Below, piece by piece: positions 1-64,000 of a DNA stretch of 64,000 bases. Position 1 is the first letter of the stretch, and every line of letters begins with the position of its first letter. Both the position numbers and the translations under genes were made by a program. The stretch covers positions 36,054 through 100,053 of the forward strand of contig WAMF01000001.1 in NCBI GenBank assembly GCA_015522475.1. Reading direction: 5' to 3'. The notes under the pieces are model-generated. The model had not been told where the DNA came from. It was given only the letters and a program-made list of their open reading frames with translations, and did no database searches. The stretch comes from Candidatus Micrarchaeota archaeon (GTDB taxonomy: Archaea; Micrarchaeota; Micrarchaeia; Anstonellales; J096).

Positions 1-129
1 GTGCTGAGCCGCTATTCTAGCAAACGTAGAGCCAGCAGGCCCAGCCCCTACGACGACAACATCCGTTTCTATATCAGCCATATTAACACCCAAACTTTCC
101 GTGCCTTCAGGCCAGCTCCTCAGGCCCGC

Positions 130-357
130 TTATACATTATACTTCTTCCTTACCTCTTCTGGGAGATCCTCGACGCGTTTTATGCCCTTGAACATCTCTA
201 TGACGTTGGCGGGGCATGCCTTGACACATAACCCACAATCGATGCATTTTTCAGGATACGTGGCTACGCGCGTCCCCCTCAACTCGATGGCAGAGGCGGG
301 GCACACAGAAGAGCAGCCTCCGCAGAATATGCACTCATCATGGTCTATAAGAATCAT
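130..357 (-). CDS. 2x[4Fe-4S] ferredoxin
   Basis: 75 aa with two CxxCxxCxxxCP motifs (CIFCGGCSSVCP, CIDCGLCVKACP). Confidence 0.8.
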   Translation of the reverse strand: MILIDHDECIFCGGCSSVCPASAIELRGTRVATYPEKCIDCGLCVKACPANVIEMFKGIKRVEDLPEEVRKKYNV

Positions 358-858
358 AAGCCGCCTTTTGTAGGCAAGTAGTTAAAAACATTTCCCGCAG
401 CTTTCGACAATTTAAAAATGAGCATCACGCGGATTTTTCCTTACTATATAACCTAGCTATTTGCATATATAGAGGGTACCTAATTTTCATATTCAAAGAT
501 AAAGATATGTTGTGTAAGTTATTAGCAGTTTCGTAGCGGTTAGAAGAGAGTGAAGATGAAAATCCTCGAATTAAGGGGTGCCTAGAAAGCACATAATTAA
601 TGTATTTGGAGTTCTGCCCCTCTCTCCCTTGTTGGACGCTTCGCCTTATTTTCTGACCTTGCTGGCTTCCGAACGTCATGTGAATCCCTCGTAGTCGTGG
701 TTAAGTGGTTAACACCTTCTTTAACATTATCTGCTTTGTCCGGGCTTTTACATTAAAACCCACACATATACACTATTATAAGTAGGAAATGTTTTTAAAG
801 CTGGCGCACGCTTTGTTTTAAAAATAGCACGGCATAATAGGGCTAAGGTGAGGGGTAG

Positions 859-1992
859 ATGAGAAAAATGGAAAAAGGAGGCATAATGAAGGGCTTTCGA
901 TTTTCTGGATCCATAGCTTTCCTCATGGTGGCTCTATTCATGGCCGGCTGCATGGGCGGGAATAAAAATGGCTCTGGCATATTCGGTGGTGGAAATAACG
1001 CCAACACATTAAACTTTACAGTCAAACTCACAGGAGAGAAAGCCCACATAGTCCCAAGAGAAATCGGCTCATCCAACAATGGTAATACGGGTAACATAGG
1101 GGGCAATGGGAGCTACAACCTTCCACCTGTATCTCACGCGGCTATAGCCAACTATTCATATGAGCCAAACGCCAACTTACGGATCCTCTTCTTTAATGTA
1201 AGTGAAGGGAAGACGTTTGGACAAGAACAAGGTAGGTTAGACCTTATATCAAAAGGCGACTTCGACGTAGCTGTAGTGAATGTGCCGGAGTCAAAGGAAG
1301 AAAAAACAGCTTATTACCTAACAAAGTACGCGGATGACATAGAGTATTTCATTGTGCCCTCGACATACAACATTGGTAGCGTGGAATACATACTAAAAAA
1401 TGTGCCCGTTGCAACCCTTGTCTTGCCTCAGTACAACGACGCTAGCATAGAAGAACTTGCAAACTATGCTAAGGCTCGCAATATAACAGTCATGTACGTT
1501 AAAGCAGGCAGCGAAATAGACGGGAACGGCATAAGCTTAAAGTTTACGTCGCCGTTCCCCGGCTTAGGCGAGGGGCCAGATGTGAATTCAGTTGCTTTTT
1601 ACCTGCTGGATAGAACTTTCACCATGTTCTTTGCCAACGATATAAACGACGCTGTAGCAAACAGAATGGTCACCTCCAATCTATACCAGAAGGTAGACAT
1701 AATGACAGTGCCTAAGTACGGCGTCGGCTCATTAAAGGCGGGCACAGTCTCTGCCATGACAGTCCTCATGAGTAAACTCCAGCCATCGGAGGCTATATTC
1801 GAAGGAAGTCCCATAAATTTCCAAACAGTGAGAGTTGAGGCGGATCCTCACAGCTACTACGTTAAGTACTTTGATTCTGTTGGGACAAAGGAGTACTCTG
1901 TTGGCAATGCAGGCATTCTCTCCATATATTACACGGGAACGAACTACACAATTAGCACTGCAGGTTCTTCCTCCTCAGCCTCCTCAGAATAG
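859..1992 (+). CDS. secreted/lipoprotein-like protein of unknown function (possible degenerate MBL-fold domain)
   Basis: N-terminal hydrophobic signal with lipobox-like AGC; Gly/Asn-rich linker; Ser-rich C-terminus; weak resemblance to the C-terminal half of ComEC-type MBL domains but without His motifs. True start may be an internal Met. Confidence 0.4.
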   Translation: MRKMEKGGIMKGFRFSGSIAFLMVALFMAGCMGGNKNGSGIFGGGNNANTLNFTVKLTGEKAHIVPREIGSSNNGNTGNIGGNGSYNLPPVSHAAIANYSYEPNANLRILFFNVSEGKTFGQEQGRLDLISKGDFDVAVVNVPESKEEKTAYYLTKYADDIEYFIVPSTYNIGSVEYILKNVPVATLVLPQYNDASIEELANYAKARNITVMYVKAGSEIDGNGISLKFTSPFPGLGEGPDVNSVAFYLLDRTFTMFFANDINDAVANRMVTSNLYQKVDIMTVPKYGVGSLKAGTVSAMTVLMSKLQPSEAIFEGSPINFQTVRVEADPHSYYVKYFDSVGTKEYSVGNAGILSIYYTGTNYTISTAGSSSSASSE

Positions 1993-2031
1993 AAATTCAG
2001 AATAGGAATAAACTATAAGTAATAAACCATA

Positions 2032-2763
2032 ATGAAGGTAATAAAGAGGTATAAACACCTTAGGCATCTTAAAAGTGTTATGATGACATCAAAAACAACG
2101 GTTGTGGTTTCGCTCGGCGGTAGCGTCATAAACCCCCAAGAGCCCGACGTAAAGACGATAAGGACTCTAGCCAAGGTTTTCAACAGCTTTAAGGGACGCT
2201 TGGGCATTGTAACAGGTGGCGGCAGCTATGCGCGTGTCTATGCCAATGCTGTAAGAGAGCTCTCTAGAAATGAGTTTTTGGCAGACGAAGTAGCCATTCT
2301 AGAGACGCGCCAAAATGCTCAGCTCATTATCTCTGCTCTAAAAGATGTGTGTCCCTATGCGCCAGAGGACTTCAAAAAAGCCACGTCCTTACTGAATACA
2401 TATAAAACGGTGGTTATGGGCGGAACCATACCGGGTATAACGAGCGACGCCGACGCTGTAATGCTAGCGGAGGTTGTTAAAGCAAAGCGTATAGTGAACA
2501 TAAGCAACATCGACGCTGTTTATGATAGAGACCCAAGGCAAAAAGGGGCAAGAAAGCTGCCTAAAATGACACATGCCGAACTTGTTAAGATGGCAGAGCG
2601 CTTTGATAAAAGAAAAGCAGGAACACACTTTATATTTGACGTGCTAGCGGCAAAGCTCGCAGCTAGATCAGGCATAGAAGTGCACTTCGTCAACAAAGAA
2701 GCAAAAAACGTTAAGGCGGCCTTAGAAGGGAAGAGGCACAAAGGAACGATTGTAAGAGGCTAG
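2032..2763 (+). CDS. pyrH: amino-acid-kinase family protein, probably archaeal uridylate kinase
   Basis: VVSLGGSV...GIVTGGGSYAR motifs typical of the aspartokinase/UMP kinase fold; size matches archaeal PyrH. Isopentenyl phosphate kinase is the alternative. Confidence 0.5.
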   Translation: MKVIKRYKHLRHLKSVMMTSKTTVVVSLGGSVINPQEPDVKTIRTLAKVFNSFKGRLGIVTGGGSYARVYANAVRELSRNEFLADEVAILETRQNAQLIISALKDVCPYAPEDFKKATSLLNTYKTVVMGGTIPGITSDADAVMLAEVVKAKRIVNISNIDAVYDRDPRQKGARKLPKMTHAELVKMAERFDKRKAGTHFIFDVLAAKLAARSGIEVHFVNKEAKNVKAALEGKRHKGTIVRG

Positions 2764-2845
2764 CACCCAAATTTAGAGAAGAAGAGTATTTTTAGCGGAA
2801 GGGTATTAAGAGATTCAAAGGAACGCCAGAAGCCACGAGATCTTC

Positions 2846-3799
2846 TTATTCTTGATCTATATATACCTTTTTCTCCCTTGCAAAGTATATATGCTCAAGT
2901 TTGAATACTTCTTTTATGTAATCAAAGCCCCTCTTTACTTCTTTGTAAAGTTCCTTCGCTCTTTCTGTAGAAAATTTGACCCCAGTTTTTTCATCCCATA
3001 CCTTGTCAAACCGTCTGGCGAACACCAAAAGCGCGTCAAGAGTTGTCTGTTGCATGCGAACATACCACAAGGGGATAAAATGCAAGAGGGGATAAAAAGC
3101 CACAGGTATGACTCTTTTCTCGTAAACCATGTCCGCGTGCGTTTCCCTTTCCTTATCCTCCTTATAAGTGTTGTCTAGGACCAACAGCTCATCTCTCTTA
3201 CCAAGAAGCTCTACAAAAGCTCGGGGCAGCTTATAAGGAAGCTTCATTATCTCAAAATCCAGCTTAAAAAGATGCTCTAAGTTGAAGGCCTCAAAAAACG
3301 CCTTGTGAATGATTGAGACCTTTCCAAGTAAAAATGTGCCTTCTAAATTATCCTTAACAAAAAGAGCTACCACAGACTCATTGAACAAAAAGGGCACAAT
3401 CCCTGTAAGATAAAAGTGCTTTCTAGCAAGAAGAGGTAAAACAGAAACAACATGAGAAAGCTCTTCTTTGTTTGAAGGTAAAGGAAGAAAGAGTGCCACT
3501 TTGGTCCAACGCGGCCAATGGTTGGCCTGCCTTTGTTTAAGAAACTCGCGAATGGTCTTATTCAAAACTATCTTATATGTTTTGTAGTCAACATGAGACG
3601 GGCTCGACGGTGGAAAGATTACAGCTATAGAATAACCTTTAAAGATGCTAATTTGAAAACGAAGTTTATGTGTTTCTCCGTCGAGCTCTTGCCATATGGC
3701 AGTGCTTACTCTTTCTTCAGAGAGGTATATATCAAATATGGCCGGGCGTGCTAATATGTTCGTTTTGGCCAAGCGATGTCCATGCTTAAATACACACAT
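2846..3799 (-). CDS. hypothetical protein
   Basis: 317-aa ORF with no recognised motifs. Confidence 0.4.
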   Translation of the reverse strand: MCVFKHGHRLAKTNILARPAIFDIYLSEERVSTAIWQELDGETHKLRFQISIFKGYSIAVIFPPSSPSHVDYKTYKIVLNKTIREFLKQRQANHWPRWTKVALFLPLPSNKEELSHVVSVLPLLARKHFYLTGIVPFLFNESVVALFVKDNLEGTFLLGKVSIIHKAFFEAFNLEHLFKLDFEIMKLPYKLPRAFVELLGKRDELLVLDNTYKEDKERETHADMVYEKRVIPVAFYPLLHFIPLWYVRMQQTTLDALLVFARRFDKVWDEKTGVKFSTERAKELYKEVKRGFDYIKEVFKLEHIYFAREKKVYIDQE

Positions 3800-3832
3800 G
3801 CTTCCATAAATTATTACTTGTATTTTTAAGCT

Positions 3833-4351
3833 TTAGCCTTTGAGCCGTCTGCTCTTAGCTATTTGGTTTATCAGCTTCCCTTCCTTTAACAGACTACAGC
3901 CTAACACTCGTCCTCGAGCATCAGCTACAATAACATAACCTCTCATCCCCTCTACAGGCTGATAGAAACTGTTTTTATCTAAATCTCTGCCTAGGGCAAA
4001 AGCTTTGGCATCTTCTGAGCTTTTAATGAATACAACATTCCTAATAGCGAGCTCGCCTATAAGCTGAAGAAGGTTTGAGCTTGGCTTCACGTTTGCTGAA
4101 TTGCTGCCTACAGTGCCAGCTGGCAAGCCCACGCGCTCCAGGGCAACATTGCGCGTACTTGGCAACTTGAGTAAAGGCTTTGAAAGGGCGAACCAGCGCT
4201 TCCCTTTCCTTAAGAACTCCAACCATGATGGCGAAGAAATACCAAAACGTTCCTTTAGATAGTCTGCAAAAAATGTGTGGGAGGAGTAAAAAGACGAAGA
4301 GCTCTGCTCTTGTCCATCATCTGCAAGCTCACTGCTGGTATTATTGCTCAA
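3833..4351 (-). CDS. hypothetical protein, possible PUA/Nip7-like C-terminal domain
   Basis: C-terminal GYVIVADARGRVLGCSLLKEGKL resembles PUA-domain cores. Overlaps the ferredoxin gene by 11 nt. Confidence 0.3.
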   Translation of the reverse strand: MSNNTSSELADDGQEQSSSSFYSSHTFFADYLKERFGISSPSWLEFLRKGKRWFALSKPLLKLPSTRNVALERVGLPAGTVGSNSANVKPSSNLLQLIGELAIRNVVFIKSSEDAKAFALGRDLDKNSFYQPVEGMRGYVIVADARGRVLGCSLLKEGKLINQIAKSRRLKG

Positions 4352-4613
4352 CCTTAACCTCCCCGCCTTTTATGACTGTTTGACAGAGAAGCCTTTGATT
4401 GGGCTTAGCCCCAAACATCTCAAGCGTTTGCTTTTCTTTCTCAGACGGAGGCTCCAAATTCTCTGCACCTTCTATGATTGTCGAGAGACAACTTCCACAA
4501 ACACCTTCTTCACAGGCAAAAAGAATAGAGCACTTCCCATTGAGTGCACTAAGTTTGCTGCCATCGGGAACGTCAACCCACTTGTCATCATTCTTTACGT
4601 ATACGCGTGCCAT
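4341..4613 (-). CDS. 2Fe-2S ferredoxin-like protein
   Basis: CEEGVCGSC...LLCQ cysteine pattern of plant-type 2Fe-2S ferredoxins; 90 aa. Confidence 0.65.
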   Translation of the reverse strand: MARVYVKNDDKWVDVPDGSKLSALNGKCSILFACEEGVCGSCLSTIIEGAENLEPPSEKEKQTLEMFGAKPNQRLLCQTVIKGGEVKVEQ

Positions 4614-4622
4614 GGCAAGGGC

Positions 4623-5090
4623 TTACTTAGAACGTTTTAAAAATCTAGCTATGGGCTTTATGGCAATCCCAAAATAGACTAGCTTGTGATGCCGTCCATC
4701 CTTTGTTTCTAAGATTGCATATATAAGGCTATGATCCTCAACCTCATCGTAGTTGTAGAATGCGAGAGCTTTTCTCTCACCAAGCCCATGTGTGTATACA
4801 ATTTTTGAAGAGACTATTGATAGGATTTTACCGTTGAAATGACTGTAAACAGTTACAGGAGCTATAGAAAGGCCTGAGCTCCTTCCTACGATCTTATTCA
4901 TAAGACCAGCAACCATGAGTCCATCGAAGTCTTCGACGAGATTAAAAAGTGAGGCATAGACAGCTCCCTTACTTCCATCTTTAACGGCATTTAGTGCAAA
5001 GCTGTATGCACTGCCTTCAAACTTAACAAACATGTTGGAAACGCCGGCTATTGCCAAGCCAGAAAACGCCTTCCCACTCGTCAGAAACAA
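4623..5090 (-). CDS. hypothetical protein
   Basis: 155-aa ORF, apparently co-oriented in an operon with flanking genes. Confidence 0.4.
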   Translation of the reverse strand: MFLTSGKAFSGLAIAGVSNMFVKFEGSAYSFALNAVKDGSKGAVYASLFNLVEDFDGLMVAGLMNKIVGRSSGLSIAPVTVYSHFNGKILSIVSSKIVYTHGLGERKALAFYNYDEVEDHSLIYAILETKDGRHHKLVYFGIAIKPIARFLKRSK

Positions 5091-5401
5091 CGAAAAGGCG
5101 TTCCCTTCTCCTTTGCCAAATACCGACGTCCAAGAGGCAAGAGCTCCCTAAAAGTTTCCACTTCATTCACTGCGGCTAGAGAAAGACCGTCTAGCTCTTC
5201 GACGACGTTTTTAAACTTAAGCTTAAACCCCTTAAACCCTTTAAAACGTGCAAAAAGAGATTGGGAGAACCTTGCCTTCCGAATCCTTGAGTTTTGCAAG
5301 AGTTCCAAAAAGCGCGATTTTATTTGTTGGTTTTTCTCTTCATAAATCCGTCTAACTTCCCCCTTAAAGACGGATTTGTATTGGCGGGCGAGGCTGGACA
5401 T
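5081..5401 (-). CDS. hypothetical basic protein
   Basis: 106 aa, Lys/Arg-rich; 10-nt overlap with the downstream gene. Confidence 0.35.
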   Translation of the reverse strand: MSSLARQYKSVFKGEVRRIYEEKNQQIKSRFLELLQNSRIRKARFSQSLFARFKGFKGFKLKFKNVVEELDGLSLAAVNEVETFRELLPLGRRYLAKEKGTPFRCF

Positions 5402-5426
5402 GTAGACTTTTAGAATTAGGTGGTTT

Positions 5427-5969
5427 TTAAGCTTTTCGCCTCCTTGGGCCTTTTCGCCCTCTAAATAAATCCGGCCGCTTTTTCTTTATGGCCGAGAGGA
5501 AGTTATCTGCATTTTGATATAGAAAATAAGGGAGACGAAGTTTGTCACCGTCAGCAAGCGAAATTATTACCATCCGAGGCTCATGAGAGTGAATGCTTAT
5601 GTGCATGATGTCTTCCCAATTTACCCATCGCCATTCTGAGAAAATTTGATACCATATGCCTTTGGGATAAAGCTCCACACTGAAGACAGATGTCAAGAAA
5701 AAGTGTATAATAACAAGAGGCACACCTACAACAACGACTATGACAACGACAAAGACAAAGATACTGATTAAAAGACTAGCAACACTGAAGATATCTGTAT
5801 TCAGCAGTATAGTGAACCCCGTAAATCCAAACAAGACCAAAACAGGAAGTGAGAGGAGAATTGTGAGAAGCATGGCTAGGAATATTAAGATATGTACATG
5901 TGGCTTAGCCTTAACAACAAGTTCTGCATTACTTCTCCCAGATACAGTCTTGCCCCTTAGAGCTGTCAT
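5427..5969 (-). CDS. membrane-anchored bPH (DUF304/YdbT-like) domain protein
   Basis: Two N-terminal TM helices followed by a ~90-aa soluble domain; paralog of 6282..6824 and 54777..55355 (shared W..VNWE.I motif). Confidence 0.5.
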   Translation of the reverse strand: MTALRGKTVSGRSNAELVVKAKPHVHILIFLAMLLTILLSLPVLVLFGFTGFTILLNTDIFSVASLLISIFVFVVVIVVVVGVPLVIIHFFLTSVFSVELYPKGIWYQIFSEWRWVNWEDIMHISIHSHEPRMVIISLADGDKLRLPYFLYQNADNFLSAIKKKRPDLFRGRKGPRRRKA

Positions 5970-6096
5970 AGATCGATCAAAATGATGAGGAGGGAAACAT
6001 TTAAAGGGAGAGGGGAGGATTTATATAAGCCTCTTGGAAACTTTATGGAAATCAATTGAAGTCAATTAAAGCACACGCTATTTAAAGCTTCTCTCG

Positions 6097-6110
6097 CTAA
6101 AAATAAATAC
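6097..6110 (+). promoter_or_regulatory. TATA-box candidate for tRNA-Ser
   Basis: gctaaaaataaatac about 25-30 nt upstream of the tRNA 5' end; archaeal TATA consensus-like. Confidence 0.4.
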
Positions 6111-6132
6111 AAAGATGTAAGCACAGGAAAAT

Positions 6133-6215
6133 GCCGGGGTGGCGGAGTGGTTATCGCGCCGGACTCGAGATCCGGTGCCCGCAAGGGCACAAGGGTTCGA
6201 ATCCCTTCCCCGGCG
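6133..6215 (+). tRNA. tRNA-Ser (anticodon CGA)
   Basis: Cloverleaf: acceptor GCCGGGG/CCCCGGC, anticodon stem CCGGA/TCCGG with loop CTCGAGA, long variable arm typical of Ser, T-arm AAGGG-TTCGAAT-CCCTT, G73. No encoded CCA. Confidence 0.85.
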
Positions 6216-6281
6216 CTCTCTGCCTAACGAACACTAATAGATATATGGTCAACTTGCCCAATACTTCATATGGCCAAAAAG

Positions 6282-6824
6282 CTAGCGACATGCATTTGGT
6301 ACTTTCTCGAGAAGAGTTTGAATGAGCTCATTGGCGTTCTTGTAATCCACGGTGTTCAATATAATTTCCTTTCCATTGTAAAGCCTAAGAGATAGAGTGC
6401 CAAAGCCCGACGGGGGCAACTTTGCCTCTTCTATCTGCCGCCAATTTACAGTATGCCATCCGAAGAGATCTCTATATTCTATACCTTCAGGATAAACGCG
6501 TATCTTAAGCAGGACCTTTTCCAGCATAAAGATCAAGGAACAAACAACAAAGGAAAAGTAAAGAATAATTTCAAAAAGCTGTTGCCAAGAGAGTTTTGCA
6601 TTAAGAAAGCCTGTAGGCGAAGACCATGTAAAAGATGGTTGGGCACGGTAAAGCCAAATACTTAGAAGATAGAAGAGAATGGCATCCACGATTAAAAGAA
6701 GTATGATCCCAATATATCCTCCAAGCCACATAGTGGGTTTAAGTTCAACTACAAAGGAACCTGTGGGTTGCTTTTTCTCATAGCCCTCCATAAGAGGGTA
6801 TTCAACCGAAGAATTTAAAGGCAC
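6282..6824 (-). CDS. membrane-anchored bPH (DUF304-like) domain protein
   Basis: 180 aa, same length and architecture as 5427..5969. Confidence 0.5.
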   Translation of the reverse strand: MPLNSSVEYPLMEGYEKKQPTGSFVVELKPTMWLGGYIGIILLLIVDAILFYLLSIWLYRAQPSFTWSSPTGFLNAKLSWQQLFEIILYFSFVVCSLIFMLEKVLLKIRVYPEGIEYRDLFGWHTVNWRQIEEAKLPPSGFGTLSLRLYNGKEIILNTVDYKNANELIQTLLEKVPNACR

Positions 6825-6830
6825 TGCCTA

Positions 6831-6841
6831 CATTTTTAAAC
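6831..6841 (+). promoter_or_regulatory. TATA-box candidate for tRNA-Tyr
   Basis: catttttaaac about 30 nt upstream of the tRNA 5' end. Confidence 0.35.
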
Positions 6842-6867
6842 ATTCTCTTGCATAAAAGGGAAGTAAT

Positions 6868-6965
6868 CCCGCCGTAGCTCAACGGTAGAGCGCCCGGCTG
6901 TAGTTTGTCGCCGCGAAGGCTAAGTGGTTACCGGGAGGTTGGCGGTTCAAATCCGCCCGGCGGGA
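6868..6965 (+). tRNA. tRNA-Tyr (anticodon GUA) with ~26-nt intron in the anticodon loop
   Basis: Acceptor CCCGCCG/CGGCGGG has the C1:G72 pair diagnostic of archaeal/eukaryal tRNA-Tyr, with A73. D-arm GCTC-AACGGTA-GAGC; anticodon stem CCCGG/CCGGG with loop CTGTAG^(intron TTTGTCGCCGCGAAGGCTAAGTGGTT)A; T-arm GGCGG-TTCAAAT-CCGCC. Confidence 0.75.
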
Positions 6966-7046
6966 CTCATATTTTTAGATGCTCATTATACCTTGTTTCC
7001 CTTCGCTGTTATGTCACTCTGTTACTTTTCCACTTTCATTGCTTCG

Positions 7047-7583
7047 TTACTTTGGCGGCTCTGGTTTCCTCTGCCCCACATAGCGCCCATATTCGTCGTA
7101 GGCTTTTTCCACGGGCGAAGAGAGTTTAAAGAAGGCGAGCTGAGCTATCCTCATACCTGGAAAAATTTTCACAGGGTTAGGATTCACAGAATACATTTCC
7201 AATGTGATGATTGAAGGCTGCTTCTCTCCAAAACCCGCATGTATAAGACCAGCCGTTACATGAACCATAAGGCCTAATCTACCCACGGAGCTCCGCCCCT
7301 CAATCTGAGCAGCTACGCTTTTTCCTAGTCTTACTTTTTCAAGTGTCGAGCCGAGAATTAACGTGCCAGATGTAAGCTCAAAGCCTCCTTCTATAGAAAC
7401 CTCTTTCCAAAAATTCGCTGGCTTAAGGGCATATATGGCCTTGCCTATATTCTCTGCCACCAAAATTGAAGAGCCCAAACGAACGTCTAGGGAGTTTCCC
7501 CCTAACAAAGATTTATCAAAAGGCTCTATGCTTATCTCTCCAGCCTCGATTAAATAGAGTATATCCTGCCTGCTTAATAGCAT
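7047..7583 (-). CDS. dcd: dCTP deaminase
   Basis: 178 aa; N-terminal MLLSRQDILYLIEAGEISIEP and a dUTPase-like beta-barrel core typical of the Dcd family. Confidence 0.7.
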   Translation of the reverse strand: MLLSRQDILYLIEAGEISIEPFDKSLLGGNSLDVRLGSSILVAENIGKAIYALKPANFWKEVSIEGGFELTSGTLILGSTLEKVRLGKSVAAQIEGRSSVGRLGLMVHVTAGLIHAGFGEKQPSIITLEMYSVNPNPVKIFPGMRIAQLAFFKLSSPVEKAYDEYGRYVGQRKPEPPK

Positions 7584-7747
7584 GGCATCTCTTTGAAAAG
7601 AAGGGTTTAAAGCAGTGAGCCCAAAAGCTCAGTTTAAACTCACAAAAGCAAAAAAGAAAAACGAAAAGTGAACATACCCTGCACTGCACCCAAACCAACC
7701 TTTGGGTTATTCTATAGCTTAGCATCCAGAGAAGTTATCCAGGAGAA

Positions 7748-10700
7748 TTAAAACGTTGGCGGATTTTCATTCCCAGGCTCTTCTGCTTCGCCAGCAACCC
7801 TTGTAACTCCTGCTTGTTCATTTCCCTCTTCTTCATTAACTCCCTTTTTCTCACTTTGCCTCCTACCTCTGCGCTTCACAACATACCGAATAACCACTAT
7901 AAGGGCTAGAACAACCAAAATAGCTCCGCCTATAACGTAGTTAGAAACGGCCTTCTCTAAACCCAAGTTAGCCACTTCTATGCCTACATTGTCTATGGAT
8001 TTATGTGAGACCACGACGACATGGTATTTGCCCTTAGGTAAGTTCCTTAACTCAAGTGTCTCGTTGCCACTGCCTTCCTTCTCCATAATGAGCTTATTGC
8101 CCAAGTAAACTTTGGCTGTATATGAGCCCTTGACTTTGGGCTTTACGTATATGATAGCTTGACTTTGGACATTGAAGTCCACTGTTTTTGTATGTACGGT
8201 TGGTTTTTCTTCTGGCCTTACTTTTACAAGCGTGGTTGTGGTTTGTTTGATGGGCATATTGCTTGTGTACATGTAGCTGCCAGCTGACGGAGGTATAAAT
8301 GTAGCTTCGCCATCTTCATTTGTTTTCAGAGACCACGTGCCTTTGTCAGATACGGCTTTTATGTTAATATTAGAGGCAGGTGAGCCATCCTGGTATGTTA
8401 TGTGTATAATTATTTTGTCGCCAACGTACGCTTGGGAAGGTGCGCTTATTACAAGGGACTTTTCCGTTGTGTTGACTGAGAGGCCACCACTGGATGAGCT
8501 GCCGCCTTGAGGTTGTGTTGTTGGAAGGATGATTTCAGCCATCTTTTGTGCGCTTATATTCTTGTAAGTGGCTTTTATAGTGTAGTTGCCGCTTTGGTTT
8601 ATGCTGAGTGTTATTGTGCCTTTGGAATCTGGGTGTCCTGAGTAACTTATATTTTCTCCGCTTATCCTCACAGTAACATCTGTTGGATTTATACTCTCAT
8701 TGTCTTTATAGAGTGTTGTGTATATAGATAGCAAGGCTTTCTCTGTGTTGTAATTCCAAGCTAGCTTTAAGTTGTACGTCGGCTGTGCTTTTTTGGGCTT
8801 TTCTGGAGCCGTGTATGTAAAGGTTGTTTCTGCTCTTTTGTATCCACTCTTTGTAGCCGATATTTTGTACTTAGCTGGGTAAGGCAAGGTGAATGTAACC
8901 TCTCCTTTGTCATCTGTTGTTGAGCTTTTTATGTAAAAAGGCGTGTCTGGAGGTGTATCCACTTGCCTAAGAACGACATGCGCATCCCATACATCTCTGC
9001 CATCAGAAGTTACATAGACTATTAACGATGAGTTTTTGAGTGTGTAATTGATGGACAAGGGTTTTTTGTGTTTTTTGGGTTTGGGTGGGGTTGGTGGTGA
9101 AGGTGGTTGGTTGAGAAGAGAACAGTTAAGCATCTCTATCGTGTTGTTTGTGCCAAGGTCTGTCATGTTGCCGTAGTTGTGCTCGCCTGTGTTGTTAGTT
9201 GTATTCTCATCCAAATAAAGACCAACAGTTGGAGCTCCACAAAGATTATTGTAGGAAATGTTGTTAAAGGTTGAATTGTGTATTGTGCCACCACTATTAC
9301 TTGTTCCCAGATATATAGAATCTCCTTTGGAGATAATAGTATTGTTTAGGATATTATAAAAAGAAATCCCTGTAAGATAAACTCCATGGCTAGCATTAGA
9401 TAGTGTATTTCCTTGAATTGTTCCACCACTACCCACATCAAAATAGATAGTAAAGGGGCCATCCCCTACAGATATGTTGTTACTTATCAGAGATGTATTA
9501 ACCGCATTGTATAGGTAAAGCGTGCTTAGGTCTGTATGGTTAGCTGTAATTGTGTTATTAAATATTGTACTGTTCTGAGAGAAAAGAAGAAACTCGGCAA
9601 AGCTTGGCCAACCCGTTACAAAACTGGGTGTTAAAATAGTTGAAGCTGTAATGTTATTGTTGGAAATATTTACATTATTGCCTCCAACCAAAATGCCAGA
9701 ACCGTTTACATAGGATATTATGTTAGAAGTTATTGAATAGTTATTACCTGGTTGGAAATTGGATATGTCATGCTCAAGAAGTAGAGCAAGACCATATGTA
9801 TAATTCAATGTGTTGTTAAATATGTTGACATTATCTACTGAAATATTCATACCGACGCCATAAGTGTATGTTAAAGTGTTTCCAAAAATGGATGCATTAG
9901 TAGACACAGAACCAAAAGAGATGCCTGTCCCATTGACGTAATTTAGGCGATTGTTAAAAATGTAAGTATTATTGCTCTCTAATGCAAGAATGGAATTAAC
10001 ACGGGTTAAAGATGTAGAATTAAGTGTATTATTAGCAATCACCGAATGATTGGAACTAACATAAATACCTCCATAATATAAGTTTCCAAAAAGGATAGTA
10101 TTGTTTGTTATAGTTAGGTTTGCAAATTCAAGAAGAATCCCCGCAACGCCAGAATAAGAAGACATGAGATTGTTTGAAATGGTGGGAGTATATATAAGGT
10201 TGTTCTTGACGCATGCAGAATTGTTTGCTCCAGCACCATAGCTATAAGTATAGACTCCATATAATAAATTAGTGGAGTTGATAACACATTCTTCCATTTG
10301 GAAAGAATGCCCTCCATAATATCCTTCTACACCTGTCCTAGTATTATTAAATGTGACATTGTTTACGATAATATTATTGACATAAGTCATGAAAATTCCG
10401 TCTGAAGATGTTTCATTTGATCCCTGAATGGTCACATTCTCAACAGATATATTATCATTTCCACAGAAAATAAGCTCTGCATATGTGCCATTTGTTAGGT
10501 GTACTTGTGAATCAGACGAGTAAAAAATGGGATTGCTATTATACCCTGTATTATTGTATATATTTACATCATAGCATCCATTCTTATCGGACGTTGAGGG
10601 AAGGCCAAACAAGATGTCAATTACATTATTATAAAAGCGATTTGATGATATGGTAAGGTTGGAAGTTTCAAGATGAAAGGAAATACCTTCAACATTACTA

Positions 10701-11137
10701 TGAAAAGTTGAATTGGCAATTGTAACATTATCTGAGTTAGAAGATGTCATTATACCTGTGCTATAACCAGAAATCCTACAATTTCTAATAGTAAGATTAC
10801 TATGATGTCCTAATGAGATAGCGGTTCCTGCATTTGGATCTCCATTTCCTAATAAAGTATTGATACTTAAATTAACTCCTTTACCAATAATGTGAGATTC
10901 GTTACAATCAAAAACAAGAGTGTCATTATCAATTTCAATTGCATCGTCACAACAATCTACTGGAATAGAATAATTGTCCTCGCACAACGTCACACTCTCG
11001 TGGATGTAATAAGTATTGCCTGTTTTTGTCACGGCCGTGCCCCACGTTGAGTTGTCGCTTAAATTGACGCAGGCCGAAAAAGCCATAGATAAGAATGCTA
11101 ATAACAGAAAGAAAGCAGCAAAGTACCTGGCTCGCAT
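7748..11137 (-). CDS. large cell-surface protein with right-handed parallel beta-helix repeats, Pro/Thr/Lys linker, Ig-like C-terminal region and C-terminal TM anchor
   Basis: 1129 aa with N-terminal signal peptide. Dozens of N-x-S/T sequons embedded in ~22-aa NxxI/V-containing repeats (NosD/pectin-lyase-like), then PPSPPTPPKPKKHKKP linker, beta-rich domains, a hydrophobic helix and a basic tail (KRRGRRQSEKK). Confidence 0.7.
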   Translation of the reverse strand: MRARYFAAFFLLLAFLSMAFSACVNLSDNSTWGTAVTKTGNTYYIHESVTLCEDNYSIPVDCCDDAIEIDNDTLVFDCNESHIIGKGVNLSINTLLGNGDPNAGTAISLGHHSNLTIRNCRISGYSTGIMTSSNSDNVTIANSTFHSNVEGISFHLETSNLTISSNRFYNNVIDILFGLPSTSDKNGCYDVNIYNNTGYNSNPIFYSSDSQVHLTNGTYAELIFCGNDNISVENVTIQGSNETSSDGIFMTYVNNIIVNNVTFNNTRTGVEGYYGGHSFQMEECVINSTNLLYGVYTYSYGAGANNSACVKNNLIYTPTISNNLMSSYSGVAGILLEFANLTITNNTILFGNLYYGGIYVSSNHSVIANNTLNSTSLTRVNSILALESNNTYIFNNRLNYVNGTGISFGSVSTNASIFGNTLTYTYGVGMNISVDNVNIFNNTLNYTYGLALLLEHDISNFQPGNNYSITSNIISYVNGSGILVGGNNVNISNNNITASTILTPSFVTGWPSFAEFLLFSQNSTIFNNTITANHTDLSTLYLYNAVNTSLISNNISVGDGPFTIYFDVGSGGTIQGNTLSNASHGVYLTGISFYNILNNTIISKGDSIYLGTSNSGGTIHNSTFNNISYNNLCGAPTVGLYLDENTTNNTGEHNYGNMTDLGTNNTIEMLNCSLLNQPPSPPTPPKPKKHKKPLSINYTLKNSSLIVYVTSDGRDVWDAHVVLRQVDTPPDTPFYIKSSTTDDKGEVTFTLPYPAKYKISATKSGYKRAETTFTYTAPEKPKKAQPTYNLKLAWNYNTEKALLSIYTTLYKDNESINPTDVTVRISGENISYSGHPDSKGTITLSINQSGNYTIKATYKNISAQKMAEIILPTTQPQGGSSSSGGLSVNTTEKSLVISAPSQAYVGDKIIIHITYQDGSPASNINIKAVSDKGTWSLKTNEDGEATFIPPSAGSYMYTSNMPIKQTTTTLVKVRPEEKPTVHTKTVDFNVQSQAIIYVKPKVKGSYTAKVYLGNKLIMEKEGSGNETLELRNLPKGKYHVVVVSHKSIDNVGIEVANLGLEKAVSNYVIGGAILVVLALIVVIRYVVKRRGRRQSEKKGVNEEEGNEQAGVTRVAGEAEEPGNENPPTF

Positions 11138-11218
11138 GTAAGGCTATGAAAGGATATCTATAAAAAGCTATTTGCACGTAGTGTGGATAAAATTTAAAGT
11201 CTTCGCGCCAAAAGGCCC

Positions 11219-11806
11219 ATGATGAAGATCCACTTCGTCACAACAAACAGAGGGAAATTCCTCACAGCCAAAGCCGCGCTGGGAAAGTACGACATAGAAG
11301 TTATTCACGAACCTGTAGAAATCCCTGAAATAAGGGCAGAGACGGTGGAGGAAGTAGCGATAGATAAGGTGATATGGGCGTGGCAGAAACTCTCCAAGCC
11401 GTTATTCGTCATAGACGCTGGACTGCACATCCCTTCCCTCAACGGCTTTCCCGGGCCGTTCTCAAAATTCGTGCTGGAAAAGATTGGCGTCGAGGGCATG
11501 CTGAGGCTGACGGAAAGAAAGGAAACGCCTGCCTACTTCATAGACGCGCTTGCCTATATGGACGAGAGACTGAGCAAGCCCAAGCTCTTCACAGCCAAAA
11601 TCCACGGTGTCCTAATTAGCGAGCCAAGAGGCGAAGCTAGAGAATATGCATGGTCTGATTATTTTTACATATTCAAACCCCAAGGCGAAGAGAAAACACT
11701 GGCTGAGATGAACAAGGATGAATACGCGAAATGGAGAGAAAACCTACAGACAGTAACAGAGACCTTTGGAGAACGGCCAGCAGAGAAAGCGAGTGGGCAA
11801 AGCTAA
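11219..11806 (+). CDS. non-canonical purine NTP pyrophosphatase (Ham1/ITPase family)
   Basis: N-terminal IHFVTTNRGK...E.PE lysine/acid motif pattern of RdgB/Ham1; 195 aa. Confidence 0.7.
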   Translation: MMKIHFVTTNRGKFLTAKAALGKYDIEVIHEPVEIPEIRAETVEEVAIDKVIWAWQKLSKPLFVIDAGLHIPSLNGFPGPFSKFVLEKIGVEGMLRLTERKETPAYFIDALAYMDERLSKPKLFTAKIHGVLISEPRGEAREYAWSDYFYIFKPQGEEKTLAEMNKDEYAKWRENLQTVTETFGERPAEKASGQS

Positions 11807-11842
11807 GCAAACCCTTTTAACTTTATTACCCATAGAAAGGGC

Positions 11843-13411
11843 ATGGCAGATAAAGAGTACGTTCTCGACACCTCCGTAGTAGTTGACGGAAGGATACTGG
11901 AGTTAATAGAAGAAGGAGAGGTAAAAGGCACGCTCATATTGCCAAGGGCTGTCATAGCCGAGATGGAACATCAAGCAAATATGAATAAAGAACTGGGTTT
12001 CACAGGTTTTACAGTCATAGAAAAGCTAAGAGCACTAGAGAAAGCCAAAAAAATCCGCTTAGAGATAGATGGAGAGCGCCCGACGGAGCGGGAAATAGAG
12101 CTAGCTAAAAAAGCGGGCACTATCGACGCCAAGATAAGGGAGCTAGCCAGAATAAGAAATGCCATTTTAATAACAGGCGACAAAGTTCAGCACCTAGCAG
12201 CAGAAGCAGAAGGCATAGAAACGCTTTATTTACACGCAAAAGAAGAGGTTCACGGTCTAGGCTTCGAAAAGTACTTCGACGGATTAACAATGTCTGTTCA
12301 TATAAAGGAAAACCTACCCGTCGTCGTGAAGAGGGGTAAGCCAGGCAATTGGAAGATGATAACGCTAGATGAAGTTATAGACACAGACAAATTAAGGGCT
12401 CTATCAGAAGAGATAATAGAAGCAACACGCCGGAATGCCCAGTATTATGTAGAGTTAGACCAGCCCGGAGCAACAGTTATACAGATGGGTGATTACCGCA
12501 TCGTCATAACAAAGCCCCCCTTTTCAGACAACTTCGAGATAACAATCGTGAAACCCATAGTTAAGCTCAGCTTAAAAGACTACAAGTTGGATAAAAAGCT
12601 TCTGAAACGCCTAAATGAAGAGGCAGAGGGTATACTTATATGTGGCCCGCCTGGCAGCGGCAAGACAACATTCGCGACAGCTCTAGCAGAGTACTATTAC
12701 AAAAAAGGCTTCATAGTGAAAACGCTAGAAGACCCACGCGACATGCAAGTAGTAGACGCCATAACACAATACACGCGCCTCAATGGAAGCTACGAGAAGG
12801 CAAAGGACATTCTTCTCTTAGTGAGGCCCGACTACGTCTTCTTCGACGAAGTTAGAAAGACAGAAGAGTTCATCATATACAGTGACCTCCGCATGACTGG
12901 TATAGGTATGGTCGGCGTAGTCCACGCAAAGAAAGCCATCGACGCCATTCAGCGCTTCATAAACAAAATAGAGCTGGGCGTTATACCTCAAGTTATTGAC
13001 ACAGTTATCCTTATAGACAAGGGCAATGTTGGAAAAGTTTACAGTCTCGAACACACAATAAAGGTGCCGACGGGCATGACTGAAAAAGATTTGGCTAGGC
13101 CAGTCATAGAAGTAAGAGATTTCTTCAAAAACGAGCTGGAATTCGAGATTTACAAGTTCGGCGAAGAAACCGTCGTTCTACCCATAAAGGAAATCCAAAA
13201 TAAAGCTCAAGCCCAACGCAGCCTCAGAAATATTCAACACGTAATGAACAACCTTTTTGAGGAGGGCGAAGTAAGAGTAGAAAGCGAAGACGGAAGAATC
13301 ATAATATACGCGACGAAGCGAGCCATCCATGCCCTTAACCACAAGTACAGAAAACGCCTTGACAGGCTCGTGAAGCGCTACGGTGAGATAGAGGTGAGGC
13401 CCCTTGATTAA
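11843..13411 (+). CDS. PIN domain - PhoH-like P-loop ATPase - KH domain protein
   Basis: N-terminal PIN (LDTSVVVDGRI); Walker A ICGPPGSGKTTFA in the central domain; C-terminal KH-like region. Conserved archaeal architecture. Confidence 0.7.
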   Translation: MADKEYVLDTSVVVDGRILELIEEGEVKGTLILPRAVIAEMEHQANMNKELGFTGFTVIEKLRALEKAKKIRLEIDGERPTEREIELAKKAGTIDAKIRELARIRNAILITGDKVQHLAAEAEGIETLYLHAKEEVHGLGFEKYFDGLTMSVHIKENLPVVVKRGKPGNWKMITLDEVIDTDKLRALSEEIIEATRRNAQYYVELDQPGATVIQMGDYRIVITKPPFSDNFEITIVKPIVKLSLKDYKLDKKLLKRLNEEAEGILICGPPGSGKTTFATALAEYYYKKGFIVKTLEDPRDMQVVDAITQYTRLNGSYEKAKDILLLVRPDYVFFDEVRKTEEFIIYSDLRMTGIGMVGVVHAKKAIDAIQRFINKIELGVIPQVIDTVILIDKGNVGKVYSLEHTIKVPTGMTEKDLARPVIEVRDFFKNELEFEIYKFGEETVVLPIKEIQNKAQAQRSLRNIQHVMNNLFEEGEVRVESEDGRIIIYATKRAIHALNHKYRKRLDRLVKRYGEIEVRPLD

Positions 13412-14012
13412 AGTCTCGCTTAGAGAAGACTATGATAGGGCTTTTGAGGAAGCGCTTAAAGCACTGAAAGCTGGCCGGCCCATAATTTACCCAACAGACA
13501 CAGTGTATGGAATAGGTGCTGTAGCAATAGATAAGCAAGCAGTTGAAAAAGTGTATAGAGCGAAAAGGCGCAAGAGAAGTAAGGCAGTGTCTGTCCTCGT
13601 CGGCAATTTAGCCCAAGTGTTGCGCTTTTTTAAGCCAAGCTCAGAAGAGGTTCGCTACATCTATCAATACATGCCGGGGCCTTACACATTTATAATAGAC
13701 GCTAAAGATGAGCTAAAGACGGGCCTGGGCTTCGAACGCGTCGGCCTTCGTGTGCCAGACAACTACTTCATCAGAAAGCTCGCCATAGAAGTCGGTGCTC
13801 CCATTATTACAACTTCTGCCAATATAAGCGGAAACGACGCGCACGCCACAGCAGAAGAGATCGAAAAGGAAGAAGCAGAGCTATTGAAAGAGGTTTCTTT
13901 AATAATCGACGCAGGCCCATTAAAGCACGGCGAGCCTTCGACTGTTGTAGACATAAAAGAAAAGAAAATTCTAAGGCAAGGCGCTGGAAACTTCAGATGG
14001 CTCAATGAATGA
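13404..14012 (+). CDS. tsaC: L-threonylcarbamoyladenylate synthase (Sua5/YrdC/TsaC family)
   Basis: YPTDTVYGIG motif and overall YrdC fold signature; 202 aa. 8-nt overlap with the upstream gene. Confidence 0.8.
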   Translation: MIKVSLREDYDRAFEEALKALKAGRPIIYPTDTVYGIGAVAIDKQAVEKVYRAKRRKRSKAVSVLVGNLAQVLRFFKPSSEEVRYIYQYMPGPYTFIIDAKDELKTGLGFERVGLRVPDNYFIRKLAIEVGAPIITTSANISGNDAHATAEEIEKEEAELLKEVSLIIDAGPLKHGEPSTVVDIKEKKILRQGAGNFRWLNE

Positions 14013-14085
14013 AAAAATGAAGAAAGGCCAATTGAGTGCTTTCACTTCTTGCTCCTCGCTACCTTCGGGCTGCCAAAGGAATACC

Positions 14086-15423
14086 TTAAAGTTTAAGCTC
14101 CGAATGCTCTAAGGAAGGCTTTAACTTCCATACAACGAACGCTGTAGAAATCATATTGAGCTGCGTCAAGTTAAAGAATATACGCAAATTTATAGGCAGG
14201 GATTTAGCCTTATAAGGAGAAAGAGTTGTTATGGGCTGCCTCTCTTTTATAGAGCGGATAATTTCTTGGATTGTAGGCCTTCGCCTTTCATAAACAACGC
14301 CATTCCAACCCTGCCCTAATAGAGAAGTGTGGGCTGAGGATGGCCAAGGATTGATGTGGCTATCGGGTTCAAAGAACACAACCTTTCCCCATGCTCTCCA
14401 TTCATCAGCAGCAAATATCTCAAGCTCTCCTTCGCGAGAAGGGCTCATAAGATTAACATCTTCGGCATTTAAGTTACCCTCTAGGGTTGACCCTTTCTTT
14501 GGAATAATTTTTTTCTTTGCTCTCTCTAGAAGGTGTTTTACAAAAGCCTCCATCCATAGGTTTGAAAAAGTAACTTTGGACTTAGCAGCGTCGGCATTAA
14601 ATATTGAAATAGCATCTGCCCTTTCAACAAGAGCTTCTATGAGGGCTCGGGCTCTAGGCATGTAGTGAAAAATGCCTGTTGCGTGAAACTTGCCAAATAT
14701 TCTCGTGCCATAAAAAGGATGTGGAATACCCACAGCTACATCTTTGTGATCTAGAAGCCAAAGAAGCATATCCTCTCCTCTTGTCCTGGGAGGTAGAGGA
14801 GGATACAACTTGTTAAATGGTGTTAGCTTAACCACGTCTGAACAAAATGTTTTTGCAAGCTCGGCATTAGGGAACCAATGAAGCACATGAAAGCCGTCAA
14901 TAACACTGCCTATGTTGTACGTGAATTCAGCCGCATAGCCCTTATCTATGTTAAAAGCTCTTAGGAATTTCCTCATAGCTTCTATTCTGACTATTTCCAT
15001 GTTGTTGTGAAAGCCGGAGAGATCAAAATCTATGTGGTGAAACGCTAGGTCTAAAACTACAAGTTCATAGGGGGATAAGCCATCGTCCACAAGGCGCTTT
15101 CCGGCAAAGGAACGCGTATGACCGTGAAGATGGACAAGGTAAAGAGAGCTCGGTTTAGTTAAAGCTGTTAATTCTACCTCGTCAAGTATATCACTAAGGC
15201 TATACTTAGGAAAGGCAAGATAAGTTGCAGGGCCATAGCCCACTGGGCTCATCTCGAGAAATAAAAAATTTGCTGCCCTTTCTTTAATTTTGGCCAGCAC
15301 AAAAAAATTAGACTGCCTAGCATTTCCTCTGTTGAATAGATAAAGATGGCCCTTCATTCGAATAGGCACTCTGTGAAAGCCCCGTTCCTTCATTCCTGCT
15401 ATGATCTCTTCCTTCAGAGACAT
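14086..15423 (-). CDS. hypothetical protein, possible metal-dependent hydrolase
   Basis: 445 aa with His-rich motifs (VHLHGHT...DDG; AFHHIDFD). Family not recognised. Confidence 0.35.
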   Translation of the reverse strand: MSLKEEIIAGMKERGFHRVPIRMKGHLYLFNRGNARQSNFFVLAKIKERAANFLFLEMSPVGYGPATYLAFPKYSLSDILDEVELTALTKPSSLYLVHLHGHTRSFAGKRLVDDGLSPYELVVLDLAFHHIDFDLSGFHNNMEIVRIEAMRKFLRAFNIDKGYAAEFTYNIGSVIDGFHVLHWFPNAELAKTFCSDVVKLTPFNKLYPPLPPRTRGEDMLLWLLDHKDVAVGIPHPFYGTRIFGKFHATGIFHYMPRARALIEALVERADAISIFNADAAKSKVTFSNLWMEAFVKHLLERAKKKIIPKKGSTLEGNLNAEDVNLMSPSREGELEIFAADEWRAWGKVVFFEPDSHINPWPSSAHTSLLGQGWNGVVYERRRPTIQEIIRSIKERQPITTLSPYKAKSLPINLRIFFNLTQLNMISTAFVVWKLKPSLEHSELKL

Positions 15424-15570
15424 GCTTTCTCACTTCTTCTTTCACCCAAGCCACAGTGTATCCATAACATGCCCTTAGTTTAATTATATTGTTGTATTTT
15501 TATTTCTTTACCACGCCTTTCGCTATTTAAGCCCAAAGGCAAGGAAAGTTAAGTCTTAATTTACAGCCCC

Positions 15571-16734
15571 TTATTTTTTAGCGGCGCTTACAAGCTCTAC
15601 GGCGTCGAGGTGTTTAAGCACATGGTCTTTGGCTAAACGCATTTTCGTCCTCACATCAATCCCATAGAGGAGATGCTTAGCTATGTCGCTGTGAATCTTC
15701 ATGGCAAAATCGTAGACGGTTGCATCCTTGGGCAGAAGGAAACAATCGGGCAATACCCTCCCCTTACTATCGACGAGTTTACTGCCAGCAGGATAAACGG
15801 CCTTATAACCAAGAACGCCGAAGACCGCATGCTCAATGACTTGTTGGACACCTGTACTGCCAAAGGGTTTGAGGACATTCTCGCGTATAGCGTTAAGAGC
15901 AGCTTCCTGCTCCGCTGAGAGTTTGCCCTTTACTTCGAAATCCGACTCGCCGGGCACGTAGTCTATGAGGCCGGCCTTAGCAGCCCTCTTCAACGCCAGC
16001 TCGGCAACTGCTGAAACCGGAATCATATCGTACTTATCTTTTAACCGCTCATAGTTGGCTTTACCCTCCTTTGTGTCCACTTTATTGGCGGCGGTAACTA
16101 TAGCTTTTGTTTTCTGCCTCAAAAACCTCGCTACTTCGAGAAGGTCTTGCCAAGAGGCTATTGGGCCAAAGCGCTCTACGGTTTCCTCCGCTATACCTTC
16201 ATCGACGCGGAAGCTACTCAGAATCTCGACGAGTACATCTGCATCCTTCATGCCCGAGCGTTTAAGCCTCTCCATCCTATCGCGGTTCCTCTCTATAACG
16301 CCCTTATACCAGTAGTCAAGCTCGTCTTCGAGGAAGGCTATGTCCTTCTCAGGGTCGTGGCTGCCAGGCTCGACGGCATTACCCTCTTCATCCGTCGAAC
16401 CGCTCATATCTACAACGTGGATGAGTGCTTCCGCTTGGTTTAAATTGTTGAGGAATTGATTGCCTAAGCCTCTGCCTTCGTGGGCTCCGGGAATTAGGCC
16501 AGCGACGTCTATGATTTTAACGGGAACGAAGCGCCATGGGCCCGCTATATAACCCGTGCGCGGCGTCGCCTTAACGCCGAATTCGGGGCCTATTTCCTTA
16601 ACGCGGACATAAGCAGTGCCGACGTTGGGTTCAATAGTTGTGAAAGGTCGGCTGTTTATCTCGACAGTGGCCATAGTAACCGCTGCAAAGAACGTGCTTT
16701 TGCCAGATGATGGTTTCCCAACGAGGCCGAGCAT
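15571..16734 (-). CDS. Obg-like/YchF-family P-loop GTPase with TGS-like C-terminus
   Basis: GKPSSGKST P-loop, FTTIEPNVG switch motif, DVAGLIPGA (G3), NK.D (G4). Confidence 0.65.
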   Translation of the reverse strand: MLGLVGKPSSGKSTFFAAVTMATVEINSRPFTTIEPNVGTAYVRVKEIGPEFGVKATPRTGYIAGPWRFVPVKIIDVAGLIPGAHEGRGLGNQFLNNLNQAEALIHVVDMSGSTDEEGNAVEPGSHDPEKDIAFLEDELDYWYKGVIERNRDRMERLKRSGMKDADVLVEILSSFRVDEGIAEETVERFGPIASWQDLLEVARFLRQKTKAIVTAANKVDTKEGKANYERLKDKYDMIPVSAVAELALKRAAKAGLIDYVPGESDFEVKGKLSAEQEAALNAIRENVLKPFGSTGVQQVIEHAVFGVLGYKAVYPAGSKLVDSKGRVLPDCFLLPKDATVYDFAMKIHSDIAKHLLYGIDVRTKMRLAKDHVLKHLDAVELVSAAKK

Positions 16735-16828
16735 ACCTCAGACTTCCCTAGAAGGTTTTTTAAGCTAAGATGGCTCTAGTCTGGGAACTGCAACAGGTTT
16801 AAAAATTAGCTTTCTTATAAACGCTACA

Positions 16829-17752
16829 ATGCAACTCTACGACAAGCTTAACCAAGCGTGGAAGCAAACAGCTAAGATAGTGCTGGGCGACGAAGTAGGT
16901 GAGTTGAAGGATTATGAAGGGCTACTTAAGCAACACATGGAAGGTGAGCTTATAGAGAAGCGCTCAGCCATAAGTGAAGAAGCTGTAAGCGTGCCAGCTG
17001 AATACAAAGCCCTGCCCGTCGCTTCTATGAGTGAGTTAGATAAACTGAGAAGGGTTAAGCTGGACATCAACGACATAAAGGACATAGATACGATTGTGGA
17101 GAGGCTAAAGGAAGAGTTTGTTTATGTCGGTAATGTGGCCTTGGGAAAGAGCAACTTTGTTGAAAAGAGCAGTAAAGTTGTCGACAGTCAATATATATAC
17201 AACAGCTATGATGTGTTCAACTCTAGGTTCGTTATGTATGGAAGCCATATTCGTAATGAGAAGTATGTCTTCGGTGTAAGAGATGGAGGAAATGTTGAGT
17301 TCGCCATTCTATGTAGAGGGTATGGGGGCACTAAAGAAGCGGCATCCATACGAGTATTTGAAAGCGTAGTCATAGGCTTTTCTAAAAACACATACTACGG
17401 CGCTGTTTGCACATATTGCAATGAGGTCTTCTTCTCCTTCTTCCAGTACGGCGCCCGCTACACCATAGGCAACCTCCAGCATACCCCCGACAAGTATAAG
17501 CAGATAAAGGCGGCTTTGCTCGAAGAGATTAGAGATAATCTTAAGGCTAAGAAACATGTAAGCATCTTTGACTTATTCATGGAAGGCACAGAAGAGCAAG
17601 AAGAGACAAAGCGCATTGTACAGGAGAGATTAGCGGGCCAATCCTATGAAATTCCCTTTGATAAAAAGCCCATAGAGGAGGCATTTACTGCCACAAGTAA
17701 GCTGTTGTTGGGTAAGCCTCTAGAGGACGGCATAGATGCATACGAGAAGTGA
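16829..17752 (+). CDS. N-terminal half-homolog of the repeat-module protein (split paralog of 20002..21609)
   Basis: Colinear with residues 1-300 of ORF 20002..21609 (MxLYxKLNQAWKQTxKIVLGDEVGEL...IGNLQ..DKY.Q.KAALLE.IR..LKAKK); ~85% DNA identity over the first ~60 nt. Confidence 0.5.
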   Translation: MQLYDKLNQAWKQTAKIVLGDEVGELKDYEGLLKQHMEGELIEKRSAISEEAVSVPAEYKALPVASMSELDKLRRVKLDINDIKDIDTIVERLKEEFVYVGNVALGKSNFVEKSSKVVDSQYIYNSYDVFNSRFVMYGSHIRNEKYVFGVRDGGNVEFAILCRGYGGTKEAASIRVFESVVIGFSKNTYYGAVCTYCNEVFFSFFQYGARYTIGNLQHTPDKYKQIKAALLEEIRDNLKAKKHVSIFDLFMEGTEEQEETKRIVQERLAGQSYEIPFDKKPIEEAFTATSKLLLGKPLEDGIDAYEK

Positions 17753-18447
17753 CTTACAAAGAAAACGCCTACTACGATTATGAGCCCGTGAAGAGCGCGT
17801 TTATGGGCTGGGTAGGGCACATGAATTATAAGCTTGACAATCTTCCAAGAAAGGTTGTGGAAAGGACTTTTATAACTGAAAGAGAAGGGAAGGTCTTAGG
17901 TAGTAGCGTGCACATAAAAGAAGAAGAGGTGGATGAACTTTCTTTTAAAGACATAGAAAACTTGAAGAGGATAATCTCCAGAGTTTACACTATAACATAC
18001 CATTCAAAGGATGACCTCTCTTCAAACTTTGACGATGCCGCCTCTGTGTATGGGTCGAGGGATGTCTACAGGAGTCCAATAACGATGTTCAGCAAAAAAT
18101 GCGCTTACTCCATTTTTCCTAGGAATAGCAGTTACCAATTCGGCTCATCCCTCGTATTGCAAAGCGAGTTCGGCATAAACGTGTACATGAGCGATAACAT
18201 CAAACGCGGCTTTGAAGTGGATAACTCCGCTCACAGCAGCGACATCTACTTCAGCCATAACTGCGAAGGCAGCTCCGATGTGATGTTCTGCTTTAACGGG
18301 AAAGGGCAGCGTAATAGCATAGGACATAATCAGCTGGAGAGGAGCAAGTACTTGGAAATAAAGGCCGCCCTGCTCGAGCAGATATGGAGCGAGCTCAATG
18401 CAAAGAAGGATTTCCGCTACGGCATTTATTCGCTGGTGAGGGAGTAA
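17749..18447 (+). CDS. C-terminal half-homolog of the repeat-module protein (split paralog)
   Basis: GTG start overlapping the upstream stop (GTGA); aligns to the C-terminal module of 20002..21609 (SSDIYFSH..SS.VMF....G.R..IG...L...KYL.IKAALLEQI). Confidence 0.5.
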   Translation: MTYKENAYYDYEPVKSAFMGWVGHMNYKLDNLPRKVVERTFITEREGKVLGSSVHIKEEEVDELSFKDIENLKRIISRVYTITYHSKDDLSSNFDDAASVYGSRDVYRSPITMFSKKCAYSIFPRNSSYQFGSSLVLQSEFGINVYMSDNIKRGFEVDNSAHSSDIYFSHNCEGSSDVMFCFNGKGQRNSIGHNQLERSKYLEIKAALLEQIWSELNAKKDFRYGIYSLVRE

Positions 18448-18471
18448 AGGAGCAAAATAGGAAAAGCATTT

Positions 18472-18783
18472 TCATTCATCCAGATTCTTAACCCTTAACC
18501 AGTTCTTAACAGATAGAAGAACGGCTTTCCTCAACCTCTCTTTTACAGGGCCGAAACTGCTTGAATCGCCCATCCATTTTACAGAGCCCTGTTCGACGCT
18601 GATGATGCCAGCACCTAAAAAGTCGAGTTCATCTAACGGCCTATGGACTTTTTCAGCATATTTACCCGCTAATACGCCATGATTCGGCGCTTCCTTAAAA
18701 GGAAGAAGAAATATTAAAAGGTGGTTTTGAGTTCTCAGTAAGAGAAAAAGGTGTTTACCATTCTTTTCCACCTTACCTTTCAC
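18472..18783 (-). CDS. hypothetical protein
   Basis: 103-aa ORF; no motifs recognised. Confidence 0.3.
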   Translation of the reverse strand: MKGKVEKNGKHLFLLLRTQNHLLIFLLPFKEAPNHGVLAGKYAEKVHRPLDELDFLGAGIISVEQGSVKWMGDSSSFGPVKERLRKAVLLSVKNWLRVKNLDE

Positions 18784-18986
18784 ATCTAGTGGTTGGAACT
18801 TCTCTTGGTCGATTGGGCTAGATGAAGAATCAAACAGCGGGGTTGATAGATCGTGGTTGTTAAAGGACTGTGTAGACCGGGAAAGAGCAGCTAATTTATG
18901 TGAGGGGGGACGGCGATATGTATGTATATATAATCCGCGGGAACCGAAAGCTTTATAAATCTGCTCTAGAGGCTATTGACAGCTGT

Positions 18987-19607
18987 CTAATGGTTTTTCT
19001 GCTTTTCTGCGTCGGCCTTGGCTAAAAGCTCCCTGGCAAAAGAAAAGCGTTGAATCAAACCAATCAAGGCAATCGCTGCAAGAACATATAAGCCAACGAC
19101 GTTGAGGTCAAAACCACAGCAGGACGGCCAAAAAGGCCTAAAGAGGAGCGTAAAAAAGACAATTAATAAGCGCTCAGCCCTCTCGCCAATAGCAGGCCAA
19201 TCGGGATTGCCAAGGGGTACAACCATCTCTGCCCGCGCTTTAGCGAAAGCGACGAGAAGGGAAAGCACAGCCGCAAAAAATGCTGCTGTGGGATAACCAG
19301 CTAAAGCAAAACCTGCAAGTATAGTAACTTCCTGCACTTTATCAGTGAACGCATCCCAGTAGGAGCCAAACAGCGTCTTTTTGTTGTTGGCCTTTGCAAT
19401 TGCACCGTCAATATTGTCAACAACGGACGAGAGAATAACAAATAAAGCAGCCCATAGCCACGCATGCACAAAGATGAAGTATGCTGCTATAAAAGCTAGA
19501 GGGTATGCCCAAGCAGTAACGTGGTTGGGGTCAAAACACGAGAGGCGCTTACCCAAAGGAAAGAAAACGTGCTTATTCAGCCAGTCACGCATGAGAGAGC
19601 CAAGCAT
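18987..19607 (-). CDS. CDP-alcohol phosphatidyltransferase family protein
   Basis: Multi-TM; D..DG.AK....T.FGSYWDAFTDKV matches the CDP-OH_P_transf motif D(x2)DG(x2)AR(x8)G(x3)D(x3)D. Confidence 0.7.
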   Translation of the reverse strand: MLGSLMRDWLNKHVFFPLGKRLSCFDPNHVTAWAYPLAFIAAYFIFVHAWLWAALFVILSSVVDNIDGAIAKANNKKTLFGSYWDAFTDKVQEVTILAGFALAGYPTAAFFAAVLSLLVAFAKARAEMVVPLGNPDWPAIGERAERLLIVFFTLLFRPFWPSCCGFDLNVVGLYVLAAIALIGLIQRFSFARELLAKADAEKQKNH

Positions 19608-19737
19608 AGTCTGCTTAGAACAGAAAGATTAAAAAACAAAGAGCGAATCATGCAGCGAAGAATGTCACAAGTGTGTGTCACAACGTGGTAGTTAAAGGGA
19701 AGCGAAAGGATTAAAAAGAATTTTGCTCCTATATTTC

Positions 19738-19906
19738 ATGGGGCTAAACCAGGGGGTTGCCCGTAATGGGCTAAGAAGCGCCTCTAGGCGCTCACTCTGC
19801 TTCGCGGAGTTCGCGGGCCAGACTTGGCCTGCTTACGGCGCTTCGCGCGTCGTGCCAAGTGTCCTCCCTTCGGGTTGAGGACCACCTCCTGGGGCCTAAC
19901 CTTCTT
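19738..19906. ncRNA. candidate structured non-coding RNA (GC-rich island)
   Basis: ~170-nt, ~65% GC block in otherwise AT-rich intergenic space with no ORF; several perfect hairpins and termini that can pair. Identity unknown. Confidence 0.3.
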
Positions 19907-20001
19907 TTAAGCTTTCTTTCCAGTCGACTAAATATGACTAAACTTTCATTGATCCTTCGCCGCTGGCATAAGTTATTAAAGTTTAATCGCCAAAAACCAG
20001 C

Positions 20002-21609
20002 GTGACCGAGCTCTACGAAAAGCTAAACCAAGCGTGGAAACAAACGTGTAAGATAGTGCTAGGCGATGAGGTAGGCGAGCTGAGCGAGTATAAGCCATGG
20101 TTGGAAGAAGTCTTCAAGGAGTATAGCTCTCCAGAGTACGGCCCTTGGAAAAAGGAAGTGAGCTCAGCCTTGACGGAGAAAGCCGTTTACGTTTTTGCCC
20201 CTTTCTATGAGAAGGGAGCTAAGTTCGCTGAGTATGATCTATTAAAGGAGAAAAAGATAGAGCCTTTATCGTTAGATGAGATAAAGGACATAGACTCTAT
20301 TTTAGAGGCATGGAAAGAGCGCTGGTGTTATAAGGCCAGTGTCGTCCTAGGCAAAAGCTATCATGTAGAAGAAAGCGATTCCGTGTTTAATTCAAGCTTT
20401 GTGTTGGGCTCCTATGCTGTAGCAGAGTCTAGCTACGTGGCTTATTCCATATGGGTAAGGAATGGTGGAAGATATATATTCGGTAGTGGAGGCGGGCCGG
20501 GTTTTAAGTTTGCCATACGTTCAGGATACGGCGCTGGCTTCAATCGCGGCATGGGCACATACTTTTTCGCTAACGTAAGCGACGTTTACTTTAGCCACTA
20601 CATCTTTGACAGCAGCGAGGTCATGTTCTCCTTTAATCAGATAGGTAAGCACTACATCATAGGCAATCTTCAGCTAACAAAGGATAAATACATGCAAACA
20701 AAAGCGGCTTTACTTGAGCAGATAAGGGCTGAGTTAAAAGCAAAGAAACGTTTTCCTTCTCTCATGGAGTTAGTGGCTGAAAATAAAGCTAAGCTTCTCC
20801 CTATCCCAGAAGAAGAGCTGAAGAAGATAAGTGTAGAGGAAGAGAAGTGCGATATGAAGCCCATAGAGGCGGGATTTGAGCGCACAACAAAGCTTTTGCT
20901 AGGAGAGAGCTTTACTTTAGATGAGCTGAAGGGCTATCTCATGGGGAAGCGAGCCGTTCCTCCTCAGCTCATAGAAACGCCCAGCGGAGCTAAGGCTGTG
21001 TACTACTCCGTTCTTTATCACACATCTTGGCCTAGTGACATAAACCTCAGGATCATTATTGACAAGGAAGCTAATGCGGCAGCAACTGTAACACTGGAAG
21101 AAAGCTCTATAAAAGAGCTCAGGAGTATTCGTCAAAGTATCGGGAGGATCGCCTACATATCCCAAAGCCTTTCATATAAGAGTATGAATATCTGCAGCGT
21201 TCCCATATCTTTCAACTCAAGGGATGTCGCATATATCTTTGACACTACAGAGAATAAAGTGGCAGCCTATAATTACGTGGGCAGCCCCTCTTCCAGCTAC
21301 ATCTTCGGTAGCTTTTTCACCACCAACTCTTCCTTTGTCATAAACAGCGACGTAAATGAGAACCTGCAGCGCGCTATAGAAGCAGACCGCTGCTCAAACA
21401 GTAGCGACATTTATTTCAGCCACGATATAGACGGCTCAACAGAAGTTATGTTCTCCCAGCACTTGAAAGGCGCGCGCTACACCATTGGCAACTTAGCCCT
21501 TGATAAGGAAAAATACCTCTCCATAAAAGCCTCCCTACTCAGCCAAGTCGTGAATGAATTAAAAAGCAAAGGCAAGCTGCACTTCGGCGTGAGGGAGCTA
21601 GGTGTATAG
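20002..21609 (+). CDS. repeat-module protein of unrecognised family (fused paralog)
   Basis: 535 aa; two tandem modules each consisting of S/V-rich beta-strand-like repeats capped by the helix KY..IKAALLEQI..ELKAKK; no match to families I recognise. Confidence 0.55.
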   Translation: MTELYEKLNQAWKQTCKIVLGDEVGELSEYKPWLEEVFKEYSSPEYGPWKKEVSSALTEKAVYVFAPFYEKGAKFAEYDLLKEKKIEPLSLDEIKDIDSILEAWKERWCYKASVVLGKSYHVEESDSVFNSSFVLGSYAVAESSYVAYSIWVRNGGRYIFGSGGGPGFKFAIRSGYGAGFNRGMGTYFFANVSDVYFSHYIFDSSEVMFSFNQIGKHYIIGNLQLTKDKYMQTKAALLEQIRAELKAKKRFPSLMELVAENKAKLLPIPEEELKKISVEEEKCDMKPIEAGFERTTKLLLGESFTLDELKGYLMGKRAVPPQLIETPSGAKAVYYSVLYHTSWPSDINLRIIIDKEANAAATVTLEESSIKELRSIRQSIGRIAYISQSLSYKSMNICSVPISFNSRDVAYIFDTTENKVAAYNYVGSPSSSYIFGSFFTTNSSFVINSDVNENLQRAIEADRCSNSSDIYFSHDIDGSTEVMFSQHLKGARYTIGNLALDKEKYLSIKASLLSQVVNELKSKGKLHFGVRELGV

Positions 21610-21732
21610 GAACCTTGAGTTATTAGAGATAAGCATAGGATAAGGAAGAAATAGAAAGTATCTAAAGTAACTCCTATTTAATTCTTACAAAAAGCGGGGG
21701 CCCTTTAAAACACTTCCAACCAAAACACAAAG

Positions 21733-24339
21733 GTGGGATCGGTAAAGTACCTTAAAAAAGCATATAAAGACGAAGAGATATTCAAGCTCCTGGATGAGCA
21801 CGTAGCCCTATGGTTCAGGCGCAAGTATAAGAGCTTCACACCTCCTCAAAAATACGCCGTTAAGGAGATCCATGAGAAGAAAAACGTGCTCATAAGCTCG
21901 CCTACGGGCAGCGGCAAGACACTCTCAGCCTTCTTAGCTGTGCTCAACGAACTGCTTAAAAAGCACAAGGAAGGACAGCTCGATAACAAAATTTACTGTA
22001 TATATATCTCACCCCTACGAGCGCTCAACAACGACATAAAACGCAACCTCCTAGATCCTATAAAAGGCATAGGCAAAGTGATGAAAGAAAAGCTGCCCAT
22101 ACGCGTCGGCGTAAGAACGAGCGACACAACGGCTAAGGAAAAGGCAGAGATGTTGAGAAAGCCACCACATATTCTTATAACAACGCCCGAAAGCTTAGCC
22201 ATCTTGTTAAACAGCCCAAAATTTTCCCTTCATTTTAAAGAGGTCCAGTGGGTTATAGTGGATGAAATCCACAGCCTCGTTGAAAACAAAAGAGGCAGCC
22301 ATCTCAGTCTCAGCCTAGAGAGGCTCGCCCATAGAAACCAAGAATTTGTCAGGATAGGCTTATCAGCTACAATCTCTCCTCTGGAAGAAGTAGCCAAGTT
22401 TCTTGCGGGTGAGGGTAGAGACTGTGCCATAGTAGACGTAAACTACGTAAAGCAGACGGAGATAGAAGTATTAACGCCCGTAAGAGACCTCATATACACG
22501 CCGACACCAGTCTTAGATAGAAAGCTCTATCAACTCCTGGACGAGCTCATAGAAGAGCACGATACAACGCTCATATTTACAAACACACGCAGCGGTACAG
22601 AGAGGGTTGTAGCCAACTTAAAGGCTATGTTCGGCAAAAAGTATATAGAGAATCTAGCAGCTCATCACTCCAGCCTCAGCAGGCGTATCCGTCTAGACAC
22701 GGAAGAAAAGTTGAAGAGAGGTGAGTTCAAAGCCGTAGTCTCATCCACAAGCTTAGAGCTAGGTATAGACATAGGAAGTATAGACCTCGTCGTGCTCCTC
22801 GGCTCGCCCAAATCGGCTGTGAGGGCATTGCAGCGCATAGGGCGGAGCGGTCACAGACTGCACGAAACAAGTAAGAGCTGTATGATAGGCTTAGACAGAG
22901 ACGACGTAGTTGAGTGCAGCGTTATAGCCAGAAACGCGCTCGAAAGAAGGTTTGGCAAAGTACGCATACCTAAAGCGCCCCTCGACGTGCTCAGTCAGCA
23001 TATAGTAGGTATGGCCATAGAACAGGTGTGGGATGTATTCGACGCATACGAGCTTGTGAAGCGCGCATATCCCTACAGAGAGCTCAGCTTTGAATCGTTC
23101 AAACGCGTCATAGAATACCTAAGCGGCGCTTACGAAGAGTTGGAAGTGAGAAATATATATGCAAAGATATGGTACGAAGACGGCAAGTTTGGTAGAAGAG
23201 GCAAGATGATACGCGCCATTTACTACATGAACGTCGGCACAATTCCCGAAGAGGCCTACATAAAAGTCTTCACGCGCAACAAGGAGTTTATAGGTGAAAT
23301 CGAAGAAGCGTTTGCAGAACGCCTTATAAAAGGGGACATTTTTGCCCTCGGCGGAAAAACATATGAGTTTTTGTATTCGAGAGGCAACAGCATAGTGGTG
23401 GAGCCCGCATATGAGAGAAAGCCAACGATTCCTGCTTGGTATTCAGAGATGCTCCCTCTAGATTACAACTTAGCTTTGGACATAGAGGCATTTAGAGAGG
23501 ACATAGCGAAAAAGCTGAGGCAGGCAGAGATGAAGGAAGTGGACGAGGAAGTAGTGGAAAAGGAGCTTATGGAAACATATAAGCTAGATGAAAAGGGCAG
23601 CTCTGCAGTAATCTCTTACATAAAAGAGCAGGACGCATACAGCATAGTTCCGGGAAAGGAACACTTCCTTGTCGAAGAATATCTCGACATAGAAGAAAGC
23701 CTAAAGCATTACATCTTCCACACACTGGCTGGAAGAAAGGCCAACGAAGTCCTAGCTAGAATCTTCGCGTACGTCGTAGGCAAAGACAAAGGTATAAACG
23801 TGAGAGTAAGTGTCAGTGACTACGGCTTCGTGTTAAGCATGCCTAGATGGCGCACGCTCAAAGAAGAGGACATAAAAAAGATTTTCGAATACAGTGAAGA
23901 TGAGCTGGCATCTGCTCTTCGGAAAAGCATAGAAGGCTCCGAAATATTAAGGCGGCGCTTCAGGCACGTTGCAGCCAGAGGCTTCCTTATACTAAAACGC
24001 TATGGCAAAAAGACGATGAGCGCCAATAGGCAGCAAATCTCCGCCGATTCCCTCTTAAAATTCCTGCTCATGTATATGAGAAACTTTCCCCTTATAGAAG
24101 AAACATATCGAGAAGTGTTATATGACGCGATGCACATAGACGAGGCCTTTGACTACTTAAAAAAACTAGGCACGCGCGTCTTTGTCATGAAAAAGGGTTT
24201 AGCCGTGCTATCACCTTTTGCATTTAACTTATTAGCTAGCGGAGCTACCGACGTCGTCATGCTTCAAGACAGGCGGACATTCGTAAAGGAGCTCCACAGG
24301 AAGCTCATGGAGGAGATGCGTGACAAGGGGAAAAGATAA
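21733..24339 (+). CDS. lhr: Lhr-like (large helicase-related) SF2 DEAD/DEAH helicase
   Basis: SSPTGSGKT Walker A, VIVDEIHS (DEIH), SAT, and long C-terminal Lhr-core-like domain; 868 aa. Confidence 0.8.
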   Translation: MGSVKYLKKAYKDEEIFKLLDEHVALWFRRKYKSFTPPQKYAVKEIHEKKNVLISSPTGSGKTLSAFLAVLNELLKKHKEGQLDNKIYCIYISPLRALNNDIKRNLLDPIKGIGKVMKEKLPIRVGVRTSDTTAKEKAEMLRKPPHILITTPESLAILLNSPKFSLHFKEVQWVIVDEIHSLVENKRGSHLSLSLERLAHRNQEFVRIGLSATISPLEEVAKFLAGEGRDCAIVDVNYVKQTEIEVLTPVRDLIYTPTPVLDRKLYQLLDELIEEHDTTLIFTNTRSGTERVVANLKAMFGKKYIENLAAHHSSLSRRIRLDTEEKLKRGEFKAVVSSTSLELGIDIGSIDLVVLLGSPKSAVRALQRIGRSGHRLHETSKSCMIGLDRDDVVECSVIARNALERRFGKVRIPKAPLDVLSQHIVGMAIEQVWDVFDAYELVKRAYPYRELSFESFKRVIEYLSGAYEELEVRNIYAKIWYEDGKFGRRGKMIRAIYYMNVGTIPEEAYIKVFTRNKEFIGEIEEAFAERLIKGDIFALGGKTYEFLYSRGNSIVVEPAYERKPTIPAWYSEMLPLDYNLALDIEAFREDIAKKLRQAEMKEVDEEVVEKELMETYKLDEKGSSAVISYIKEQDAYSIVPGKEHFLVEEYLDIEESLKHYIFHTLAGRKANEVLARIFAYVVGKDKGINVRVSVSDYGFVLSMPRWRTLKEEDIKKIFEYSEDELASALRKSIEGSEILRRRFRHVAARGFLILKRYGKKTMSANRQQISADSLLKFLLMYMRNFPLIEETYREVLYDAMHIDEAFDYLKKLGTRVFVMKKGLAVLSPFAFNLLASGATDVVMLQDRRTFVKELHRKLMEEMRDKGKR

Positions 24340-24372
24340 AAAGGCGCGAGTTGAAGGATATGAGAGGATAAA

Positions 24373-25311
24373 ATGAAGAGCCGAATTTATATTGTAGGCA
24401 AGTCTCGCCTGGGAAGAGCCATAAAAGCGGAGCTACCAGAGGCCAAGCTCATATCTCGGAGCGACGGCATAGCCTATACAGAAAAGACTTTGACGCCGAT
24501 CCTTAAAGACGCTAATGTCGTCATTCTAGCTGCCGGGAAGACGCGCGGAAGTGAAGCGGAGCTAATGAGAGAGCATGTAAAAACAGCCGAAGCTGTGGCA
24601 AGAGCCGTGCCAAAAAATGCTACATTGCTCTATGCCTCGAGCATCTCCGTCTATGGAAAAAAACGAGGGCCAATAAAAGGTGGCGAATCCTTGCCTTTAA
24701 AGCCAGACACTGCTTATGCAAAGGCGAAGGCCGAAGCTGAAAAAGCGCTTAGAACAGCTAGAAGAGTTAGAGCACGCGACAAGACCATCATTTTCAGAAT
24801 AGGTACAATGTACGGCATAGAATACGAAAGTTATGTGAAGATGTTCAAAGCCATAGAGAAAGGGCTCGTCCCTGTTATAGGAGCTGGTAAAAACAACGTG
24901 CCTTTCACATACATAAGAGATGTGGCAAAAGCCTTTGCAGCAGCCACCAAGCAGCTCATAAAAGGAAGGGGCCTCGCCTACGACGTGTATAACCTAGCAG
25001 GAAGCGGTTGTCAACAAGAAGCAGCCATAGATTTAGCAGCACAGTATTTGGGCGCGAAGCCGAGAAAGATTCATGTACCGCTCTTTTTAGCCAAAGGTAT
25101 GGGGAAGCTGTGCAACGCGATTAACGACGTTGGAAAGAGCGGCTGCCCTTGGGATGAAGAGGCTGTATTGAGCTTATCCTCTGATAGGCACATATCAAGC
25201 GAGCGCGCAAAAAAAGCAGCTCTATTTAAAGAAACGCCCATACAAAAAGGTATTGAAGCAGTTGTAAAAGCATACAAAGCCCAAACTATAGGCAAAAAGC
25301 CTAAGCAGTGA
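24373..25311 (+). CDS. NAD(P)-binding SDR-family epimerase/dehydratase-like protein
   Basis: N-terminal Rossmann IYIVGKSRLGRAI; YAKAK (YxxxK) catalytic motif; 312 aa. Confidence 0.5.
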   Translation: MKSRIYIVGKSRLGRAIKAELPEAKLISRSDGIAYTEKTLTPILKDANVVILAAGKTRGSEAELMREHVKTAEAVARAVPKNATLLYASSISVYGKKRGPIKGGESLPLKPDTAYAKAKAEAEKALRTARRVRARDKTIIFRIGTMYGIEYESYVKMFKAIEKGLVPVIGAGKNNVPFTYIRDVAKAFAAATKQLIKGRGLAYDVYNLAGSGCQQEAAIDLAAQYLGAKPRKIHVPLFLAKGMGKLCNAINDVGKSGCPWDEEAVLSLSSDRHISSERAKKAALFKETPIQKGIEAVVKAYKAQTIGKKPKQ

Positions 25312-25339
25312 AGGGCTGTTAGCTGAGCACTGAAGATAA

Positions 25340-26047
25340 ATGGAGAAACGAAGGGGAAGCATGCTTAAGCAAATGATGTGGGCTCTTGAAGCTGGCAGGG
25401 TTTACAGAGAGCTCACAAAAGAATGGAAAGAGCCCGGCCCATTAAAGGACAGGATACGCTATACATTGTATTTGGCTGGTACTGCCACTGTTCTAAAGGC
25501 GAGACGCGAAGACTACACACGCATAGGCCGCATATTCGCCTTCGCAGATATATTCGACGACCTCTTAGATAACGGCAAGTGGGAGAAAGCAAAAGCCTTT
25601 ATATCCGCCGTAAAAATGGAAGAGGAAGGATTGGCGAAGCGTTTCGAGCGACTCCTAAGATGGAAGCAAGTCCTTAAGTTCAAAACACCGAAGGCATTCA
25701 TGCTTTGGGATTTAATGGAAACGTACGGCGCATTCCTCGAAGTCGTGAAAAAAATGGATGTAAGTAATGCATTGAAGCAAGACCTGAAGCTCCTCACAAT
25801 TCACATGAACATACTCGACGATATAGAAGATTACAAAGAAGATATAAAAAACGGCGAACCTAACTTCTTGGAGCTCTGTATAGGCAAAATGGAGATAAAA
25901 GGCAACGTCGGCAGATTTCTAAGAAAACAACAGCCGGAGAAGCATAAAGAGATAAACGAGTATCTGAAAGGCCTAGAACGTCGAATGAAGTTGAAGCCCG
26001 TGAAGCTTTTGGCTAAGGCGAAGCGCATGAAAGTGCTGCTTGTATAG
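25340..26047 (+). CDS. hypothetical helical protein
   Basis: 235 aa; Asp-rich patches (FADIFDDLLDN, LDDIEDYKED) but no confident family assignment. Confidence 0.35.
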   Translation: MEKRRGSMLKQMMWALEAGRVYRELTKEWKEPGPLKDRIRYTLYLAGTATVLKARREDYTRIGRIFAFADIFDDLLDNGKWEKAKAFISAVKMEEEGLAKRFERLLRWKQVLKFKTPKAFMLWDLMETYGAFLEVVKKMDVSNALKQDLKLLTIHMNILDDIEDYKEDIKNGEPNFLELCIGKMEIKGNVGRFLRKQQPEKHKEINEYLKGLERRMKLKPVKLLAKAKRMKVLLV

Positions 26048-26061
26048 AGAAAAGGGATAAG

Positions 26062-26958
26062 ATGAAGAAGGGAGAAGGAAAAGGAAATGAAGAGAGGAAA
26101 AGGAAAAAGAGTAGACAAGAAGAAATGCAGGAGAGGAAGCAAAAAAAAGAGCAGAAAAGAGGGCACGAGGCGGAGCATAACGAACACAAACAAGCAGAAC
26201 AAAGTGTGGAAGAGCTCGAGCTCTTCTACAATCGCTCAGCTATAGAAAATGCCAATTATTACTTCACTCTAGCCAAAAAGATGAAGAAAAAAGCAGAAGG
26301 AGCCGAGAAAGCCATTAAAGAGCTAGAAAAAAAGCTGAGCAAAGAAGAGAAAAAGAAGGCGAAAGAAAGGGCCAAGAGACAAAGCGGCGAGTTCAGTGTA
26401 GCTGAAGCCAAAGATGTTATAACAACTACGACAAGCGCGGGTTTAACTGTCCATATAGGTAAAGAAGCGGGTGCTAATGAAAAGCTGTATAGGGCTATGA
26501 CAATGGATGACTTGTTTTTCCATGCAGACATACACGGAGCTGCAACAGTTATTTTGAAAAAGGGTGCAAACGCGCCATTGAGAGATAAGCTGGAGGCAGC
26601 CACACTAGCAGCAAGCTACAGTAAAGCCTGGAAGCTAGACTACAACGCAGTCACAGTTTATGCTGTTATGAAGGACCAAATAAAGCCTTTGGCAAAAGCA
26701 GGACAATATGACTTTGAAGGCAAGAGAGAATGGTTTAAGAACGCGGCACTCCGTCTTATTATAGGCATACATAGAAATAAGCTCAATATCTTCGCTGTTA
26801 ACACAAAGTTAAATATTAAAAAAGCGGTGAGCATAAGCCCTGGCGGCAAGCTGAAGAAAGATGCTGCTGCTAAATGGCTGGCTGAATTCTACGGTGTGGA
26901 TGAGGCTAAGATAAAAGCGCTGTTGCCTTCGGGCAAGTTCTATCTGAAAAGAATTTAA
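26062..26958 (+). CDS. coiled-coil protein with C-terminal NFACT-R/DUF814 domain
   Basis: Lys/Glu-rich N-terminal half; C-terminal DDLFFHADIHGAATVIL matches the DUF814 (FbpA/Tae2/RqcH C-terminal) signature. Confidence 0.55.
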   Translation: MKKGEGKGNEERKRKKSRQEEMQERKQKKEQKRGHEAEHNEHKQAEQSVEELELFYNRSAIENANYYFTLAKKMKKKAEGAEKAIKELEKKLSKEEKKKAKERAKRQSGEFSVAEAKDVITTTTSAGLTVHIGKEAGANEKLYRAMTMDDLFFHADIHGAATVILKKGANAPLRDKLEAATLAASYSKAWKLDYNAVTVYAVMKDQIKPLAKAGQYDFEGKREWFKNAALRLIIGIHRNKLNIFAVNTKLNIKKAVSISPGGKLKKDAAAKWLAEFYGVDEAKIKALLPSGKFYLKRI

Positions 26959-26971
26959 TGGAAAGCTAAAG

Positions 26972-27745
26972 CTAGAGGTTCAATAGGAAGTCCAGATACT
27001 CACCTAAGTTGTTAAAGATGCGCTTAGCGCCTTTTTGATAGAGCCATTCTCGTCGGCCCATGCCAGAGTAAATGGCATAGGTTTCAAAACCCGCTTTTTT
27101 TGCTCCTTCGACATCATGAGGCCCATCACATACATACAGAACATTGCTGGCTTGGATGTGGCCTTTCTCCGCTTGGTTAGTTGTGTCAGCGGTGTTAGCC
27201 AGCTGAATTGCTCTACTGTAGATGGTGGGATGCGGCTTTTTGACACCCACATCATAAGCGCTCACGACAAATGCAAAATGATTTATGAACGGAATGTGCT
27301 TTTTAACAAAGTAAGGGTCGTCGTTGGTTACAATGCCCAACAAGTATTTCTCTTTCAGAGCATCAAACTTGGGCACATGCTTCTCGTTAAAAAGGGGTTT
27401 GCTCCCTATAGCTTTCGTGTGCCTCTTCAGCATGCTCCTAAGCTCATAGGCGCGCTGCTTATATAAAGAGGGCTCAAGCCCTGCCAAAAGCCCCCTTGCT
27501 ATTTCCTCGGCTTTGTCGACATGCTCTACGTTGAGCTTAGAAACTAACTCCTTTCTATCGTAAGCAGCCATTAAAGGAAGTAAATTGGCATTGCCCAATA
27601 AAGGAGGCACACCTCTAAGAAAGATGTAATCTTTGAAGGTGTAATCTTTGGATAAAGCTGCGTTAAACTCCTCCAAAAAGGAGGAAATAGCTTCTTCATA
27701 GGTTAAGAGCACACCGTTAACATCAAAAAACGCCGCCGAATACAT
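26972..27745 (-). CDS. HAD-superfamily hydrolase
   Basis: N-terminal AFFDVNGVLL (motif I variant), VSAYDVGVKKP (motif III region), VLYVCDGPHDVEGA (motif IV). Confidence 0.55.
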   Translation of the reverse strand: MYSAAFFDVNGVLLTYEEAISSFLEEFNAALSKDYTFKDYIFLRGVPPLLGNANLLPLMAAYDRKELVSKLNVEHVDKAEEIARGLLAGLEPSLYKQRAYELRSMLKRHTKAIGSKPLFNEKHVPKFDALKEKYLLGIVTNDDPYFVKKHIPFINHFAFVVSAYDVGVKKPHPTIYSRAIQLANTADTTNQAEKGHIQASNVLYVCDGPHDVEGAKKAGFETYAIYSGMGRREWLYQKGAKRIFNNLGEYLDFLLNL

Positions 27746-27831
27746 AGACCAAAATAAGAAGCCAAGTGTTTATTAAATTGACTAAATGACTAAGCTTTAA
27801 TTTGGTACCTTATAGCTCAATACGGAAGATC

Positions 27832-28464
27832 CTACAAGGACTTCCACATTATATAATTAGCCGATTTCACGCCGGGCAACTTAGCCACGCGCCCGCGCAG
27901 CTTAGGAGAATAGCCCGCCGCCCTGAAATAAAGCTTCCTACCATCTCGACGTTCCAAAGGAAGTGGAACCATGCTGGGATTAAACATCGCTCCATCATCT
28001 ATTTGAACAAGAAGGTGCTTTGGCTCGTAGCCATTCTTCATATAAAACCGCTCTACCCATTCTATATCAGCTGCCCCTACTGTAAGTTCTTCTTGGCCTG
28101 TAGCTTTAACGGCTCGCTCAAAACAGCTCAGCAAAGAAGAGCCTATGCCCCGCCGCCAAAACGCTTTCTTCACTGCCAAACTACCTATCACTATTTCGCC
28201 GTTCACAACATCCGGAAAGCAAATGCCTACAAGCTCATTGTTGAGATAATATGCTAGATGTAGTGAAGGATATTTTGTATAAAAAGCTTTGAACGCCTCG
28301 AAACTCATATCCAGCTCTGTGTAATCTTTGGCTAGCTGCCACCCCTCTTTGAGATCCTTTTCCAGCAGAAGCCTGCATAAGCCCAAAGCTGAGCGAGGGC
28401 TTTTTTGCGATTCTGTCATAAGCGCCTTTAGGCCAAGGTATTTAAAGATATTTTTCCAAGGCAC
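27832..28464 (-). CDS. GNAT family N-acetyltransferase
   Basis: VAVKKAFWRRGIGSSLL acetyl-CoA-binding motif (R/Q-x-x-G-x-G/A). Confidence 0.65.
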   Translation of the reverse strand: MPWKNIFKYLGLKALMTESQKSPRSALGLCRLLLEKDLKEGWQLAKDYTELDMSFEAFKAFYTKYPSLHLAYYLNNELVGICFPDVVNGEIVIGSLAVKKAFWRRGIGSSLLSCFERAVKATGQEELTVGAADIEWVERFYMKNGYEPKHLLVQIDDGAMFNPSMVPLPLERRDGRKLYFRAAGYSPKLRGRVAKLPGVKSANYIMWKSL

Positions 28465-28467
28465 CTC

Positions 28468-28890
28468 ATGACAAACTTATTTGAATGGTCTGGCATAGTC
28501 GGGGGCGTGATAATTGCCGGCTCCTATCTGCCACAGATATACAAGTTGCTGAAGACTAAGACGGCTAGAGGCATCTCGACAATCTTCGTTACGGCGCTGC
28601 TTGTGGGAAGCTTGCTTCTCCTCATTTACTCTCTGTATGTAGGAGATACGCTCTTCATAGCCCTTAATGGCTGCGCCAGTGTCTTTGCAGGCACGGTCCT
28701 AGCTTTAGCCGTTTACTACAAATACCATGAGAACGAAGGTTCTGGCAAAGTGCTAAGACAGTTCTTTCCGAAGAAAGGGGAAAGGACAAATGCCAAAAGG
28801 TCAAGAGTCAAGCCAAAGAAGGCGAAGTCCACAAAAACTACGAGAAAATCCACGAAGAGGAAAACCAAGAGGAAAGTCCAGCATAAATAG
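28468..28890 (+). CDS. PQ-loop (SemiSWEET/MtN3-like) small membrane protein with Lys-rich C-terminal tail
   Basis: YLPQIYKLLKTK PQ-loop motif in TM1; three predicted TM helices; ~45-aa K/R/T-rich tail. Confidence 0.5.
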   Translation: MTNLFEWSGIVGGVIIAGSYLPQIYKLLKTKTARGISTIFVTALLVGSLLLLIYSLYVGDTLFIALNGCASVFAGTVLALAVYYKYHENEGSGKVLRQFFPKKGERTNAKRSRVKPKKAKSTKTTRKSTKRKTKRKVQHK

Positions 28891-28927
28891 GCGTAGGCTT
28901 TTAAGCCCTCTTTCCTTTTTATAGAGC

Positions 28928-29860
28928 ATGCTTGAATTATTCTTTCAAACACGGGCAGAGAATCCCAATGTCGTATGGCTGAGTGGCGCCGATATAGAGG
29001 GGATCGTACTCGTCAAAGAAGGAAAGCACTTCTACTTCTTAGCTGACAGGCTTACAGCCGGCTTCCTAGAAAGCAGAGGGCTCAAAGTAGAAGAGTTAAG
29101 CTTAAAGAGATTGGAAAGGTTCGTGAAGAGGGAGGATGTGGGCTTAGATATAGAACACGCATCCACAAAGGCTGCTGAATTTGTAAAAAAGCACGCAAAG
29201 CATGTCGTGAGCATAAGCGAGGTCTATGCCAAAAGGCGCGCCAAAAAACGACGCGAAGAGGTTAAGCGCATACAGAGGGCTGTTAGAATAGCTGAAGAGG
29301 CCTTGATAGAGGCTAAGGGCGAGACAGAAGAGGATTTTGCATTTTCTCTTCTCGAGGGGTTCGCTAAGAGAAAAGCTAGAGAGTCCTTCAAGCCCATAGT
29401 AGCAAGCAAAAAGAACAGCCGCTTTCCCCATTCAAGCCCGACAAGCGAGGAAATAGATGGTTTGTTACTCGTTGACAGAGGAGCAAGGTTTGAGCATTAC
29501 TGCTCTGATTTGACAGATGTGCTCTTCCTAAAAAAGAACAAACACGCAGAAGAGCTCTATGAAAAGCTGCAAGAAGCATTCTATGCCATCGTGGATGAGC
29601 TGCCAAGCTTGGAAACGGGCGAAGATGTGCATAAACACTATTTGCGTGTGTTTAAGCGGCTGAAGCTCAGGCCCATGCCCCATCTTATAGGCCATGGCGT
29701 AGGCATAGAAGTGCACGAGTTGCCAAGGTTAGCCCCTAAAAGCATGGACAAAATAGAAGGCACAACACTGGCCATAGAACCCGCTTATTATGGAAGGAGC
29801 TTTGGCCTGCGCTTTGAAAGAAATGTGTATGTAGGCGAGAGAAGAGCGCGCATTTTATAA
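28928..29860 (+). CDS. M24-family metallopeptidase (Xaa-Pro aminopeptidase-like)
   Basis: Pita-bread catalytic region HLIGHGVGIEVHELP and upstream D..D metal ligands (DRGARFEHYCSDLTD). Confidence 0.7.
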   Translation: MLELFFQTRAENPNVVWLSGADIEGIVLVKEGKHFYFLADRLTAGFLESRGLKVEELSLKRLERFVKREDVGLDIEHASTKAAEFVKKHAKHVVSISEVYAKRRAKKRREEVKRIQRAVRIAEEALIEAKGETEEDFAFSLLEGFAKRKARESFKPIVASKKNSRFPHSSPTSEEIDGLLLVDRGARFEHYCSDLTDVLFLKKNKHAEELYEKLQEAFYAIVDELPSLETGEDVHKHYLRVFKRLKLRPMPHLIGHGVGIEVHELPRLAPKSMDKIEGTTLAIEPAYYGRSFGLRFERNVYVGERRARIL

Positions 29861-30152
29861 CTTGGAAGTAATTTGTTGAAAGTAATTTGAACTCTGTTAG
29901 ATTTCGAGCTCTAATGACTTTTTAACCAATTTATTTATTGTCGGCTAAAAAGCATTAAAAAGACTTTTAGCCAAGAGTTTGTTGTGATGAGACACAGGTT
30001 TGCTGACGCCTCGCATATGCACGGGCAATGATGAATATCTGGAGCTCTGAAAGCTCAGATTTGATTCTGTTGAAGATGGATTAAATATTGAGGATGGTGA
30101 AGATGGACTTGAAGTAATTTACTCGAAGTAACTTGAAAGGCATGGTGAAAAG

Positions 30153-30695
30153 ATGAAGAAGATCACACTTTTAACAGGCCGGCGAGGTTCGGGAAAAACC
30201 ATATTTTTAGACATTGCCAAAAACCTAGGGTTTGGAACGTTAGAGCTGTCAACAGTCGTGTTCGAGCTCATGAAAAAAGCAAACATAGAAGCAACAAGCG
30301 AAAATACAGGTAAGTTTGCTGAGGAGCTGCGTAAAAAAGAAGGGCGCGACGCCGTGGCAAAAAGGGTCCTTCCATACATGGAAGGTCTTGGCAAAGACAT
30401 TGTTGTTTGTTCTGGCGTGAGAAGCCCAGAGGAGCTCATATTCTTTAGAAGCAAATACCCGACCATATTGATAGAAATAAGAAGTGACGAGAGGATCCGC
30501 TTTGAAAGAATTTTAAAACGCTCTCGTCCCTCTGACCCCAAAACATGGGAGGCCTTTTTAGCAAGAGAAGCGTCTGAAAAAAGGCTGGGTGTAGAAGACG
30601 TAATAAAAATGGCAGACATTGTAATAGAAAATAACGAAACCATAGAGGCCTTTGAAGAGAAAGTTGAGCGCTTCTTAAGGTTTATAAGGACATAA
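30153..30695 (+). CDS. P-loop nucleotide kinase (archaeal UPF0200/dephospho-CoA-kinase-like)
   Basis: LTGRRGSGKT Walker A; ~180 aa; general kinase-like layout. Confidence 0.5.
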   Translation: MKKITLLTGRRGSGKTIFLDIAKNLGFGTLELSTVVFELMKKANIEATSENTGKFAEELRKKEGRDAVAKRVLPYMEGLGKDIVVCSGVRSPEELIFFRSKYPTILIEIRSDERIRFERILKRSRPSDPKTWEAFLAREASEKRLGVEDVIKMADIVIENNETIEAFEEKVERFLRFIRT

Positions 30696-30742
30696 AAAGA
30701 GTATAAAAGCCCTTCAGCGGTGTCTTTAATTTAACCCTGTAG

Positions 30743-31843
30743 TTATCTATAGTTATTTTTGGCATGTTTTCGCGAGACAAGCAAAAATAGGAGAACAGAA
30801 CTCAGGCCTATGGATGCAATGGGTATATAAAAGGCTGCGTTGCCAAACATCTGAATGGCCCAGCCTAGAACTACATTGCCCGTTAAAGCGCCCAAACCCA
30901 TAGCTCCTTCCAACCAACCAAAAGCCCTCGCAGACGTGCCTACTATATCGCCGACAAGAGCCTTAAGGTTTGACTTGAATGACGCGTAGCCCAAAGCTAG
31001 AAAGACGAAGGCGTAGAGCAAAGCGGCATGCATAAAAAGCAGGGAAGCAAAAGCAAAGAAAAGCAAGGCCAGAGCCAAAACCTTCTCTTTTCCTATCTTA
31101 TCTGCTAGAATACCTGCTGGATAAACGGTCAAAACATATATGACGTTGTAAGCCACAAAAAGGAGCGCTCCCTCGACGGCAGTTTTAGCCAAGGAAATTG
31201 CAATTATAACGCCAAAGGCGCTGAAGTACATGAAGAACATAAAGGCCGTGGTAAGCCATTCCACGTCGACTGCTATGCACTTTGCCCTCTTCTCTGCAGA
31301 TGGGATAAGGTATATGGGAAGAGCTGCAGTAAGGCCCAAAAGACCCGCAAGTAGAGCTATAGTATTGAGAGGAAGATGTATAGCTAAGAGGTAAGCAGCT
31401 AACGCAGAACCTAAAAGAGCCCCGCCGGAATCCAAAACCTGTCTAATGGCAAAGCCCTCTCCTTTCCTCTTGGGCATCAAACCCGCAATCCACGTATCTC
31501 TCGAAGGGCCTCGGATACCCTTACCTATTCTATCAATGCTGACAGCTGTGAAAAGCCATGCTAGCGAAGAAGAAAAAGCGACACTCAGCTTGCCCAAACC
31601 CGAAAGCACATAGCTAAGGAGCGTCGTCCGTTTAGAACCAAGGCGCTCGCCCACATATCCACCAAAAAAGTTAACAAGAGGTGGAAGCGCTTCTTTTATA
31701 GCACTGATGACACCAACGAGAAATTCGCCCCCACCCAACATAAACACAAAGGCTGGAAGTAAGGGTGTCAACAGCTCTGTTCCAGCATCGTTGAAGAAGC
31801 TAGCAAGGCCCATCAGAGCGACATGCTTTTTTGCCTTCTCCAT
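30743..31843 (-). CDS. MFS transporter
   Basis: ~12 predicted TM helices; GxxxDRxGKR-like loop (IDRIGKGIRGPSRD) between TM2 and TM3. Confidence 0.7.
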   Translation of the reverse strand: MEKAKKHVALMGLASFFNDAGTELLTPLLPAFVFMLGGGEFLVGVISAIKEALPPLVNFFGGYVGERLGSKRTTLLSYVLSGLGKLSVAFSSSLAWLFTAVSIDRIGKGIRGPSRDTWIAGLMPKRKGEGFAIRQVLDSGGALLGSALAAYLLAIHLPLNTIALLAGLLGLTAALPIYLIPSAEKRAKCIAVDVEWLTTAFMFFMYFSAFGVIIAISLAKTAVEGALLFVAYNVIYVLTVYPAGILADKIGKEKVLALALLFFAFASLLFMHAALLYAFVFLALGYASFKSNLKALVGDIVGTSARAFGWLEGAMGLGALTGNVVLGWAIQMFGNAAFYIPIASIGLSSVLLFLLVSRKHAKNNYR

Positions 31844-31964
31844 ATTATCACAACCAACCTCTACTCATCTTGTGATTGTGCTTGATCGTATGTTGTGCTT
31901 GTAATTGCAATTTAACGATTAACAGATGAATCCTTTGAATTCTTAAAGTGTCCCTTAAAACTCT

Positions 31965-33227
31965 TTATAATGGTAACCATTCTATCTCATAGTAAAGCGT
32001 CGAGCTACTTTCTAAGATGATTCTACGAGCTATGTAGAAAGTTATGGCCGTTTCTCTATCTACAATAGCTAGCATGACATTCAATCCCTTGGCTAAAGCC
32101 CACTTAAACAAGCCATGAAGAAGCCTACCCGTTATTCCGTCTGACTGCCTAAGCACTTTAACAGCAAAACGCTCAATTTTGGGGTTGTGTTGTTGAACAA
32201 GCTGCTTGCTGAGCTTATCTTTGCTCTCTTGGCTGTTGCCTTTCCCTTTGCCCGCAATGCTTACAACAAAATCTGGTTTGACAGCTCTAGCCTCAAAGAG
32301 AGGAAGTGCTAATATGTATGTTTTTCTAACACTGTGACAAACCCGTATAGAACGACTCCAATCCTCTACGCGCGTCCGGAATGAGGCAGGAAAGACATGA
32401 AGTATGTGCTTCGAATGGATACGCTGGCCGGGCTTTGTTGATGCAGGATAGATTCTAAAATCACCACCAAACTTAAACCCGCTTTTGAGAACGAAGCCCG
32501 CATCCCGCCATTCTTTGTATACAGAGTAAAGTGCTTTCTCGTATGCAGAAAGTGCAAGTGCTGCTTCTTTTTTCTTCTTGCCTTTGTTCTTACCATGCTT
32601 GCCATCAAAGGATAAAATGCCTTTCTCAGCAAGGTACTGTGCCTCATACTTGTCAATAAAAAACATCCGACCCTTGTTCTGTTTATATATGCCTTTTTGG
32701 CCGAACCAATACTCTGTGTAAAGAGATGATGAACCATCTATCTGATAGAGAAAACCGTCAAAGCCTTGAATGTGTGCCTTCTCCTCTTTTAGTCCTCTCA
32801 CGTTCCATCGCGCTTTCTTGTATTCCTTCACGGGCTTAGCTTTTCCCTCAGCTTCATCCACGCTGCCAACAAACGTAAAGCCCCTTTCATGCAAGTAGCG
32901 CCATGTGATGTATTTAGCGTAGTCCACATGCGACGAGAGAAAAAGTTTTGACGCACTTTCATTTGCGAGCTCAACGCCAAGTATATCATAGAGATAAATA
33001 GCTGCATAAGGAGAAAGTTTTGCTCGCTGAGCTTTTCTCTTGGCTTTCTCTACAGACTCGTTGTTTCTGTCCTTGAGTTTAAGAGAGCTGGCAAGACCGC
33101 GTGCTATAAGCCTCGATACCTCCGCTTCCTCTCCTTCATAGAACCACTCCACTTTCTCCCTAGCTTTCGCGTTCTTTGCTGTTGCAGCTTTGCTCAGCTC
33201 ACCAACAATTTTACCCTTTAACCTCAT
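31965..33227 (-). CDS. endA: tRNA-splicing endonuclease, three-unit (epsilon-like) form
   Basis: Central unit matches the EndA catalytic domain (AGFVLKSGFKFGGDFRIYP...HSKHILHVFP...IRVCHSVRKTYILAL; compare M. jannaschii RGYIVKTGLKYGADFRLYE...HSVYLVKVFP...VRVAHSVRKKLLIAI). A second degenerate EndA-like unit lies at the C-terminus (NVMLAIVDRETAITFYIARRI), plus an N-terminal extra unit. 420 aa. Confidence 0.75.
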   Translation of the reverse strand: MRLKGKIVGELSKAATAKNAKAREKVEWFYEGEEAEVSRLIARGLASSLKLKDRNNESVEKAKRKAQRAKLSPYAAIYLYDILGVELANESASKLFLSSHVDYAKYITWRYLHERGFTFVGSVDEAEGKAKPVKEYKKARWNVRGLKEEKAHIQGFDGFLYQIDGSSSLYTEYWFGQKGIYKQNKGRMFFIDKYEAQYLAEKGILSFDGKHGKNKGKKKKEAALALSAYEKALYSVYKEWRDAGFVLKSGFKFGGDFRIYPASTKPGQRIHSKHILHVFPASFRTRVEDWSRSIRVCHSVRKTYILALPLFEARAVKPDFVVSIAGKGKGNSQESKDKLSKQLVQQHNPKIERFAVKVLRQSDGITGRLLHGLFKWALAKGLNVMLAIVDRETAITFYIARRIILESSSTLYYEIEWLPL

Positions 33228-33856
33228 GCAAGACCCTCTTTTCCTTCCTTCTGGCCATTGCCCATTTGGGCGCTCTTCTGGCCGAATACAAGATAGGCTG
33301 TATGGAAAAGCTGCATGTTCTTGGGGCGTGTGGCTCCCTCTTTAATCCTGTATTCTATGAGAGGCAAGGAAATGACAAACACGTGGTTAAAGAGAATGGT
33401 CATAGCCTCATAGAGGCGCTTAACCTGCTCTATGTTTGGTAAATAGGCTACGAAATAGCCCCCTGAGTTCAACCGCTCATAGGCGCGTTCGACGAGTTCC
33501 TCGGGCGCTGGAATATCCACGACGATTGCATCCAAGGAGTCTTCGTCGAAGTCCCGACCATCCCCATTCTTTATAACGACGTTGTCTAGTTTTGCCTTCT
33601 TTATGTTTGCCGAGAGAATTTTATAGGCATCTGCCCTAATTTCGTACGCATAAACCTCCTTAGCAACTCTTGCCAAATGATAAGTAAGAAAGCCGTTGCC
33701 TGCGCCTATTTCGACCACGCGCGACGTCTTGCCGATGTTTGCATAGGCAATGATAGCGCCTGCATCCTTTGGTAGAACAACAGCCATGCGTCGTTTGAAT
33801 GAGGCCAATGGCTTAGGCATGTGAAACACTTCTACAGCTTTCTTCTCACCTTTCAT
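33224..33856 (-). CDS. SAM-dependent methyltransferase, TrmI (tRNA m1A58)-like
   Basis: VVEIGAGNGFLTYHLA motif I, acidic motif II (YAYEIR), NVVIKNGD and VVDIP motifs; 210 aa. Confidence 0.5.
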   Translation of the reverse strand: MKGEKKAVEVFHMPKPLASFKRRMAVVLPKDAGAIIAYANIGKTSRVVEIGAGNGFLTYHLARVAKEVYAYEIRADAYKILSANIKKAKLDNVVIKNGDGRDFDEDSLDAIVVDIPAPEELVERAYERLNSGGYFVAYLPNIEQVKRLYEAMTILFNHVFVISLPLIEYRIKEGATRPKNMQLFHTAYLVFGQKSAQMGNGQKEGKEGLA

Positions 33857-33967
33857 AAAACCACTCCGTCTTTTCCTTTTAGCCCCTCTCCACTCTTTCC
33901 TCTACTCTTTCCTCCACTTTTTCAAACCATCCCTACATCCATTGCTTTGCTGCCCTCTCCTTACCTG

Positions 33968-36640
33968 CTATTTCCTCTCGCCGTACTCTTGCATAAAGCG
34001 GTGGTAAACCTCTAAAAGATCGGGCGTTATAGATGAGCGCCTCCCCGCTAGTATCTCGTCGATCTCTGCTTGGTTGAGCTTAACAGGCTTGCCCTCCATA
34101 GCCTTGTTCATAAGCTTGAGCTTCAGCTCTTCGCATATGCCCGTTATATCTGCCCCGCTGAATCCATCTGTCTTCTCAGCCAAATAGTCTAAATCAAAGA
34201 GAGAAGCGAACTTGCCCAAGTGTATTTTGAATATGGCTTTCCTAACATCTTCGTCGGGCGGTGGCACATATATGATTTTATCAAAACGGCCCGGCCTGAG
34301 TAAAGCGGGGTCTAAAAGTTGTGGTAAGTTCGTAGCGCCTATAACGACGACGTCTTTAAGGCTTTTAACGCCGTCCATTTCCTGCAGGAGCTGTCCCATA
34401 AGAGGATTGCTTGTGCCTTCTCTAGCGGGCGCTACTGTCTCGATCTCGTCTATAAATATGATGGCTGGTGAATTGTCCTTAGCTCTATTAAACGCTTTTT
34501 TCAATATCTCGGGAGCCCTTACGTAGCCCTCCTTCAAAAGGTCAGCGCCGCTCAAGAAGATCATGGGAATACCAAACTCGCCGGCTGCAGCTTTAGCCAC
34601 GTAAGTCTTACCCGTGCCCGGCGGCCCAAACAGCAAGACGCCGTTCGGCGGCTTTATATGGAACTTCTTCAAGAGCTCTTTATGCTTCATGGGCAGCTCT
34701 ATAGCCTCTTTCAGCGCTTTCTTCACGTCTTCCAAATCGGCTACATCTTTGAACGTAATGACTTGTTCCTCCTCTGGCTTTCTCTCCACCTTTATGGAGC
34801 GGCGCTCGAATTCCATTTTGAATTTCTCATAATCCTCAAGTTGTGACTCCGACGTCGAGGGCTTTGTATTCTTTATAACTTCTACAACATCCTCCATAGT
34901 CACAGGTTCGATCGTCCCTTTAAGCAGAGCATTTTCGGCGGCCTTTCTTTTGGCTTCTGTCACGACGTTGGCTATATCTGCTGGTGAGAAGCGCTCCGTC
35001 ATTTCAGCCAGCTTTTTATAGTCGATGTCTTTGGCTGTAGGCAGCTTTTTCAAGTAGTAGCGGAAGATAAGTTCTCTGCCTTTCTCGTCCGGTAGGCCCA
35101 TGTATATGATTTTATCAATACGGCCCGGCCTAAGAAGCGCCTTGTCTATGAGCTCAGGCACGTTTGTGGCAGCTACGAATATGATAGGCTTTTTACTCAC
35201 AACACCGTCAAGTTCTTGTAGAAGCGTATTCAAAACACGAGGCGTAATCTCATCTAAGCCCCCGCTTTGTCTTGTCTTGGCTATGGCATCAATCTCGTCG
35301 AAAAAGAGGATAATGGGGGCCTTTTTGCGGGCTAAATCAAAAATCTTTGACACGTTCTTTTCGCTTTCGCCGTAGTAGGGGCTCAAAAGGTCTGAGGTGC
35401 GTATATAGAGAAAGGGATAGCGGAGCTCCTTGGCTAAAGCCCTCATAAGATACGTCTTACCCGTGCCCGGCGGCCCGAAGAGGAGAATGCCTTTTGGCGG
35501 CTTAAGACCGTATTCGTAGGCTATCTCCGGCTTCTCTATGGGCGTCTTAATGGCCATGATAAGCTCCTTTTTTACGTCTTCATAGTCAGCAACATCTTCT
35601 AAGCCGCGCACATTGCTCTCGACAGATAAATCTTCAGCGCCAAAGATACCAAAGTCCTTAAGCTCGCGCTTGTGCCTCTCTTCCATCTCCCTACTGAAGC
35701 GAACGCCCTGCCGGTTCATAAGATAAAAAATGCCTATATCAACGAGTGTATAAACGGCCATCCCTATAGGAAAGGGCAGACCCATCATAGCATACATGCC
35801 ATAGTAAAAGAGCGGCACAGTAAGAAGGGCCAAAGATGCCTCAAGCTCGCCCCTAGCTCCTTTAACCATGCCTGTATAAAAAGCAGCGAAGTAGAGGAGA
35901 GCGGTCCAAAAGATAGCTTGTATAAGACCGCCGTCTTCGAGCAGATTGACAACTATGTTATTAACAACCATGCCAGCAACAGACGAGAATTCCATAAGGT
36001 TGTTTACGTCGAACATATTGTTCAAAGCTTGCGGGATAGCCCTGTTGAAAAAGCCAGCTAATGAAGGAACATCTGGTCTAAGGAGAGACTCATGAAACGT
36101 ATAAAGATCAAGGCGCAGAGGAAAATAAGCTGAATTGGGGACCTGCCACATCGTTGACAGTAAGAGCACAATAAGAACAGAAGGCACAGCTAGAGAAGCA
36201 CTTTTAAACGAGCCCAAATAAAGGGCTGAAATGAACATGACAAGATAGACTAAGCCTCCCAAATAATAAAAGACGGAGACGCCAAAAGGTAAAAATATAA
36301 TGATGTGAAGAAGGGCAATCTCGAGCCAATTATCCCAGACCTTAAACATGATTATAGAGAGTGCTAGCAAGTAAATGTAACCAAATACTGTGCTCTGATA
36401 CATAGCAGGCAATAAATTCATCCAAGCCAGAAGGAGAACACCAAATTCTGGCTTTTTTGCATAGGCAAGCCAAGCGGGCAAGAGAGCGGCGAAAGGCACG
36501 ACGACGAGAGGAAAAAAAGGCATAGCTGCAAAGGAGGCAAGCGCAGCTAGGTAAACGAAGAGTGCATGCATGAACTTCTCGTTAGAAGTGAGCACATAAG
36601 CATAGGCTTTAAGCTTAACAGAGTCAATATGCATACCCAT
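33968..36640 (-). CDS. polytopic membrane-anchored tandem AAA+ ATPase (CDC48-like D1-D2)
   Basis: N-terminal ~320 aa with ~8-9 hydrophobic helices; two complete AAA modules (LLFGPPGTGKTYL...FFDEID; VLLFGPPGTGKTYV...IFIDEIE) with second-region-of-homology arginines; no protease domain. Confidence 0.75.
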   Translation of the reverse strand: MGMHIDSVKLKAYAYVLTSNEKFMHALFVYLAALASFAAMPFFPLVVVPFAALLPAWLAYAKKPEFGVLLLAWMNLLPAMYQSTVFGYIYLLALSIIMFKVWDNWLEIALLHIIIFLPFGVSVFYYLGGLVYLVMFISALYLGSFKSASLAVPSVLIVLLLSTMWQVPNSAYFPLRLDLYTFHESLLRPDVPSLAGFFNRAIPQALNNMFDVNNLMEFSSVAGMVVNNIVVNLLEDGGLIQAIFWTALLYFAAFYTGMVKGARGELEASLALLTVPLFYYGMYAMMGLPFPIGMAVYTLVDIGIFYLMNRQGVRFSREMEERHKRELKDFGIFGAEDLSVESNVRGLEDVADYEDVKKELIMAIKTPIEKPEIAYEYGLKPPKGILLFGPPGTGKTYLMRALAKELRYPFLYIRTSDLLSPYYGESEKNVSKIFDLARKKAPIILFFDEIDAIAKTRQSGGLDEITPRVLNTLLQELDGVVSKKPIIFVAATNVPELIDKALLRPGRIDKIIYMGLPDEKGRELIFRYYLKKLPTAKDIDYKKLAEMTERFSPADIANVVTEAKRKAAENALLKGTIEPVTMEDVVEVIKNTKPSTSESQLEDYEKFKMEFERRSIKVERKPEEEQVITFKDVADLEDVKKALKEAIELPMKHKELLKKFHIKPPNGVLLFGPPGTGKTYVAKAAAGEFGIPMIFLSGADLLKEGYVRAPEILKKAFNRAKDNSPAIIFIDEIETVAPAREGTSNPLMGQLLQEMDGVKSLKDVVVIGATNLPQLLDPALLRPGRFDKIIYVPPPDEDVRKAIFKIHLGKFASLFDLDYLAEKTDGFSGADITGICEELKLKLMNKAMEGKPVKLNQAEIDEILAGRRSSITPDLLEVYHRFMQEYGERK

Positions 36641-36697
36641 TGCCCATGTGTTAACGGGAAAGCTTTAAAACTCTATAGCTGTAAAAGGCCTAAGCTT

Positions 36698-37999
36698 ATG
36701 AAGAGGCTACTTTTAAATTTGGACAAGATTGAAAAGGAGAGCAAAGCTAAGGCCGAACCGCCTTGGCTCATGAAAAAACGCCTGGAAGCAGCTGAGCGCT
36801 TCAACGAGGCAGAGCTAGACAATAAATTTTTTGCCCTTGGCATACATAAAGCGAGGCTGCAGGAAAAGGAAAAAAAGGCTGTAACTCCAGAAAAGCTGCC
36901 CAAAGATGTGGAAGAAACACTTAAAGCCTTAAACATAGGTGAGGAGGAGTGGAAAGTTTTAGCAGGCCTTAATACACAAGTAGACAACACTTCCATATAC
37001 AATCAGTTGAAGGCGGTCATAGAAGAGAAAGGTGTCATATTCACAAGCATGGAAGAAGCTGTAAGAAAGCACGAACACTTGATTAGGCCATATCTTTACC
37101 GTCTGACATTTGCTGAGACACCTTACGCAGCCCTAAACAGCGCGTTGTGGAAGGGGGGCATCTTTGTATACATACCAAAGGATCTGAAATTGCCGTACAC
37201 TCTTCAAGCCTTCTTCGTCATAAGCAGCGCTTACACTAGTCAAACAGAGCGCACGCTCATCATAGTTGACGAGGACGCGGCTGCCACATACATAGAGGGA
37301 TGTGCCGCCCCTGTATACAGAAACTTTGCCTTCCATCTACCAGCAAGCGAAGTGTTCATCAACAAAGGAGCAGAGCTCACATACATAACGCTGCAAAATT
37401 GGAGTAAAAACATACGCAACGTCGTCACAGGCAAAGCCCTAGTTAAAGACAATGCCACCATACATTGGATGGACGCCAACGTAGGTAGCGAGATAACAAA
37501 AAAAGCTCCTCTAACTATATTGAAAGGCGACGGGGCTAAGATGACCAGCTACTCCCTGGCCTTTGCGTCCAAAGAGCAGCGCATAAGCCTAGGCACACGC
37601 GTAGTGGTTAAAGGCAAAGAGGCGAGCGCCCACATAAAAAGTAAATCTATTTTAGACGGCGGCGTAGCCAATTTCGACACAGACATAACAGTAGAAAAAA
37701 ACGCCGCTCTCTCAACTGTGTTTAGCGAGTGTGACACGCACATATTAAGCGACGGCAGCTCAGAGAGCACGCCCAATATAGAAAACCTCTGCTCTTCTGC
37801 CCGTGTAAGCCACGAGGCAAGTGTAGGTCGATTCGACGAGGAAAAAGTTGCATATCTCCGCATGCGCGGTTTTGAAGAGGAAAGGGCAAAAGAACTCATG
37901 GTTATAGGCAGTGTCCAAGACTTCCTCAAAAAAATTCCCTTTGAGTATGCTGTGGAATTTAGGAAAATGTTGGAGTTAAAAGTGAAAGGCATAGGGTAG
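36698..37999 (+). CDS. sufB: Fe-S cluster assembly protein SufB/SufD family
   Basis: C-terminal beta-helix SufBD signature (ILKGDGAKMTSYSLAF...HEASVGRFDEEKVAYLRMRGFEEERAKELMV). Start moved to Met at 36698 to avoid overlap with the divergent AAA gene. Confidence 0.75.
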   Translation: MKRLLLNLDKIEKESKAKAEPPWLMKKRLEAAERFNEAELDNKFFALGIHKARLQEKEKKAVTPEKLPKDVEETLKALNIGEEEWKVLAGLNTQVDNTSIYNQLKAVIEEKGVIFTSMEEAVRKHEHLIRPYLYRLTFAETPYAALNSALWKGGIFVYIPKDLKLPYTLQAFFVISSAYTSQTERTLIIVDEDAAATYIEGCAAPVYRNFAFHLPASEVFINKGAELTYITLQNWSKNIRNVVTGKALVKDNATIHWMDANVGSEITKKAPLTILKGDGAKMTSYSLAFASKEQRISLGTRVVVKGKEASAHIKSKSILDGGVANFDTDITVEKNAALSTVFSECDTHILSDGSSESTPNIENLCSSARVSHEASVGRFDEEKVAYLRMRGFEEERAKELMVIGSVQDFLKKIPFEYAVEFRKMLELKVKGIG

Positions 38000-38228
38000 T
38001 GAAAAGACAAAGAGAAGGAGGAATTCTATTAAGCTCTATTAGGCCCATCTAAGCACGTTGACATCTAGCTCTAGCTTAACCTCAGATGCTAAAATAATGA
38101 GGCCGACCAGAAATTACTCAAAAAAGATAACAAATGAAAAAATATGAGGCTAACAGTAGGTCTAGGTCTTAATCACGCAAGCCCCTTTTTATCCCCTTTT
38201 TTCTTTTCATTCCCTTTATTCGGCCCAT

Positions 38229-38807
38229 CTAATGCTTCTTGGCAAAGGGCTTTAGGACTTTGGCCGTTTTCTCTATAGCTCTCTCGATGTCCTTCCTAGC
38301 TTTAGCACCAGCTATGATGAGCTTGCCGTTCTTAAAGATGAGTATGGAGACTTTGGGTTCTCTCAACTTGAGTATAGCGCCGGGAAACTGCTCGGGCTCG
38401 TATTCGATGTTTTCATTAACCTGCAGCACAACCTTGAACAAATCCATCTCTATGTTTAAGTCAGCTGAGGCAACGATGTTTGTCACCTCATAATCAAGTT
38501 TTTTAGGGTTCATTTTTTTCAAGATCTTGGATGCAACGGGGCTGAGGAGCTCATAGGCTTTAATAATGGCTGTTTCAATGGTCTTCCTGTCTTTGCAGCC
38601 AACTATGACAATTTTGCCATTTTTGAATACAAGAAGCGTAGCTTTTGGCTGATTAAATTTGAGTATAGCGCCGGGAAACTGCTCGGGTTCGTATTCGATG
38701 TTTGTGAATTTAAGAGGTAACTTATAGAGGTCAAGCTCCAAACCCAGATTGCCGGCTGCTACGACGTTGGTTATCTTGTATTTAAAGTTCGCCATACATA
38801 CCACCAT
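38229..38807 (-). CDS. tbp: TATA-box-binding protein
   Basis: Two direct repeats (NVVAAGNLG..., NIVASADLN...) each with IEYEPEQFPGAILK; 192 aa. Confidence 0.9.
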   Translation of the reverse strand: MVVCMANFKYKITNVVAAGNLGLELDLYKLPLKFTNIEYEPEQFPGAILKFNQPKATLLVFKNGKIVIVGCKDRKTIETAIIKAYELLSPVASKILKKMNPKKLDYEVTNIVASADLNIEMDLFKVVLQVNENIEYEPEQFPGAILKLREPKVSILIFKNGKLIIAGAKARKDIERAIEKTAKVLKPFAKKH

Positions 38808-38927
38808 TTTTAAACTTTTCTACTTTATAGGGGAGGCATAAGCTTTAAAAAGGCCACTCTGTCCAGTTCCCGCGCCTCAAGTGCCATTTTTAAACATGTT
38901 GGCCAAAAAGATGGGAGAGGTGAAATT

Positions 38928-39251
38928 ATGGTTAAAAGACCACGTGGATATTTAAGCAAAGCAACTCGCAGCTTAAAGACAAAACGCAAGCTTACGCCAA
39001 AGGACTTCGCAAGGCAGTATGAAGTCGGCGAGAAGGTGCTCATAAAAATTCAACCTTACTACAAAGGAGCGATGCCCCATCCACGTTACAGGGGCCGTGT
39101 AGGCAGAATCGTTGAAAAAAGAGGGTCAGCTTACGTGGTTGAAATCAAAGATGGGGGAAAAGCAAAGAAAATCATAAGCCATCCTGTCCACCTAAGGCGT
39201 GTAGAGTCTGCTAGTTCTGAAAAAGCGCAAGCTAAGAAAGGCAAGAAGTGA
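38928..39251 (+). CDS. rpl21e: 50S ribosomal protein L21e
   Basis: MVKRPRGYLSKATR...HPRYRGRVGRIV conserved L21e N-terminus. Confidence 0.85.
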   Translation: MVKRPRGYLSKATRSLKTKRKLTPKDFARQYEVGEKVLIKIQPYYKGAMPHPRYRGRVGRIVEKRGSAYVVEIKDGGKAKKIISHPVHLRRVESASSEKAQAKKGKK

Positions 39252-39267
39252 ATAAAAAGGCGGAAGC

Positions 39268-39729
39268 ATGGTTGAGGGAAAGTTGGAGGAGAAACCCATA
39301 CCTGAGATAGAGCTTAAACGCTACTTGAAAAAAGAGATTGCTCAATACGAAAAGGAGGAAATAGCTAGAGCTAAAAAGAAAGCAGCGGAGAAGGCTGCTA
39401 AAGAAGAGAATAAAAAAGGTGAAGGAGAGGAAGTAAGTGCAGAAAAGCCGGCCGCTAGTAAAAGAGCAGAGAAGATGGACTTCAACAAGCAGCTAGCTGT
39501 TGAACATCTTAAAGTCATAGAAGAGCTAGGAGACAGCTCCGCTATATATGAAGAGCTTAAAAAGATGGGACTTGCAGAAGAGCTTTGTGTTAAAATAGCA
39601 GACACCCTGCCAACAGATAAAGAAGTCATCAAGATGATATTCTACGAATTCACGCTTTCGCCCGAAGAGGAACAGCTAAGCCAGATTATGGAAATCGTAG
39701 ACAAGCACAGAAAGAAAAAGAGGAAGTAA
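39268..39729 (+). CDS. hypothetical acidic/basic helical protein, possibly RNA polymerase subunit Rpo4/F
   Basis: Position immediately after rpl21e and before a DUF655 gene matches the conserved archaeal L21e-rpoF-DUF655 arrangement; sequence itself is low-complexity. Confidence 0.3.
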   Translation: MVEGKLEEKPIPEIELKRYLKKEIAQYEKEEIARAKKKAAEKAAKEENKKGEGEEVSAEKPAASKRAEKMDFNKQLAVEHLKVIEELGDSSAIYEELKKMGLAEELCVKIADTLPTDKEVIKMIFYEFTLSPEEEQLSQIMEIVDKHRKKKRK

Positions 39730-39997
39730 TGGCTTGCTCATTGCTCATTTTAATTTAAGCGAAAGCTAAAATCTGTCTAAATCCTTCAGAAAAGGCCTGT
39801 CAGATAGGGGCACGAATTTTAGTCCTCAGCTGGAGATTTGCAGACATCCGAGGAACAGCAGCACATCGCATACTACAACCTACAATTATTTTGCAGAGGG
39901 CAAGAATAAAAGCCAAGTCTTATAAAGGCCTCATCCCAATGTATTAAAGCATGAAGGCAATAGAAGTAAGGCAAAAACCAAAACAAGAGGTGGAAAG

Positions 39998-40540
39998 ATG
40001 GAAGATTACATCTACATATTGGATTTCATCCCCTATAGCTCAAAGTACAGGGGGCAAGCATATGCACAAGGCATAGGCGGCAAGTTCTTCACGCTTTTAG
40101 AGGTTTCCATAAAGACAGACAAAAGCGCACCGGTGGGTGCAAAAATCTACGTAGGCAAGGATTTCGAAAAGAGGGATGTCATAGATAAGATAAAGAGAAG
40201 GATAAGCTACGACGAACTTACAACAGCAGCCAAAGAAAACCTGCCTGACATCATAAAAAAGATTGTCATGGACAACGAAGAGCGTTTTGTCCGCTTCATC
40301 AATACGGCTTCGCCCTTCTCTGTGAGAGTTCACCAGCTCGAGTTGCTGCCAGGGGTTGGCAAAAAGAACATAGAGCAGATTCTTGAAGAAAGGGACGAAA
40401 AACCATTCGAAAGCTTCGACGACATTAAGAAGCGCGTATCCTCATGGCAAGACCCTATAGGCAGCTTTGTATATAGAATCCTCGAAGAGATACAAGGGAA
40501 AGAAAGGCATTACTTCTTCGTCCTGCCTCAAAGAACCTGA
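39998..40540 (+). CDS. DUF655-family protein (predicted nucleic-acid-binding, HhH)
   Basis: N-terminal MEDYIYILDFIPY and LLPGVGKK helix-hairpin-helix motif typical of archaeal DUF655 proteins. Confidence 0.55.
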   Translation: MEDYIYILDFIPYSSKYRGQAYAQGIGGKFFTLLEVSIKTDKSAPVGAKIYVGKDFEKRDVIDKIKRRISYDELTTAAKENLPDIIKKIVMDNEERFVRFINTASPFSVRVHQLELLPGVGKKNIEQILEERDEKPFESFDDIKKRVSSWQDPIGSFVYRILEEIQGKERHYFFVLPQRT

Positions 40541-40605
40541 GCAAGAAGGGACCATAGAGAAAAAGACAAGAGGCAAGGGTATAAAGGGAGTTATTTAGTT
40601 TCTAT

Positions 40606-41931
40606 GTGCTCCCAATCCTTCGCATATGGCTACACGGCCAAGGCAGAATTATAAACCCTTGCCTTCACTTATGCATGGTTGGGGGTGTAGGCTTGGTAAA
40701 GGATGGTAAGAAAGAATTAGATAAATTAGTCTCTCTCACATTTGACAGCGACCCAGAAGTAAGAAAAAAGGCTGCTATGGAGCTAGCACAAAGTGACGAG
40801 CCTGGGGCACTCCTTGCCATCATAGAGCTCTCCTATGATAAAAATGAAGATGTGGCAGAAACAGCAAAAAAGATTTTAGCAGAGAGAAAGAAAAAGACAC
40901 CCCTTATGAAGCCGTTTCATGAATTGTTTAAGGGGGGTGTGGATTTTTCAGGCAGCAAGAAAAAAGAAATCCCACCATCTAGAGCTAAAATACTTGAGCC
41001 CATAGAGCGCATTTTCCGAGAGAAGCTCAAAGACGAAAAGAAGGTTGAAGCTGCCATGAAAGAGTTTATGCGTAGGGTCAAAGTTATGGAAAAAGGAAGA
41101 GAAGAGAAGCCTATTACACAAGAAGCTATTAAGACAGCTTATCTCGAGACAATGGATGCCATAAATGTTGAAAAACCAGGCGAGGAAGCTGCAGAAGAGA
41201 AAGGTAAAAAGAAGGTGAGCAAAGAATCAAAGGAAAAGGCCGAAGAAGAGAAGGTAAGTGCAGCAACCCTGACTCCAGCTGCGCCGGGAGTAACAATTGA
41301 AGAAGTGGAAAAAAGTGAAGAGAAAGAAGGTGTGGAGCTCGCCCTCATAGGTAGCTCAGAAATAAACGAAGAGAAAGTTGCAAGAGAGAGCGGACTTATT
41401 GAGAAAGATGAGCTCTTCACATTAGAAGAGAAGAAGCTGTTGGAGCCAGCAGAGTCTGAAGGAAAGGAAGGCAAGCTTCCAAACATATTGCGTTATGTAT
41501 ACAACCACTTGCTCTCCTTTAAAGGCGATGAGAAATTGGCAAAACAGGAAGCAAAGCTTCTCCAGGACTTCTTCAAAAAGCAAGTAGACTTAGCATATAA
41601 GTTGGCTAAGAAGAAATTCAAAGAAATCAAAATCACAGATATAAGCGACGTGAAAAGTGGGATGCGCAACATAACGACGGATATGTTGGAAGTTGTAGAA
41701 GTGAAACATCTAAAGTATAGAAAAAAGAGGAAGGAAGAACTCTTTACACGCGTCATTGTAAGAGACAAGCAGGGTAAAGAAGGTGTTATCTATCTGTTTG
41801 AAGATAGAGGTAGGTTTTTACAGGAAGGTATGAAGATAAGGCTTGAAAAAGCCAAGGCAAAAACCTTTGATTTCTCGAATGAGACTGCTTTAACAGTAGA
41901 CAAAAGAGGGCACGTCATAGTGGAAATGTAA
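40606..41931 (+). CDS. Lys/Glu-rich hypothetical protein with N-terminal HEAT/PBS-like repeat
   Basis: DPEVRKKAAMELAQSDEPGALLAIIELSYDKNEDV resembles a HEAT/PBS-lyase repeat; the rest is charged low-complexity. True start is probably an internal Met near 40675. Confidence 0.4.
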   Translation: MLPILRIWLHGQGRIINPCLHLCMVGGVGLVKDGKKELDKLVSLTFDSDPEVRKKAAMELAQSDEPGALLAIIELSYDKNEDVAETAKKILAERKKKTPLMKPFHELFKGGVDFSGSKKKEIPPSRAKILEPIERIFREKLKDEKKVEAAMKEFMRRVKVMEKGREEKPITQEAIKTAYLETMDAINVEKPGEEAAEEKGKKKVSKESKEKAEEEKVSAATLTPAAPGVTIEEVEKSEEKEGVELALIGSSEINEEKVARESGLIEKDELFTLEEKKLLEPAESEGKEGKLPNILRYVYNHLLSFKGDEKLAKQEAKLLQDFFKKQVDLAYKLAKKKFKEIKITDISDVKSGMRNITTDMLEVVEVKHLKYRKKRKEELFTRVIVRDKQGKEGVIYLFEDRGRFLQEGMKIRLEKAKAKTFDFSNETALTVDKRGHVIVEM

Positions 41932-42048
41932 GGGAGAAGACCAAGCGCTATCCCAAATTAGTGCCCTTCTGACCTTCTGGTTAACCACCAACTCTTTAAC
42001 TCCTTGTAACTTTCTTAATTTCTTTTTTCTATCCTCCATACCATTTAA

Positions 42049-42915
42049 TCACTTAAACACCTCTTCTGCTTTGTTTTTTAAGGTAGTCCAATCCAACGTG
42101 GCAGGAGGGATAAAGCCTGACAAGTTTATGCTAAGTAATATGGGCGAAGGCACTTCTTCAAAGGATGCCTTGCCTCTATACTCAGATAGACAACCAAATG
42201 TCCAACCATTGTTCTTTAGATTAACCTGTATGAGAGCAAAGCTATTGCTTAGACTTGGGTCGCCTTGTCCATCTAGAAAATTCTCGTTAAGCACCGTTAT
42301 CTCCATTTTGTCTAAGCACATACGCGAGAAGGGGTAGGAATTCGGCGTGACTAAGTTATTAGTTTTGGCACTCTCCTTAACCATCGTCTTGAGAAGAAGA
42401 GGGTCGTCAGGAGCACACATACACGTTGTTGGTCTGCCCGGGCTTCCATGAGCAAAGTTGTCGGTAGCTACAGTCAAATATATGCCTTCTTTTATAATGC
42501 TTTTCAAATTGGGCCATCCTTGTGTCTGATCCTCTGTTATGGTTTTAGCGACATCGACGACATCTCCCGCTAATGCATCAGCTATCAAACCAGTAACATA
42601 AGCAGCAACACCAAGCGTCGCGCCCTCTCTTATAGAATTCTCCATTTCGATAGCTCGTTCTGCGCTATCGTATACAACATAGTTTGTTTCTATGGCCGAC
42701 TCTTTTGGTTGAGGTGTGTAGAACTGCTTTGCTAGAAACATCTCCAAAAGGATGATGCCAAAAAAGAGAGGGAGATAGGCAATGGCCTTTCTAGAATTAT
42801 TAGCGCCGCTTCTAACCCTTTTGACTTTACTTCTGCCCTTTTCTACTTCACCGCCACTTTTTCCTACTTCAATATTCCCATCAATAGCTTGCCTAAATCT
42901 AACTAAAAGCCTCAC
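42049..42915 (-). CDS. signal-anchored extracytoplasmic protein of unknown function
   Basis: Single N-terminal TM (AIAYLPLFFGIILLEMFL) followed by a ~230-aa soluble domain. Confidence 0.4.
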   Translation of the reverse strand: MRLLVRFRQAIDGNIEVGKSGGEVEKGRSKVKRVRSGANNSRKAIAYLPLFFGIILLEMFLAKQFYTPQPKESAIETNYVVYDSAERAIEMENSIREGATLGVAAYVTGLIADALAGDVVDVAKTITEDQTQGWPNLKSIIKEGIYLTVATDNFAHGSPGRPTTCMCAPDDPLLLKTMVKESAKTNNLVTPNSYPFSRMCLDKMEITVLNENFLDGQGDPSLSNSFALIQVNLKNNGWTFGCLSEYRGKASFEEVPSPILLSINLSGFIPPATLDWTTLKNKAEEVFK

Positions 42916-42925
42916 TACACCACCT

Positions 42926-43303
42926 TTACACGACCTTTAATTGAGGGATAGCGCCATATATATCTCTCTGCTCAGTGAGAAGAAGTGCATCGTTTGCTAA
43001 GCACGTAGCCGCTAGCCTTATTTCATGGATACTTGCTCTAACACCCCTCTCTTCAAACACATCGTAAACATCCCTGCTTATCTTAGCCGCTACATCGTCA
43101 AAGGGGAGAACTGTCAAGTGTTCAACAAGCTCTTCCACGAGGAGTGGATCCTTCAATGCTATGTAAAGGTCTGAGAGAATTAAAGCAGAAATGCACAGCT
43201 CCACATCTCGTCTATTCAAGTATATGTCTATCTTTTCAACAGCTTTGCTTTGCCCCCTTAAATAATTTAAAATTATGGGCAAATCAAGGCATACTTTTAC
43301 CAT
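42926..43303 (-). CDS. vapC: PIN-domain protein (VapC-like toxin)
   Basis: 125 aa; acidic residues spaced as in PIN domains (D7, E..., D at C-terminal quarter); sits directly downstream of a small RHH-like gene. Confidence 0.55.
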   Translation of the reverse strand: MVKVCLDLPIILNYLRGQSKAVEKIDIYLNRRDVELCISALILSDLYIALKDPLLVEELVEHLTVLPFDDVAAKISRDVYDVFEERGVRASIHEIRLAATCLANDALLLTEQRDIYGAIPQLKVV

Positions 43304-43449
43304 ACTATCAACCTACTGTCATACTATCGTCGCGAACCCGCTTGTTTAGGCAACCACACGTACTCTCAAATCTTACTTCCGAATTTTCTTCCAAATTCTT
43401 CTTTCGCCGACCATCTATCATCAATCGGCTAACCCCCTTAACTCACAAC

Positions 43450-43662
43450 TTAACTCTTCTTATATATGCGCCTCAAACGCGTCATGAGCACCGCTTTTTC
43501 TCTAAGAGAGCCCGCAAAGCTCCTCATACCTGTGCTTTCCTTCCTGCTTTCATAAAAGTTTAACAAGAAAGTTATAGCGTCAGAAAAGCTCATGTTATGC
43601 CGTCTTTTCAGCTTGCTGAGACGCTTGTAGACACTTTCCTTTATAGTTATCACTTTGGGCAT
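43450..43662 (-). CDS. small antitoxin-like protein (VapB/CopG-like)
   Basis: 70 aa, beta-strand then helices (KVITIKESVYKRLSKLK), typical ribbon-helix-helix layout; upstream of PIN gene. Confidence 0.4.
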   Translation of the reverse strand: MPKVITIKESVYKRLSKLKRRHNMSFSDAITFLLNFYESRKESTGMRSFAGSLREKAVLMTRLRRIYKKS

Positions 43663-44915
43663 TAGAATCGCCTCCCACTTCTTCTCTGTCCACTTGATAG
43701 TGCAGCCTCTGCCTTAATTAAGCTTTCTATAAACTCAAGCTCATCATCCCCTAGTCTATAAAACGCCTTTGCTTTTTCCTTGTCTGAAAGAACGACTCTA
43801 CCATATATAGGAAAATCATCCCAAACTTCTCCGGGCGAGAGATGAAGACGTCTGCCTATCTTCGCGCACACCTCTTTTATTTTTCTTCTGAGCATCACAG
43901 TCTTAAACATCTCTTTTATGTATTGAGGATACGTGTATTTTGTATACTTGTGATAGGGCTCTTTTTTGGCTACACTCACAGCAGCTACAAGCAGAGCGAC
44001 GTATCTAAGAAAGCCCCAATACTGCCTAGAGTGTATACGGCCTTCAAACACATCTGCTCTAGATAAGTAATCAAATGCCTTAGCCACTTCACCCCCTTTT
44101 TCATACTCCTTCGCAATATTCTCGTCAAGCCACATTTTTATTGTGTCGAGATCTGTGTCGCTGCTTCTTATTTTAGCAACGCTGCTCTTTAATGAGGTGG
44201 TCTTAAAGATTGTTCTTAACGTAGCGAAGATGTCGTTTTGCCTTTCTCTGTAGCCGACGCTTTCTACTTGAAGGTCGTTTATGGCTGCGCGCGCATCGCC
44301 ATCGCTGGCCTCTGCTATTTGCTTTAGAGCTTCGTCGCTGATCTTTATATGCTCGCTTGCAGCTATCCGCTTTATGATGGCTAACACTTGCCTAGACGAA
44401 AGCTTCCTCATCTGAACGAGCTCAACCTTTTCTCTCAAGTCCCTCAACTTTGGATCCCAAGGATCTTCTGCAGTTAGCAAGATGGGAATCTGGCTTTCCT
44501 TTATGAGTTGAATCACAGCTGGAATGGCACCCCTATCTTGTTGACCGGATAAAGCCTGTATATCGTCGAATATAATGATGGGCAGCTGCCCCCACAAGTT
44601 CCGACGCATGTGGACCTTTGGCATAAGATTCTTTATGTGAGAAGCGTCGCATGCTTGACTGGGCGAGACTACAATAGCGTCTAGTTTGTATTCGTTGGCT
44701 AATGCATAGGCTAAGCTGCTTTTTCCTATGCCAATCTTGCCATAGAGAAGTATGGGCTTCTGTTTCTTGCCCTTTAGCCATGCCTCTATCCAACGTCGTA
44801 GCCTTTGCTTAACACTGTCGTGACCTTGCACATCTTCAAGCCGTTTAGGCCTATATTTTTCAGCTAGAAGCACAACAAGTATTGAAAGACAAGCTTTTAA
44901 TGCCTTTCTCAACAT
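43662..44915 (-). CDS. rfcL: replication factor C large subunit
   Basis: LAEKYRPKRLEDVQGHD N-terminal RFC box II, P-loop GKIGIGKSS, IIFDDIQ (DEAD-like). Start placed at Met 44915. Confidence 0.6.
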   Translation of the reverse strand: MLRKALKACLSILVVLLAEKYRPKRLEDVQGHDSVKQRLRRWIEAWLKGKKQKPILLYGKIGIGKSSLAYALANEYKLDAIVVSPSQACDASHIKNLMPKVHMRRNLWGQLPIIIFDDIQALSGQQDRGAIPAVIQLIKESQIPILLTAEDPWDPKLRDLREKVELVQMRKLSSRQVLAIIKRIAASEHIKISDEALKQIAEASDGDARAAINDLQVESVGYRERQNDIFATLRTIFKTTSLKSSVAKIRSSDTDLDTIKMWLDENIAKEYEKGGEVAKAFDYLSRADVFEGRIHSRQYWGFLRYVALLVAAVSVAKKEPYHKYTKYTYPQYIKEMFKTVMLRRKIKEVCAKIGRRLHLSPGEVWDDFPIYGRVVLSDKEKAKAFYRLGDDELEFIESLIKAEAALSSGQRRSGRRF

Positions 44916-45010
44916 ATATAGCTGTCCGTGCTTAGATAGGCAAAAGCATGGTGCACGGATCTGTGCACTAATCGAATGAATGCATAGCAGCACGCTTTGT
45001 AGGTGTTTGT

Positions 45011-46432
45011 ATGGAAAGCTTAGAAGAGCCATCAAAAGATGCGACAATGGAAGGCGTGAAGATAGGTTTAGAGATCCACGTCCAGCTCAACACAAAAGCA
45101 AAGTTATTCTGCAACTGCCCAAATCCAGCAGCAGACGCTGAGCCCAACACAGTTATATGTGAGGTATGCACTGCTCAGCCCGGCACAAAACCCCTCCCTC
45201 CTAACGAAGAAGCATTCAGATTGGCCCTGCTAGCAGCTCACATGCTCTCTTGCAAACTTCAGCCTTCAACGTTCTTCATGCGCAAGCATTACTTCTATCC
45301 AGACTTGCCATCTGGTTATCAAAGGACAAGCAAACCAATAGGAAAGGACGGCAAGCTAGCAGATGTCGGCATATGGGAGATTCATGTAGAGGAAGACCCT
45401 GGAAGGTATGAACTCAAAAAAGGATTGCTCGATTATAACAGGAGTGGCGTTCCTCTTATAGAGGTTGTTACTGCTCCAGAATTCAAGAGCCTCGAACAGG
45501 TGAAGCACTTCCTCCTTCTATTCGAAAAAGGCCTCACATACTACGGCATAAAAAAGGAAGACGGTGTCATAAAGGCAGATGTGAACGTGAGCGTAGCTGG
45601 TGGACAACGTGTCGAGGTCAAAAACGTAAACTCATACGAGAATATATTGGCGGCTATAGCTTACGAAATAAAAAGGCAAAAAAGGCTCATAGAAGAGGGT
45701 AAAACTGTAGAGATGGAAACACGGCACTTCGACGAAGCAAAAGGTACAACAAAGCGCTTGAGGACAAAGGAGAGCGAAGCAGACTATAGATACATGCCAG
45801 ACCCTGACTTACTCGAAGTACCATTAGAAGAGTTAGCAAAGGCCACGCTCAAGGATGAATTGATAGAGAGACCATGGGAAAGGGCAGAGCGCTTCATAGA
45901 AGAGTATGGCATTCCAAAGGAAGCTGCAGAAGAGCTCACATGGGAAAAGGCCTCCGCAGACCTCTTCGAATACATGATAAGCGACAGAGATGGAAGCAAA
46001 AAAATTGAGCCGAGAAAAGCCGCCAACTGGATGCGCACAACGCTGAAGAAGCAACTCAATTACAGAAGCATAAGCTTCTCTCACATACCTATCTCGTTCA
46101 AAGACGTAAAAGAAATTGCTACAATGTTCTTCTCAAACGAGATCAGTGATGATGGCGCTGAGACGCTCCTCATAAAAATGCTGGACGAGCGCTTAAAAGA
46201 TGCTAGAGCTCTAGCCAAGAAGCTCAACCTCTTCCTTATGAAAGAAGATGAATTAAGCAACACCGTTGATAAAGTTATAGATGAGCAAAGAAAAGCCGTA
46301 GGGGATTACAGACAAGGAGAGAAAAGAGCTCTGGCTTTCCTCATCGGCCAAATAATGCAAATGACAAAAGGGAGAGCAGACCCCAAGAGAGCAAAAGAGC
46401 TCCTGGAAAAACGCATAAGTGGTGAAGATTGA
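45011..46432 (+). CDS. gatB: aspartyl/glutamyl-tRNA(Asn/Gln) amidotransferase subunit B
   Basis: GLEIHVQLNTKAKLFCNCPN...FFMRKHYFYPDLPSGYQ hallmark of GatB/GatE; 473 aa fits GatB. Start may be the Met at 45047. Confidence 0.75.
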   Translation: MESLEEPSKDATMEGVKIGLEIHVQLNTKAKLFCNCPNPAADAEPNTVICEVCTAQPGTKPLPPNEEAFRLALLAAHMLSCKLQPSTFFMRKHYFYPDLPSGYQRTSKPIGKDGKLADVGIWEIHVEEDPGRYELKKGLLDYNRSGVPLIEVVTAPEFKSLEQVKHFLLLFEKGLTYYGIKKEDGVIKADVNVSVAGGQRVEVKNVNSYENILAAIAYEIKRQKRLIEEGKTVEMETRHFDEAKGTTKRLRTKESEADYRYMPDPDLLEVPLEELAKATLKDELIERPWERAERFIEEYGIPKEAAEELTWEKASADLFEYMISDRDGSKKIEPRKAANWMRTTLKKQLNYRSISFSHIPISFKDVKEIATMFFSNEISDDGAETLLIKMLDERLKDARALAKKLNLFLMKEDELSNTVDKVIDEQRKAVGDYRQGEKRALAFLIGQIMQMTKGRADPKRAKELLEKRISGED

Positions 46433-46623
46433 TAGCATAAATGGATAGCGTAACTGAAATATAATAAAACACACAAGAGAGACGAGTAAAAACGCACAGA
46501 AGAGAAAAGAAAAATAAAAAGCGAGATCTGTAAACAATAGTTTTATGTACTAATTATTTTTTATTTTTGATGGGGCGCCGGTCTGCTTGTTCTATTGTCG
46601 GCGATTAGATAAACCTGTAGCTT

Positions 46624-47622
46624 TCAGCTTTTATTTGCTTTTTCCTCTTTATACTTTTTCTCCTCGACGTATTGGGCAGCAAAATGGCCTGCAGTAGCGC
46701 CCTCGCCAACGGCTGTAGCAACTTGTTTAAGAGGGCTGGATCTGCAATCGCCACAAGCGAAAACACCTTCAATGTTTGTCTTCATAAATGCATCCGTCCT
46801 TATGTGTTTCCTCTCGTCAAGCTCCACTTTACCTTCGACAAGGGCAGTGTTAGGTATCATACCAATAAATATGAAAACTGCACTTATGGGTTTAGTATAC
46901 GTTTTATCTTCTGCCTTGTTGTAGAGCACAACTTCATTGACTTCGTCTTTACCCTTTATCTCCTTCACGACAGTGTTCCACAAAATTTCGATTTTTGGGT
47001 TGGCAAAAACACGTTCCTGCAATACTTTATCTGCCCTGAATGCATCCCTTCTATGCACAATGTAAACCTTGCTTGCAAACTTGCTTATGTATAGAGATTC
47101 ATCTAAGGCGGAGTTTCCTCCACCTACAACAATTACTTCCTTATCTTTGTAAAAAGGCGCATCGCATACGCCGCAGTAACTCACGCCTTTGCCAACAAAC
47201 TCGCGTTCTCCTGGCACGTCTAGCTCCCTATAGTGCGCGCCGAACGCCAGCACGACAGCTCTAGCCTTGTATTCAGAAGTTGTCGTTTTAACCGTCTTTA
47301 CATCACCTTCTAAATTTAGCTCTCGTACTTCTTCGTTATAGGCAATTTCTGCGCCGAACGAAGCAGCGTGCTTTGCAAACGCCTCTGCTAATTTAGACGC
47401 GGATATGCGCTCAAAACCCGGATAATCTTCTATGTCAGACGTTAAAGCAATCTGTCCTCCGGGAAGTGCCTCCTTCTCGAGAACGAGGGTCTTAAGTTTA
47501 GCTCTCGCAGCATAAAGCGCAGCCGAAAGGCCAGCAGGGCCTGCCCCTATAACGATAACATCCCACTCTTCATCTTTCTTAGAGCTAGCAGGTTTTGCCA
47601 AGGAAAAAGATAAAGTTCCCAT
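46624..47622 (-). CDS. trxB: thioredoxin-disulfide reductase
   Basis: VIVIGAGPAGLSAALYAAR FAD site, redox CGVCD, VVGGGNSALDE NADPH site, ACGDC near C-terminus. Confidence 0.8.
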   Translation of the reverse strand: MGTLSFSLAKPASSKKDEEWDVIVIGAGPAGLSAALYAARAKLKTLVLEKEALPGGQIALTSDIEDYPGFERISASKLAEAFAKHAASFGAEIAYNEEVRELNLEGDVKTVKTTTSEYKARAVVLAFGAHYRELDVPGEREFVGKGVSYCGVCDAPFYKDKEVIVVGGGNSALDESLYISKFASKVYIVHRRDAFRADKVLQERVFANPKIEILWNTVVKEIKGKDEVNEVVLYNKAEDKTYTKPISAVFIFIGMIPNTALVEGKVELDERKHIRTDAFMKTNIEGVFACGDCRSSPLKQVATAVGEGATAGHFAAQYVEEKKYKEEKANKS

Positions 47623-47757
47623 AAGCTAACTACGAAGAGAAGTATTTAAATTCTTTCCCAAACGATTTGCGGCATTTGCAACGCTCCTTCAACGTTCGCT
47701 TATCGCTTATGGTTCATGCATCCGTTCAAGCTGCGCTCTCTATTTATTATGTCCCTG

Positions 47758-48123
47758 TCACTTACCAACACCTACTTCTAAAGTATGGATGGCGTAGTGC
47801 CTTTCTATATATGCACCCTTCTTTATAGGGCACGTCTGAATAGTGTAGAGTTGCGTCTTAAACTCTATGCATAGATGAAGTTGCTGAGATAACTTAACCA
47901 GCTCATCTCTCATGCCTGCAGGAGGAGTAGCATCATATATGGAAAGGCCATAATGCCTATACATCTCCAAATAAATGTCGTTAGCAAGCACCCACTGCTG
48001 TTCATAAGAAATAGTTGAAGGTAAGGGGGGTTGAAGCATAGCCAACAAAGAAGCAGATGCCAGAAGTATAAAGGCTATCTCAAGTGTTCTCACCGCAGAC
48101 CCTCCTAACACCGTCGTAGACAC
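47758..48123 (-). CDS. small protein with N-terminal hydrophobic helix (pilin-like)
   Basis: RTLEIAFILLASASLL after a short charged N-terminus; in tandem with two similar genes. Confidence 0.35.
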   Translation of the reverse strand: MSTTVLGGSAVRTLEIAFILLASASLLAMLQPPLPSTISYEQQWVLANDIYLEMYRHYGLSIYDATPPAGMRDELVKLSQQLHLCIEFKTQLYTIQTCPIKKGAYIERHYAIHTLEVGVGK

Positions 48124-48388
48124 GCAATATGCAGACGTTCCCGCTATCCACTATAGCATCGTTGAGCAAAGCGTGCGTCGACGTTATAAGTAAAGAGCGA
48201 GCTGTGTTGTACATTTGCGCATCGTACACATAAGCCCTATAGATGAGCAATTCCTGCATAATAACAGAAAGGAGGAGAATGGCAAACATGAAGCTGAACA
48301 TAGCATCAATCAAGAAGAGTGCTTTTCTGGCAGACATGCGATCCCCTCTGAAATATGGGCTGCGAACAGTTAAAAGGTAAGCACACAA
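48080..48388 (-). CDS. small protein with N-terminal hydrophobic helix (pilin-like)
   Basis: MSARKALFLIDAMFSFMFAILLLSV; likely starts at the internal Met. Confidence 0.35.
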   Translation of the reverse strand: MCAYLLTVRSPYFRGDRMSARKALFLIDAMFSFMFAILLLSVIMQELLIYRAYVYDAQMYNTARSLLITSTHALLNDAIVDSGNVCILRVYDGVRRVCGENT

Positions 48389-48641
48389 ACTGCCGCTTAA
48401 ATGAAGCAGCTATGTAGGGTTGGCAGCTATTTCCTTGGAGAAAAACAACGCTTGGCTCATAAGAGGTAGCTGGCAAGTTTTGGGGTAAAGCACTAAGACT
48501 ATACATAAAGAAGCCGCTCAAAATAAAGAGAAGCAAGAATGAGAGAACAAATTCAATGGATGCCTGCCCTCTCGACGACAACTCAGCTAAGCCCAACACG
48601 GAGATTTTATGCCTCATTAACTTACCTCCCATACATATCAA
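48306..48641 (-). CDS. archaeal type IV pilin-like protein (class III signal peptide)
   Basis: RGQASIEFVLSFLLLFIL matches the [KR]G[QA]xS[IL]E prepilin-peptidase site followed by a hydrophobic helix. Confidence 0.5.
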   Translation of the reverse strand: MICMGGKLMRHKISVLGLAELSSRGQASIEFVLSFLLLFILSGFFMYSLSALPQNLPATSYEPSVVFLQGNSCQPYIAASFKRQFVCLPFNCSQPIFQRGSHVCQKSTLLD

Positions 48642-48803
48642 GCCCTCTTAACTTCTCCATTTGTGCCTCGCTGTATCCCTTGCTACCCATTTCACAAACA
48701 TTTCTTTGCCTGCTCCAAACCCATTTCCCTTCTCTAAACCGTTGCATTTATTAGTGACAATAGGTTACCATAACGACTTCCGTCTCTGCTCTTCGTTTCC
48801 CAC

Positions 48804-49529
48804 TTATAGATAACGCGCTATAATCCTCTCTGTAGATCTTAACTTATCCAATATGTATGCTACAGTAATCGGATATAGGACAAATACAGAGAGGAGGTCT
48901 ACAAGAGGTATAAGGAACGTCAAGCCCACAATGAGGTAAAGGAAGAAAGGCACAAGAAGAGAAATCTCCTTAACAGAAACGACAATGCTCGCCTTAATAC
49001 TAGAGATGGGTTTGGCTGTATCCACAAGAGCCAGAATGAAAGGGGAATAAAAGAGAAGATAATCAATTATAAGAAGGAAAAGCGTGGCTGAAACACCAAT
49101 GACAGTCCCGACAAGAAGAGAATTTGCCGCAAAACGAAGGTACAAAAAGGCCGAAACGCCAACGATTATACCATTTACTATGCCAATTATAAGGGAAACA
49201 ATGAAGTACCTTAAAGCAGAAGATAAACTGTACGTCACATATTCTTCGGTAGCGAAGCGGCCTCTAGTAAAGTGAGCTGTATATATTCCCTTCAAGAGCC
49301 CACCAAAAAAGCCACTCTCGAGATAGAAGTAAAGCAGGCCTACAAGCCCTAGCAAAATGTATTTCCATTGCGCTATACCAAACACGTCTAAGAATAAATA
49401 GAGACTTGTGTAAATGAACACCATAAGAAAGAATGCAAGCACAGACACAAAAAGAAACGCTAGCAAGGGAAATATGAATCTCAAGGGCTTATCTATAACG
49501 GCATTATAGGCTGCTTTTAAACTTGCCAT
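48804..49529 (-). CDS. polytopic membrane protein of unknown function
   Basis: ~6 TM helices; adjacent and co-oriented with the pilin-like genes. Confidence 0.45.
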   Translation of the reverse strand: MASLKAAYNAVIDKPLRFIFPLLAFLFVSVLAFFLMVFIYTSLYLFLDVFGIAQWKYILLGLVGLLYFYLESGFFGGLLKGIYTAHFTRGRFATEEYVTYSLSSALRYFIVSLIIGIVNGIIVGVSAFLYLRFAANSLLVGTVIGVSATLFLLIIDYLLFYSPFILALVDTAKPISSIKASIVVSVKEISLLVPFFLYLIVGLTFLIPLVDLLSVFVLYPITVAYILDKLRSTERIIARYL

Positions 49530-49632
49530 GGTATGACATCTCTTCCGTGGTATTTAAAAAGCTAATTGAAGCCCAAAATTAAAAAAGGAATTAAAAAAGA
49601 GGTTAAGGGTAAGGGGTAACTAAAACATAGAA

Positions 49633-50298
49633 TTACTCCTCTATCTCCAGCCTCTCAAAGTAAGAAATAGGCACTTTGAACTCGTCGTAGCCCTTTATGC
49701 CGCCGTGTTTTAGCATAAGCTCTCTAGCCAGAAGCCAAAAGAAAAGGGCTAAACTCTTCCTACCTTTGTTATTCATAGAAACGACGTGGTCTATGCCTTT
49801 TGTCATATTGTCTGTATCAACAAGACCAACAACAGGAATCTTGGTATAGTTGGCTTCTCTTATAGCTTCTTTCTCTGTCCTAGGGTCACATACAATAACA
49901 ACGCTAGGCTCTCTAAAGTGCTTACTTTCAGGATTTGTGAACGTGCCCGGAATAAACCTATCTGTAATTATATCTATGTCCTTGAAGAACTTCTTCAGTT
50001 TCTTCGCGGCATTTTGGGCGTAGGCCCTCGTCGCAACAATTGTTATGTCCTTGTTATCGAAGTTTTTTAGGAATTGGAGTGCTTCCCTCATATGCTCGTC
50101 TATAGCATGAATATCAAGTATGTATATGCCATCCTTCCTCTTTTTATAGATAAATTCTGCAGTGTCGCCATTCTTTAACTTCGTTCCAATATGTATGCCT
50201 GCTTCTAAATAACGCTCCACGGGCACAAGAAAACCTGCTGTTGCATTCTCTTCTGCGTTATTTTTAGTTTCCATTTCCTCTTTTGCCTCATCAACCAT
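49633..50298 (-). CDS. rps2: 30S ribosomal protein S2
   Basis: VERYLEAGIHIGTK...VVIVCDPRTEKEAIREANYTKIPVVGLVDTD uS2 core; start set to Met at 50298 because the upstream extension of the ORF runs through a tRNA-like element. Confidence 0.85.
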   Translation of the reverse strand: MVDEAKEEMETKNNAEENATAGFLVPVERYLEAGIHIGTKLKNGDTAEFIYKKRKDGIYILDIHAIDEHMREALQFLKNFDNKDITIVATRAYAQNAAKKLKKFFKDIDIITDRFIPGTFTNPESKHFREPSVVIVCDPRTEKEAIREANYTKIPVVGLVDTDNMTKGIDHVVSMNNKGRKSLALFFWLLARELMLKHGGIKGYDEFKVPISYFERLEIEE

Positions 50299-50337
50299 AT
50301 TCTCACCCAATTTTGATTCCTCGCCAGTGAAAAGTGA

Positions 50338-50440
50338 TGGGGCCGCCGAGAGTTTCAGGGCCAAGCACAAAGCAAAGCCCTTTTGAACTCGGGTTACGGG
50401 CACCCCAAGCCCGCAGGCTCCCAGGCTACCCCACGGCCCC
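50338..50440 (-). tRNA. candidate tRNA-Pro (anticodon GGG) with ~30-nt insertion in the T-loop (non-canonical intron)
   Basis: Minus strand: acceptor GGGGCCG/CGGCCCC+A73, D-arm GGGT-AGCCTGGGA-GCCT, anticodon stem CGGGC/GCCCG with loop TTGGGGT (U33, G37), T-stem CCGAG/CTCGG, T-loop TTCAAA followed by AGGGCTTTGCTTTGTGCTTGGCCCTGAAACT inserted before the 3' T-stem strand. Confidence 0.5.
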
Positions 50441-50460
50441 ATCGAGCGCGATTGCTAGCC

Positions 50461-50658
50461 TTAATCCCTTCTGTAGGGCAACACCTCTTTGTTAAGCTTT
50501 ACATAGCCCACGAACATACGCCTACAACAGTATCGTTTTATGCCCAGCTCTTCAAACGCCTCTTCGGGTGTCTTACCCTGCTCGAGGAGCTCCTTATAAG
50601 GTTTGAAGAGATGGCCTATAACCTTTCCACATGTAAGACAGCGCATAGGAACTTCCAT
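50461..50658 (-). CDS. rpoN: DNA-directed RNA polymerase subunit N (Rpo10)
   Basis: MEVPMRCLTCGKVIG...GIKRYCCRRMFVGYV matches the Rpo10 zinc-bundle; start at internal Met. Confidence 0.8.
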   Translation of the reverse strand: MEVPMRCLTCGKVIGHLFKPYKELLEQGKTPEEAFEELGIKRYCCRRMFVGYVKLNKEVLPYRRD

Positions 50659-50662
50659 TGTA

Positions 50663-51280
50663 TCACCTATAACTCTTCTGGAACCTAGCCCTAGCCTTTC
50701 TGCCCTTGTACTTCTTGGGCTCAACTCTTCTAGAATCTTCAACTACGAGGTATTTATCTGTCTCATAGAGGCGATCCCAAAGCTTTTCGTCTCTCAAATA
50801 TTCAACAAGACCTACACTTATAGCTCGTCTTATTGCCTGGATTTGGCCCATAACACCTCCACCACTCACCTTAATCTTTATATCGACATTGCTTGGATCG
50901 ACACCTATAATTTCAAGAGGCTCTAGAAGAAGTTGTCGCAAGTACTCATTCTGGAATGTGTCAACGCTCTTGCCGTTTATTATGAATCGGCCTTTGCTAT
51001 TTTTATTCTCTTTGATGCTTGCACGAGCTATAGCTTCCTTTCGTTTGCCTCTTGCAAGTACAACCCTGCTGCGCTTTGTATGCTTGGTCCTCTTGGTTTT
51101 ATGTGCAGTGGTCTTGGCCTTTGCTCTGGGAGAACTTCTAGCTTTGCTGGATGAACCTTTTGATGAAGACGTGGACCTTCGTGTTGTTTTAGGCTTCTTT
51201 GGCTTCTCTGTTTTAGCCTCTACTTTCTTACCAGTAGCTCTCTCTTCGCTACCGGCCTTTTCAGATTTCTCAACCATCAT
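50663..51280 (-). CDS. rps9: 30S ribosomal protein S9 with Lys/Ser-rich N-terminal extension
   Basis: GGGVMGQIQAIRRAISVGLV and C-terminal KKYKGRKARARFQKSYR uS9 signatures. Confidence 0.85.
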   Translation of the reverse strand: MMVEKSEKAGSEERATGKKVEAKTEKPKKPKTTRRSTSSSKGSSSKARSSPRAKAKTTAHKTKRTKHTKRSRVVLARGKRKEAIARASIKENKNSKGRFIINGKSVDTFQNEYLRQLLLEPLEIIGVDPSNVDIKIKVSGGGVMGQIQAIRRAISVGLVEYLRDEKLWDRLYETDKYLVVEDSRRVEPKKYKGRKARARFQKSYR

Positions 51281-51294
51281 ATCCCTCCTCTAAT

Positions 51295-51864
51295 TTATGA
51301 ACTAGGTTTTACGCCTGCAGCGCTTGTGGCCTTGTTTCCCTTCCAGCCCAAGTGCTTGCAGAGCTCACCCAACGTCATGAAACGTTCTATACTTTCAGAA
51401 GGCTTTGCTTCTTTAAGCGACTCACCAGGTTCTCTAAGTGGGTTGCCTACATACACCCTCAAGCGCTTAAAGGCAGCTCTCCCTACTGCTTTCTTTCTAG
51501 GAAGCATACCTCTTATTAAACGTCGTAAGAAGAGGTTGGGTACCTTTGGCCACTTAGGGCTTTTCTCAGGGTTCTGCTTACTCTTGAGATTGCGGCATTG
51601 TATGTACTTTTCTACGAGCCTTTTAGGGTTTCCAGAAAAGATAGCCTTCTCTGCATTAACGACGCGAACGCGCTTGCCATTGAGAAGTATCTTGGCAACT
51701 TTGGATGCCAGCCTTCCGGCAATGGCCTCGTTCGCATCAATAACGACTTCCTCTCCGGCCTTTTCAGCGGCAGCGCGCTTGCCTTTGGAATGAACATGAA
51801 CAGGTATAACCTTCTTGGTTTTCTCACTCTCCTTTTTCTCCATTTTACCTTTTCCAGTTGCCAT
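51295..51864 (-). CDS. rpl13: 50S ribosomal protein L13
   Basis: VVIDANEAIAGRLASKVAKILLNGKRVRVVNAEKAIFSG matches the uL13 N-terminal core. Confidence 0.8.
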   Translation of the reverse strand: MATGKGKMEKKESEKTKKVIPVHVHSKGKRAAAEKAGEEVVIDANEAIAGRLASKVAKILLNGKRVRVVNAEKAIFSGNPKRLVEKYIQCRNLKSKQNPEKSPKWPKVPNLFLRRLIRGMLPRKKAVGRAAFKRLRVYVGNPLREPGESLKEAKPSESIERFMTLGELCKHLGWKGNKATSAAGVKPSS

Positions 51865-51874
51865 ACTTTCACCT

Positions 51875-52225
51875 CTAGATGAGGAGAATAATATCCTTCA
51901 GATCCTTAAGCTCATTGTAGGCATCTTCAAGCCTAAGGGCTCTCCCACCTGTCTTCTTTATGTTGTCTTTGGCACTCTCGCTAAATGCAAACGCCGCTAC
52001 AATGACTGTTTTAGTAAGCTCGCCATTGCCTAGCACTTTACCAGGCACAATGACTGTGGCACCATCCTTAGCATACTTATCAATCTTTGACAGGTTGATT
52101 GCCACGCGTTGCCTTTTGGGCTTAGCCAACAGCTCAGCTACACGCCTCCAAAAAGCCCGCTTGTCTTTGGAGAGCTCATCCACTAACTGCACTAAACGCT
52201 TATTTTCTGGTCTAGCCTTCATCAT
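51875..52225 (-). CDS. rpl18e: 50S ribosomal protein L18e
   Basis: 116 aa; NKRLVQLVDELSK...PKRQRVAINLSKI...ATVIVPGKVLG pattern; position upstream of rpl13. Confidence 0.75.
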   Translation of the reverse strand: MMKARPENKRLVQLVDELSKDKRAFWRRVAELLAKPKRQRVAINLSKIDKYAKDGATVIVPGKVLGNGELTKTVIVAAFAFSESAKDNIKKTGGRALRLEDAYNELKDLKDIILLI

Positions 52226-52404
52226 ATCACCACACGCTTGCGCTTGCCCTGCTTAGCAGGACTCCTCTCCCTTGGGAACAGAAGGCCTTAAAAAGGTAGA
52301 GGTTGGCTAGCTTCCGAAATCAAACAGTAATTGTACCTTCCAAGCACAACCAAAAAGAAAGGAAATGAAAGATAAAAAACAAAACCAAGATAGAGCAGCC
52401 CAAT

Positions 52405-52713
52405 TTAGAACAAGCTCTTTATGATGGGCTTAGCTACGAGCCATATAATGGCACTGATTATAGCTCCTATCAACAGATTCTGAGCCCATACCTTTGCTCT
52501 AGCTCCTGTCTCAGCCCCGAGCATATTACCAGCTGCATAAGCTATAGCTGCTAGAGCAACGAGCACAACTGTAAGGCTGGCGAAGAGGCTGGTTACGAAG
52601 TCCACCAAGCTACTCATTGCTCCAACGATATTTTGTGTTGTTATCGCAGCCATAGCTAGAGGGCTCAGAAGAGCAAGGGTTAGCAAAACTACGCCGATTT
52701 TCTTAGTATCCAT
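52405..52713 (-). CDS. small secreted/membrane protein (signal peptide + two TM helices)
   Basis: 102 aa, Ala/Leu-rich; topology reminiscent of VirB2/TrbC-like or pilin-like subunits, but no sequence motif. Confidence 0.35.
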   Translation of the reverse strand: MDTKKIGVVLLTLALLSPLAMAAITTQNIVGAMSSLVDFVTSLFASLTVVLVALAAIAYAAGNMLGAETGARAKVWAQNLLIGAIISAIIWLVAKPIIKSLF

Positions 52714-52775
52714 GGATTCACCTCGAAGGAGATGGAAAGGAAAAGCTTAAAAATGGTTAACATGGTGTTTAAGGC

Positions 52776-54503
52776 ATGATGCTTATCAACAAAAATAACG
52801 AAAAACGCCTCCTCCTGCTCTCTGCTCTTCTTTTTGCAACAATCCGCCTGTTTTTTCCTCTCTATTTTGTTACGCCGGACACATACACATATATGTGTTC
52901 GTCTTTGCACCTCGGAGATGAACACATCTCTCTGAAACACCGCTTTAACTTATATGTGTGGCTTAATCATACATTAGTAACTTTATTTGGCACAGGTGCT
53001 GGTAGAGGTGCGATCGTTAAAAAAGTTGCGCTGGCTTTCAAAGGGCTACAAATAAGCGTGGCCATATTTCTCGGGCTCGCATTTGTGTTTATGTATTATA
53101 TCATTAGAGAGCTGAATGTCAAACCCGGAACAGCTCTTATGCTAAGCTTTGCACTTATGATATTACCGCCCATGAACCTTACAACAAACCTTATTGAAGA
53201 AGCAATGGCACTGCCTTTGGCTATATGGTTTTTGCTGGCATTTTTGCGAAGGGAAAAAGCTTTTGTATTCATGCTTGGCCTCCTGCTTGTCATGACAAAA
53301 TTAACGACGCTGGGTTTGGTCTTGTCTGCTTATGCTCTCCTTGCATTAGAGGTTGTAAAAGGCAAACGCAGTTTGTTAGGCAGATGGTTGAAAGGAAAAT
53401 TCTTCGGCAGGGCACACTCAACTCCTAGCCTTTCTTATTGGGTCTTAACTGCTAGTTTGTTCCTACTTGGCTGTCTCGCCGCTGTAGCGGCTGTAAACCC
53501 TTTAAGGTTATTCCCGCTCATAACAAGCTTTCCACTAAAAGCCTGGGCTCTCCAAATTGTAGGTTTCCTTTTATACATAACGCTTCTCACCTCGGGCTTT
53601 AACATCCCAAATGTACGAGAGGTATTCAATGAAAGGATGTCTGCTGCCCACTTCTCATTGACTACAACCAGCGTGCAAAGAGATCGTCTCCTTGTTTTGG
53701 GCATAGGAGCGCTAGCTTTCATGCTGCCAGTATACTTAGTCCGCATCCCTTACCCTGAATTCATCACAGTAGGCATATACAGTCGTTATTTAGACCTAGC
53801 AGCTTTGCCCCTCTATGTCTTAGGCTACTCACGATTGCCGTCTAAGAAGAGTTTTGTTTTGTTCCTTATAGCAGGTTTTTTAGCTGGCATGGGCCTTATG
53901 AATTTTGACCCCTCTGCAGCCCCAGTTATTTTAGAAGTACTGCCTTTTAGCTCCTTTCTCCCTGCGGTTGTAGCGCTCTGGCTCCTCCTCAGCACATACA
54001 AGTTAAAGAGCAACGCACTACTCCGACTGACACAGGCCGCTATAGTTGCAGCTCTGCTCATCCCATTCAACCCGCTCATCGAAGTGCATCACACAAGCAT
54101 AGGTGTAGCCTCGTCTAAAGACTTGGCTTACGCATGCCACCTGCTTGGTTATAATGTTTCTGCAGCTTCTCTGACTACAATCCACCCCTCCCTCAATACG
54201 CTCGCCCAAAGCAATACAGCACTAGGCAAAACGGGTATTATGGCCGCGGATAATCTGCGCGTTGTAGAAACAAAGCGTCTCGTGCCCATCAATGCGACAG
54301 TCGTGAACATCTGCTTGTTTAGAAAGCTATGGATAAAGGTCGATAACAAAAAGATATGGCTAGAGCCGCGTGAAAAGCTTCCTTTGAAGAATGTAAAGCC
54401 CATCAATGTTACGTTTGAGCTCATCCCACCAATAACGTGCAATCCTCTTGTGCCATATGTGGGGAGAGTGGGTGCGGCAGTCGTGGCAAATAACGGCAAC
54501 TAA
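52776..54503 (+). CDS. polytopic membrane protein, possibly GT-C-fold glycosyltransferase-like
   Basis: 575 aa with ~11-13 TM helices and a C-terminal soluble domain; family not assignable by eye. Confidence 0.35.
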   Translation: MMLINKNNEKRLLLLSALLFATIRLFFPLYFVTPDTYTYMCSSLHLGDEHISLKHRFNLYVWLNHTLVTLFGTGAGRGAIVKKVALAFKGLQISVAIFLGLAFVFMYYIIRELNVKPGTALMLSFALMILPPMNLTTNLIEEAMALPLAIWFLLAFLRREKAFVFMLGLLLVMTKLTTLGLVLSAYALLALEVVKGKRSLLGRWLKGKFFGRAHSTPSLSYWVLTASLFLLGCLAAVAAVNPLRLFPLITSFPLKAWALQIVGFLLYITLLTSGFNIPNVREVFNERMSAAHFSLTTTSVQRDRLLVLGIGALAFMLPVYLVRIPYPEFITVGIYSRYLDLAALPLYVLGYSRLPSKKSFVLFLIAGFLAGMGLMNFDPSAAPVILEVLPFSSFLPAVVALWLLLSTYKLKSNALLRLTQAAIVAALLIPFNPLIEVHHTSIGVASSKDLAYACHLLGYNVSAASLTTIHPSLNTLAQSNTALGKTGIMAADNLRVVETKRLVPINATVVNICLFRKLWIKVDNKKIWLEPREKLPLKNVKPINVTFELIPPITCNPLVPYVGRVGAAVVANNGN

Positions 54504-54540
54504 ACGAAAAGTAGGGTTCAGGAATAAAAAATAAAGAGAA

Positions 54541-54614
54541 CGCCCCCGCCGGGATTTGAACCCGGGCCATGGGATCCGCAGTCCCACATTCTATCCAAGC
54601 TGAACTACGGGGGC
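54541..54614 (-). tRNA. tRNA-Arg (anticodon GCG)
   Basis: Minus strand: acceptor GCCCCCG/CGGGGGC, anticodon stem TGGGA/TCCCA with loop CTGCGGA, T-arm CCGGG-TTCAAAT-CCCGG, G73. Confidence 0.8.
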
Positions 54615-54776
54615 AACATATAAGGGCGGAGAAACATTAATAAGACTAGAGGCCGCTAGATGAAAATTGCAGCCAGTTTGAGCTAAAGTTGGGTTTTAGG
54701 AGGAAGAAATAGAGTGGTGTAGAGAAGAGAGAAGTGAAAAAGGGATGATTAAACCAAAAAGATTAAATTATTACCC

Positions 54777-55355
54777 CTAGTTGTCCTTAGGGGGTTGAGA
54801 TTGAGAAGTGCCATTTCGGTTGTTGTTTTGGTTGTTGTCTTGGGCGTTCGGATTGTTAAACCTTCCTTCTTTTGCCAGCTCTCCTTTTAGCCTGCTGTAC
54901 TCGTTTAAAAACATCTCTGCCATATGAGCATCTACATCGTGAATTACTATTTCATAACCCATAGAACCGCCGGTGTTTATTTTAAGTGTCGTCGTGTTGA
55001 CAAGCCTATCTAATATGCTTTGCTCAGAGGCAGTATCCGTCACTTCAAAAACGCCCGCCCTTTTCTTTTGATGCCTAAGGACACCGCTCTCATATACAAT
55101 ATAGCCATCGGGCGTTAAATAAACCTTCGTCGTGAGATAGTGCAACTCAGAGTCTGCAAGCACATACAAGAATACAAGAATGCCCAAGCCCACAAGCGCG
55201 AGCGCATAGGACGCGACGCTACCGAGGAAGCTTGAAGGTACACCGGCAATAAAAAGATAAACACCTAAGACAAAGAAGAAGAGCGCTATTAATAGAGCTA
55301 TGCCATGTCGTCTTAAGATATAACCCCTATGCGAAGGGCGAATCATGCGTTCCAT
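54777..55355 (-). CDS. membrane-anchored bPH (DUF304-like) domain protein with Asn/Gln-rich tail
   Basis: Two TM helices then a PH-like domain (LHYLTTKVYLTPDGYIVYESG...); third paralog of this architecture in the window. Confidence 0.5.
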   Translation of the reverse strand: MERMIRPSHRGYILRRHGIALLIALFFFVLGVYLFIAGVPSSFLGSVASYALALVGLGILVFLYVLADSELHYLTTKVYLTPDGYIVYESGVLRHQKKRAGVFEVTDTASEQSILDRLVNTTTLKINTGGSMGYEIVIHDVDAHMAEMFLNEYSRLKGELAKEGRFNNPNAQDNNQNNNRNGTSQSQPPKDN

Positions 55356-55381
55356 GCTAAAAAAATAAAGGAAAAGGCTTA

Positions 55382-55678
55382 TTAAGCCTCCTTCTTTAAA
55401 ATGGTGATTTCGATGGCTGAAACCCTGCTTACCTTGCCATCCTCGCCAGTCAATTCCTCGGTGCCTATCTTAACATCCTTCACCACAGCCTCTGGCAAAT
55501 ACCTGTTCCTCAGCACTTCGGCCACTGTGATGGCTTTCGCTGTCAGTTTACCTCTTGCCTTTATAATAACTTCTTTGGCACCGTTGTTGTTGAACTGCGT
55601 CAATGCAGCCAACACGTAGCCCATGGCGGGCTTTTTCCCTATGTAGATTACGTTGTCTTCTTTTTTCTCTTCTGCCAT
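55382..55678 (-). CDS. albA: Alba (Sso10b) DNA/RNA-binding protein
   Basis: NVIYIGKKPAMGYVLAALTQF...EVIIKARGKLTAKAITVAEVLRNRYLP is near-consensus Alba. Confidence 0.85.
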   Translation of the reverse strand: MAEEKKEDNVIYIGKKPAMGYVLAALTQFNNNGAKEVIIKARGKLTAKAITVAEVLRNRYLPEAVVKDVKIGTEELTGEDGKVSRVSAIEITILKKEA

Positions 55679-55733
55679 AATTTCACCTCTTAGATGCTTT
55701 ACACTCTAGAACGCTTACCCTCTATAGCATGCC

Positions 55734-56834
55734 ATGGTTTTAAAAAGGTTTATGCTGCATAACGTCTTAATGTCCCCCCAGTTGAATGCCAAGAGGTTAG
55801 GTAGTGTAGCCGGTAAGCTACGTCGTAAAAAGGCTAGCCAAGGCGCTCAACCCATCTTGCTCGAAGAGAAATCTGCCAACCAAATCGTCAACATCATTCT
55901 CTTGGATACACCCATGACTGTCATGACGGCTTTAATGTCTGGACAGCGCGACTTGGATAAAGCGATTATACGAGAAAAAACGGTTAGAGATGTTGCCTTA
56001 ACATACTCGCTGAGCCCATACCAATTCGAGAGCGAACTGTTCAAAAAAATAGCCACGCTCCACTCCAAAGGGGATTCGTGGATTTCAAAAAAGTCCAGAG
56101 AGTTGAGGGCAGAGTTCAGAAAAAAGCACCCTATTTACATAGACAACCTTCAAAAGCTCGGCCCCTCAGACATTGAAGACAAATGGCTCAAAGACGGGAA
56201 AGAAAGCATACGTGCAATCTCAGAAGAATGGGATGGCCTCTACCTATACATAGCCAAAAAAAGCAAGAGTAAAGCTAGCGGAGCTGGCATAGCAGCCCTA
56301 TTCAGAAAGTTCAAAAGCAAGGGCACATGGCTTCTCATTCTAGTCAAGGAAAGCGAAGACAAAAAAAGCAAAATAGATGCAAACACTGTCTTAGAAAAAA
56401 TAAGCAGGCGCTTAAAGGACGCGGACAAGATAGATGAGCTTCATATACGCACTGCCATAAACAACGTTAGTAATGAGTTGGGCGAAGAAGGAAAGAAGGC
56501 AAGTGTAGCAGTCGTGTATAGAAAAGAAGGTGGCGCTTTGATAGTGGGAGCTGGCGAGTTTTATCTAGAGGATAAATTAAAAAGAAGGCCGATTCCTCTG
56601 GCTGGAGAGGAACTAGGTAGTAACTTCCAGAGGATAAGAGGTAAAAAAGGCGCGAAGCACATGAAGCTCGGCGCGCTTAAGGTAGACGTAAAAAAGCTAA
56701 GTGCCCCCTTCTTGCTTTCGACAATGGAAGTCAGCAATGCAAAAAAGCTGAACGTGGAAAAAAAGCTTACAAAGAGCGCCGTAGAAAAGCTGAGAAAAAA
56801 GACAAATTTGGCCTTAGCTAGCATTGACTTGTGA
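55734..56834 (+). CDS. Lys-rich hypothetical protein
   Basis: 366-aa ORF, highly basic, no motifs; true start uncertain. Confidence 0.35.
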   Translation: MVLKRFMLHNVLMSPQLNAKRLGSVAGKLRRKKASQGAQPILLEEKSANQIVNIILLDTPMTVMTALMSGQRDLDKAIIREKTVRDVALTYSLSPYQFESELFKKIATLHSKGDSWISKKSRELRAEFRKKHPIYIDNLQKLGPSDIEDKWLKDGKESIRAISEEWDGLYLYIAKKSKSKASGAGIAALFRKFKSKGTWLLILVKESEDKKSKIDANTVLEKISRRLKDADKIDELHIRTAINNVSNELGEEGKKASVAVVYRKEGGALIVGAGEFYLEDKLKRRPIPLAGEELGSNFQRIRGKKGAKHMKLGALKVDVKKLSAPFLLSTMEVSNAKKLNVEKKLTKSAVEKLRKKTNLALASIDL

Positions 56835-57082
56835 TACGCGTTTATGAATTATAGCTTATGAGCTATCACAATGTGCACCCAACCTCCTGCCTGCATTTTC
56901 TAACTTCCCGCTCTCGCGAAACAACGACAAGCACAAAGCAAAGCCCACAGACGCATTTTTAAGCCCTTCGAGGCACATAAACACTCATCGCTTAGCCGCT
57001 CATCCACAGAGGTGGGCATCGAGATAAAGAAGGGTAAGCAGTAACTTGACCTGATCAGAAAAAATTGGAAGAGAGATCTGTA

Positions 57083-57169
57083 AGCAGGGGTCGCCAAGCC
57101 TGGTCAACGGCGTCAGGTTCAGGGCCTGATCCCTTAGTGGGTTCGTGGGTTCGAATCCCACCCCCTGCA
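57083..57169 (+). tRNA. tRNA-Leu (anticodon CAG)
   Basis: Acceptor GCAGGGG/CCCCTGC+A73, anticodon stem TCAGG/CCTGA with loop TTCAGGG, long variable arm, T-arm GTGGG-TTCGAAT-CCCAC. Confidence 0.85.
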
Positions 57170-57181
57170 CTTCTCTTTTTT
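57170..57181 (+). terminator. oligo-T tract after tRNA-Leu
   Basis: cttctcttttttt directly 3' of the tRNA; archaeal terminators are T-rich. Confidence 0.4.
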
Positions 57182-57228
57182 ACATATTCGCTGTATTCCT
57201 ATCCTATTCAAAAGGCAAGAAGCGATTG

Positions 57229-58623
57229 TTAAAAAATGATTGTCTTTGTCTTAGTCATCTCAAGAAGGCTTCTCTTTACACCTTCTCGTCCCATACCACT
57301 CTTGCCATTGCCGCCGAAGGGGAAAAAGCCTATGCCGTGTGAAGGAGCAGCATTAAGCGTGACAGAACCGTCGGGCAATTGTCTTGCAAGCCTGAATGCA
57401 TAAGTAAAGTCCCTCGTAAAGATAGCGGAGTCGAGGCCATAACCTGAATCTCGTGCTATAGTTAAGATGTCCTTTTCTGTAAAGTACTCCTGGACAGTAA
57501 CAACGGGCCCGAAAATCTCCTCTTTAGCTATATCCATTCCTTCATTTATATCGACAAGAAGCGTCGGATAATATATGTTGCCGTCACGCTGCCCTCCCAT
57601 GAGAAGCTTAGCGCCTTTCTCAACGGCACCTAAAACGAGTTTGTGCACACGCTCAACAGCTTGCCCGTTTACAAGGGGGCCAATGTTAACCATGGGGTCT
57701 GAAGGATCACCAACTCTATAGCGAGCTATCTCCACTTTTAAAGCATTCACTAGCTCCTGCTTAATCTCCGGATGAACAACAACCTTTGTAATGGCGTCAC
57801 ATCTCTGCCCCGAGAAGGAAAGCGCTCCTTTGGCTATTTCCTTTGCAGCTAGCTGCACATCAGCATCGGGCAAAACAAAGGCAATACCCTTGCCACCCAA
57901 CTCCATTATAAACTTTTTCATGCCTGCCTTCTCGGCAACGAGCTCGCCCACATGCGTAGAACCTGTGAAGTTTATAAGGTCTATAGCGCTGTGAGTTATA
58001 AGCAAAGCCTTAGCATCACTGTCGACGGCGTTCACTGCAGAAACAGCTCCATCAAAGTGCTTAGCCACGAACTCCATAAGTTTCAACGTCGATAAAGCAG
58101 AGGATGAGCTTGCCTTAACAATAACTGCGTTGCCGGCTGCCAAAGCAGGAGCTACTTTTAAGGCAGTCGCAGCCATGGGATAGTTAAAGGGTACGATGGC
58201 AAGCACCTTACCAACGGGCTCTCTATACACAAAGGCTTGTTTCCCTTCCTTGTCAGGCGAGGCGCTGCCGTCGATGTATTGGCCTTCAAGTAAAAGGCGG
58301 GCCTCTGCAGCAGCGTACCTAAAGCGTGTAGCTGTAGCCCCTACCTCATGAAGGGCCGCCTTGTAAGGCTTGCCAATCTCTGAGACAAGGATTTGAGCCA
58401 AAGCCTCTTTGTTTTCCAAAACTTCATCGGCGATAGCCTCTAAAAGCTCTGCCCTTTTCCATACGGGAAAGGACGGCAACTTGAGCGAAGAGATCGCTGC
58501 ATTCACTTCCTGAGCGCTCGTCTTTGGGGCTTTGCCTATAACTTGCCCATCATAAGGGCTCTTCACTTCCATATAAGCAGAGGCCTCAACGCGCCTTCCA
58601 GCTATGATGTTATGAACGTTCAT
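57229..58623 (-). CDS. NAD(P)+-dependent aldehyde dehydrogenase
   Basis: ELGGKG, FSGQRCDA (catalytic Cys) and FTGSTHVG motifs; 464 aa. Confidence 0.8.
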   Translation of the reverse strand: MNVHNIIAGRRVEASAYMEVKSPYDGQVIGKAPKTSAQEVNAAISSLKLPSFPVWKRAELLEAIADEVLENKEALAQILVSEIGKPYKAALHEVGATATRFRYAAAEARLLLEGQYIDGSASPDKEGKQAFVYREPVGKVLAIVPFNYPMAATALKVAPALAAGNAVIVKASSSSALSTLKLMEFVAKHFDGAVSAVNAVDSDAKALLITHSAIDLINFTGSTHVGELVAEKAGMKKFIMELGGKGIAFVLPDADVQLAAKEIAKGALSFSGQRCDAITKVVVHPEIKQELVNALKVEIARYRVGDPSDPMVNIGPLVNGQAVERVHKLVLGAVEKGAKLLMGGQRDGNIYYPTLLVDINEGMDIAKEEIFGPVVTVQEYFTEKDILTIARDSGYGLDSAIFTRDFTYAFRLARQLPDGSVTLNAAPSHGIGFFPFGGNGKSGMGREGVKRSLLEMTKTKTIIF

Positions 58624-58674
58624 GAAATGGCAGTGGTGCGTTAGATTTATTAATGGTTAAGGTGTGGGTATATC

Positions 58675-59967
58675 ATGGATGACAAACCCTTTTATGGCAT
58701 GACCAATGACATGGTTAGCATTGTTCTCGGTTCATTGCTCGTCATAATTGTAATGTCCGCTTTTGGCGCGTTCAGTTGGGCAGCTCAGCCCAGCATGCCA
58801 TCCTATAGCTTGCCGTATACACTCGACGTGAATTACACAGGCGTGAGTTATCACATAGACTATGCCAACCCTCAAGCAATCTGCCTCCTAAACGGTGTTC
58901 TTTACGTGAGCACAGAAGGAAGCATATATGTGAGGGCTGCCACCAACTATAGGTTAGACGTCGATGGATTCAACCAGTTCGCCCTATGCAACGGCGATAA
59001 GGGGTTAGCCGTATTCTACGTTGCAAGAGAGGGTCTGTTTAAACTTCCTTCAAGAGGCTCATTTGACATATACGGAGCTGAAAGCATTGGCTGTGTGAAT
59101 GACTTAGCAGTCGTAGGCGACAAATACGGCGGCATAACAGAGCTGAATTTAAGCAGAATGCAGGGCATACGCATAGGCGGCGGTTACACAACATTCAAGA
59201 GCATAACTGCAATAGCACCTCTCACGCTCAATGGTACATTTATCGGAGCTGTTTTATACGACGGGAAGCTCGCCATAGTGAACAACGTATTAAAGTTGGT
59301 CGGAAGATGCAACGCCTATAAAGGCAAAGTTTTGTCCATGTATACCGTCGGCACACGCCTTTACACGCTCGAAGAAAATGCTAGCGCAAATAGCACTAAC
59401 ACGGGCAAATCCACATACATCGTGACATATCAGACAAGCAACTTATACGGCACATGCACACCTATAGTGGCGAGAGCAGTCAACGCAACGCAGATGCAGC
59501 GCTGCGGTAACCACACATATTTGTTAGAAGGCAACGAATTCAAAGAAGTGAAGTTTCAGCTTTCGCCTTATGTGGAAGAGAACAAAGAAGAGGCGAGTAG
59601 CGAAGGAAACAGCGGAAATGAAAGCAGTGAGCACGAACAGCTAGCAAATGAGTCAATGAATGGCTCAGTTAACGGCAACGGCTCGCTTAACAACTCTACC
59701 AACAACGCAGTGCAGAACCAGACAAGTCAGAATAACATGAACGGCGAAAGTGCTGAACAGGAAAATGCCTTCAAGAGGAAAGAAGGAAAAAACGGAAAGC
59801 TTATCTTAATAGCAAGCATTATTGCCATTTTGGCCGTCATTATCGTAGCTGTAGTCGCTTGGCTCCTAGGCAAAGAAGAGAAAAGAGAATTAAGGCCTGC
59901 TAGGCGCTATGCCAAGAGAAAGCCAGAAAAGAGAGGGCATCATAAGAAGTATTCTTTCAAAAAATGA
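58675..59967 (+). CDS. cell-surface protein with N-terminal signal anchor, Asn/Ser-rich stalk and C-terminal TM anchor
   Basis: N-terminal TM; many N-x-S/T sequons; NGSVNGNGSLNNSTNN stalk; C-terminal hydrophobic helix plus KRKPEKRGHHKK tail, the same C-terminal anchoring style as the 1129-aa protein. Confidence 0.5.
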   Translation: MDDKPFYGMTNDMVSIVLGSLLVIIVMSAFGAFSWAAQPSMPSYSLPYTLDVNYTGVSYHIDYANPQAICLLNGVLYVSTEGSIYVRAATNYRLDVDGFNQFALCNGDKGLAVFYVAREGLFKLPSRGSFDIYGAESIGCVNDLAVVGDKYGGITELNLSRMQGIRIGGGYTTFKSITAIAPLTLNGTFIGAVLYDGKLAIVNNVLKLVGRCNAYKGKVLSMYTVGTRLYTLEENASANSTNTGKSTYIVTYQTSNLYGTCTPIVARAVNATQMQRCGNHTYLLEGNEFKEVKFQLSPYVEENKEEASSEGNSGNESSEHEQLANESMNGSVNGNGSLNNSTNNAVQNQTSQNNMNGESAEQENAFKRKEGKNGKLILIASIIAILAVIIVAVVAWLLGKEEKRELRPARRYAKRKPEKRGHHKKYSFKK

Positions 59968-60050
59968 CACAAAACAGGAGCATAGAGGGACATAGAAACA
60001 ACAAAATAATGACATGGAAGTGCATGGGCTAGCATAGCGTAATAGGAAAG

Positions 60051-60803
60051 GTGCAAATCATGGCAAGAACGCTTGACAAGGCGCACGAAGGCAAATCTAA
60101 AGGTGAGATGAAAAGCAGTGTTGCCGTCGTATTTTCGGGGGGCAAAGATTCGACACTAGCAGCTTTTCTTCTAGGGCAAAGTGGCTTCTCGCCTGTGCTT
60201 GTGACGTTTCTGCCGAGAGAGAAGCACTCTTACATGCTACATGCAGAAAACCTCCATATAACAAAGTACATCGCTGAGGCTATGGGCTATCCCCACTACA
60301 CTTTTGAGGTTTCTGGAGAAAAGGAAAAAGAAGTCGAAGAGATGGAAGTGGCATTAAGCAAACTTTGCACTCAAGGTTCGTTGAAAAAGACGTGCGTAGG
60401 TATAGGAAGCGGCGCCATAGAAAGCGAATACCAACGGTGGCGCCTAGCAGCCATAGCCGATGAGCTTGGCTTAGCAAGCTACAATCCCTTGTGGAAGCGC
60501 TCATATGAAGCAGAGCTCGCCTATAGAGAGATGGATGTGCGCTTTGCCAAAGTAGCGGCTGAAGGGCTGGGTAAAGAGCTCTTGGGCGAGCCCATAACAA
60601 AGCTACCAAAAGACTTCGTCGGACATAGGCTCTTTGAAGGGGGAGAAGCGGAGACTGTTGTGCTAGACGCGCCCTTCTTCAAGAAACGCATCGATGTCGT
60701 AGAAGCAGAAAAAGTCTGGCACGGCAGTTGGGGCGAGTGGATCATAAAAAAGCTTGAGCTTAAAGAGAAGGATAAAGAGAAAGAATATGGCAAAGAGGTA
60801 TAA
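60051..60803 (+). CDS. PP-loop ATPase, diphthine-ammonia ligase (Dph6)-like
   Basis: VAVVFSGGKDST PP-loop at N-terminus; ~250 aa, as in archaeal MJ0570-type proteins. Confidence 0.6.
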   Translation: MQIMARTLDKAHEGKSKGEMKSSVAVVFSGGKDSTLAAFLLGQSGFSPVLVTFLPREKHSYMLHAENLHITKYIAEAMGYPHYTFEVSGEKEKEVEEMEVALSKLCTQGSLKKTCVGIGSGAIESEYQRWRLAAIADELGLASYNPLWKRSYEAELAYREMDVRFAKVAAEGLGKELLGEPITKLPKDFVGHRLFEGGEAETVVLDAPFFKKRIDVVEAEKVWHGSWGEWIIKKLELKEKDKEKEYGKEV

Positions 60804-60805
60804 AA

Positions 60806-61318
60806 ATGGATGAGCAGGAAGGGCAGCATTACTTCCATTATCCGCAAGAAGAGATGAGAAGGCTCTACGAGAAGGGAGAATGGGTCAAACTAGAAAAACG
60901 GTTGTCGGAGGCGCTTGGCGAGGGAAACGTGGAAGCTATGATGCTCCTCCTTTTCTTATACAGTGAACAAAGAGATGTGGAAAAAATAAGAGCTCTTGCC
61001 TTGAAAGCAAAGCAACTCGGCTTCAAAAAGTGGAGTGAGGATATAGAACATATGTTAAAGCCACATGATTTGATTGTAGTAGATATATTAAGACCAAGAT
61101 GTAATAGCAACAAGGTGGCTGAAAAAGGATGTGAAGAAAAAATTGTTGCAACTACAAAACAAAGAGGCACCCTATTCGACTACAAACTCTGTATAAGCAA
61201 GCAAAAATGGAAAGTCTCAGTGCCCTCAAACAAGCGACTTAGAAAGCTCGCACTTATTCAGCTCTCGCCACTTGTCAACGAAACACTTTTAAACTTGTTG
61301 AGAGACGTAGATGGTTGA
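60806..61318 (+). CDS. hypothetical protein
   Basis: 170-aa ORF overlapping the flanking genes by 4 nt on each side, suggesting an operon. Confidence 0.35.
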   Translation: MDEQEGQHYFHYPQEEMRRLYEKGEWVKLEKRLSEALGEGNVEAMMLLLFLYSEQRDVEKIRALALKAKQLGFKKWSEDIEHMLKPHDLIVVDILRPRCNSNKVAEKGCEEKIVATTKQRGTLFDYKLCISKQKWKVSVPSNKRLRKLALIQLSPLVNETLLNLLRDVDG

Positions 61319-62910
61319 GGGATAAAATGGTTGATGGACATTATGACAACATAGACATAAGCATAAAGTCCGAAAAGGAAGCAGAGCTTATGGGAAAAGA
61401 AAACGTGGCTTTAGCAAAAAACATGGGTGTGGAAACAGGCCATTATGTAGCAGTAGTAAACAAGAAGGACCTAAAAACCCTCGACGTGTTTATAGGGGAT
61501 AGAGTTAAAATCACAGCTGGTAAGAAATCCATAGTCTGTGTCGTAGATGCAACCGAATGGATGGTCAAGGAAGGCGAAGTAGGCCTTTCAAAGGAAGCAG
61601 CAGATAAATTAGGCATAAAGAAGGATCACCCCATAAAAGTAAAGGTCATGCCAGCCCCCATTCCCGAGAGCGTCGAAGCAATCGTAAAAAAGATTAATGG
61701 CCAAAGTTTAACGAGAAAGGAGATTGGCTCTATAATCAGAGACCTGATGAGTAATGCCTTAACTGAAGCAGAAATTTCAGCATTCCTCGTCGCAGTGGAG
61801 ATAAACAAGCTCAACATGGACGAGACAGTTGCTTTAACAAACGCCATGGTCAACTCAGGAGCAACACTTGACCTCAATCAAAAGTACATTTTAGATAAGC
61901 ACTGTATAGGGGGTGTAGCAGGTAACAGAACAACAATGGTGCTCGTGCCCATTATTGCAGCTGCTGGCGCTTATATACCCAAAACATCATCTAGAGCTAT
62001 AACATCGCCAGCAGGCACTGCAGATACTATGGAAGTACTTGCCAACGTAGAGTTTAGCATGGAAGAGCTCAGAAAAATCGTGACAAAAACACACGGTGCC
62101 GTTGTATGGGGTGGAGGTGTTAACATAGCACCTGCAGACGACAAAATGATACGCATAAGGCGGCCCCTTCATTTAGATCCTCTCGGTGTCATGCTTGCAA
62201 GCATATTGGGCAAGAAAAAGGCCGTGGGAGCGAAATACCTCATAATTGACATACCTATGGGTAGGGGTGCTAAAGTAGAAGACCAAAACGAAGCTAACAG
62301 GCTGGCAAAGGCATTCAAAGAGACCGGAACAAAGTTGGGCATGAATACGCACGTCCTTATAACAGACGGTTCAGAGCCCATAGGCAACGGCATTGGCCCT
62401 GTCTTGGAGGCTAGAGATGTTCTAAGCGTGCTTTCGGGCAAGGGGCCCATAGACTTGAGAGAAAAATCCTTGCTGCTCGCTGGCAAGCTTCTGGAAACAG
62501 CAGGATTGGCAAAAGAAGGTAAGGGTTATGGTGTGGCAAAAAGAATTCTCGACAGTGGCAAAGCCCTCAAAAAGATGCGCGAAATCATAGAAGCACAGGG
62601 TGGCAATCCGAACATCAGAATCAAAGACCTTCAACCTGGCAAGTTCACAGCCGACATAAAAGCAGAGAAGAAAGGTCGCATAGAGCATATAGATAATAAA
62701 AATATTTCACGTATTGCCAGAGCTGCCGGAGCCCCATCTGACAAAGGAGCAGGAATATACCTCTATAGAGTAAGGGGTGATTTAGTTAGGGAAGGAGATA
62801 AAGTTCTAACCATCTATGCAGAAAGTGAAGAAAAGCTCAGCCAAGCACTAAAGGTGGCCAAAGAGTTCCCGCCCTTCCTAATGGAAAAGCTATTTATAGG
62901 CGAGCTTTAA
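61315..62910 (+). CDS. deoA: AMP phosphorylase / thymidine phosphorylase family protein
   Basis: HCIGGVAGNRTTM, TSSRAITSPAGTADTME and PMGRGAKV motifs of pyrimidine-nucleoside phosphorylase family; ~530 aa with N-terminal extension, as in archaeal AMPpase. Confidence 0.75.
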   Translation: MRDKMVDGHYDNIDISIKSEKEAELMGKENVALAKNMGVETGHYVAVVNKKDLKTLDVFIGDRVKITAGKKSIVCVVDATEWMVKEGEVGLSKEAADKLGIKKDHPIKVKVMPAPIPESVEAIVKKINGQSLTRKEIGSIIRDLMSNALTEAEISAFLVAVEINKLNMDETVALTNAMVNSGATLDLNQKYILDKHCIGGVAGNRTTMVLVPIIAAAGAYIPKTSSRAITSPAGTADTMEVLANVEFSMEELRKIVTKTHGAVVWGGGVNIAPADDKMIRIRRPLHLDPLGVMLASILGKKKAVGAKYLIIDIPMGRGAKVEDQNEANRLAKAFKETGTKLGMNTHVLITDGSEPIGNGIGPVLEARDVLSVLSGKGPIDLREKSLLLAGKLLETAGLAKEGKGYGVAKRILDSGKALKKMREIIEAQGGNPNIRIKDLQPGKFTADIKAEKKGRIEHIDNKNISRIARAAGAPSDKGAGIYLYRVRGDLVREGDKVLTIYAESEEKLSQALKVAKEFPPFLMEKLFIGEL

Positions 62911-62972
62911 ACTTCGCTCCTCTAAAGCCAAAAGCAGCAATCGATGCAGAAATAAGGAGAGTAAGAGAGTAG

Positions 62973-63045
62973 TGCTCCGGCCGGGATTCGAACCCGGGTC
63001 GCTGGCTCGAAAGGCCAGCATCCTTGACCACTAGACGACCGGAGC
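62973..63045 (-). tRNA. tRNA-Glu (anticodon UUC)
   Basis: Minus strand: acceptor GCTCCGG/CCGGAGC+A73, anticodon stem CTGGC/GCCAG with loop CTTTCGA, T-arm CCGGG-TTCGAAT-CCCGG. Confidence 0.8.
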
Positions 63046-63271
63046 TAAGTGGAGCTCAGAGAGCTTAGCCTTTTTTTAGAGAAGAAAACATTTTAAAGGG
63101 CGCTCTTACACCCCTTTACCCTCTATGCAGCTTTGTCTCATGTGGAATTTCTCTATAAGGTACAAACAGTAAGGAGATACAAGGAAAGAAAAGCACAATA
63201 GAAGGGCACGCACCTATGTTTAAAAGCCTTTCCCATAGAGAATATAACGCCTCTTTAAGCGTGGTGATGTT

Positions 63272-63886
63272 ATGTACAAAATAGTAAAGGCAAGAGAAAA
63301 ATTGCGCGTACCACCAGCCTTCTTTAGGCGAGAGAAAGAAGAAGCCATAAAAGAGGTTGTTGAAAAAGAGTATAGGCAAAAAATTGACAAGAACTATGGG
63401 TATGTACTAAACGTCGTGGATGCAGAGCCCATTGGTAAAGGCATAGTAGCACCCGGCGATCCAAATGTGTACTATGAGACAGAGTACACACTCCTAACGT
63501 TCACAGTAGAACCTAATGAAATTGTTGTCGGCATAGTATGCGACGTTATAGAGTTCGGCGCCTTCGTAAATATCGGTCCATTCGAAGCCCTTCTTCATAT
63601 ATCTCAGATAGGAAGAGAGAAATTTATATTGGATAAAAAAAGCAAAGCCCTCGTCAACAAAGACAGAACGAAGGCACTCAAAAAAGGCGATGTTATATTG
63701 GCTAAGGTCTCATCTGTAAGTTTCAAAGGGACGGTAGCTGACGTAAAGATAGGCCTTACGATGAGAGGACCAGGGCTTGGCAAGTTGGATTGGTTATTAG
63801 GAAAGAGTGAAAAGAAAGCTAAGGCAACAAAGTCGACGGCAAAAGCCAGCTCGAGCAAAGGCAAGAAAGGAGGCAAGAGAAGGTGA
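63272..63886 (+). CDS. rpoE: DNA-directed RNA polymerase subunit E' (Rpo7)
   Basis: N-terminal Rpo7 fold (LRVPPAFF...) and S1 domain (EIVVGIVCDVIEFGAFVNIGPFEALLHISQI). Confidence 0.85.
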   Translation: MYKIVKAREKLRVPPAFFRREKEEAIKEVVEKEYRQKIDKNYGYVLNVVDAEPIGKGIVAPGDPNVYYETEYTLLTFTVEPNEIVVGIVCDVIEFGAFVNIGPFEALLHISQIGREKFILDKKSKALVNKDRTKALKKGDVILAKVSSVSFKGTVADVKIGLTMRGPGLGKLDWLLGKSEKKAKATKSTAKASSSKGKKGGKRR

Positions 63887-64000
63887 AGGCTTGTAGACAA
63901 TGTAAGGCCATTGTGAAAAATGCCACAAAATGCCCTATATGTGGAAGCGAGGACCTAACAGAGAAGTGGTACGGCCTCGTAATTGTGCTCAATCCAGAGA
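63883..64000 (+). CDS. spt4: Spt4 / RNA polymerase subunit E'' (partial, runs off window)
   Basis: GTG start overlapping the rpo7 stop; CRQC...CPICGS...W.GLVIVLNPE zinc-ribbon pattern. Confidence 0.5.
   Translation, partial: MKACRQCKAIVKNATKCPICGSEDLTEKWYGLVIVLNPE

Follow-up and report, generated by a model that had tools for sequence, protein, structure and literature searches.

A two-module protein family of Micrarchaeota represented by an intact gene and a split, possibly recently broken paralogue in one genomic window

The window analysed is a stretch of 64,000 nucleotides from contig WAMF01000001.1 of Candidatus Micrarchaeota archaeon. Two paralogous genes of one protein family lie in it, the first split over two ORFs and the second fused; the three ORFs of 307, 232 and 535 aa described in the initial annotation were all present on the + strand. 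The genes and their upstream elements are:

16798..16807, + strand: TATA-like box (TTTAAAAATT), about 25–30 nt upstream of the ATG at 16829
16829..17752, + strand: N-terminal ORF of the split paralogue (307 aa; P0044), with module 1, the linker, and one and a half helices from the start of module 2
17749..18447, + strand: C-terminal ORF of the split paralogue (232 aa), with the remainder of module 2
19973..19981, + strand: TATA-like box (TTATTAAAG), about 25 nt upstream of the GTG at 20002
20002..21609, + strand: fused gene (ORF of 535 aa; P0001), an intact two-module member of the family

Both boxes were read from the sequence; the first may be the promoter of a leaderless mRNA, and the second is likewise a putative promoter. 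The neighbours were as annotated: a YGR210-like Obg GTPase, a CDP-OH_P_transf gene, an Lhr helicase and a GC-rich, RNA-like island (19741-19897, folding z = −4.6).

The split ORFs, which overlap by GTGA at 17749-17752, were colinear with the fused ORF, as had been proposed. In BLASTP the fused protein matched the N-terminal ORF with 43% identity (314 columns, E = 6e-57) and the C-terminal ORF with 38% identity (170 columns, E = 5e-29); the two paralogues are ~37% identical to each other. At the DNA level the similarity of the N-terminal 60 nt was confirmed, but it amounted to 82% over 60 nt and not to the ~85% given earlier. The internal duplication was evident from matches across the halves: the C-terminal ORF matched residues 81-251 of the fused protein (E = 8e-23), and the N-terminal ORF matched residues 288-523 (E = 1e-10). 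The fused gene covered positions 4-522 of the family profile (654 bits); the N- and C-terminal ORFs of the split copy covered positions 5-300 and 307-523, respectively. Both copies combine a full-length colinear profile match with the conserved motifs that were tested (W12, IKDID, SSD.YF.H, MF.FN, IGN and the capping helix). The fused ORF is 100% identical to P0001 and its homologues are full-length (~510–555 aa), suggesting that gene 20002-21609 is an ordinary intact family member.

The suggestion that these proteins belong to no recognised family, with two homologous modules per protein, was supported. Searches of Pfam, NCBIfam, PADLOC, PHROGs and PDB sequences gave no match to a known family; the PADLOC and PHROGs results include the models of anti-phage defence and viral families, and no relatives were found on phage, plasmid or viral contigs. 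The family comprises 2111 representatives at 50% identity (E ≤ 1e-3), or 345 at E ≤ 1e-30, nearly all of ~525 aa. A genome scan confirmed 214 loci, of which the best 80 were all from Micrarchaeota, tiny symbiotic archaea with genomes of ~1 Mb. In some Micrarchaeota a single locus has as many as 9 tandem ORFs of the family and the genome contains several loci, and this scale of genomic investment points to a role central in their biology. The MAG from which the window derives holds P0001, P0002 and P0035, and in its lineage the family occurs as dispersed single copies, whereas other lineages have arrays.

Each protein consists of one module that is tandemly duplicated, and the module is built from an alpha/beta head, a narrow beta-solenoid and a long amphipathic capping helix. 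The AF2 model of the fused protein (pLDDT 82.6, pTM 0.85) gave the following layout, in which the conserved amphipathic helices of the initial annotation appear as long helices:

20002..20337, + strand: head of module 1 (residues 1-112), helices and a small sheet
20272-20301, + strand: motif LDEIKDIDSI in the head of module 1, with the invariant L89, D96 and D98
20338..20676, + strand: beta-solenoid of module 1 (residues 113-225), with ..SDVYFSH.., ..EVMFSFN.. and ..YIIGN.. at its end
20680..20748, + strand: amphipathic capping helix of module 1 (KDKYMQTKAALLEQIRAELKAKK; helix 227-248 in the model)
20857..21183, + strand: head of module 2 (residues 286-394), opening with helix PIEAGFERTTKLLLG
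20926-20940, + strand: helix of the Y..WL type (LKGYL) in the head of module 2, corresponding to the position of the break in the other copy
21184..21501, + strand: beta-solenoid of module 2 (residues 395-500), with ..SSDIYFSHD.., ..EVMFSQH.. and ..YTIGN..
21505..21573, + strand: capping helix of module 2 (KEKYLSIKASLLSQVVNELKSKG; helix 502-523 in the model)

The solenoid has coils of 12 residues with a buried Ser or Cys at each sixth residue. Autocorrelation of hydrophobic residues peaked at lags 12 and 24 (0.58 and 0.45) and was 0.13 at lag 18; for Ser/Cys it was 0.70 at lag 6 and 0.58 at lag 12. The window copies contain 5 Cys against a family median of 19, Ser substituting for most of them. 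The proteins are soluble, with a pI of ~7, and no signal peptide or transmembrane segment was predicted. As judged from the pTM, the two modules may pack as a pseudo-heterodimer, probably via the conserved aromatic faces of their sheets (..YFSH../..MFSFN../..IGN..). Such packing would account for the interchangeability of fused and two-chain forms.

Comparison with known repeat proteins showed partial likenesses. The beetle-type antifreeze beta-helix (Tenebrio molitor AFP) is a secreted protein of 80–120 aa with a TCT ice-binding face and disulfides. The family shares the 12-residue coils and the Cys or small residue every 6 residues, but its members are cytoplasmic, ~525 aa long and composed of two modules with head and capping helix; they lack a TxT ladder (the strands read ..YFSH../..MFSFN../..IGN..), a signal peptide and sequence similarity to the AFP. 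The LbH hexapeptide acyltransferases have triangular coils of 18 residues, three hexapeptides per turn, and for the present family neither a trimer nor an active site is evidenced. At the level of sequence and periodicity this assignment was not supported, since no Hexapep (PF00132) match was obtained at E ≤ 1 in 44 members and the hydrophobic period is 12 and not 18. The curli subunit CsgA is secreted, forms amyloid and has Gln/Asn ladders and repeats of ~20 residues; it is 3% identical to the family, which has neither a Sec signal peptide nor a Curlin_rpt match in Pfam. The solenoids, unlike those of CsgA, are capped by head and helix, which argues against open-ended polymerisation. SufB and SufD are paralogues encoded by neighbouring genes; in each, a beta-helix lies between a helical N-domain and C-terminal helices, and the two proteins pair via these solenoids. 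Only this gene logic is shared; the family showed no match to the SUFBD core in Pfam and no structural match to SufD.

Genes adjoining the family provided indications of function. A HerA/DUF87/TrwB-like ATPase is its immediate neighbour at 27 of 83 loci and takes three different orientations there. Upstream and on the same strand, 12 loci have an HTH_10 gene; at 13 loci a double AsnC-type regulator is adjacent. Tentatively, and with a good deal of doubt, we consider the family to be binding or scaffold proteins without enzymatic activity, which tandem duplication has diversified; controlled by dedicated HTH regulators, they would be partners or clients of the neighbouring HerA/VirD4-like P-loop ATPase. 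The adjacencies could also be inherited synteny in small genomes, and neither of the two window copies has the ATPase or the HTH_10 gene next to it; the paralogue P0035 of the same MAG does adjoin a HerA/VirD4-like ATPase. The conserved polar residues could serve catalysis rather than binding: the invariant D96 and D98 and the nearly invariant K95 occur in module 1 only, and R182, D194, E460 and H474, located in the last solenoid coils, are also nearly invariant. An acyl- or nucleotidyl-transferase-like or a metal-dependent enzyme, acting via the K-D-x-D of the head or the R/E/D/H cluster with module 2 as a degenerate partner, would agree with the PLP enzyme, radical SAM enzyme or Memo/AMMECR1 genes that are sometimes found nearby. 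Such an enzyme is nevertheless quite unlikely, given that none of the 44 members matched Hexapep or another enzyme family, that the coils have 12 and not 18 residues, that no structural match of the head was found in the PDB, and that as many as 9 paralogous ORFs in tandem at one locus would be unusual for a housekeeping enzyme.

The family now has a definition and a phyletic range, together with a predicted fold and a conserved neighbourhood of HerA/VirD4-like ATPase and HTH_10 regulator, and is thereby a concrete target for structure determination and pull-downs. It is a distant and speculative prospect that the family, the ATPase, the HTH_10 regulator and a membrane-anchored PLP enzyme together form an unrecognised, Micrarchaeota-specific cellular system. 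If so, a lineage-specific structure could be assembled from the co-transcribed paralogous pseudo-dimers or carry them as cargo. ARMAN/Micrarchaeota cells contain large cytoplasmic tubular structures of unknown composition, as seen by cryo-ET (PMC4110969); these tubules would be one candidate, and an apparatus that serves exchange with the Thermoplasmatales host another.

Elsewhere in the Micrarchaeota, members of the family stand in tandem arrays, the largest with 9 ORFs, in which fused genes are mixed with half-gene pairs, confirming that both fused and split forms exist. We counted 146 fused genes, 25 N-halves and 27 C-halves, and the halves are always adjacent, N followed by C (~25 conserved pairs). 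The canonical cut lies in the linker between the modules, N-halves spanning profile positions 1 to ~252 and C-halves ~273-524; the limits are ~243-254 for the end of the N-half and ~270-275 for the start of the C-half. The best match of a half at another locus is also a half for 24 of 25 N-halves and 25 of 27 C-halves; as judged from these matches, canonical halves are old separate lineages. The 23 canonical junctions examined mostly have overlaps of 4 or 8 nt (range 4–8 nt), GTGA occurring in 5 pairs, and the pairs are translationally coupled. Fused genes beside old coupled half pairs offer a natural case for the conversion between one-chain and two-chain pseudo-dimers.

The split copy in the window shares the tight stop/start overlap with the canonical pairs, but its nearest relatives are intact genes and its ORFs end and start outside the canonical limits. 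The break is at profile positions 300/307, about 35–45 residues into module 2; among ~200 family genes, no other has an internal break away from the canonical site. It maps to:

17744..17775, + strand: putative lesion zone, with TGA 17750-17752 on a conserved Trp codon, overlapping the GTG at 17749-17751

One base is absent between ~17751 and ~17771, and insertion of one G restored an ORF of 539 aa. The restored protein was 72% identical to P0023 and 70.5% to P0015, which are intact genes of 539 and 543 aa. In the DNA alignment of the junction with the intact orthologue, TGACTT-ACAAAG stands opposite TGGCTCGATAAAG; past the TGA, frame 1 reads LTKKTP, for which P0015 has LTKETP. The change could be a single G deletion, or a nonsense change together with a one-base deletion. 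TGA closes 13 of 45 long ORFs here and is therefore an ordinary stop codon. A programmed −1 ribosomal frameshift was rejected, as the junction (GAG AAG TGA CTT) has no slippery X XXY YYZ heptamer.

The break is probably a real lesion. An artefact, in which the gene is really intact and the consensus of a strain mixture or a local misassembly produced the break, is unlikely; the source is a MAG and the defects fall within ≤22 nt of an otherwise well-conserved gene, but the site is not a long homopolymer and an ancestral Leu after the stop would require two separate base differences. The same sequence is present on three contigs differing in size (221, 156 and 50–200 kb), although they cannot count as independent: over 6924 nt L092 matches the window at 100% identity, and all break-carrying contigs are 100% identical and probably represent the same data.

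Overall, the explanation that we favour, by a little over even chances, is that a gene of the fused type was recently broken, with an intact paralogue beside it, in a family of binding or scaffold proteins. Gene 16829-18447 would have been interrupted where a stop replaces the conserved Trp and one base is missing. The lesion appears recent because both halves still look like products of purifying selection and carry no other damage: with dS saturated, dN was 0.20 in both halves against the intact orthologue (dN 0.24 in the comparison for the intact paralogue), and no further stops or frameshifts occur in the 1.6 kb of the broken copy. The initial annotation had taken the two long intact ORFs as an argument that both forms are functional; the ORFs indicate a recent lesion instead, and function of both halves is possible rather than demonstrated. 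The case is a caution for 'split genes' with two long ORFs: behind them may stand a fresh lesion or an artefact, which becomes apparent only once orthologues are compared.

Given a real lesion, the copy is about as likely to survive as two chains as to be an early pseudogene. The latter, a redundant copy recently inactivated that has yet to accrue further damage, is possible but not probable. It would account for a stop on a conserved codon plus a frameshift, and for the removal of conserved helices of module 2; at least three other paralogues in the genome (P0001, P0002 and P0035 in the same MAG) provide redundancy, and dispersed single copies where other lineages have arrays are consistent with reduction of the family. 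On the other side, the reading frames are otherwise undamaged, the promoter-like TATA box is kept, and the identity to intact orthologues (72%) is on a par with the 70% between the intact paralogue and its orthologue.

Since the stop overlaps the GTG, as in canonical pairs, the two pieces could still be made; termination-reinitiation at the GTGA might yield both, which could then assemble. With modules that work as separate chains elsewhere in the family, both pieces are possibly functional. That the pair is an evolved, functional fission was the earlier proposal; this reading, in which the 307-aa and 232-aa products would assemble like the fused protein, is rather unlikely. It agrees with the tolerance of the family for separate chains, with the low dN of both intact halves and with the coupling signal shared with 5 canonical pairs; if stop and deletion were two events 3–21 nt apart, their clustering would fit selection for an in-frame restart. 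However, the break lies off the canonical linker and cuts the first helix of module 2 from its remainder, it is unique while the orthologues are fused, it was found in no diverged genome among the matches listed, and no Shine-Dalgarno-like motif is present within 5–10 nt of the GTG.

Split protein genes are familiar from DPANN archaea (e.g. Nanoarchaeum equitans), in which one protein may be encoded as two genes. The family resembles them in that one protein corresponds to two genes and both forms occur across lineages; it differs in that the canonical halves are adjacent with overlaps of 4–8 nt, and the break in the window has the character of a point lesion.

Two loci of the family, and only these, are present in the window: an intact fused copy and, upstream of it, a copy broken into an N-terminal and a C-terminal ORF. 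The three ORFs reported in the initial annotation were found as listed below, together with two flanking ORFs that lack a Pfam match.

Family ORFs of the window and flanking ORFs without a Pfam match (positions in the window).
14086-15423, - strand: flanking ORF, 445 aa; gene call in the NCBI record
16829-17752, + strand: N-ORF of the broken copy, 307 aa
17749-18447, + strand: C-ORF of the broken copy, 232 aa
18472-18783, - strand: flanking ORF, 103 aa; gene call in the NCBI record
20002-21609, + strand: fused copy, 535 aa

The overlap of the N-ORF and the C-ORF (GTGA) was seen at 17749-17752. The fused copy is colinear with the two ORFs, as had been claimed, with BLASTP identities of 43% (E=6e-57) to the N-ORF and 38% (E=5e-29) to the C-ORF. 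The proposed internal duplication is real, as shown by two cross-matches of the fused copy, module 1 with the C-ORF (E=8e-23) and module 2 with the N-ORF (E=1e-10). The DNA identity across the first 60 nt of both genes is 82% rather than about 85%. Pfam searches identified the neighbours named before, that is, a YGR210-like Obg GTPase, a CDP-alcohol phosphatidyltransferase and an Lhr helicase.

The identity of the family was assessed at the level of sequence, structure and distribution. Pfam and NCBIfam scans were empty for all three ORFs, in line with the statement that no known family was recognised, and Pfam at E≤1 gave scattered noise only for all 44 members of the family alignment. PADLOC and PHROGs scans gave no match to the family, the family profile found nothing but noise (E≥0.48) among the PDB sequences, and the structure search suggested earlier, done with Foldseek against the PDB, found no match. 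A word-indexed homologue search returned 45 clusters, every one annotated as 'hypothetical protein' and with Candidatus Micrarchaeota as the sole organism name; when repeated with a 69-sequence alignment it returned the same 43 proteins and none that were new. When a profile was run exhaustively against 1.84 billion representatives, 2111 proteins matched at E≤1e-3, of which 822 reached E≤1e-10 and 345 reached E≤1e-30; nearly all of the best 150 were 515–555 aa long and matched end to end. In a scan that took one genome from each GTDB species, 214 loci were confirmed; the best 80 listed were all from Micrarchaeota/Micrarchaeia MAGs, commonly with 3–4 family loci per MAG, and the scan used the IKDID motif as pattern, which remoter members outside the phylum could escape. 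An origin from mobile elements or viruses was rejected, since no relatives were found in the phage, plasmid and IMG/VR collections. No description of the family or its locus was found in the literature. Within this new Micrarchaeota family, the fused copy is an ordinary member and is intact. The solenoid fold class is already known; the family, its head domain, the fused/split two-module organisation and the conserved locus are undescribed in the libraries and literature searched.

An AlphaFold2 model was obtained from 44 sequences (pLDDT 82.6, pTM 0.85). Each half of the modelled protein consists of a head, a region of about 110 residues with short strands that recur every 12 residues, and a terminal helix of about 22 residues (residues 227–248 and 502–523). 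The head is predicted to be composed of helices and a small sheet, and that of module 1 carries the invariant residues L89, D96 and D98 in '..PL.INEIKDIDSI..'. In 69 diverse members, the occupancy by Ser/Cys showed autocorrelation at lags of 6 (0.70) and 12 (0.58) residues, and that by hydrophobic residues at lags of 12 (0.58) and 24 (0.45) but not 18. This periodicity indicates a narrow solenoid of 12-residue coils with a small buried residue at each sixth position. The proteins contain a median of 19 Cys (range 2–36). An obligatory metal or Fe-S site formed by the Cys ladder was rejected, as Ser occupies the ladder positions in the copies of the window and the fused copy has 5 Cys only; this leaves the Cys as residues that serve packing or form optional disulfides. 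A secreted or surface location was likewise discarded, given that there is no signal peptide and no transmembrane-like segment in the family proteins (maximum KD19 = 1.51), and a DNA mimic or DNA-binding protein was rejected on grounds of charge, the median pI being 7.1. Capping of the predicted solenoids would argue against open polymers.

Most informative was the genomic layout of the family: among the 83 non-redundant related loci, same-strand tandem arrays of 2–9 family ORFs are frequent. By their profile coordinates the ORFs fall into three groups, namely fused genes (146), N-halves (25, covering positions 1 to ∼252) and C-halves (27, covering positions ∼273 to 524). The canonical halves are adjacent without exception and in the order N then C, and the best match in another locus is another half for 24 of the 25 N-halves and 25 of the 27 C-halves, at identities down to 40–55%. 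From these matches of halves to halves across loci it follows that the split form is old and conserved. The 23 N/C junctions mostly have a 4-nt (ATGA or GTGA) or 8-nt (ATGnnTGA) overlap, or a gap of ≤13 nt, the layout expected for translational coupling. Together, the age of the split form, the adjacency of the halves and the tight junctions show that the two modules are able to function on separate chains; combined with the model's high pTM they support, short of proof, a pseudo-heterodimer.

The claim that the family occurs in fused and split forms thus holds for the canonical pairs, but not for the pair in the window, which is no member of that split lineage. Its ORFs match profile positions 5–300 and 307–523, and its relatives P0023 and P0015 are intact; all other odd-sized family ORFs in 91 related loci are cut by a locus end. 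Insertion of one G (aagtgGact) restores an ORF of 539 aa with 72% full-length identity to P0023, 70.5% to P0015 and 52% to P0035, a member from another locus. The dN to P0023 is 0.20 in both halves (dS is saturated; dN of the fused copy to P0002, a member from another locus, is 0.24), and outside the junction the gene gave no indication of decay. Judged by its sequence, the upstream copy is a gene of the fused type that has suffered a recent and local lesion, and the split that had been flagged is mundane. Loss of a single G is the more parsimonious explanation in number of events. The junction alignment (window 'TGA CTT -AC AAA GAA', orthologue 'TGG CTC GAT AAA GAA') favours two putative lesions, a change of TGG to TGA and a one-base deletion 3–21 nt downstream, because the TGA falls on a conserved Trp codon, the codon after it still gives the conserved Leu, and frame 1 continues past the stop with LTKKTP (LTKETP in P0015). 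A programmed frameshift was rejected as the junction has no slippery heptamer; reassignment of TGA was also rejected, as TGA terminates 13 of 45 long ORFs and the frameshift follows anyway.

With respect to the fate of the broken copy, three readings were weighed, each of them doubtful when taken singly. The least unlikely is an early pseudogene. It is somewhat less probable that the copy still functions as two chains via a GTGA restart, in which case the N-ORF would contribute, in trans, the opening one and a half helices of module 2. As probable as this, or slightly less so, is an artefact. The contigs that carry the break show 100% identity across 6.9 kb and are thus not independent, and a metagenome scan for close strains gave a single relative at 58% identity and so no independent check of the lesion.

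In 27 of 83 loci the direct neighbour of a family gene encodes a protein of about 650 aa that matches DUF87/HerA, TrwB_AAD_bind and TraG-D_C; its likeness to VirD4, VirB4, TraD and HerA is mainly confined to the Walker A region. This ATPase is convergent with the family gene in 18 cases and lies on the same strand upstream in 6 and downstream in 5. Adjacency kept across orientation changes suggests a functional link, with the ATPase as a partner of the family proteins, although it could reflect synteny. In 12 loci the gene immediately upstream, on the same strand, encodes an HTH_10 protein of ∼247 aa. A double AsnC-type regulator is next to the family gene in 13 loci, and in 11 the gene after the ATPase encodes a PLP (PALP) enzyme that has a transmembrane segment; none of these four is present in the window. 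Multi-copy co-oriented arrays and dedicated regulators are the basis for a tentative reading of the family as diversified binding or scaffold proteins, and conserved polar residues make an enzymatic role possible.

The conserved Micrarchaeota locus reads HTH_10, family array (fused genes and N/C pairs), convergent HerA/DUF87/TrwB-like ATPase and PLP enzyme (for example L028, L023, L015, L081, L082, L060, L024, L040 and L047), often with myo-inositol-1-phosphate synthase and a radical-SAM gene upstream; the CDP-alcohol phosphatidyltransferase between the two copies of the window could be part of the same lipid pathway. Two diverged lineages of Micrarchaeota (L004–L008, L062 and L076) have a single family gene inside a radical SAM/Memo/AMMECR1 triad; the gene order there is radical SAM, Memo, asparaginase-like gene, small ORF, family gene, AMMECR1. 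The Obg GTPase that neighbours the broken copy (15571-16734, - strand) also directly adjoins family genes in L034, L055 and L061, which may be a remnant of ancestral synteny. The MAG GCA_027075965.1 contains the locus of the window (L092, on JALTHZ010000012) and two further loci (L001 and L003, on JALTHZ010000017). It carries the fused copy with the 70%-identical P0002, and the broken copy with the 52%-identical P0035; P0035 adjoins the ATPase and P0002 is located elsewhere. This would mean either four paralogues in one genome or a bin in which two related populations are mixed.

Several RNA features were also observed. Between the CDP-alcohol phosphatidyltransferase gene and the gene at 20002 lies a candidate RNA that is GC-rich and about 157 nt long (19741-19897, + strand). 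Its minimum free energy is −87.1 kcal/mol (z=−4.56; z=−2.7 for the - strand), and it folds into a closed, multi-branched structure in which three of about six hairpins have UUCG caps; a T-rich run comes next. Rfam gave no match at gathering score or E≤1, ARAGORN made no tRNA call with introns allowed, and no homologue was found in 90 related loci apart from the identical L092. Rfam reports a 98-nt tRNA at 6868-6965 (+ strand) that ARAGORN misses, probably because of an intron, and ARAGORN reports a tRNA-Leu(cag) at 57084-57170 (+ strand) that is absent from the Rfam gathering list. An unannotated tRNA-Pro(GGG)-like gene at about 50337-50443 (- strand) has a T-loop insertion of ∼28–32 nt, a non-canonical intron position; as it stands it is missed by ARAGORN and Rfam, and upon deletion of the insert ARAGORN calls tRNA-Pro(ggg) (fold z=−4.1).

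Follow-up and report, generated by a model that had tools for sequence, protein, structure and literature searches.

A three-unit, epsilon-type RNA-splicing endonuclease from a Micrarchaeia archaeon

Introduction

The locus described here raises the question of which architecture of archaeal tRNA splicing endonuclease (EndA) is encoded by a gene for a 420-amino-acid (aa) protein, located in a 64-kb stretch of DNA that was analyzed as a whole and is referred to below as the window. A sequence-only reading of this DNA had assigned the protein to the epsilon2 type, in part because of its length, and had linked it to an intron in the T-loop of a tRNA gene in the same window. Of the archaeal tRNA splicing enzymes, the epsilon2 endonuclease represents the fourth architecture and the one sampled least, and the experiments on it cited in PMC3239211, PMC3488258 and PMC12397907 were all performed on the protein of ARMAN-2 (Candidatus Micrarchaeum acidiphilum; structures 4FZ2 and 9W2K). 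We conclude that the 420-aa gene encodes a rare and already known kind of enzyme, the three-unit EndA of ultrasmall Micrarchaeota-type archaea.

Results

The endA gene has an intact, centrally placed catalytic unit

The gene and its upstream neighbor are located as follows.

31965..33227, minus strand (stop codon included): endA, three-unit (epsilon-type) RNA-splicing endonuclease, as defined by the open reading frame (ORF), PF01974, the ARMAN-2 EndA match and Foldseek
33224..33856, minus strand: class I SAM methyltransferase, 210 aa, upstream of endA; best Pfam match GCD14 (PF08704), E = 4.6e-14

In the ORF listing of the window, endA begins with ATG and encodes 420 aa without a frameshift or an internal stop. 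The start codon is supported by an N-terminus common to the homologues (MRLKGKIV versus MHLKGKVV and MKLKGNVV) and by its overlap of 4 nt (ATGA) with the stop codon of the gene upstream. All three motifs previously quoted for this ORF were found: FKFGGDFRIYP at residues 251 to 261, HSKHILHVFP at 271 to 280 and HSVRKTYILAL at 298 to 308. The Pfam domain tRNA_int_endo (PF01974) matched residues 234 to 308 with 74 bits (cut-off, 27 bits; E = 1e-20), and tRNA_int_endo_N gave a weak match to residues 161 to 212, while TIGR00324 (endA) scored 60.8 bits (cut-off, 59.6 bits) over the catalytic domain only. The positions of the Pfam matches thus place the catalytic unit in the center of the protein, with ~146 residues preceding and 112 following it. 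The domain search that the sequence-only reading had proposed as a check returned a single catalytic domain, placed centrally and not C-terminally as it is in alpha'2 enzymes. No second EndA-like ORF was detected within the 64-kb window.

EndA is collinear with ARMAN-2 EndA along its full length

When the single sequence was searched against the PDB, the best match was ARMAN-2 EndA (4FZ2/9W2K; E = 4.6e-44, query residues 165 to 418). We observed a considerably longer alignment with a profile (A1) of 17 family members and 347 positions, which matched ARMAN-2 EndA (4fz2) in one collinear stretch, positions 10 to 346 of the 347 aligning with chain residues 9 to 386 of 395 (E = 6e-96). The next-best match of this profile (E = 2.8e-40) was confined to the catalytic unit. 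The single-chain AlphaFold (AF2) model of EndA (pLDDT, 84.1; pTM, 0.83) likewise had 9w2k_B and 4fz2_A as its top Foldseek matches (E = 2e-29; TM, 0.74/0.80; 430 columns) and fits the ARMAN-2 epsilon protomer along its full length. Both structure prediction to count the units and alignment with ARMAN-2 EndA, which had been suggested as checks, hence bear out the claimed epsilon2 architecture.

The alignments and the model divide the protein, and the residues discussed below, as follows.

32868..33227, minus strand: alphaN unit, residues 1 to about 120 (ARMAN-2 residues 9 to ~111 by profile alignment, and model secondary structure; boundary approximate)
32790..32867, minus strand: linker 1, residues about 121 to 146 (from ARMAN-2 linker 1, residues 98 to 125 [PMC3488258], via the alignments; boundaries approximate)
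32304..32789, minus strand: alpha unit, the complete catalytic unit, residues about 147 to 308 (residue-by-residue alignment to ARMAN-2)
32664..32693, minus strand: specificity loop, equivalent of the ARMAN-specific loop (ASL), residues 179 to 188, GIYKQNKGRM with Y181-K182 (ARMAN-2 G158 to L168, GTYKVSEHGNL)
32448-32450, 32415-32417 and 32322-32324, minus strand: catalytic triad Y260, H271 and K302, in the alpha unit
32271..32303, minus strand: linker 2, residues about 309 to 319 (from ARMAN-2 linker 2, residues 289 to 300, by alignment; boundaries approximate)
31968..32270, minus strand: betaC unit, structural C-subdomain, residues 320 to 420 (ARMAN-2 residues 301 to 385, including D357/E359 and W384)
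32052-32060, minus strand: acidic L10 loop D390-R391-E392, in betaC
31977-31979, minus strand: W417, predicted to clamp RNA, in betaC

According to the model and the profile alignment, alphaN combines an N-terminal-subdomain-like fold with the first helix and strand of a C-subdomain; in linker 1, which follows, the pLDDT of the AF2 model is lower. The alpha unit holds R295, S272 and the pocket residues K252 and R258 in addition to the triad. The betaC part of the A1 profile also matches structural beta subunits (PAE0789, E = 3e-6; NEQ261, E = 6e-4). Comparing slices of the four subdomains of A1 with each other by hhalign yielded weak best similarities of 11 to 14 columns, namely, an E-A-x-Y-L helix shared by residues 71 to 81 of alphaN and 191 to 201 of alpha (P = 9e-4) and a Y-x-x-W-R-x-x-G pattern shared by residues 104 to 117 of alphaN and 232 to 245, in the first helix of the alpha C-subdomain (P = 2e-3). 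These internal similarities are too faint to establish repeats, and it is the ARMAN-2 match and the model that support the assignment of the alphaN unit. The units that had been claimed to precede and to follow the catalytic unit were accordingly identified as alphaN and betaC, both collinear with ARMAN-2.

[quoted passage not shown]

The roles of the corresponding ARMAN-2 residues are known from mutagenesis and from crystal structures of RNA complexes (PMC3488258, PMC12397907). Residues Y260, H271, K302, R295, W417, Y181, K182, K252, R258, S272 and D390 are invariant in the 17 relatives of A1. Y260, H271, K302 and S272 correspond to the ARMAN-2 catalytic residues Y236, H251, K282 and S252, and the intact, invariant triad agrees with the earlier description of a canonical Tyr/His/Lys site in the central unit. 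The clamp for the bulged base (R275 and W384 in ARMAN-2) is represented by R295 and W417, both likewise invariant, and Y160 and K161 of the specificity loop are represented by Y181 and K182, where the motif W-F-G-Q-x-G-x-Y-K is unchanged in all 17 relatives. At the sequence level, D390/E392 and K252/R258 correspond to D357/E359 and K228/R234, which form salt bridges in the ARMAN-2 dimer (PMC3488258). The loop matching ARMAN-2 residues 240 to 247, which surrounds the catalytic His, has 4 residues fewer in EndA; the K241A and K244A replacements in this ARMAN-2 loop were without effect (PMC3488258). As judged from the alignment, every functionally tested residue of ARMAN-2 EndA has a counterpart here.

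Length does not identify the type

Relatives of EndA are encoded at no fewer than 577 loci of public species genomes, most of them labeled Micrarchaeota. Public records mostly label epsilon-type genes just "tRNA-intron lyase." The nearest three-unit relatives are 334 to 363 aa long, which is the size of alpha'2 enzymes, and length is therefore not a criterion for the three-unit type; this part of the sequence-only argument did not hold. EndA reaches 420 aa only through ~70 residues of four lineage-specific, partly Lys-rich insertions, located at residues 9 to 21 and 46 to 61 (alphaN), 210 to 222 (alpha) and 324 to 351 (betaC). These insertions are of low complexity and low model confidence, with pLDDT values below 50 for residues 327 to 336, and they sit in loops whose length is also variable in P0017 and in ARMAN-2. 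The insertion at residues 210 to 222, Lys-rich KHGKNKGKKKKEA, lies between both subdomains of the catalytic unit. We consider it unlikely, at roughly one chance in ten, that the insertions, chiefly KHGKNKGKKKKEA, are functional; if they were, KHGKNKGKKKKEA might serve as an additional element for binding RNA, much like the positively charged loop of Nanoarchaeum EndA, and might shift the range of substrates or how tightly pre-tRNA is bound.

The methyltransferase gene upstream is probably cotranscribed with endA. GCD14 is the tRNA m1A58 methyltransferase family. Since no NCBIfam model reached its cut-off with this protein, calling it TrmI is not justified. A methyltransferase neighbor of endA was otherwise found in the two nearest relatives only. 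Together with these relatives, the conserved neighborhood (AAA ATPase, methyltransferase and EndA) points to Micrarchaeia, the class containing ARMAN-2. We regard a tie between the methyltransferase and T-loop introns as similarly doubtful; if it existed, a translationally coupled GCD14/TrmI-like methyltransferase might link T-loop methylation with the removal of T-loop introns such as that of tRNA-Pro.

Two tRNA genes of the window contain introns

Introns were observed in 2 of the 6 tRNA genes of the window, one of them at a noncanonical T-loop position.

6868..6966, plus strand: pre-tRNA-Tyr(GTA), likely substrate; 26-nt intron at 6904..6929, canonical position 37/38 (Rfam tRNA, 62.3 bits; ARAGORN intron option)
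50338..50440, minus strand: pre-tRNA-Pro(GGG), likely substrate; 30-nt intron at 50352..50381, T-loop position 59/60

The pre-tRNA-Pro(GGG) was located by hand in a GC-rich peak and was missed as a precursor by ARAGORN and by Rfam at gathering and E-value thresholds; the spliced 73-nt sequence was called tRNA-Pro(ggg) by ARAGORN. An ARAGORN deletion scan of 22 GC-rich peaks, covering unsplit tRNAs with a single intron, revealed no further hidden intron-containing tRNA, and the GC-rich element at 19741-19897 matched no Rfam family at gathering and E-value thresholds. The tRNA-Pro intron can fold into a strict bulge-helix-bulge (BHB) motif that comprises the T-stem, a 4-bp UUCA/UGAA helix, the bulges AA|A and AC|U and a 5-bp intron helix (-14.4 kcal/mol), and by itself it thus requires no relaxed specificity. 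For tRNA-Tyr, a BHB register is possible, with a central helix of one G-C and three G-U pairs (-7.3 kcal/mol, versus -12.1 kcal/mol for the MFE structure). Of the proposed link between the enzyme and the T-loop intron, the part concerning the RNAs stands, as the tRNA-Tyr and tRNA-Pro precursors are real and the position of the latter intron is noncanonical; since this intron can form a strict BHB, however, it does not show that relaxed specificity is needed. The ligase partner RtcB was not among the ten larger ORFs scanned.

Discussion

Proposed mechanism

With a probability of roughly 0.88, we propose that EndA is an active epsilon-type enzyme with the order alphaN-alpha-betaC, which forms an epsilon2 homodimer and follows the chemistry of ARMAN-2 EndA, and that pre-tRNA-Tyr and pre-tRNA-Pro are among its substrates. 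In each protomer, alphaN and betaC would surround the complete alpha unit and jointly rebuild one noncatalytic structural unit. Two protomers are expected, as in ARMAN-2 EndA, to assemble into the homodimer, the L10 loop of betaC (D390 and E392) inserting into the basic pocket (K252 and R258) of the partner's alpha unit. Y260 would then act as the general base on the 2'-OH and H271 as the general acid on the 5'-O leaving group, with K302 and S272 stabilizing the transition state, so that cleavage would leave 2',3'-cyclic phosphate and 5'-OH ends. The first bulged base would be sandwiched by R295 and by W417 of the other protomer, while Y181 and K182 of the inserted loop may grip the backbone beside the scissile phosphate. 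In ARMAN-2, the inserted loop is the element that allows cleavage of relaxed motifs (PMC3488258, PMC12397907), and grafting it sufficed for broad specificity in A. fulgidus EndA (PMC3488258). The expected substrates of this enzyme in the window are pre-tRNA-Tyr, with its intron at 37/38, and pre-tRNA-Pro, with its intron at 59/60.

Comparison with known EndA types

The closest known system is ARMAN-2 EndA, in which alphaN, alpha and betaC also reside on one chain and with which EndA shares the catalytic triad, the Arg/Trp clamp, the Tyr-Lys loop and the L10 loop with its basic pocket. Both hosts belong to the Micrarchaeia and both carry intron-bearing tRNA genes, with one intron in a T-loop. 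The two proteins are nevertheless only ~27% identical overall (structural alignment) and ~40% identical in alpha-betaC; ARMAN-2 EndA has 390 aa, whereas most members of the subfamily of the present EndA are within the 334-to-363-aa range, and EndA has four insertions of its own and a shorter His loop. The T-loop intron also differs, as it can form a strict BHB here, whereas the pre-tRNA-Cys test substrate of ARMAN-2 has a relaxed, bulge-helix-loop (BHL) motif (PMC3488258, PMC12397907).

The (alpha-beta)2 enzymes of Crenarchaeota and Nanoarchaeum (A. pernix 3P1Z/3AJV, P. aerophilum 2ZYZ and N. equitans 3IEY) have an alpha unit homologous to that of EndA (E of about 1e-14 to 1e-22), a C-terminal beta-subunit domain (PAE0789 and NEQ261) that matches betaC and, like EndA, a Trp rather than an Arg as the second base-clamp residue (PMC3488258). 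Similarly to the ARMAN type, they owe broad specificity to a Lys-bearing extra loop by the active site (PMC3488258); the crenarchaeal loop (CSL) and the loop found here, however, have no sequence in common except the Lys, and the authors of that study hold them to be convergent (PMC3488258). While the (alpha-beta)2 subunits are encoded by separate genes, EndA has its structural part divided in two, with one piece fused to either end of the catalytic unit. We rejected an (alpha-beta)2 assignment in view of this beta-like C-domain on the same chain and of the lack of another EndA-like ORF in the 64-kb window. The homotetrameric alpha4 type (single unit, about 170 to 180 aa) was rejected as well, given the 420-aa length of the protein and the alignment of M. 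jannaschii 1a79 to residues 184 to 308 only.

The alpha'2 enzymes of Euryarchaeota (A. fulgidus 2GJW/1RLV and T. acidophilum 2OHC) consist, as the epsilon type does, of a single dimerizing chain with four subdomains, and they share the catalytic triad and the principle of the L10 pocket as well as the approximate length of most epsilon-type relatives. Their order is nonetheless different, a structural unit being followed by the catalytic unit at the chain end, in contrast to the epsilon order of N, [N-C catalytic], C. Moreover, they have an Arg/Arg instead of an Arg/Trp clamp, lack the Tyr-Lys loop and show narrow specificity.

Alternative explanations

We considered whether EndA might be an ordinary two-unit alpha'2 enzyme lengthened by insertions, given that ~70 of its residues are such insertions, that NCBIfam alpha'2 models (PRK09300 subfamilies) give partial matches and that alpha'2 structures are present in the Foldseek list. 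Those matches, however, reach 46 to 77 bits against equivalog cut-offs of 292 to 518 and cover the catalytic unit only, and the alpha'2 structures fit the model poorly compared with ARMAN-2 (TM, 0.41/0.54; root mean square deviation, ~12 Å). Furthermore, the catalytic domain stops at residue 308 and is followed by a conserved 112-residue unit with the essential Trp and the L10 loop, and the profile aligns with ARMAN-2 end to end, which makes the alpha'2 explanation very improbable. An assembly or annotation artefact, such as a chimera that joins separate alpha and beta genes or a pseudogene carrying spurious insertions in frame, could be suspected from the metagenome-assembled origin of the sequence (GCA_027075965.1) and from the low complexity and low model confidence of the insertions. 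Yet three contigs on record encode exactly this 420-aa protein, 16 homologues from independent assemblies are collinear with it over the full length, and the same fused architecture recurs at the numerous loci in species genomes counted above. Considering also the uninterrupted ORF and the placement of the insertions in loops of generally variable length, we regard the artefact explanation as negligible.

A further possibility accepts the epsilon fold and assumes either a narrow specificity for strict BHB motifs or a catalytically compromised paralogue beside another EndA elsewhere in the genome. Both introns of the window can be drawn as BHB motifs with 3-nt bulges and a 4-bp helix and neither demands relaxed specificity, the part of the genome seen amounts to 64 kb, and one relative MAG, KMA_Bin06, has two epsilon-type loci (L021 and L030). 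Against this, the Tyr-Lys pair of the specificity loop, the element whose transfer broadened A. fulgidus EndA (PMC3488258), is invariant here and in the 17 aligned relatives, and the catalytic and clamp residues are all intact. The weak central helix of tRNA-Tyr would also be better suited to a tolerant enzyme. We therefore judge a narrow or compromised enzyme to be distinctly unlikely, if less so than an alpha'2 type, and favor an active epsilon-type endonuclease.

Implications

EndA adds a divergent member to a known family; it comes from a lineage of Micrarchaeia, related to Anstonellales, for which sampling is sparse. Because all residues important in ARMAN-2 are kept in it, the generality of the published mechanism is supported, notably that of the Tyr-Lys loop and the Arg/Trp clamp. 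Two natural substrates for testing are available in the window: one has an intron that is canonical in position but weak in its helix, the other a T-loop intron that can form a strict BHB. The current understanding of these enzymes is unchanged by our results, whose value lies in annotation and comparative work, and the epsilon-type family is far more widespread than its characterized example suggests.

The epsilon-type architecture of EndA

The gene for the tRNA splicing endonuclease EndA was found in the ORF list at the following position.

31965..33227, minus strand: endA, ATG-started ORF of 420 codons

The 420-aa ORF and the motif strings quoted in the sequence-only reading were present at exactly these coordinates, and it was the single EndA-like ORF within the 64-kb window. 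Two observations back its start codon, namely the N termini of homologues and the ATGA sequence in which it overlaps the upstream gene's stop codon. The identical protein is recorded on three contigs, including JALTHZ010000012.1 (assembly GCA_027075965.1).

Pfam assigned residues 234-308 to the tRNA_int_endo catalytic domain (74 bits, against a cut-off of 27), with a weak tRNA_int_endo_N match at residues 161-212. A complete catalytic unit is therefore central, preceded by ∼146 residues and followed by 112. In a search of all PDB chains, the top match by far was the endonuclease of ARMAN-2, Candidatus Micrarchaeum acidiphilum (4FZ2/9W2K; E = 4.6e-44), the alignment of residues 165-418 running past the catalytic unit into the C-terminal unit. 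We further aligned EndA with sixteen relatives from a large protein collection (29-51% identity to the query, full-length coverage). The profile of these 17 sequences matched ARMAN-2 EndA in a single collinear stretch (profile positions 10-346 of 347 aligned to residues 9-386 of the 395-residue chain; E = 6e-96), and its match to the remaining endonucleases was confined to the catalytic unit. In its C-terminal part the profile also matched two structural beta subunits, Pyrobaculum PAE0789 (E = 3e-6) and Nanoarchaeum NEQ261 (E = 6e-4).

The AlphaFold2 model built on this alignment (mean pLDDT, 84.1; pTM, 0.83; low-confidence stretches corresponding to insertions) had 9w2k_B and 4fz2_A as its top Foldseek matches in the PDB (E = 2e-29; TM, 0.74/0.80; 430 aligned columns). 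For the Archaeoglobus and Thermoplasma alpha'2 enzymes, which have two units, the TM was only 0.41/0.54, with an rmsd of ∼12 Å. Assignment to the alpha'2 class was likewise rejected by the NCBIfam alpha'2 equivalog models, which scored 46-77 bits, below their cut-offs of 292-518. From the full-length profile and fold matches to ARMAN-2 and the failure of the alpha'2 models, we conclude that the three-unit epsilon architecture is present in EndA. In ARMAN-2 it consists of alphaN (2-97), linker 1, alpha (126-288), linker 2, and betaC (301-387) (Hirata et al. 2012, PMC3488258). The units of EndA, with approximate boundaries, are as follows.

Residues ∼1-120: alphaN
Residues ∼121-146: linker 1
Residues ∼147-308: alpha
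Residues ∼309-319: linker 2
Residues ∼320-420: betaC

Both the epsilon protomer and the alpha'2 enzyme contain four subdomains, but their order differs. AlphaN comprises an N-subdomain together with the initial helix and strand of a C-subdomain, a make-up that fits the weak similarities seen in internal comparison and the match of EndA 232-273 to ARMAN-2 81-122. BetaC completes the C-subdomain of alphaN, so that the two form one structural unit around the catalytic unit (PMC3488258). In all sequence and fold tests EndA thus falls within the epsilon2 family, and it is predicted to be a homodimer.

The three-unit reading is thus supported by profile, fold, and, as described below, residue matches to ARMAN-2; the length argument originally offered for it fails. 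The aligned relatives, at 334-363 aa (one has 391 aa), are similar in size to alpha'2 enzymes, and the epsilon type is set apart by something other than length. EndA reaches 420 aa because ∼70 residues occupy columns missing from at least 80% of the relatives. These fall into four blocks (9-21, 46-61, 210-222 KHGKNKGKKKKEA, and 324-351), all modeled at lower confidence. Blocks 210-222 and 324-351 correspond to loops whose length also varies in one relative (P0017) and in ARMAN-2.

Conservation of functional residues

Residue-by-residue reading of the pairwise alignment gave an identical EndA counterpart for all ARMAN-2 residues with a demonstrated role. These counterparts are invariant among the 17 aligned sequences, except for E392, which is Glu/Asp in most of them.

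Functional residues of ARMAN-2 EndA and their counterparts in EndA
Catalytic triad: ARMAN-2 Y236, H251, K282; EndA Y260, H271, K302 (PMC3488258)
Transition-state helper: ARMAN-2 S252; EndA S272 (PMC12397907)
Clamp on the first bulged base: ARMAN-2 R275, W384; EndA R295, W417 (PMC3488258, PMC12397907)
ARMAN-specific specificity loop (ASL): ARMAN-2 Y160, K161; EndA Y181, K182 (PMC3488258, PMC12397907)
Dimerization salt bridges: ARMAN-2 D357-K228, E359-R234; EndA D390-K252, E392-R258 (PMC3488258)

Alanine mutants of ARMAN-2 Y160 and K161 are inactive (PMC3488258, PMC12397907), and grafting the ASL onto A. fulgidus EndA confers broad specificity (PMC3488258). The loop reads GIYKQNKGRM in EndA, compared to GTYKVSEHGNL in ARMAN-2, and is embedded in a W-F-G-Q-x-G-x-Y-K motif that is invariant in our alignment.

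Taking residue conservation together with the published structures of ARMAN-2 EndA, we infer the following steps of dimerization, clamping, and catalysis. [quoted passage not shown] The first bulged base would be sandwiched by R295 and W417 of the other protomer, with Y181 and K182 anchoring the backbone. Y260, H271, and K302 would then catalyze in-line attack by the 2'-OH, leaving 2',3'-cyclic phosphate and 5'-OH ends. In archaeal tRNA splicing, an RtcB-type ligase subsequently joins the exons; the RtcB gene was absent from the ten larger window ORFs scanned.

Intron-containing tRNA genes in the window

Six tRNA genes were located.

6133-6216: tRNA
6868-6966: tRNA-Tyr(GTA), with intron
50338-50440, minus strand: tRNA-Pro(GGG), with intron
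54540-54615: tRNA
57084-57170: tRNA
62972-63045: tRNA

ARAGORN without its intron option found four of them. Rfam supplied a fifth (6868-6965), which ARAGORN with introns identified as tRNA-Tyr(GTA), its 26-nt intron (6904-6929) lying at the canonical position 37/38. The tRNA genes have a GC content of 63-71%, compared to 44% in their surroundings, and a gap this large between tRNAs and genome is common in thermophiles. A scan of GC-rich peaks revealed the sixth gene, tRNA-Pro(GGG), whose T-loop is split at 59/60 by a 30-nt intron (50352-50381); none of the other 22 peaks yielded an additional single-intron tRNA. Because of the intron at this position, neither ARAGORN nor Rfam detected the tRNA-Pro precursor, and a standard annotation of the genome would thus be without tRNA-Pro(GGG). 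Once spliced, the 73-nt sequence was recognized by ARAGORN as tRNA-Pro(ggg); it has TTCAAAT as its T-loop and folds into a normal cloverleaf.

This intron can form a textbook BHB (constrained energy, −14.4 kcal/mol), in which the T-stem is followed by a 4-bp UUCA/UGAA helix and then by a 5-bp intron helix. The 4-bp helix is flanked by 3-nt bulges, AA/A and AC/U, with the splice site (slash) after the second nucleotide of each. The same register is possible for the tRNA-Tyr intron, whose central helix then has one G-C and three G-U pairs (constrained energy, −7.3 kcal/mol, versus an MFE of −12.1). The T-loop intron suspected in the sequence-only reading is therefore real and non-canonical in position, but its motif is a canonical BHB. 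Being odd in position rather than in motif, it fits a broad-specificity enzyme without requiring one.

Distribution and gene neighborhood

With one genome scanned per species, at least 577 loci encoding three-unit relatives were detected. According to the submitters' own taxon labels, which were counted by hand and may be imprecise, the best 80 loci comprise 59 from Micrarchaeota or subgroups, 10 from Aenigmatarchaeota, 4 from Marsarchaeota, 2 from Nanoarchaeota, 1 from Methanobacteriota, and 4 unnamed. The two best among them are labeled "Methanobacteriota archaeon J096" (38% identity) and "Candidatus Anstonellales archaeon" (34%), Anstonellales being an order of Candidatus Micrarchaeia. The genome to which the window belongs does not appear among these 80 loci. 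One MAG, KMA_Bin06, carries two copies on different contigs (L021 and L030). Several of the nearest related MAGs bear sample-style isolate names (QQ_, DRTY-, JZ-, GXS_).

The gene immediately upstream of endA is as follows.

33224-33856, minus strand: class I SAM methyltransferase, 210 aa

Its best Pfam match is GCD14 (E = 4.6e-14), the tRNA m1A58 methyltransferase family; no NCBIfam model reached its cut-off. The ATGA overlap of its stop codon with the endA start makes the two genes translationally coupled, and they are probably cotranscribed. A Cdc48-like double AAA ATPase is encoded farther upstream; downstream of endA is an MFS transporter gene. Of the best 80 related loci, just two, those of the nearest relatives (L002 and L003), share the order AAA ATPase-methyltransferase-EndA. 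The window most likely stems from a sparsely sampled lineage of Micrarchaeia close to Anstonellales.

Other elements were observed elsewhere in the window.

19741-19897, plus strand: intergenic element of ∼157 nt, 70% GC (genome, 44%)
29980-30052, plus strand: weak C/D-box sRNA-like match
19987-21606, plus strand: ORF, 540 aa (stop to stop)
52773-54500, plus strand: ORF, 576 aa (stop to stop)

The first forms a multibranch fold, closed by a long helix and carrying five stable hairpins, several of which have UUCG-type loops (MFE, −87.1 kcal/mol; z = −4.45 versus shuffles; minus strand, z = −2.66). It overlaps no ORF of ≥60 aa and matches no Rfam family even at E up to 10, and a single-intron tRNA was ruled out by the GC-rich-peak scan; we consider it a candidate structured RNA outside Rfam families. 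The second, a match to Rfam sR3, scored 24.4 bits where the gathering score is 41 (E = 0.042); it could represent a guide RNA or have arisen by chance. Neither ORF matched a Pfam family at E up to 1e-5.

Standing of the enzyme

[quoted passage not shown] A 2019 review describes epsilon2 as identified in ARMAN-2, the sole epsilon2 enzyme it gives. EndA is a divergent member of this known type, and its mechanism and architecture are not new; its own peculiarities are the four insertions and the probable cotranscription with the methyltransferase. Recognizing EndA as a rare but established enzyme type helps annotation, and the protein could serve as a second model system with its likely natural substrates alongside.

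Follow-up and report, generated by a model that had tools for sequence, protein, structure and literature searches.

A Micrarchaeota family of tandem AAA ATPases with an N-terminal polytopic membrane domain, and its predicted role in membrane protein unfolding

The stretch of Micrarchaeota DNA analysed here (hereafter the window, 64,000 nucleotides) carries on its reverse strand a gene whose product is identical to the protein P0001 of public collections. This product consists of a polytopic membrane domain of about 310 aa, followed by a conserved linker of about 35 aa and by two complete AAA modules of the classic clade. The features of the gene and of its upstream region are the following:

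36663..36670 (-), TATA-like element TTTTAAAG, with its midpoint about 26 nt before the ATG, in the gap of about 57 nt before sufB
33968..36640 (-), whole gene, 890 aa plus stop codon, ATG start (open reading frame list)
35705..36640 (-), N-terminal polytopic membrane domain, aa 1-312 (hydropathy, AlphaFold2, loop Lys+Arg, invariant residues)
35606..35704 (-), conserved, predicted cytoplasmic linker, aa 313-345 (conservation, AlphaFold2 helix aa 318-333)
34796..35605 (-), AAA module 1, membrane-proximal, aa 346-615 (Pfam AAA, AAA_lid_3, Vps4_C)
35453..35476 (-), Walker A of module 1, GPPGTGKT, aa 389-396, invariant in the family
35360..35383 (-), pore loop 1 of module 1, aa 420-427, S-P-Y-Y-G-E-S-E in this protein
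35294..35311 (-), Walker B of module 1, ILFFDE, aa 444-449, D448 and E449 invariant (111/111)
35120..35131 (-), arginine-finger motif R-P-G-R of module 1, aa 504-507, R504, P505, G506 and R507 invariant
34757..34795 (-), flexible inter-module linker, aa 616-628 (pLDDT below 50 at aa 616-625 in the full-length model)
33971..34756 (-), AAA module 2, membrane-distal, aa 629-890 (Pfam; D2 region of the CDC48 model, 240.8 bits)
34604..34627 (-), Walker A of module 2, GPPGTGKT, aa 672-679, invariant in the family
34511..34534 (-), non-canonical pore loop 1 of module 2, aa 703-710, K-E-G-Y-V-R-A-P in this protein
34445..34462 (-), Walker B of module 2, IIFIDE, aa 727-732, D731 and E732 invariant (111/111)
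34286..34297 (-), arginine-finger motif R-P-G-R of module 2, aa 782-785, invariant

In the window, the gene is flanked by sufB and by a tRNA methyltransferase gene. The divergent pairing with sufB/D pointed out by an earlier, sequence-only reading is real for sufB in the window, the likely starts lying about 57 nt apart, but it recurs in none of 80 other loci, and a meaningful link to sufB was therefore rejected. The element TTTTAAAG located in this gap is best read as a putative promoter, compatible with a leaderless or short-leader archaeal transcript. No conserved gene neighbour was found, the best being an aminotransferase-like gene (14 of 73 loci). Genes encoding S-layer-like proteins lie nearby in about 15 of the 80 loci.

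Pfam recognises the AAA domain PF00004 twice (best stretch aa 385-515) and AAA_lid_3 twice in the 890-aa protein, and neither a protease domain nor CDC48_N or CDC48_2. The tandem AAA protein with an N-terminal polytopic membrane domain initially proposed is thus borne out by the coordinates of the open reading frame, which are exact, by Pfam, by hydropathy and by AlphaFold2. The proposed lack of a protease domain agrees with the Pfam result, and the Walker A/B motifs and arginine fingers expected in both modules are found in both by motif inspection. The same reading left room for a well-characterised family: no paper describing the family was found, databases only mention an "AAA family ATPase", and neither Pfam nor NCBIfam holds a model of the N-terminal domain. 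Judged from its sequences, the family is real and undescribed, and its function is a predicted one.

The first 310 residues or so are strongly hydrophobic, Kyte-Doolittle windows of 19 residues reaching 2.2. AlphaFold2 models the domain with 12 helices (pLDDT 93.4, pTM 0.90), at aa 5-19, 21-39, 48-61, 64-82, 84-119, 122-142, 144-165, 194-209, 212-235, 238-258, 262-286 and 292-310. Taken together with loop charge, this model replaces the roughly nine membrane helices first counted by what would be about 10 crossings and two helices that are not membrane-like. Among 111 homologs, alternate loops carry on average 3.8, 1.1, 1.7, 2.8 and 5.3 Lys+Arg per protein, and the intervening short loops about 0. 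Because Lys and Arg are concentrated in alternate loops, the N-terminus and the AAA modules are predicted to be cytoplasmic. Hydropathy, predicted helices and this family-wide bias all point to an integral membrane protein, with an ambiguity at aa 84-119, which form one continuous helix in the model versus a hairpin favoured by the pattern of loop charges.

Nine residues of the membrane domain are invariant, among them P44, Q82, S83, W105, P118, F119, D236 and Q241. Furthermore, the polar positions S144, S147, S162, N169 and N228 are nearly invariant or common, and acidic residues are frequent around aa 100-103 and at position 112, within hydrophobic helices. A G-S-x-K-S motif at aa 143-147 is suggestive only. 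A protease-like catalytic site was considered and rejected, since the domain lacks conserved His or Cys residues as well as any known intramembrane-protease motif.

Searches of Pfam and NCBIfam at E≤10 with the N-terminal domains of diverse family members returned nothing meaningful, and the best Foldseek match of the domain model in PDB and BFVD had an E-value of about 1.5, with TM-scores of at most 0.2. As Foldseek is weak on all-helical membrane proteins, the qualification of "new fold" is provisional; the models suggest that the domain may represent a new fold of membrane proteins that harbours a conserved polar site. No internal repeat was detected by hhalign on sub-alignments. An exhaustive phmmer run with the domain retrieved only 27 representative clusters, nearly all of them fusions to the AAA tandem and the rest mostly fragments; those that bear a taxonomic name all belong to Micrarchaeota. 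Two membrane domains that seem to stand alone, P0139 and P0144, could point to a split architecture, but the former breaks off inside the last membrane helix and the latter carries a partial annotation, so that neither is good evidence for it.

The linker that joins the membrane domain to the motor comprises an Arg/Lys-rich helix (aa 318-333) starting with the invariant E318, then K328 and an F-G-x-F-G motif at aa 330-334. Its second half (aa 330-345) is modelled with a lower pLDDT, 61-71, in the full-length monomer, whose pTM of 0.59 means that no reliable geometry between membrane domain and ring can be drawn from it.

Module 1 is made of a large ATPase domain, a lid and a Vps4_C-like C-terminal helix. 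It is best matched by the D2 part of the CDC48 model (242.7 bits) and, in p97, by D2 (218.6 bits, versus 150.2 bits for D1). In the same way, module 2 scores better against D2 than against D1 of p97 (190.1 and 168.6 bits). The two modules share 41% identity. The initial description as a "CDC48-like D1-D2" therefore has to be amended: as far as these scores tell, both modules are Cdc48 D2-like and do not form a D1-D2 pair. The PF00004 score (262.5 bits versus a cut-off of 21.2, over two stretches) places the protein in the classic AAA clade. Walker A and B, the sensor-1 Asn and the RPGR arginine fingers are invariant in both modules (70-111 homologs), from which both are judged catalytically intact. 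In one lineage (P0142), Walker B, sensor 1 and arginine fingers have been lost in module 2 only, which argues that module 1 is the core motor.

The pore loops differ between the modules. The family consensus is S-[QK]-W-Y-G-E-S-E in module 1 (W in 101, Y in 86 and G in 110 of 111 homologs) and [KQ]-[KR]-G-[YF]-x-x-A-V, without G-E-S-E, in module 2 (G in 110/111, Y or F in 94/111). Only module 1 thus has a canonical double-aromatic loop, the loop of module 2 being degenerate. Inteins are inserted at the pore loop of module 1 in at least eight homolog clusters. A double-aromatic pore loop is found in Msp1/ATAD1 (W187 and Y188 of Msp1) and in Cdc48 D2, and it was proposed to strengthen the grip during membrane extraction (PMC7018516). 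Since the loop of module 1 was inherited from a Cdc48-D2-like ancestor, it is not independent evidence for such an activity.

Like most of its homologs, the protein of the window, which ends in ..E-Y-G-E-R-K, has no C-terminal tail and no HbYX motif. Of 75 full-length proteins at species level, 6 have HbYX-like tails, and so do about 8 of 120 clusters. These are flexible, acidic or Pro-rich extensions of 13-30 aa ending in ..[GE]MYR, ..HYR, ..MYG or ..MFG, which agrees with the HbYX pattern as defined in PMC3493965. A Micrarchaeota contig encodes a proteasome beta subunit; together with the tails of some homologs, this ties the family to degradation.

The full-length architecture occurs in more than 100 protein clusters (45-66% identity, 99-100% coverage), and the same continuous open reading frame was found at 80 independent genome loci. 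The gene was located in a minimum of 94 genomes at species level, every one from Micrarchaeota. Loci were sought with an alignment of the linker and the start of module 1 reduced to a single peptide pattern, present in 58 of 120 family proteins, so that 94 is a lower bound. On this sampling, the family is restricted to Micrarchaeota, whose members are very small archaea, and is a lineage marker for the phylum, a restriction that the sequence-only reading had missed. The gene is phylum-wide and probably single-copy. A second copy in one genome bin was rejected as a paralog, the two copies being 94% identical and thus strain variants. The occurrence in at least 94 species genomes, the absence of a true paralog in that bin, the inteins at the pore loop and the housekeeping neighbours argue for a housekeeping character.

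By sequence, the closest known proteins are p97 (E=2.5e-114) and VAT (2.5e-104); the best fold matches are likewise Cdc48, p97 and VAT, with about 570 aligned columns and 34% identity. The family shares with them the tandem classic-clade modules, the SRH arginine fingers, the lids, the double-aromatic pore loop and, as can be inferred, threading from module 1 to module 2. However, where Cdc48 and VAT have a double-psi-barrel/beta-clam N-domain, the Micrarchaeota protein has its membrane domain; it combines two D2-like modules with a canonical pore loop in the first and a degenerate one in the second, and most family members, including the protein of the window, lack the C-terminal HbYX motif of Cdc48. 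The score against the CDC48 family model TIGR01243 is 474.4 bits, below the cut-off of 802.65, both modules aligning to positions 449-731 (D2) of the model. The protein also differs from CDC48 by its N-terminal 312 aa, all-helical and hydrophobic in place of CDC48_N/CDC48_2, and by the lack of distinct D1 and D2.

FtsH resembles the family in its order of parts, a membrane anchor at the N-terminus and then a classic-clade AAA module, in a ring expected to face the membrane and in the likely removal of membrane proteins. Yet it has two transmembrane helices and a periplasmic domain, and its one AAA module is followed by an M41 zinc protease at the C-terminus, whereas the Micrarchaeota protein has about 10 predicted crossings, two AAA modules and no protease. 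Accordingly, the FtsH model TIGR01241 gives 420.3 bits versus a cut-off of 600, over the AAA region only, and Peptidase_M41 does not match. FtsH is generally absent from archaea, DPANN included. PAN does not fit either (429.5 bits versus a cut-off of 500, no OB domain, no HbYX in the protein of the window). Another membrane-anchored AAA+ machine of archaea, LonB, is thought to handle membrane protein quality control, but it consists of one AAA+ module, belonging to the HCLR clade, into which transmembrane helices are inserted, and of a Ser-Lys protease, none of which is found in the Micrarchaeota protein.

Msp1/ATAD1 likewise starts with a membrane anchor, continued by a linker and then by an AAA module bearing a W-Y pore loop, and it pulls proteins out of the membrane with no protease built in (PMC7018516). 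However, this eukaryotic protein spans the membrane once and has only one AAA module, of the meiotic clade, against about 10 predicted crossings and two modules in the Micrarchaeota protein; only the W-Y-G type of pore loop is held in common. A membrane-bound AAA group of archaea, MBA of Sulfolobus, is described as separate from Cdc48, PAN, AMA and Vps4 (PMC3493965, citing Serek-Heuberger et al. 2009). MBA, known here by that description only, provides an archaeal precedent that had escaped the initial reading. The N-domain search returned only 27 clusters, the named ones from Micrarchaeota, which indirectly suggests that the two membrane domains are not detectably related.

The reading that we favour, with about as much doubt as belief, is that the protein is a membrane-integrated, ATP-driven unfoldase or dislocase, acting like FtsH or Msp1 and belonging to neither family. 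Six subunits would form a stacked double ring, with the face of module 1 against the cytoplasmic side of the membrane, surrounded by the six membrane domains. Module 1 would grip a membrane or membrane-associated protein by a terminus or loop exposed to the cytoplasm. This substrate would be threaded from module 1 to module 2 in the manner of Cdc48/VAT and thereby drawn from the bilayer into the cytoplasm, and module 2 would add force or stabilise the hexamer. The N-terminal side of module 1 is the entry side in Cdc48/VAT and FtsH, so a membrane domain N-terminal to module 1 leads one to expect a motor polarity toward the cytoplasm. The membrane domain would be more than an anchor and, with its invariant polar residues, would probably recruit substrates or provide a lateral exit path. 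As the protein lacks a protease domain, extracted chains would be degraded elsewhere, or complexes merely disassembled; in the minority of lineages with an HbYX-like tail, the ring would probably dock directly on the 20S proteasome.

Extraction by an unfoldase, the idea of the sequence-only reading, is still the best explanation, with some support from the W-Y-G pore loop and the HbYX-like tails. Several observations count against it: the invariant polar residues of the membrane domain are also compatible with a role in transport or an enzymatic role, no conserved operon partner indicates a pathway (73-80 loci), and the protein of the window, like most homologs, has no HbYX tail. A more elaborate version, which we regard as rather improbable, is a self-contained retrotranslocon, in which six copies of the membrane fold would act as a recognition and lateral-exit device fused to a Cdc48-type motor, as Hrd1/Derlin do in ERAD or the membrane region in FtsH, the 20S proteasome being plugged in through HbYX in some lineages.

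It is also conceivable, at a low probability, that the membrane domain is a transporter, a channel or an enzyme powered by the AAA tandem, without any extraction of membrane proteins. Possible tasks would be protein export or insertion, assembly of surface structures, or movement of lipids or glycans, perhaps in the contact between Micrarchaeota symbionts and their hosts. Conservation of the membrane domain far beyond that of a simple anchor (invariant polar Q82, S83, D236 and Q241), its confident and apparently unique fold, its constant association with the motor, fragments aside, and the S-layer-like proteins encoded near some loci all suit this explanation. However, classic-clade AAA motors are generally considered to thread from the N- to the C-terminal face, which predicts movement toward the cytoplasm, and the tails of some members indicate the proteasome. 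Furthermore, Pfam, NCBIfam and Foldseek reveal no similarity to any transporter or enzyme family, the domain shows none of the internal repeats that are common among transporters, and no gene neighbour is conserved. No better placed, and in our view unlikely, is a Micrarchaeota version of a general-purpose Cdc48/VAT acting mainly on soluble substrates, its membrane domain serving only for localisation or hexamer stabilisation. Cdc48, p97 and VAT are the nearest relatives by both sequence and fold. Cdc48 is the sole AAA group reported in all archaea surveyed (PMC3493965), and therefore a phylum-wide Cdc48-like gene could be its replacement. In addition, a search of the window and of about 1.1 Mb of flanking Micrarchaeota DNA, a small and biased sample, revealed no further gene for a classic AAA protein. 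By contrast, ten conserved helices, invariant polar residues and a conserved linker go far beyond what tethering needs, and the protein falls well short of the CDC48 cut-off and lacks both N-terminal CDC48 domains.

Two further explanations carry very little weight. Matches to IetA/IteA (262 bits in PADLOC, 239 bits in NCBIfam) could suggest an anti-virus defence system or a part of a mobile element, similar to the IetA AAA ATPase. This was rejected as very unlikely: the matches are confined to the generic AAA core (238.6 bits in NCBIfam versus a curated cut-off of 510), no partner protease gene is adjacent, and the gene is phylum-wide with housekeeping neighbours. The probability that an assembly or gene-calling artefact has fused a membrane protein gene to an AAA gene is practically negligible. 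Nothing was found in its favour other than short matches to the membrane domain only; of the two that are near full length, one is partial and the other ends inside the last membrane helix. The artefact is refuted by the conservation of the fused reading frame in 80 independent loci and more than 100 clusters.

How damaged or surplus proteins are removed from archaeal membranes is poorly understood, above all in the genome-reduced DPANN symbionts, and the Micrarchaeota family is a concrete candidate for this task. An intact Cdc48-type double motor is joined directly, across the phylum, to a conserved membrane module, and some members of the family end in an HbYX-like motif, of the type by which AAA rings dock on the 20S proteasome. 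For AAA+ biology, the preferred unfoldase would be an unusual type II machine, with a canonical pore loop in its first ring and a polytopic membrane domain replacing the N-domain. If docking on the 20S proteasome holds true, the complex would be a membrane-tethered degradation machine, a functional analogue of FtsH. Should the less probable retrotranslocon prove correct, the gene would be an archaeal single-gene equivalent of ERAD extraction and degradation, replacing FtsH/LonB in a reduced DPANN genome.

The AAA gene lies at 33968..36640 on the minus strand, encodes 890 aa and has an ATG start, and the ORF list places it exactly where the sequence-only reading had put it. In this protein Pfam matched PF00004 (AAA) twice, for a total of 262.5 bits, and AAA_lid_3 also twice, with a Vps4_C-like helix behind module 1, the membrane-proximal one (aa 346-615; module 2, membrane-distal, covers aa 629-890). 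The region from aa 1 to about 310 is strongly hydrophobic. The two AAA modules claimed from the sequence, with their Walker A/B motifs and arginine fingers, are borne out by Pfam and by the motifs found in both. The claimed lack of a protease domain and of a Cdc48-type N-domain also agrees with Pfam, in which neither a protease domain nor CDC48_N was matched in the 890-aa protein.

Catalytic motifs of the two AAA modules
aa 389 (module 1) and aa 672 (module 2), Walker A, GPPGTGKT
aa 444 (module 1), Walker B, ILFFDE
aa 727 (module 2), Walker B, IIFIDE
aa 504-507 (module 1) and aa 782-785 (module 2), arginine-finger motif RPGR

The full-length search led to identification of a protein identical to that of the window (P0001, on a 221-kb contig) and of more than 100 homolog clusters of 880-920 aa, sharing 45-66% identity over 99-100% coverage. 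The named homologs are 'AAA family ATPase' proteins assigned to Candidatus Micrarchaeota, Micrarchaeia, Anstonellales or Bilamarchaeaceae; a few are labelled otherwise (for instance 'ainarchaeum sp.', 'Methanobacteriota archaeon', 'bacterium'). An exhaustive phmmer search of 1.84 billion representatives with the membrane domain alone revealed just 27 clusters, nearly all of them AAA-tandem fusions and the remainder mostly fragments; the most divergent named ones also belong to Micrarchaeota, and this search gave no link of the domain outside this group. One family-specific peptide pattern, run against 185,579 species genomes, yielded 94 confirmed loci, among which 80 were retained, all titled Micrarchaeota-type or plain 'archaeon'. 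As this pattern occurs in only 58 of the 120 family proteins, the true number of loci is about twice 94. One genome bin holds two copies, which are strain variants (94% identical). The literature search found no publication on AAA tandems carrying this membrane domain. The family is real and undescribed, and its conservation extends over the sampled Micrarchaeota.

The motor had been described from the sequence as a CDC48-like D1-D2 pair, and this part of the reading does not hold. For each module the best match is the D2 half of the CDC48 model (242.7 bits and 240.8 bits), followed by PAN, FtsH and CdvC, and against p97 the scores are 218.6 bits for D2 versus 150.2 bits for D1 with module 1, and 190.1 bits versus 168.6 bits with module 2. 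The modules share 41% identity with each other, and each is closed by a common C-terminal helix motif (KPSTS..Y..F..ERR and RRSSIT..Y..F..YGER). Taken together, these similarities indicate that, as far as sequence comparison goes, the motor is a tandem of D2-type modules and not a Cdc48 D1-D2 pair. The full-length monomer model has a pLDDT of 84.7, a pTM of only 0.59 and weak linkers at aa 330-345 and 616-625; its AAA tandem can be aligned in space with p97/Cdc48 across about 570 columns (34% identity).

The Walker B Asp-Glu is found in both modules of all homologs (111/111). The pore loop of module 1 is the canonical double-aromatic S-[QK]-W-Y-G-E-S-E (W in 101/111, Y in 86/111), the aromatic pair being Y-Y in the window protein, and that of module 2 is a conserved, non-canonical [KQ][KR]-G-[YF]-x-x-A-V without G-E-S-E. 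In the divergent homolog P0142 (822 aa, 93.7-kb Micrarchaeota contig), module 2, and it alone, no longer has Walker B, the sensor-1 Asn or the arginine fingers, the membrane domain and module 1 being intact, which points to module 1 as the probable core motor.

Inteins are carried by at least eight homolog clusters (P0087, P0093, P0111, P0115, P0117, P0119, P0122 and P0126), most of them with Pfam matches PF14890/PF14528. Their insertion point lies exactly within the module 1 pore loop, where they separate G-E-S from E-K-N (after residue 426, window numbering), and P0126 (1912 aa) has a second one directly ahead of Walker B. Their presence at the most conserved site suggests that the AAA gene which houses them is important.

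The membrane domain was modelled with AlphaFold2 (aa 1-345, 70 homologs) as an all-helical structure (mean pLDDT 93.4, pTM 0.90), and Lys+Arg residues were counted in the loops of 111 full-length homologs.

Helices of the AlphaFold2 model
N-terminal half: aa 5-19, 21-39, 48-61, 64-82, 84-119, 122-142, 144-165
rest: aa 194-209, 212-235, 238-258, 262-286, 292-310, 318-333

Lys+Arg per protein in the loops
N-terminus, 3.8
aa 61-64, 1.1
aa 142-148, 1.7
aa 258-263, 2.8
aa 310-330, 5.3
aa 40-47, 82-84 and 118-122, essentially none

The polytopic membrane region announced by the sequence-only reading is thus supported by hydropathy and loop charges, but its number of helices (about 9) is not, since the alternating charge fits about 10 crossings with both protein ends in the cytoplasm, a topology that meets the need of an ATPase for cytoplasmic ends. 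On that model, aa 166-237, less hydrophobic and more variable, would be outside the cell. The segment aa 84-119 is one continuous helix in the AlphaFold2 model, but the loop charges speak rather for a hairpin. Nine residues are invariant (P44, Q82, S83, W105, P118, F119, D236, Q241, E318) and others nearly so (G143, S144, S147, S162, N169, N228, W245); the conservation of the domain exceeds the needs of a mere anchor. No match to it was found in Pfam/NCBIfam even at E<=10, nor any internal repeat, and Foldseek against PDB and BFVD gave no relative (best E about 1.5, TM-scores <=0.2). As Foldseek is weak on helical membrane proteins, the domain can only provisionally be considered a new fold.

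The usual C-terminus of the family is ..Y-G-E-R-[KRH], as in the window protein, which has no HbYX-like tail. An extra acidic/Pro-rich tail of 13-30 residues is found in 6 of the 75 full-length proteins taken at species level and in about 8 of the 120 clusters (homologs P0019, P0039, P0052, P0111, P0051, P0083, P0117 and P0069; loci L012, L023, L025, L029, L043 and L046), ending in ..GMYR, ..EMYR, ..HYR, ..GMYG or ..PMFG. HbYX, in which a hydrophobic or small residue precedes Tyr/Phe and a final residue of any kind, docks PAN, Cdc48 and AMA on the 20S proteasome (PMC3493965), and the sequences of these minority tails fit an HbYX-like motif. The ..GMYR proteins group together in a small clade (72-76% identity), whose members differ in the linker but conserve the end; the remaining tails have a scattered distribution. 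A Micrarchaeota contig encodes a proteasome beta subunit (G|TTTVG; Pfam Proteasome, 189 bits). At the homologous locus L066, in one Micrarchaeota genome, a beta subunit gene (14964-15626, minus strand) lies 4.3 kb from the AAA gene, a proximity that is probably coincidental because it is absent from the other loci.

In the window, genes for a GCD14/Trm61-like methyltransferase, a tRNA-splicing endonuclease and an MFS transporter lie on one side of the AAA gene; on the other, sufB is divergently oriented and there is a TBP gene. As called mechanically, the sufB ORF starts at 36566 and overlaps the 5' part of the AAA gene, which is on the other strand. The alignment with the SufB model begins only at residue 50 of this ORF, and the ATG at 36698 (MKRLLLNLD) is the likelier start, about 57 nt from the ATG of the AAA gene at 36640. 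A single AT-rich element, TTTTAAAG (36663-36670), about 26 nt upstream of the latter, is some 26-30 nt away from each of the two divergent start codons and may be used by both genes. The pairing with sufB, pointed out by the sequence-only reading, is incidental: when the ORFs around the AAA gene were clustered in 80 other loci, the immediate neighbours seen in the window did not recur next to it. No conserved neighbour emerged, the best being an aminotransferase-like gene (14/73 loci), and on a 1-Mb Micrarchaeia contig the AAA gene is instead close to FtsZ, Spt5 and a 2-thiouracil-desulfurase-like gene.

Several other features were observed in the window.

6868-6965 (+), 98-nt tRNA by Rfam, not called by ARAGORN, possibly owing to an intron
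7748-11137 (-), 1129-aa protein with right-handed beta-helix, NosD-like and CarboxypepD_reg domains, a candidate surface or S-layer-type protein
11843-13411 (+), 522-aa protein with an N-terminal PIN domain and a type II/IV secretion (PilT-like) ATPase core
14086-15423 (-), 445 aa; 20002-21609 (+), 535 aa; 52776-54503 (+), 575 aa: ORFs with no Pfam match at E<=1e-5
31965-33227 (-), 420-aa tRNA-splicing endonuclease, catalytic domain at aa 234-308, weak N-domain match
33224-33856 (-), GCD14/Trm61-like methyltransferase
57084-57170 (+), tRNA-Leu(CAG) by ARAGORN, absent from the Rfam gathering list

About 15 of the 80 other loci also have S-layer-like proteins (about 915 aa) in the vicinity of the AAA gene. 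The endonuclease and methyltransferase genes overlap by 4 nt, which is suggestive of a small operon for tRNA processing. Usual archaeal subunits are far shorter than this endonuclease; an unusual three-unit tRNA-splicing endonuclease has reportedly been described in ARMAN-type Micrarchaeota.

What is directly seen in the family is a membrane domain and a basic linker, both conserved, and two AAA modules with intact catalytic motifs, the canonical gripping loop belonging to the membrane-proximal module. By analogy with the established workings of Cdc48/VAT, FtsH and Msp1, this protein could be a hexameric unfoldase, a reading to which we give about an even chance. It would form a double ring beneath the membrane, with its entry face toward the membrane, and thread substrates through module 1 and then module 2. 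Proteins of the membrane or associated with it would be drawn into the cytoplasm and degraded, by a directly docked 20S proteasome in the HbYX-bearing lineages, or complexes would be disassembled. Msp1 and Cdc48 D2 also have the double-aromatic pore loop seen in module 1, and there it was proposed to aid extraction (PMC7018516). Since this loop was probably inherited from a D2-like ancestor, it is consistent with extraction without being independent support for it.

The invariant polar residues of the membrane domain would suit a transporter or an enzyme powered by the AAA motor, but the polarity of the motor and the HbYX tails argue against this function, which we hold to be unlikely. A general replacement of Cdc48, merely tethered to the membrane, seems similarly improbable. 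A role in defence is very improbable, as the IetA matches reflect the generic AAA core and stay under the cut-off. As for an artefactual fusion, its probability is close to nil, this reading being refuted by the conservation of the fused ORF.

The proposed membrane unfoldase would work like FtsH or Msp1 with modules of Cdc48 type, while being a member of none of the three. The curated cut-offs are missed for CDC48 (474 vs 802.65), FtsH (420 vs 600) and PAN (430 vs 500), and Pfam found none of the defining accessory domains of these families in the 890-aa protein. Membrane-bound AAA proteins have a precedent in archaea, the MBA group of Sulfolobus (PMC3493965). The family belongs with the membrane-anchored AAA unfoldases, its membrane domain being apparently novel. 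With this notable architecture, it is a candidate, open to testing, for a part in the membrane proteostasis of DPANN archaea, a function that we infer.
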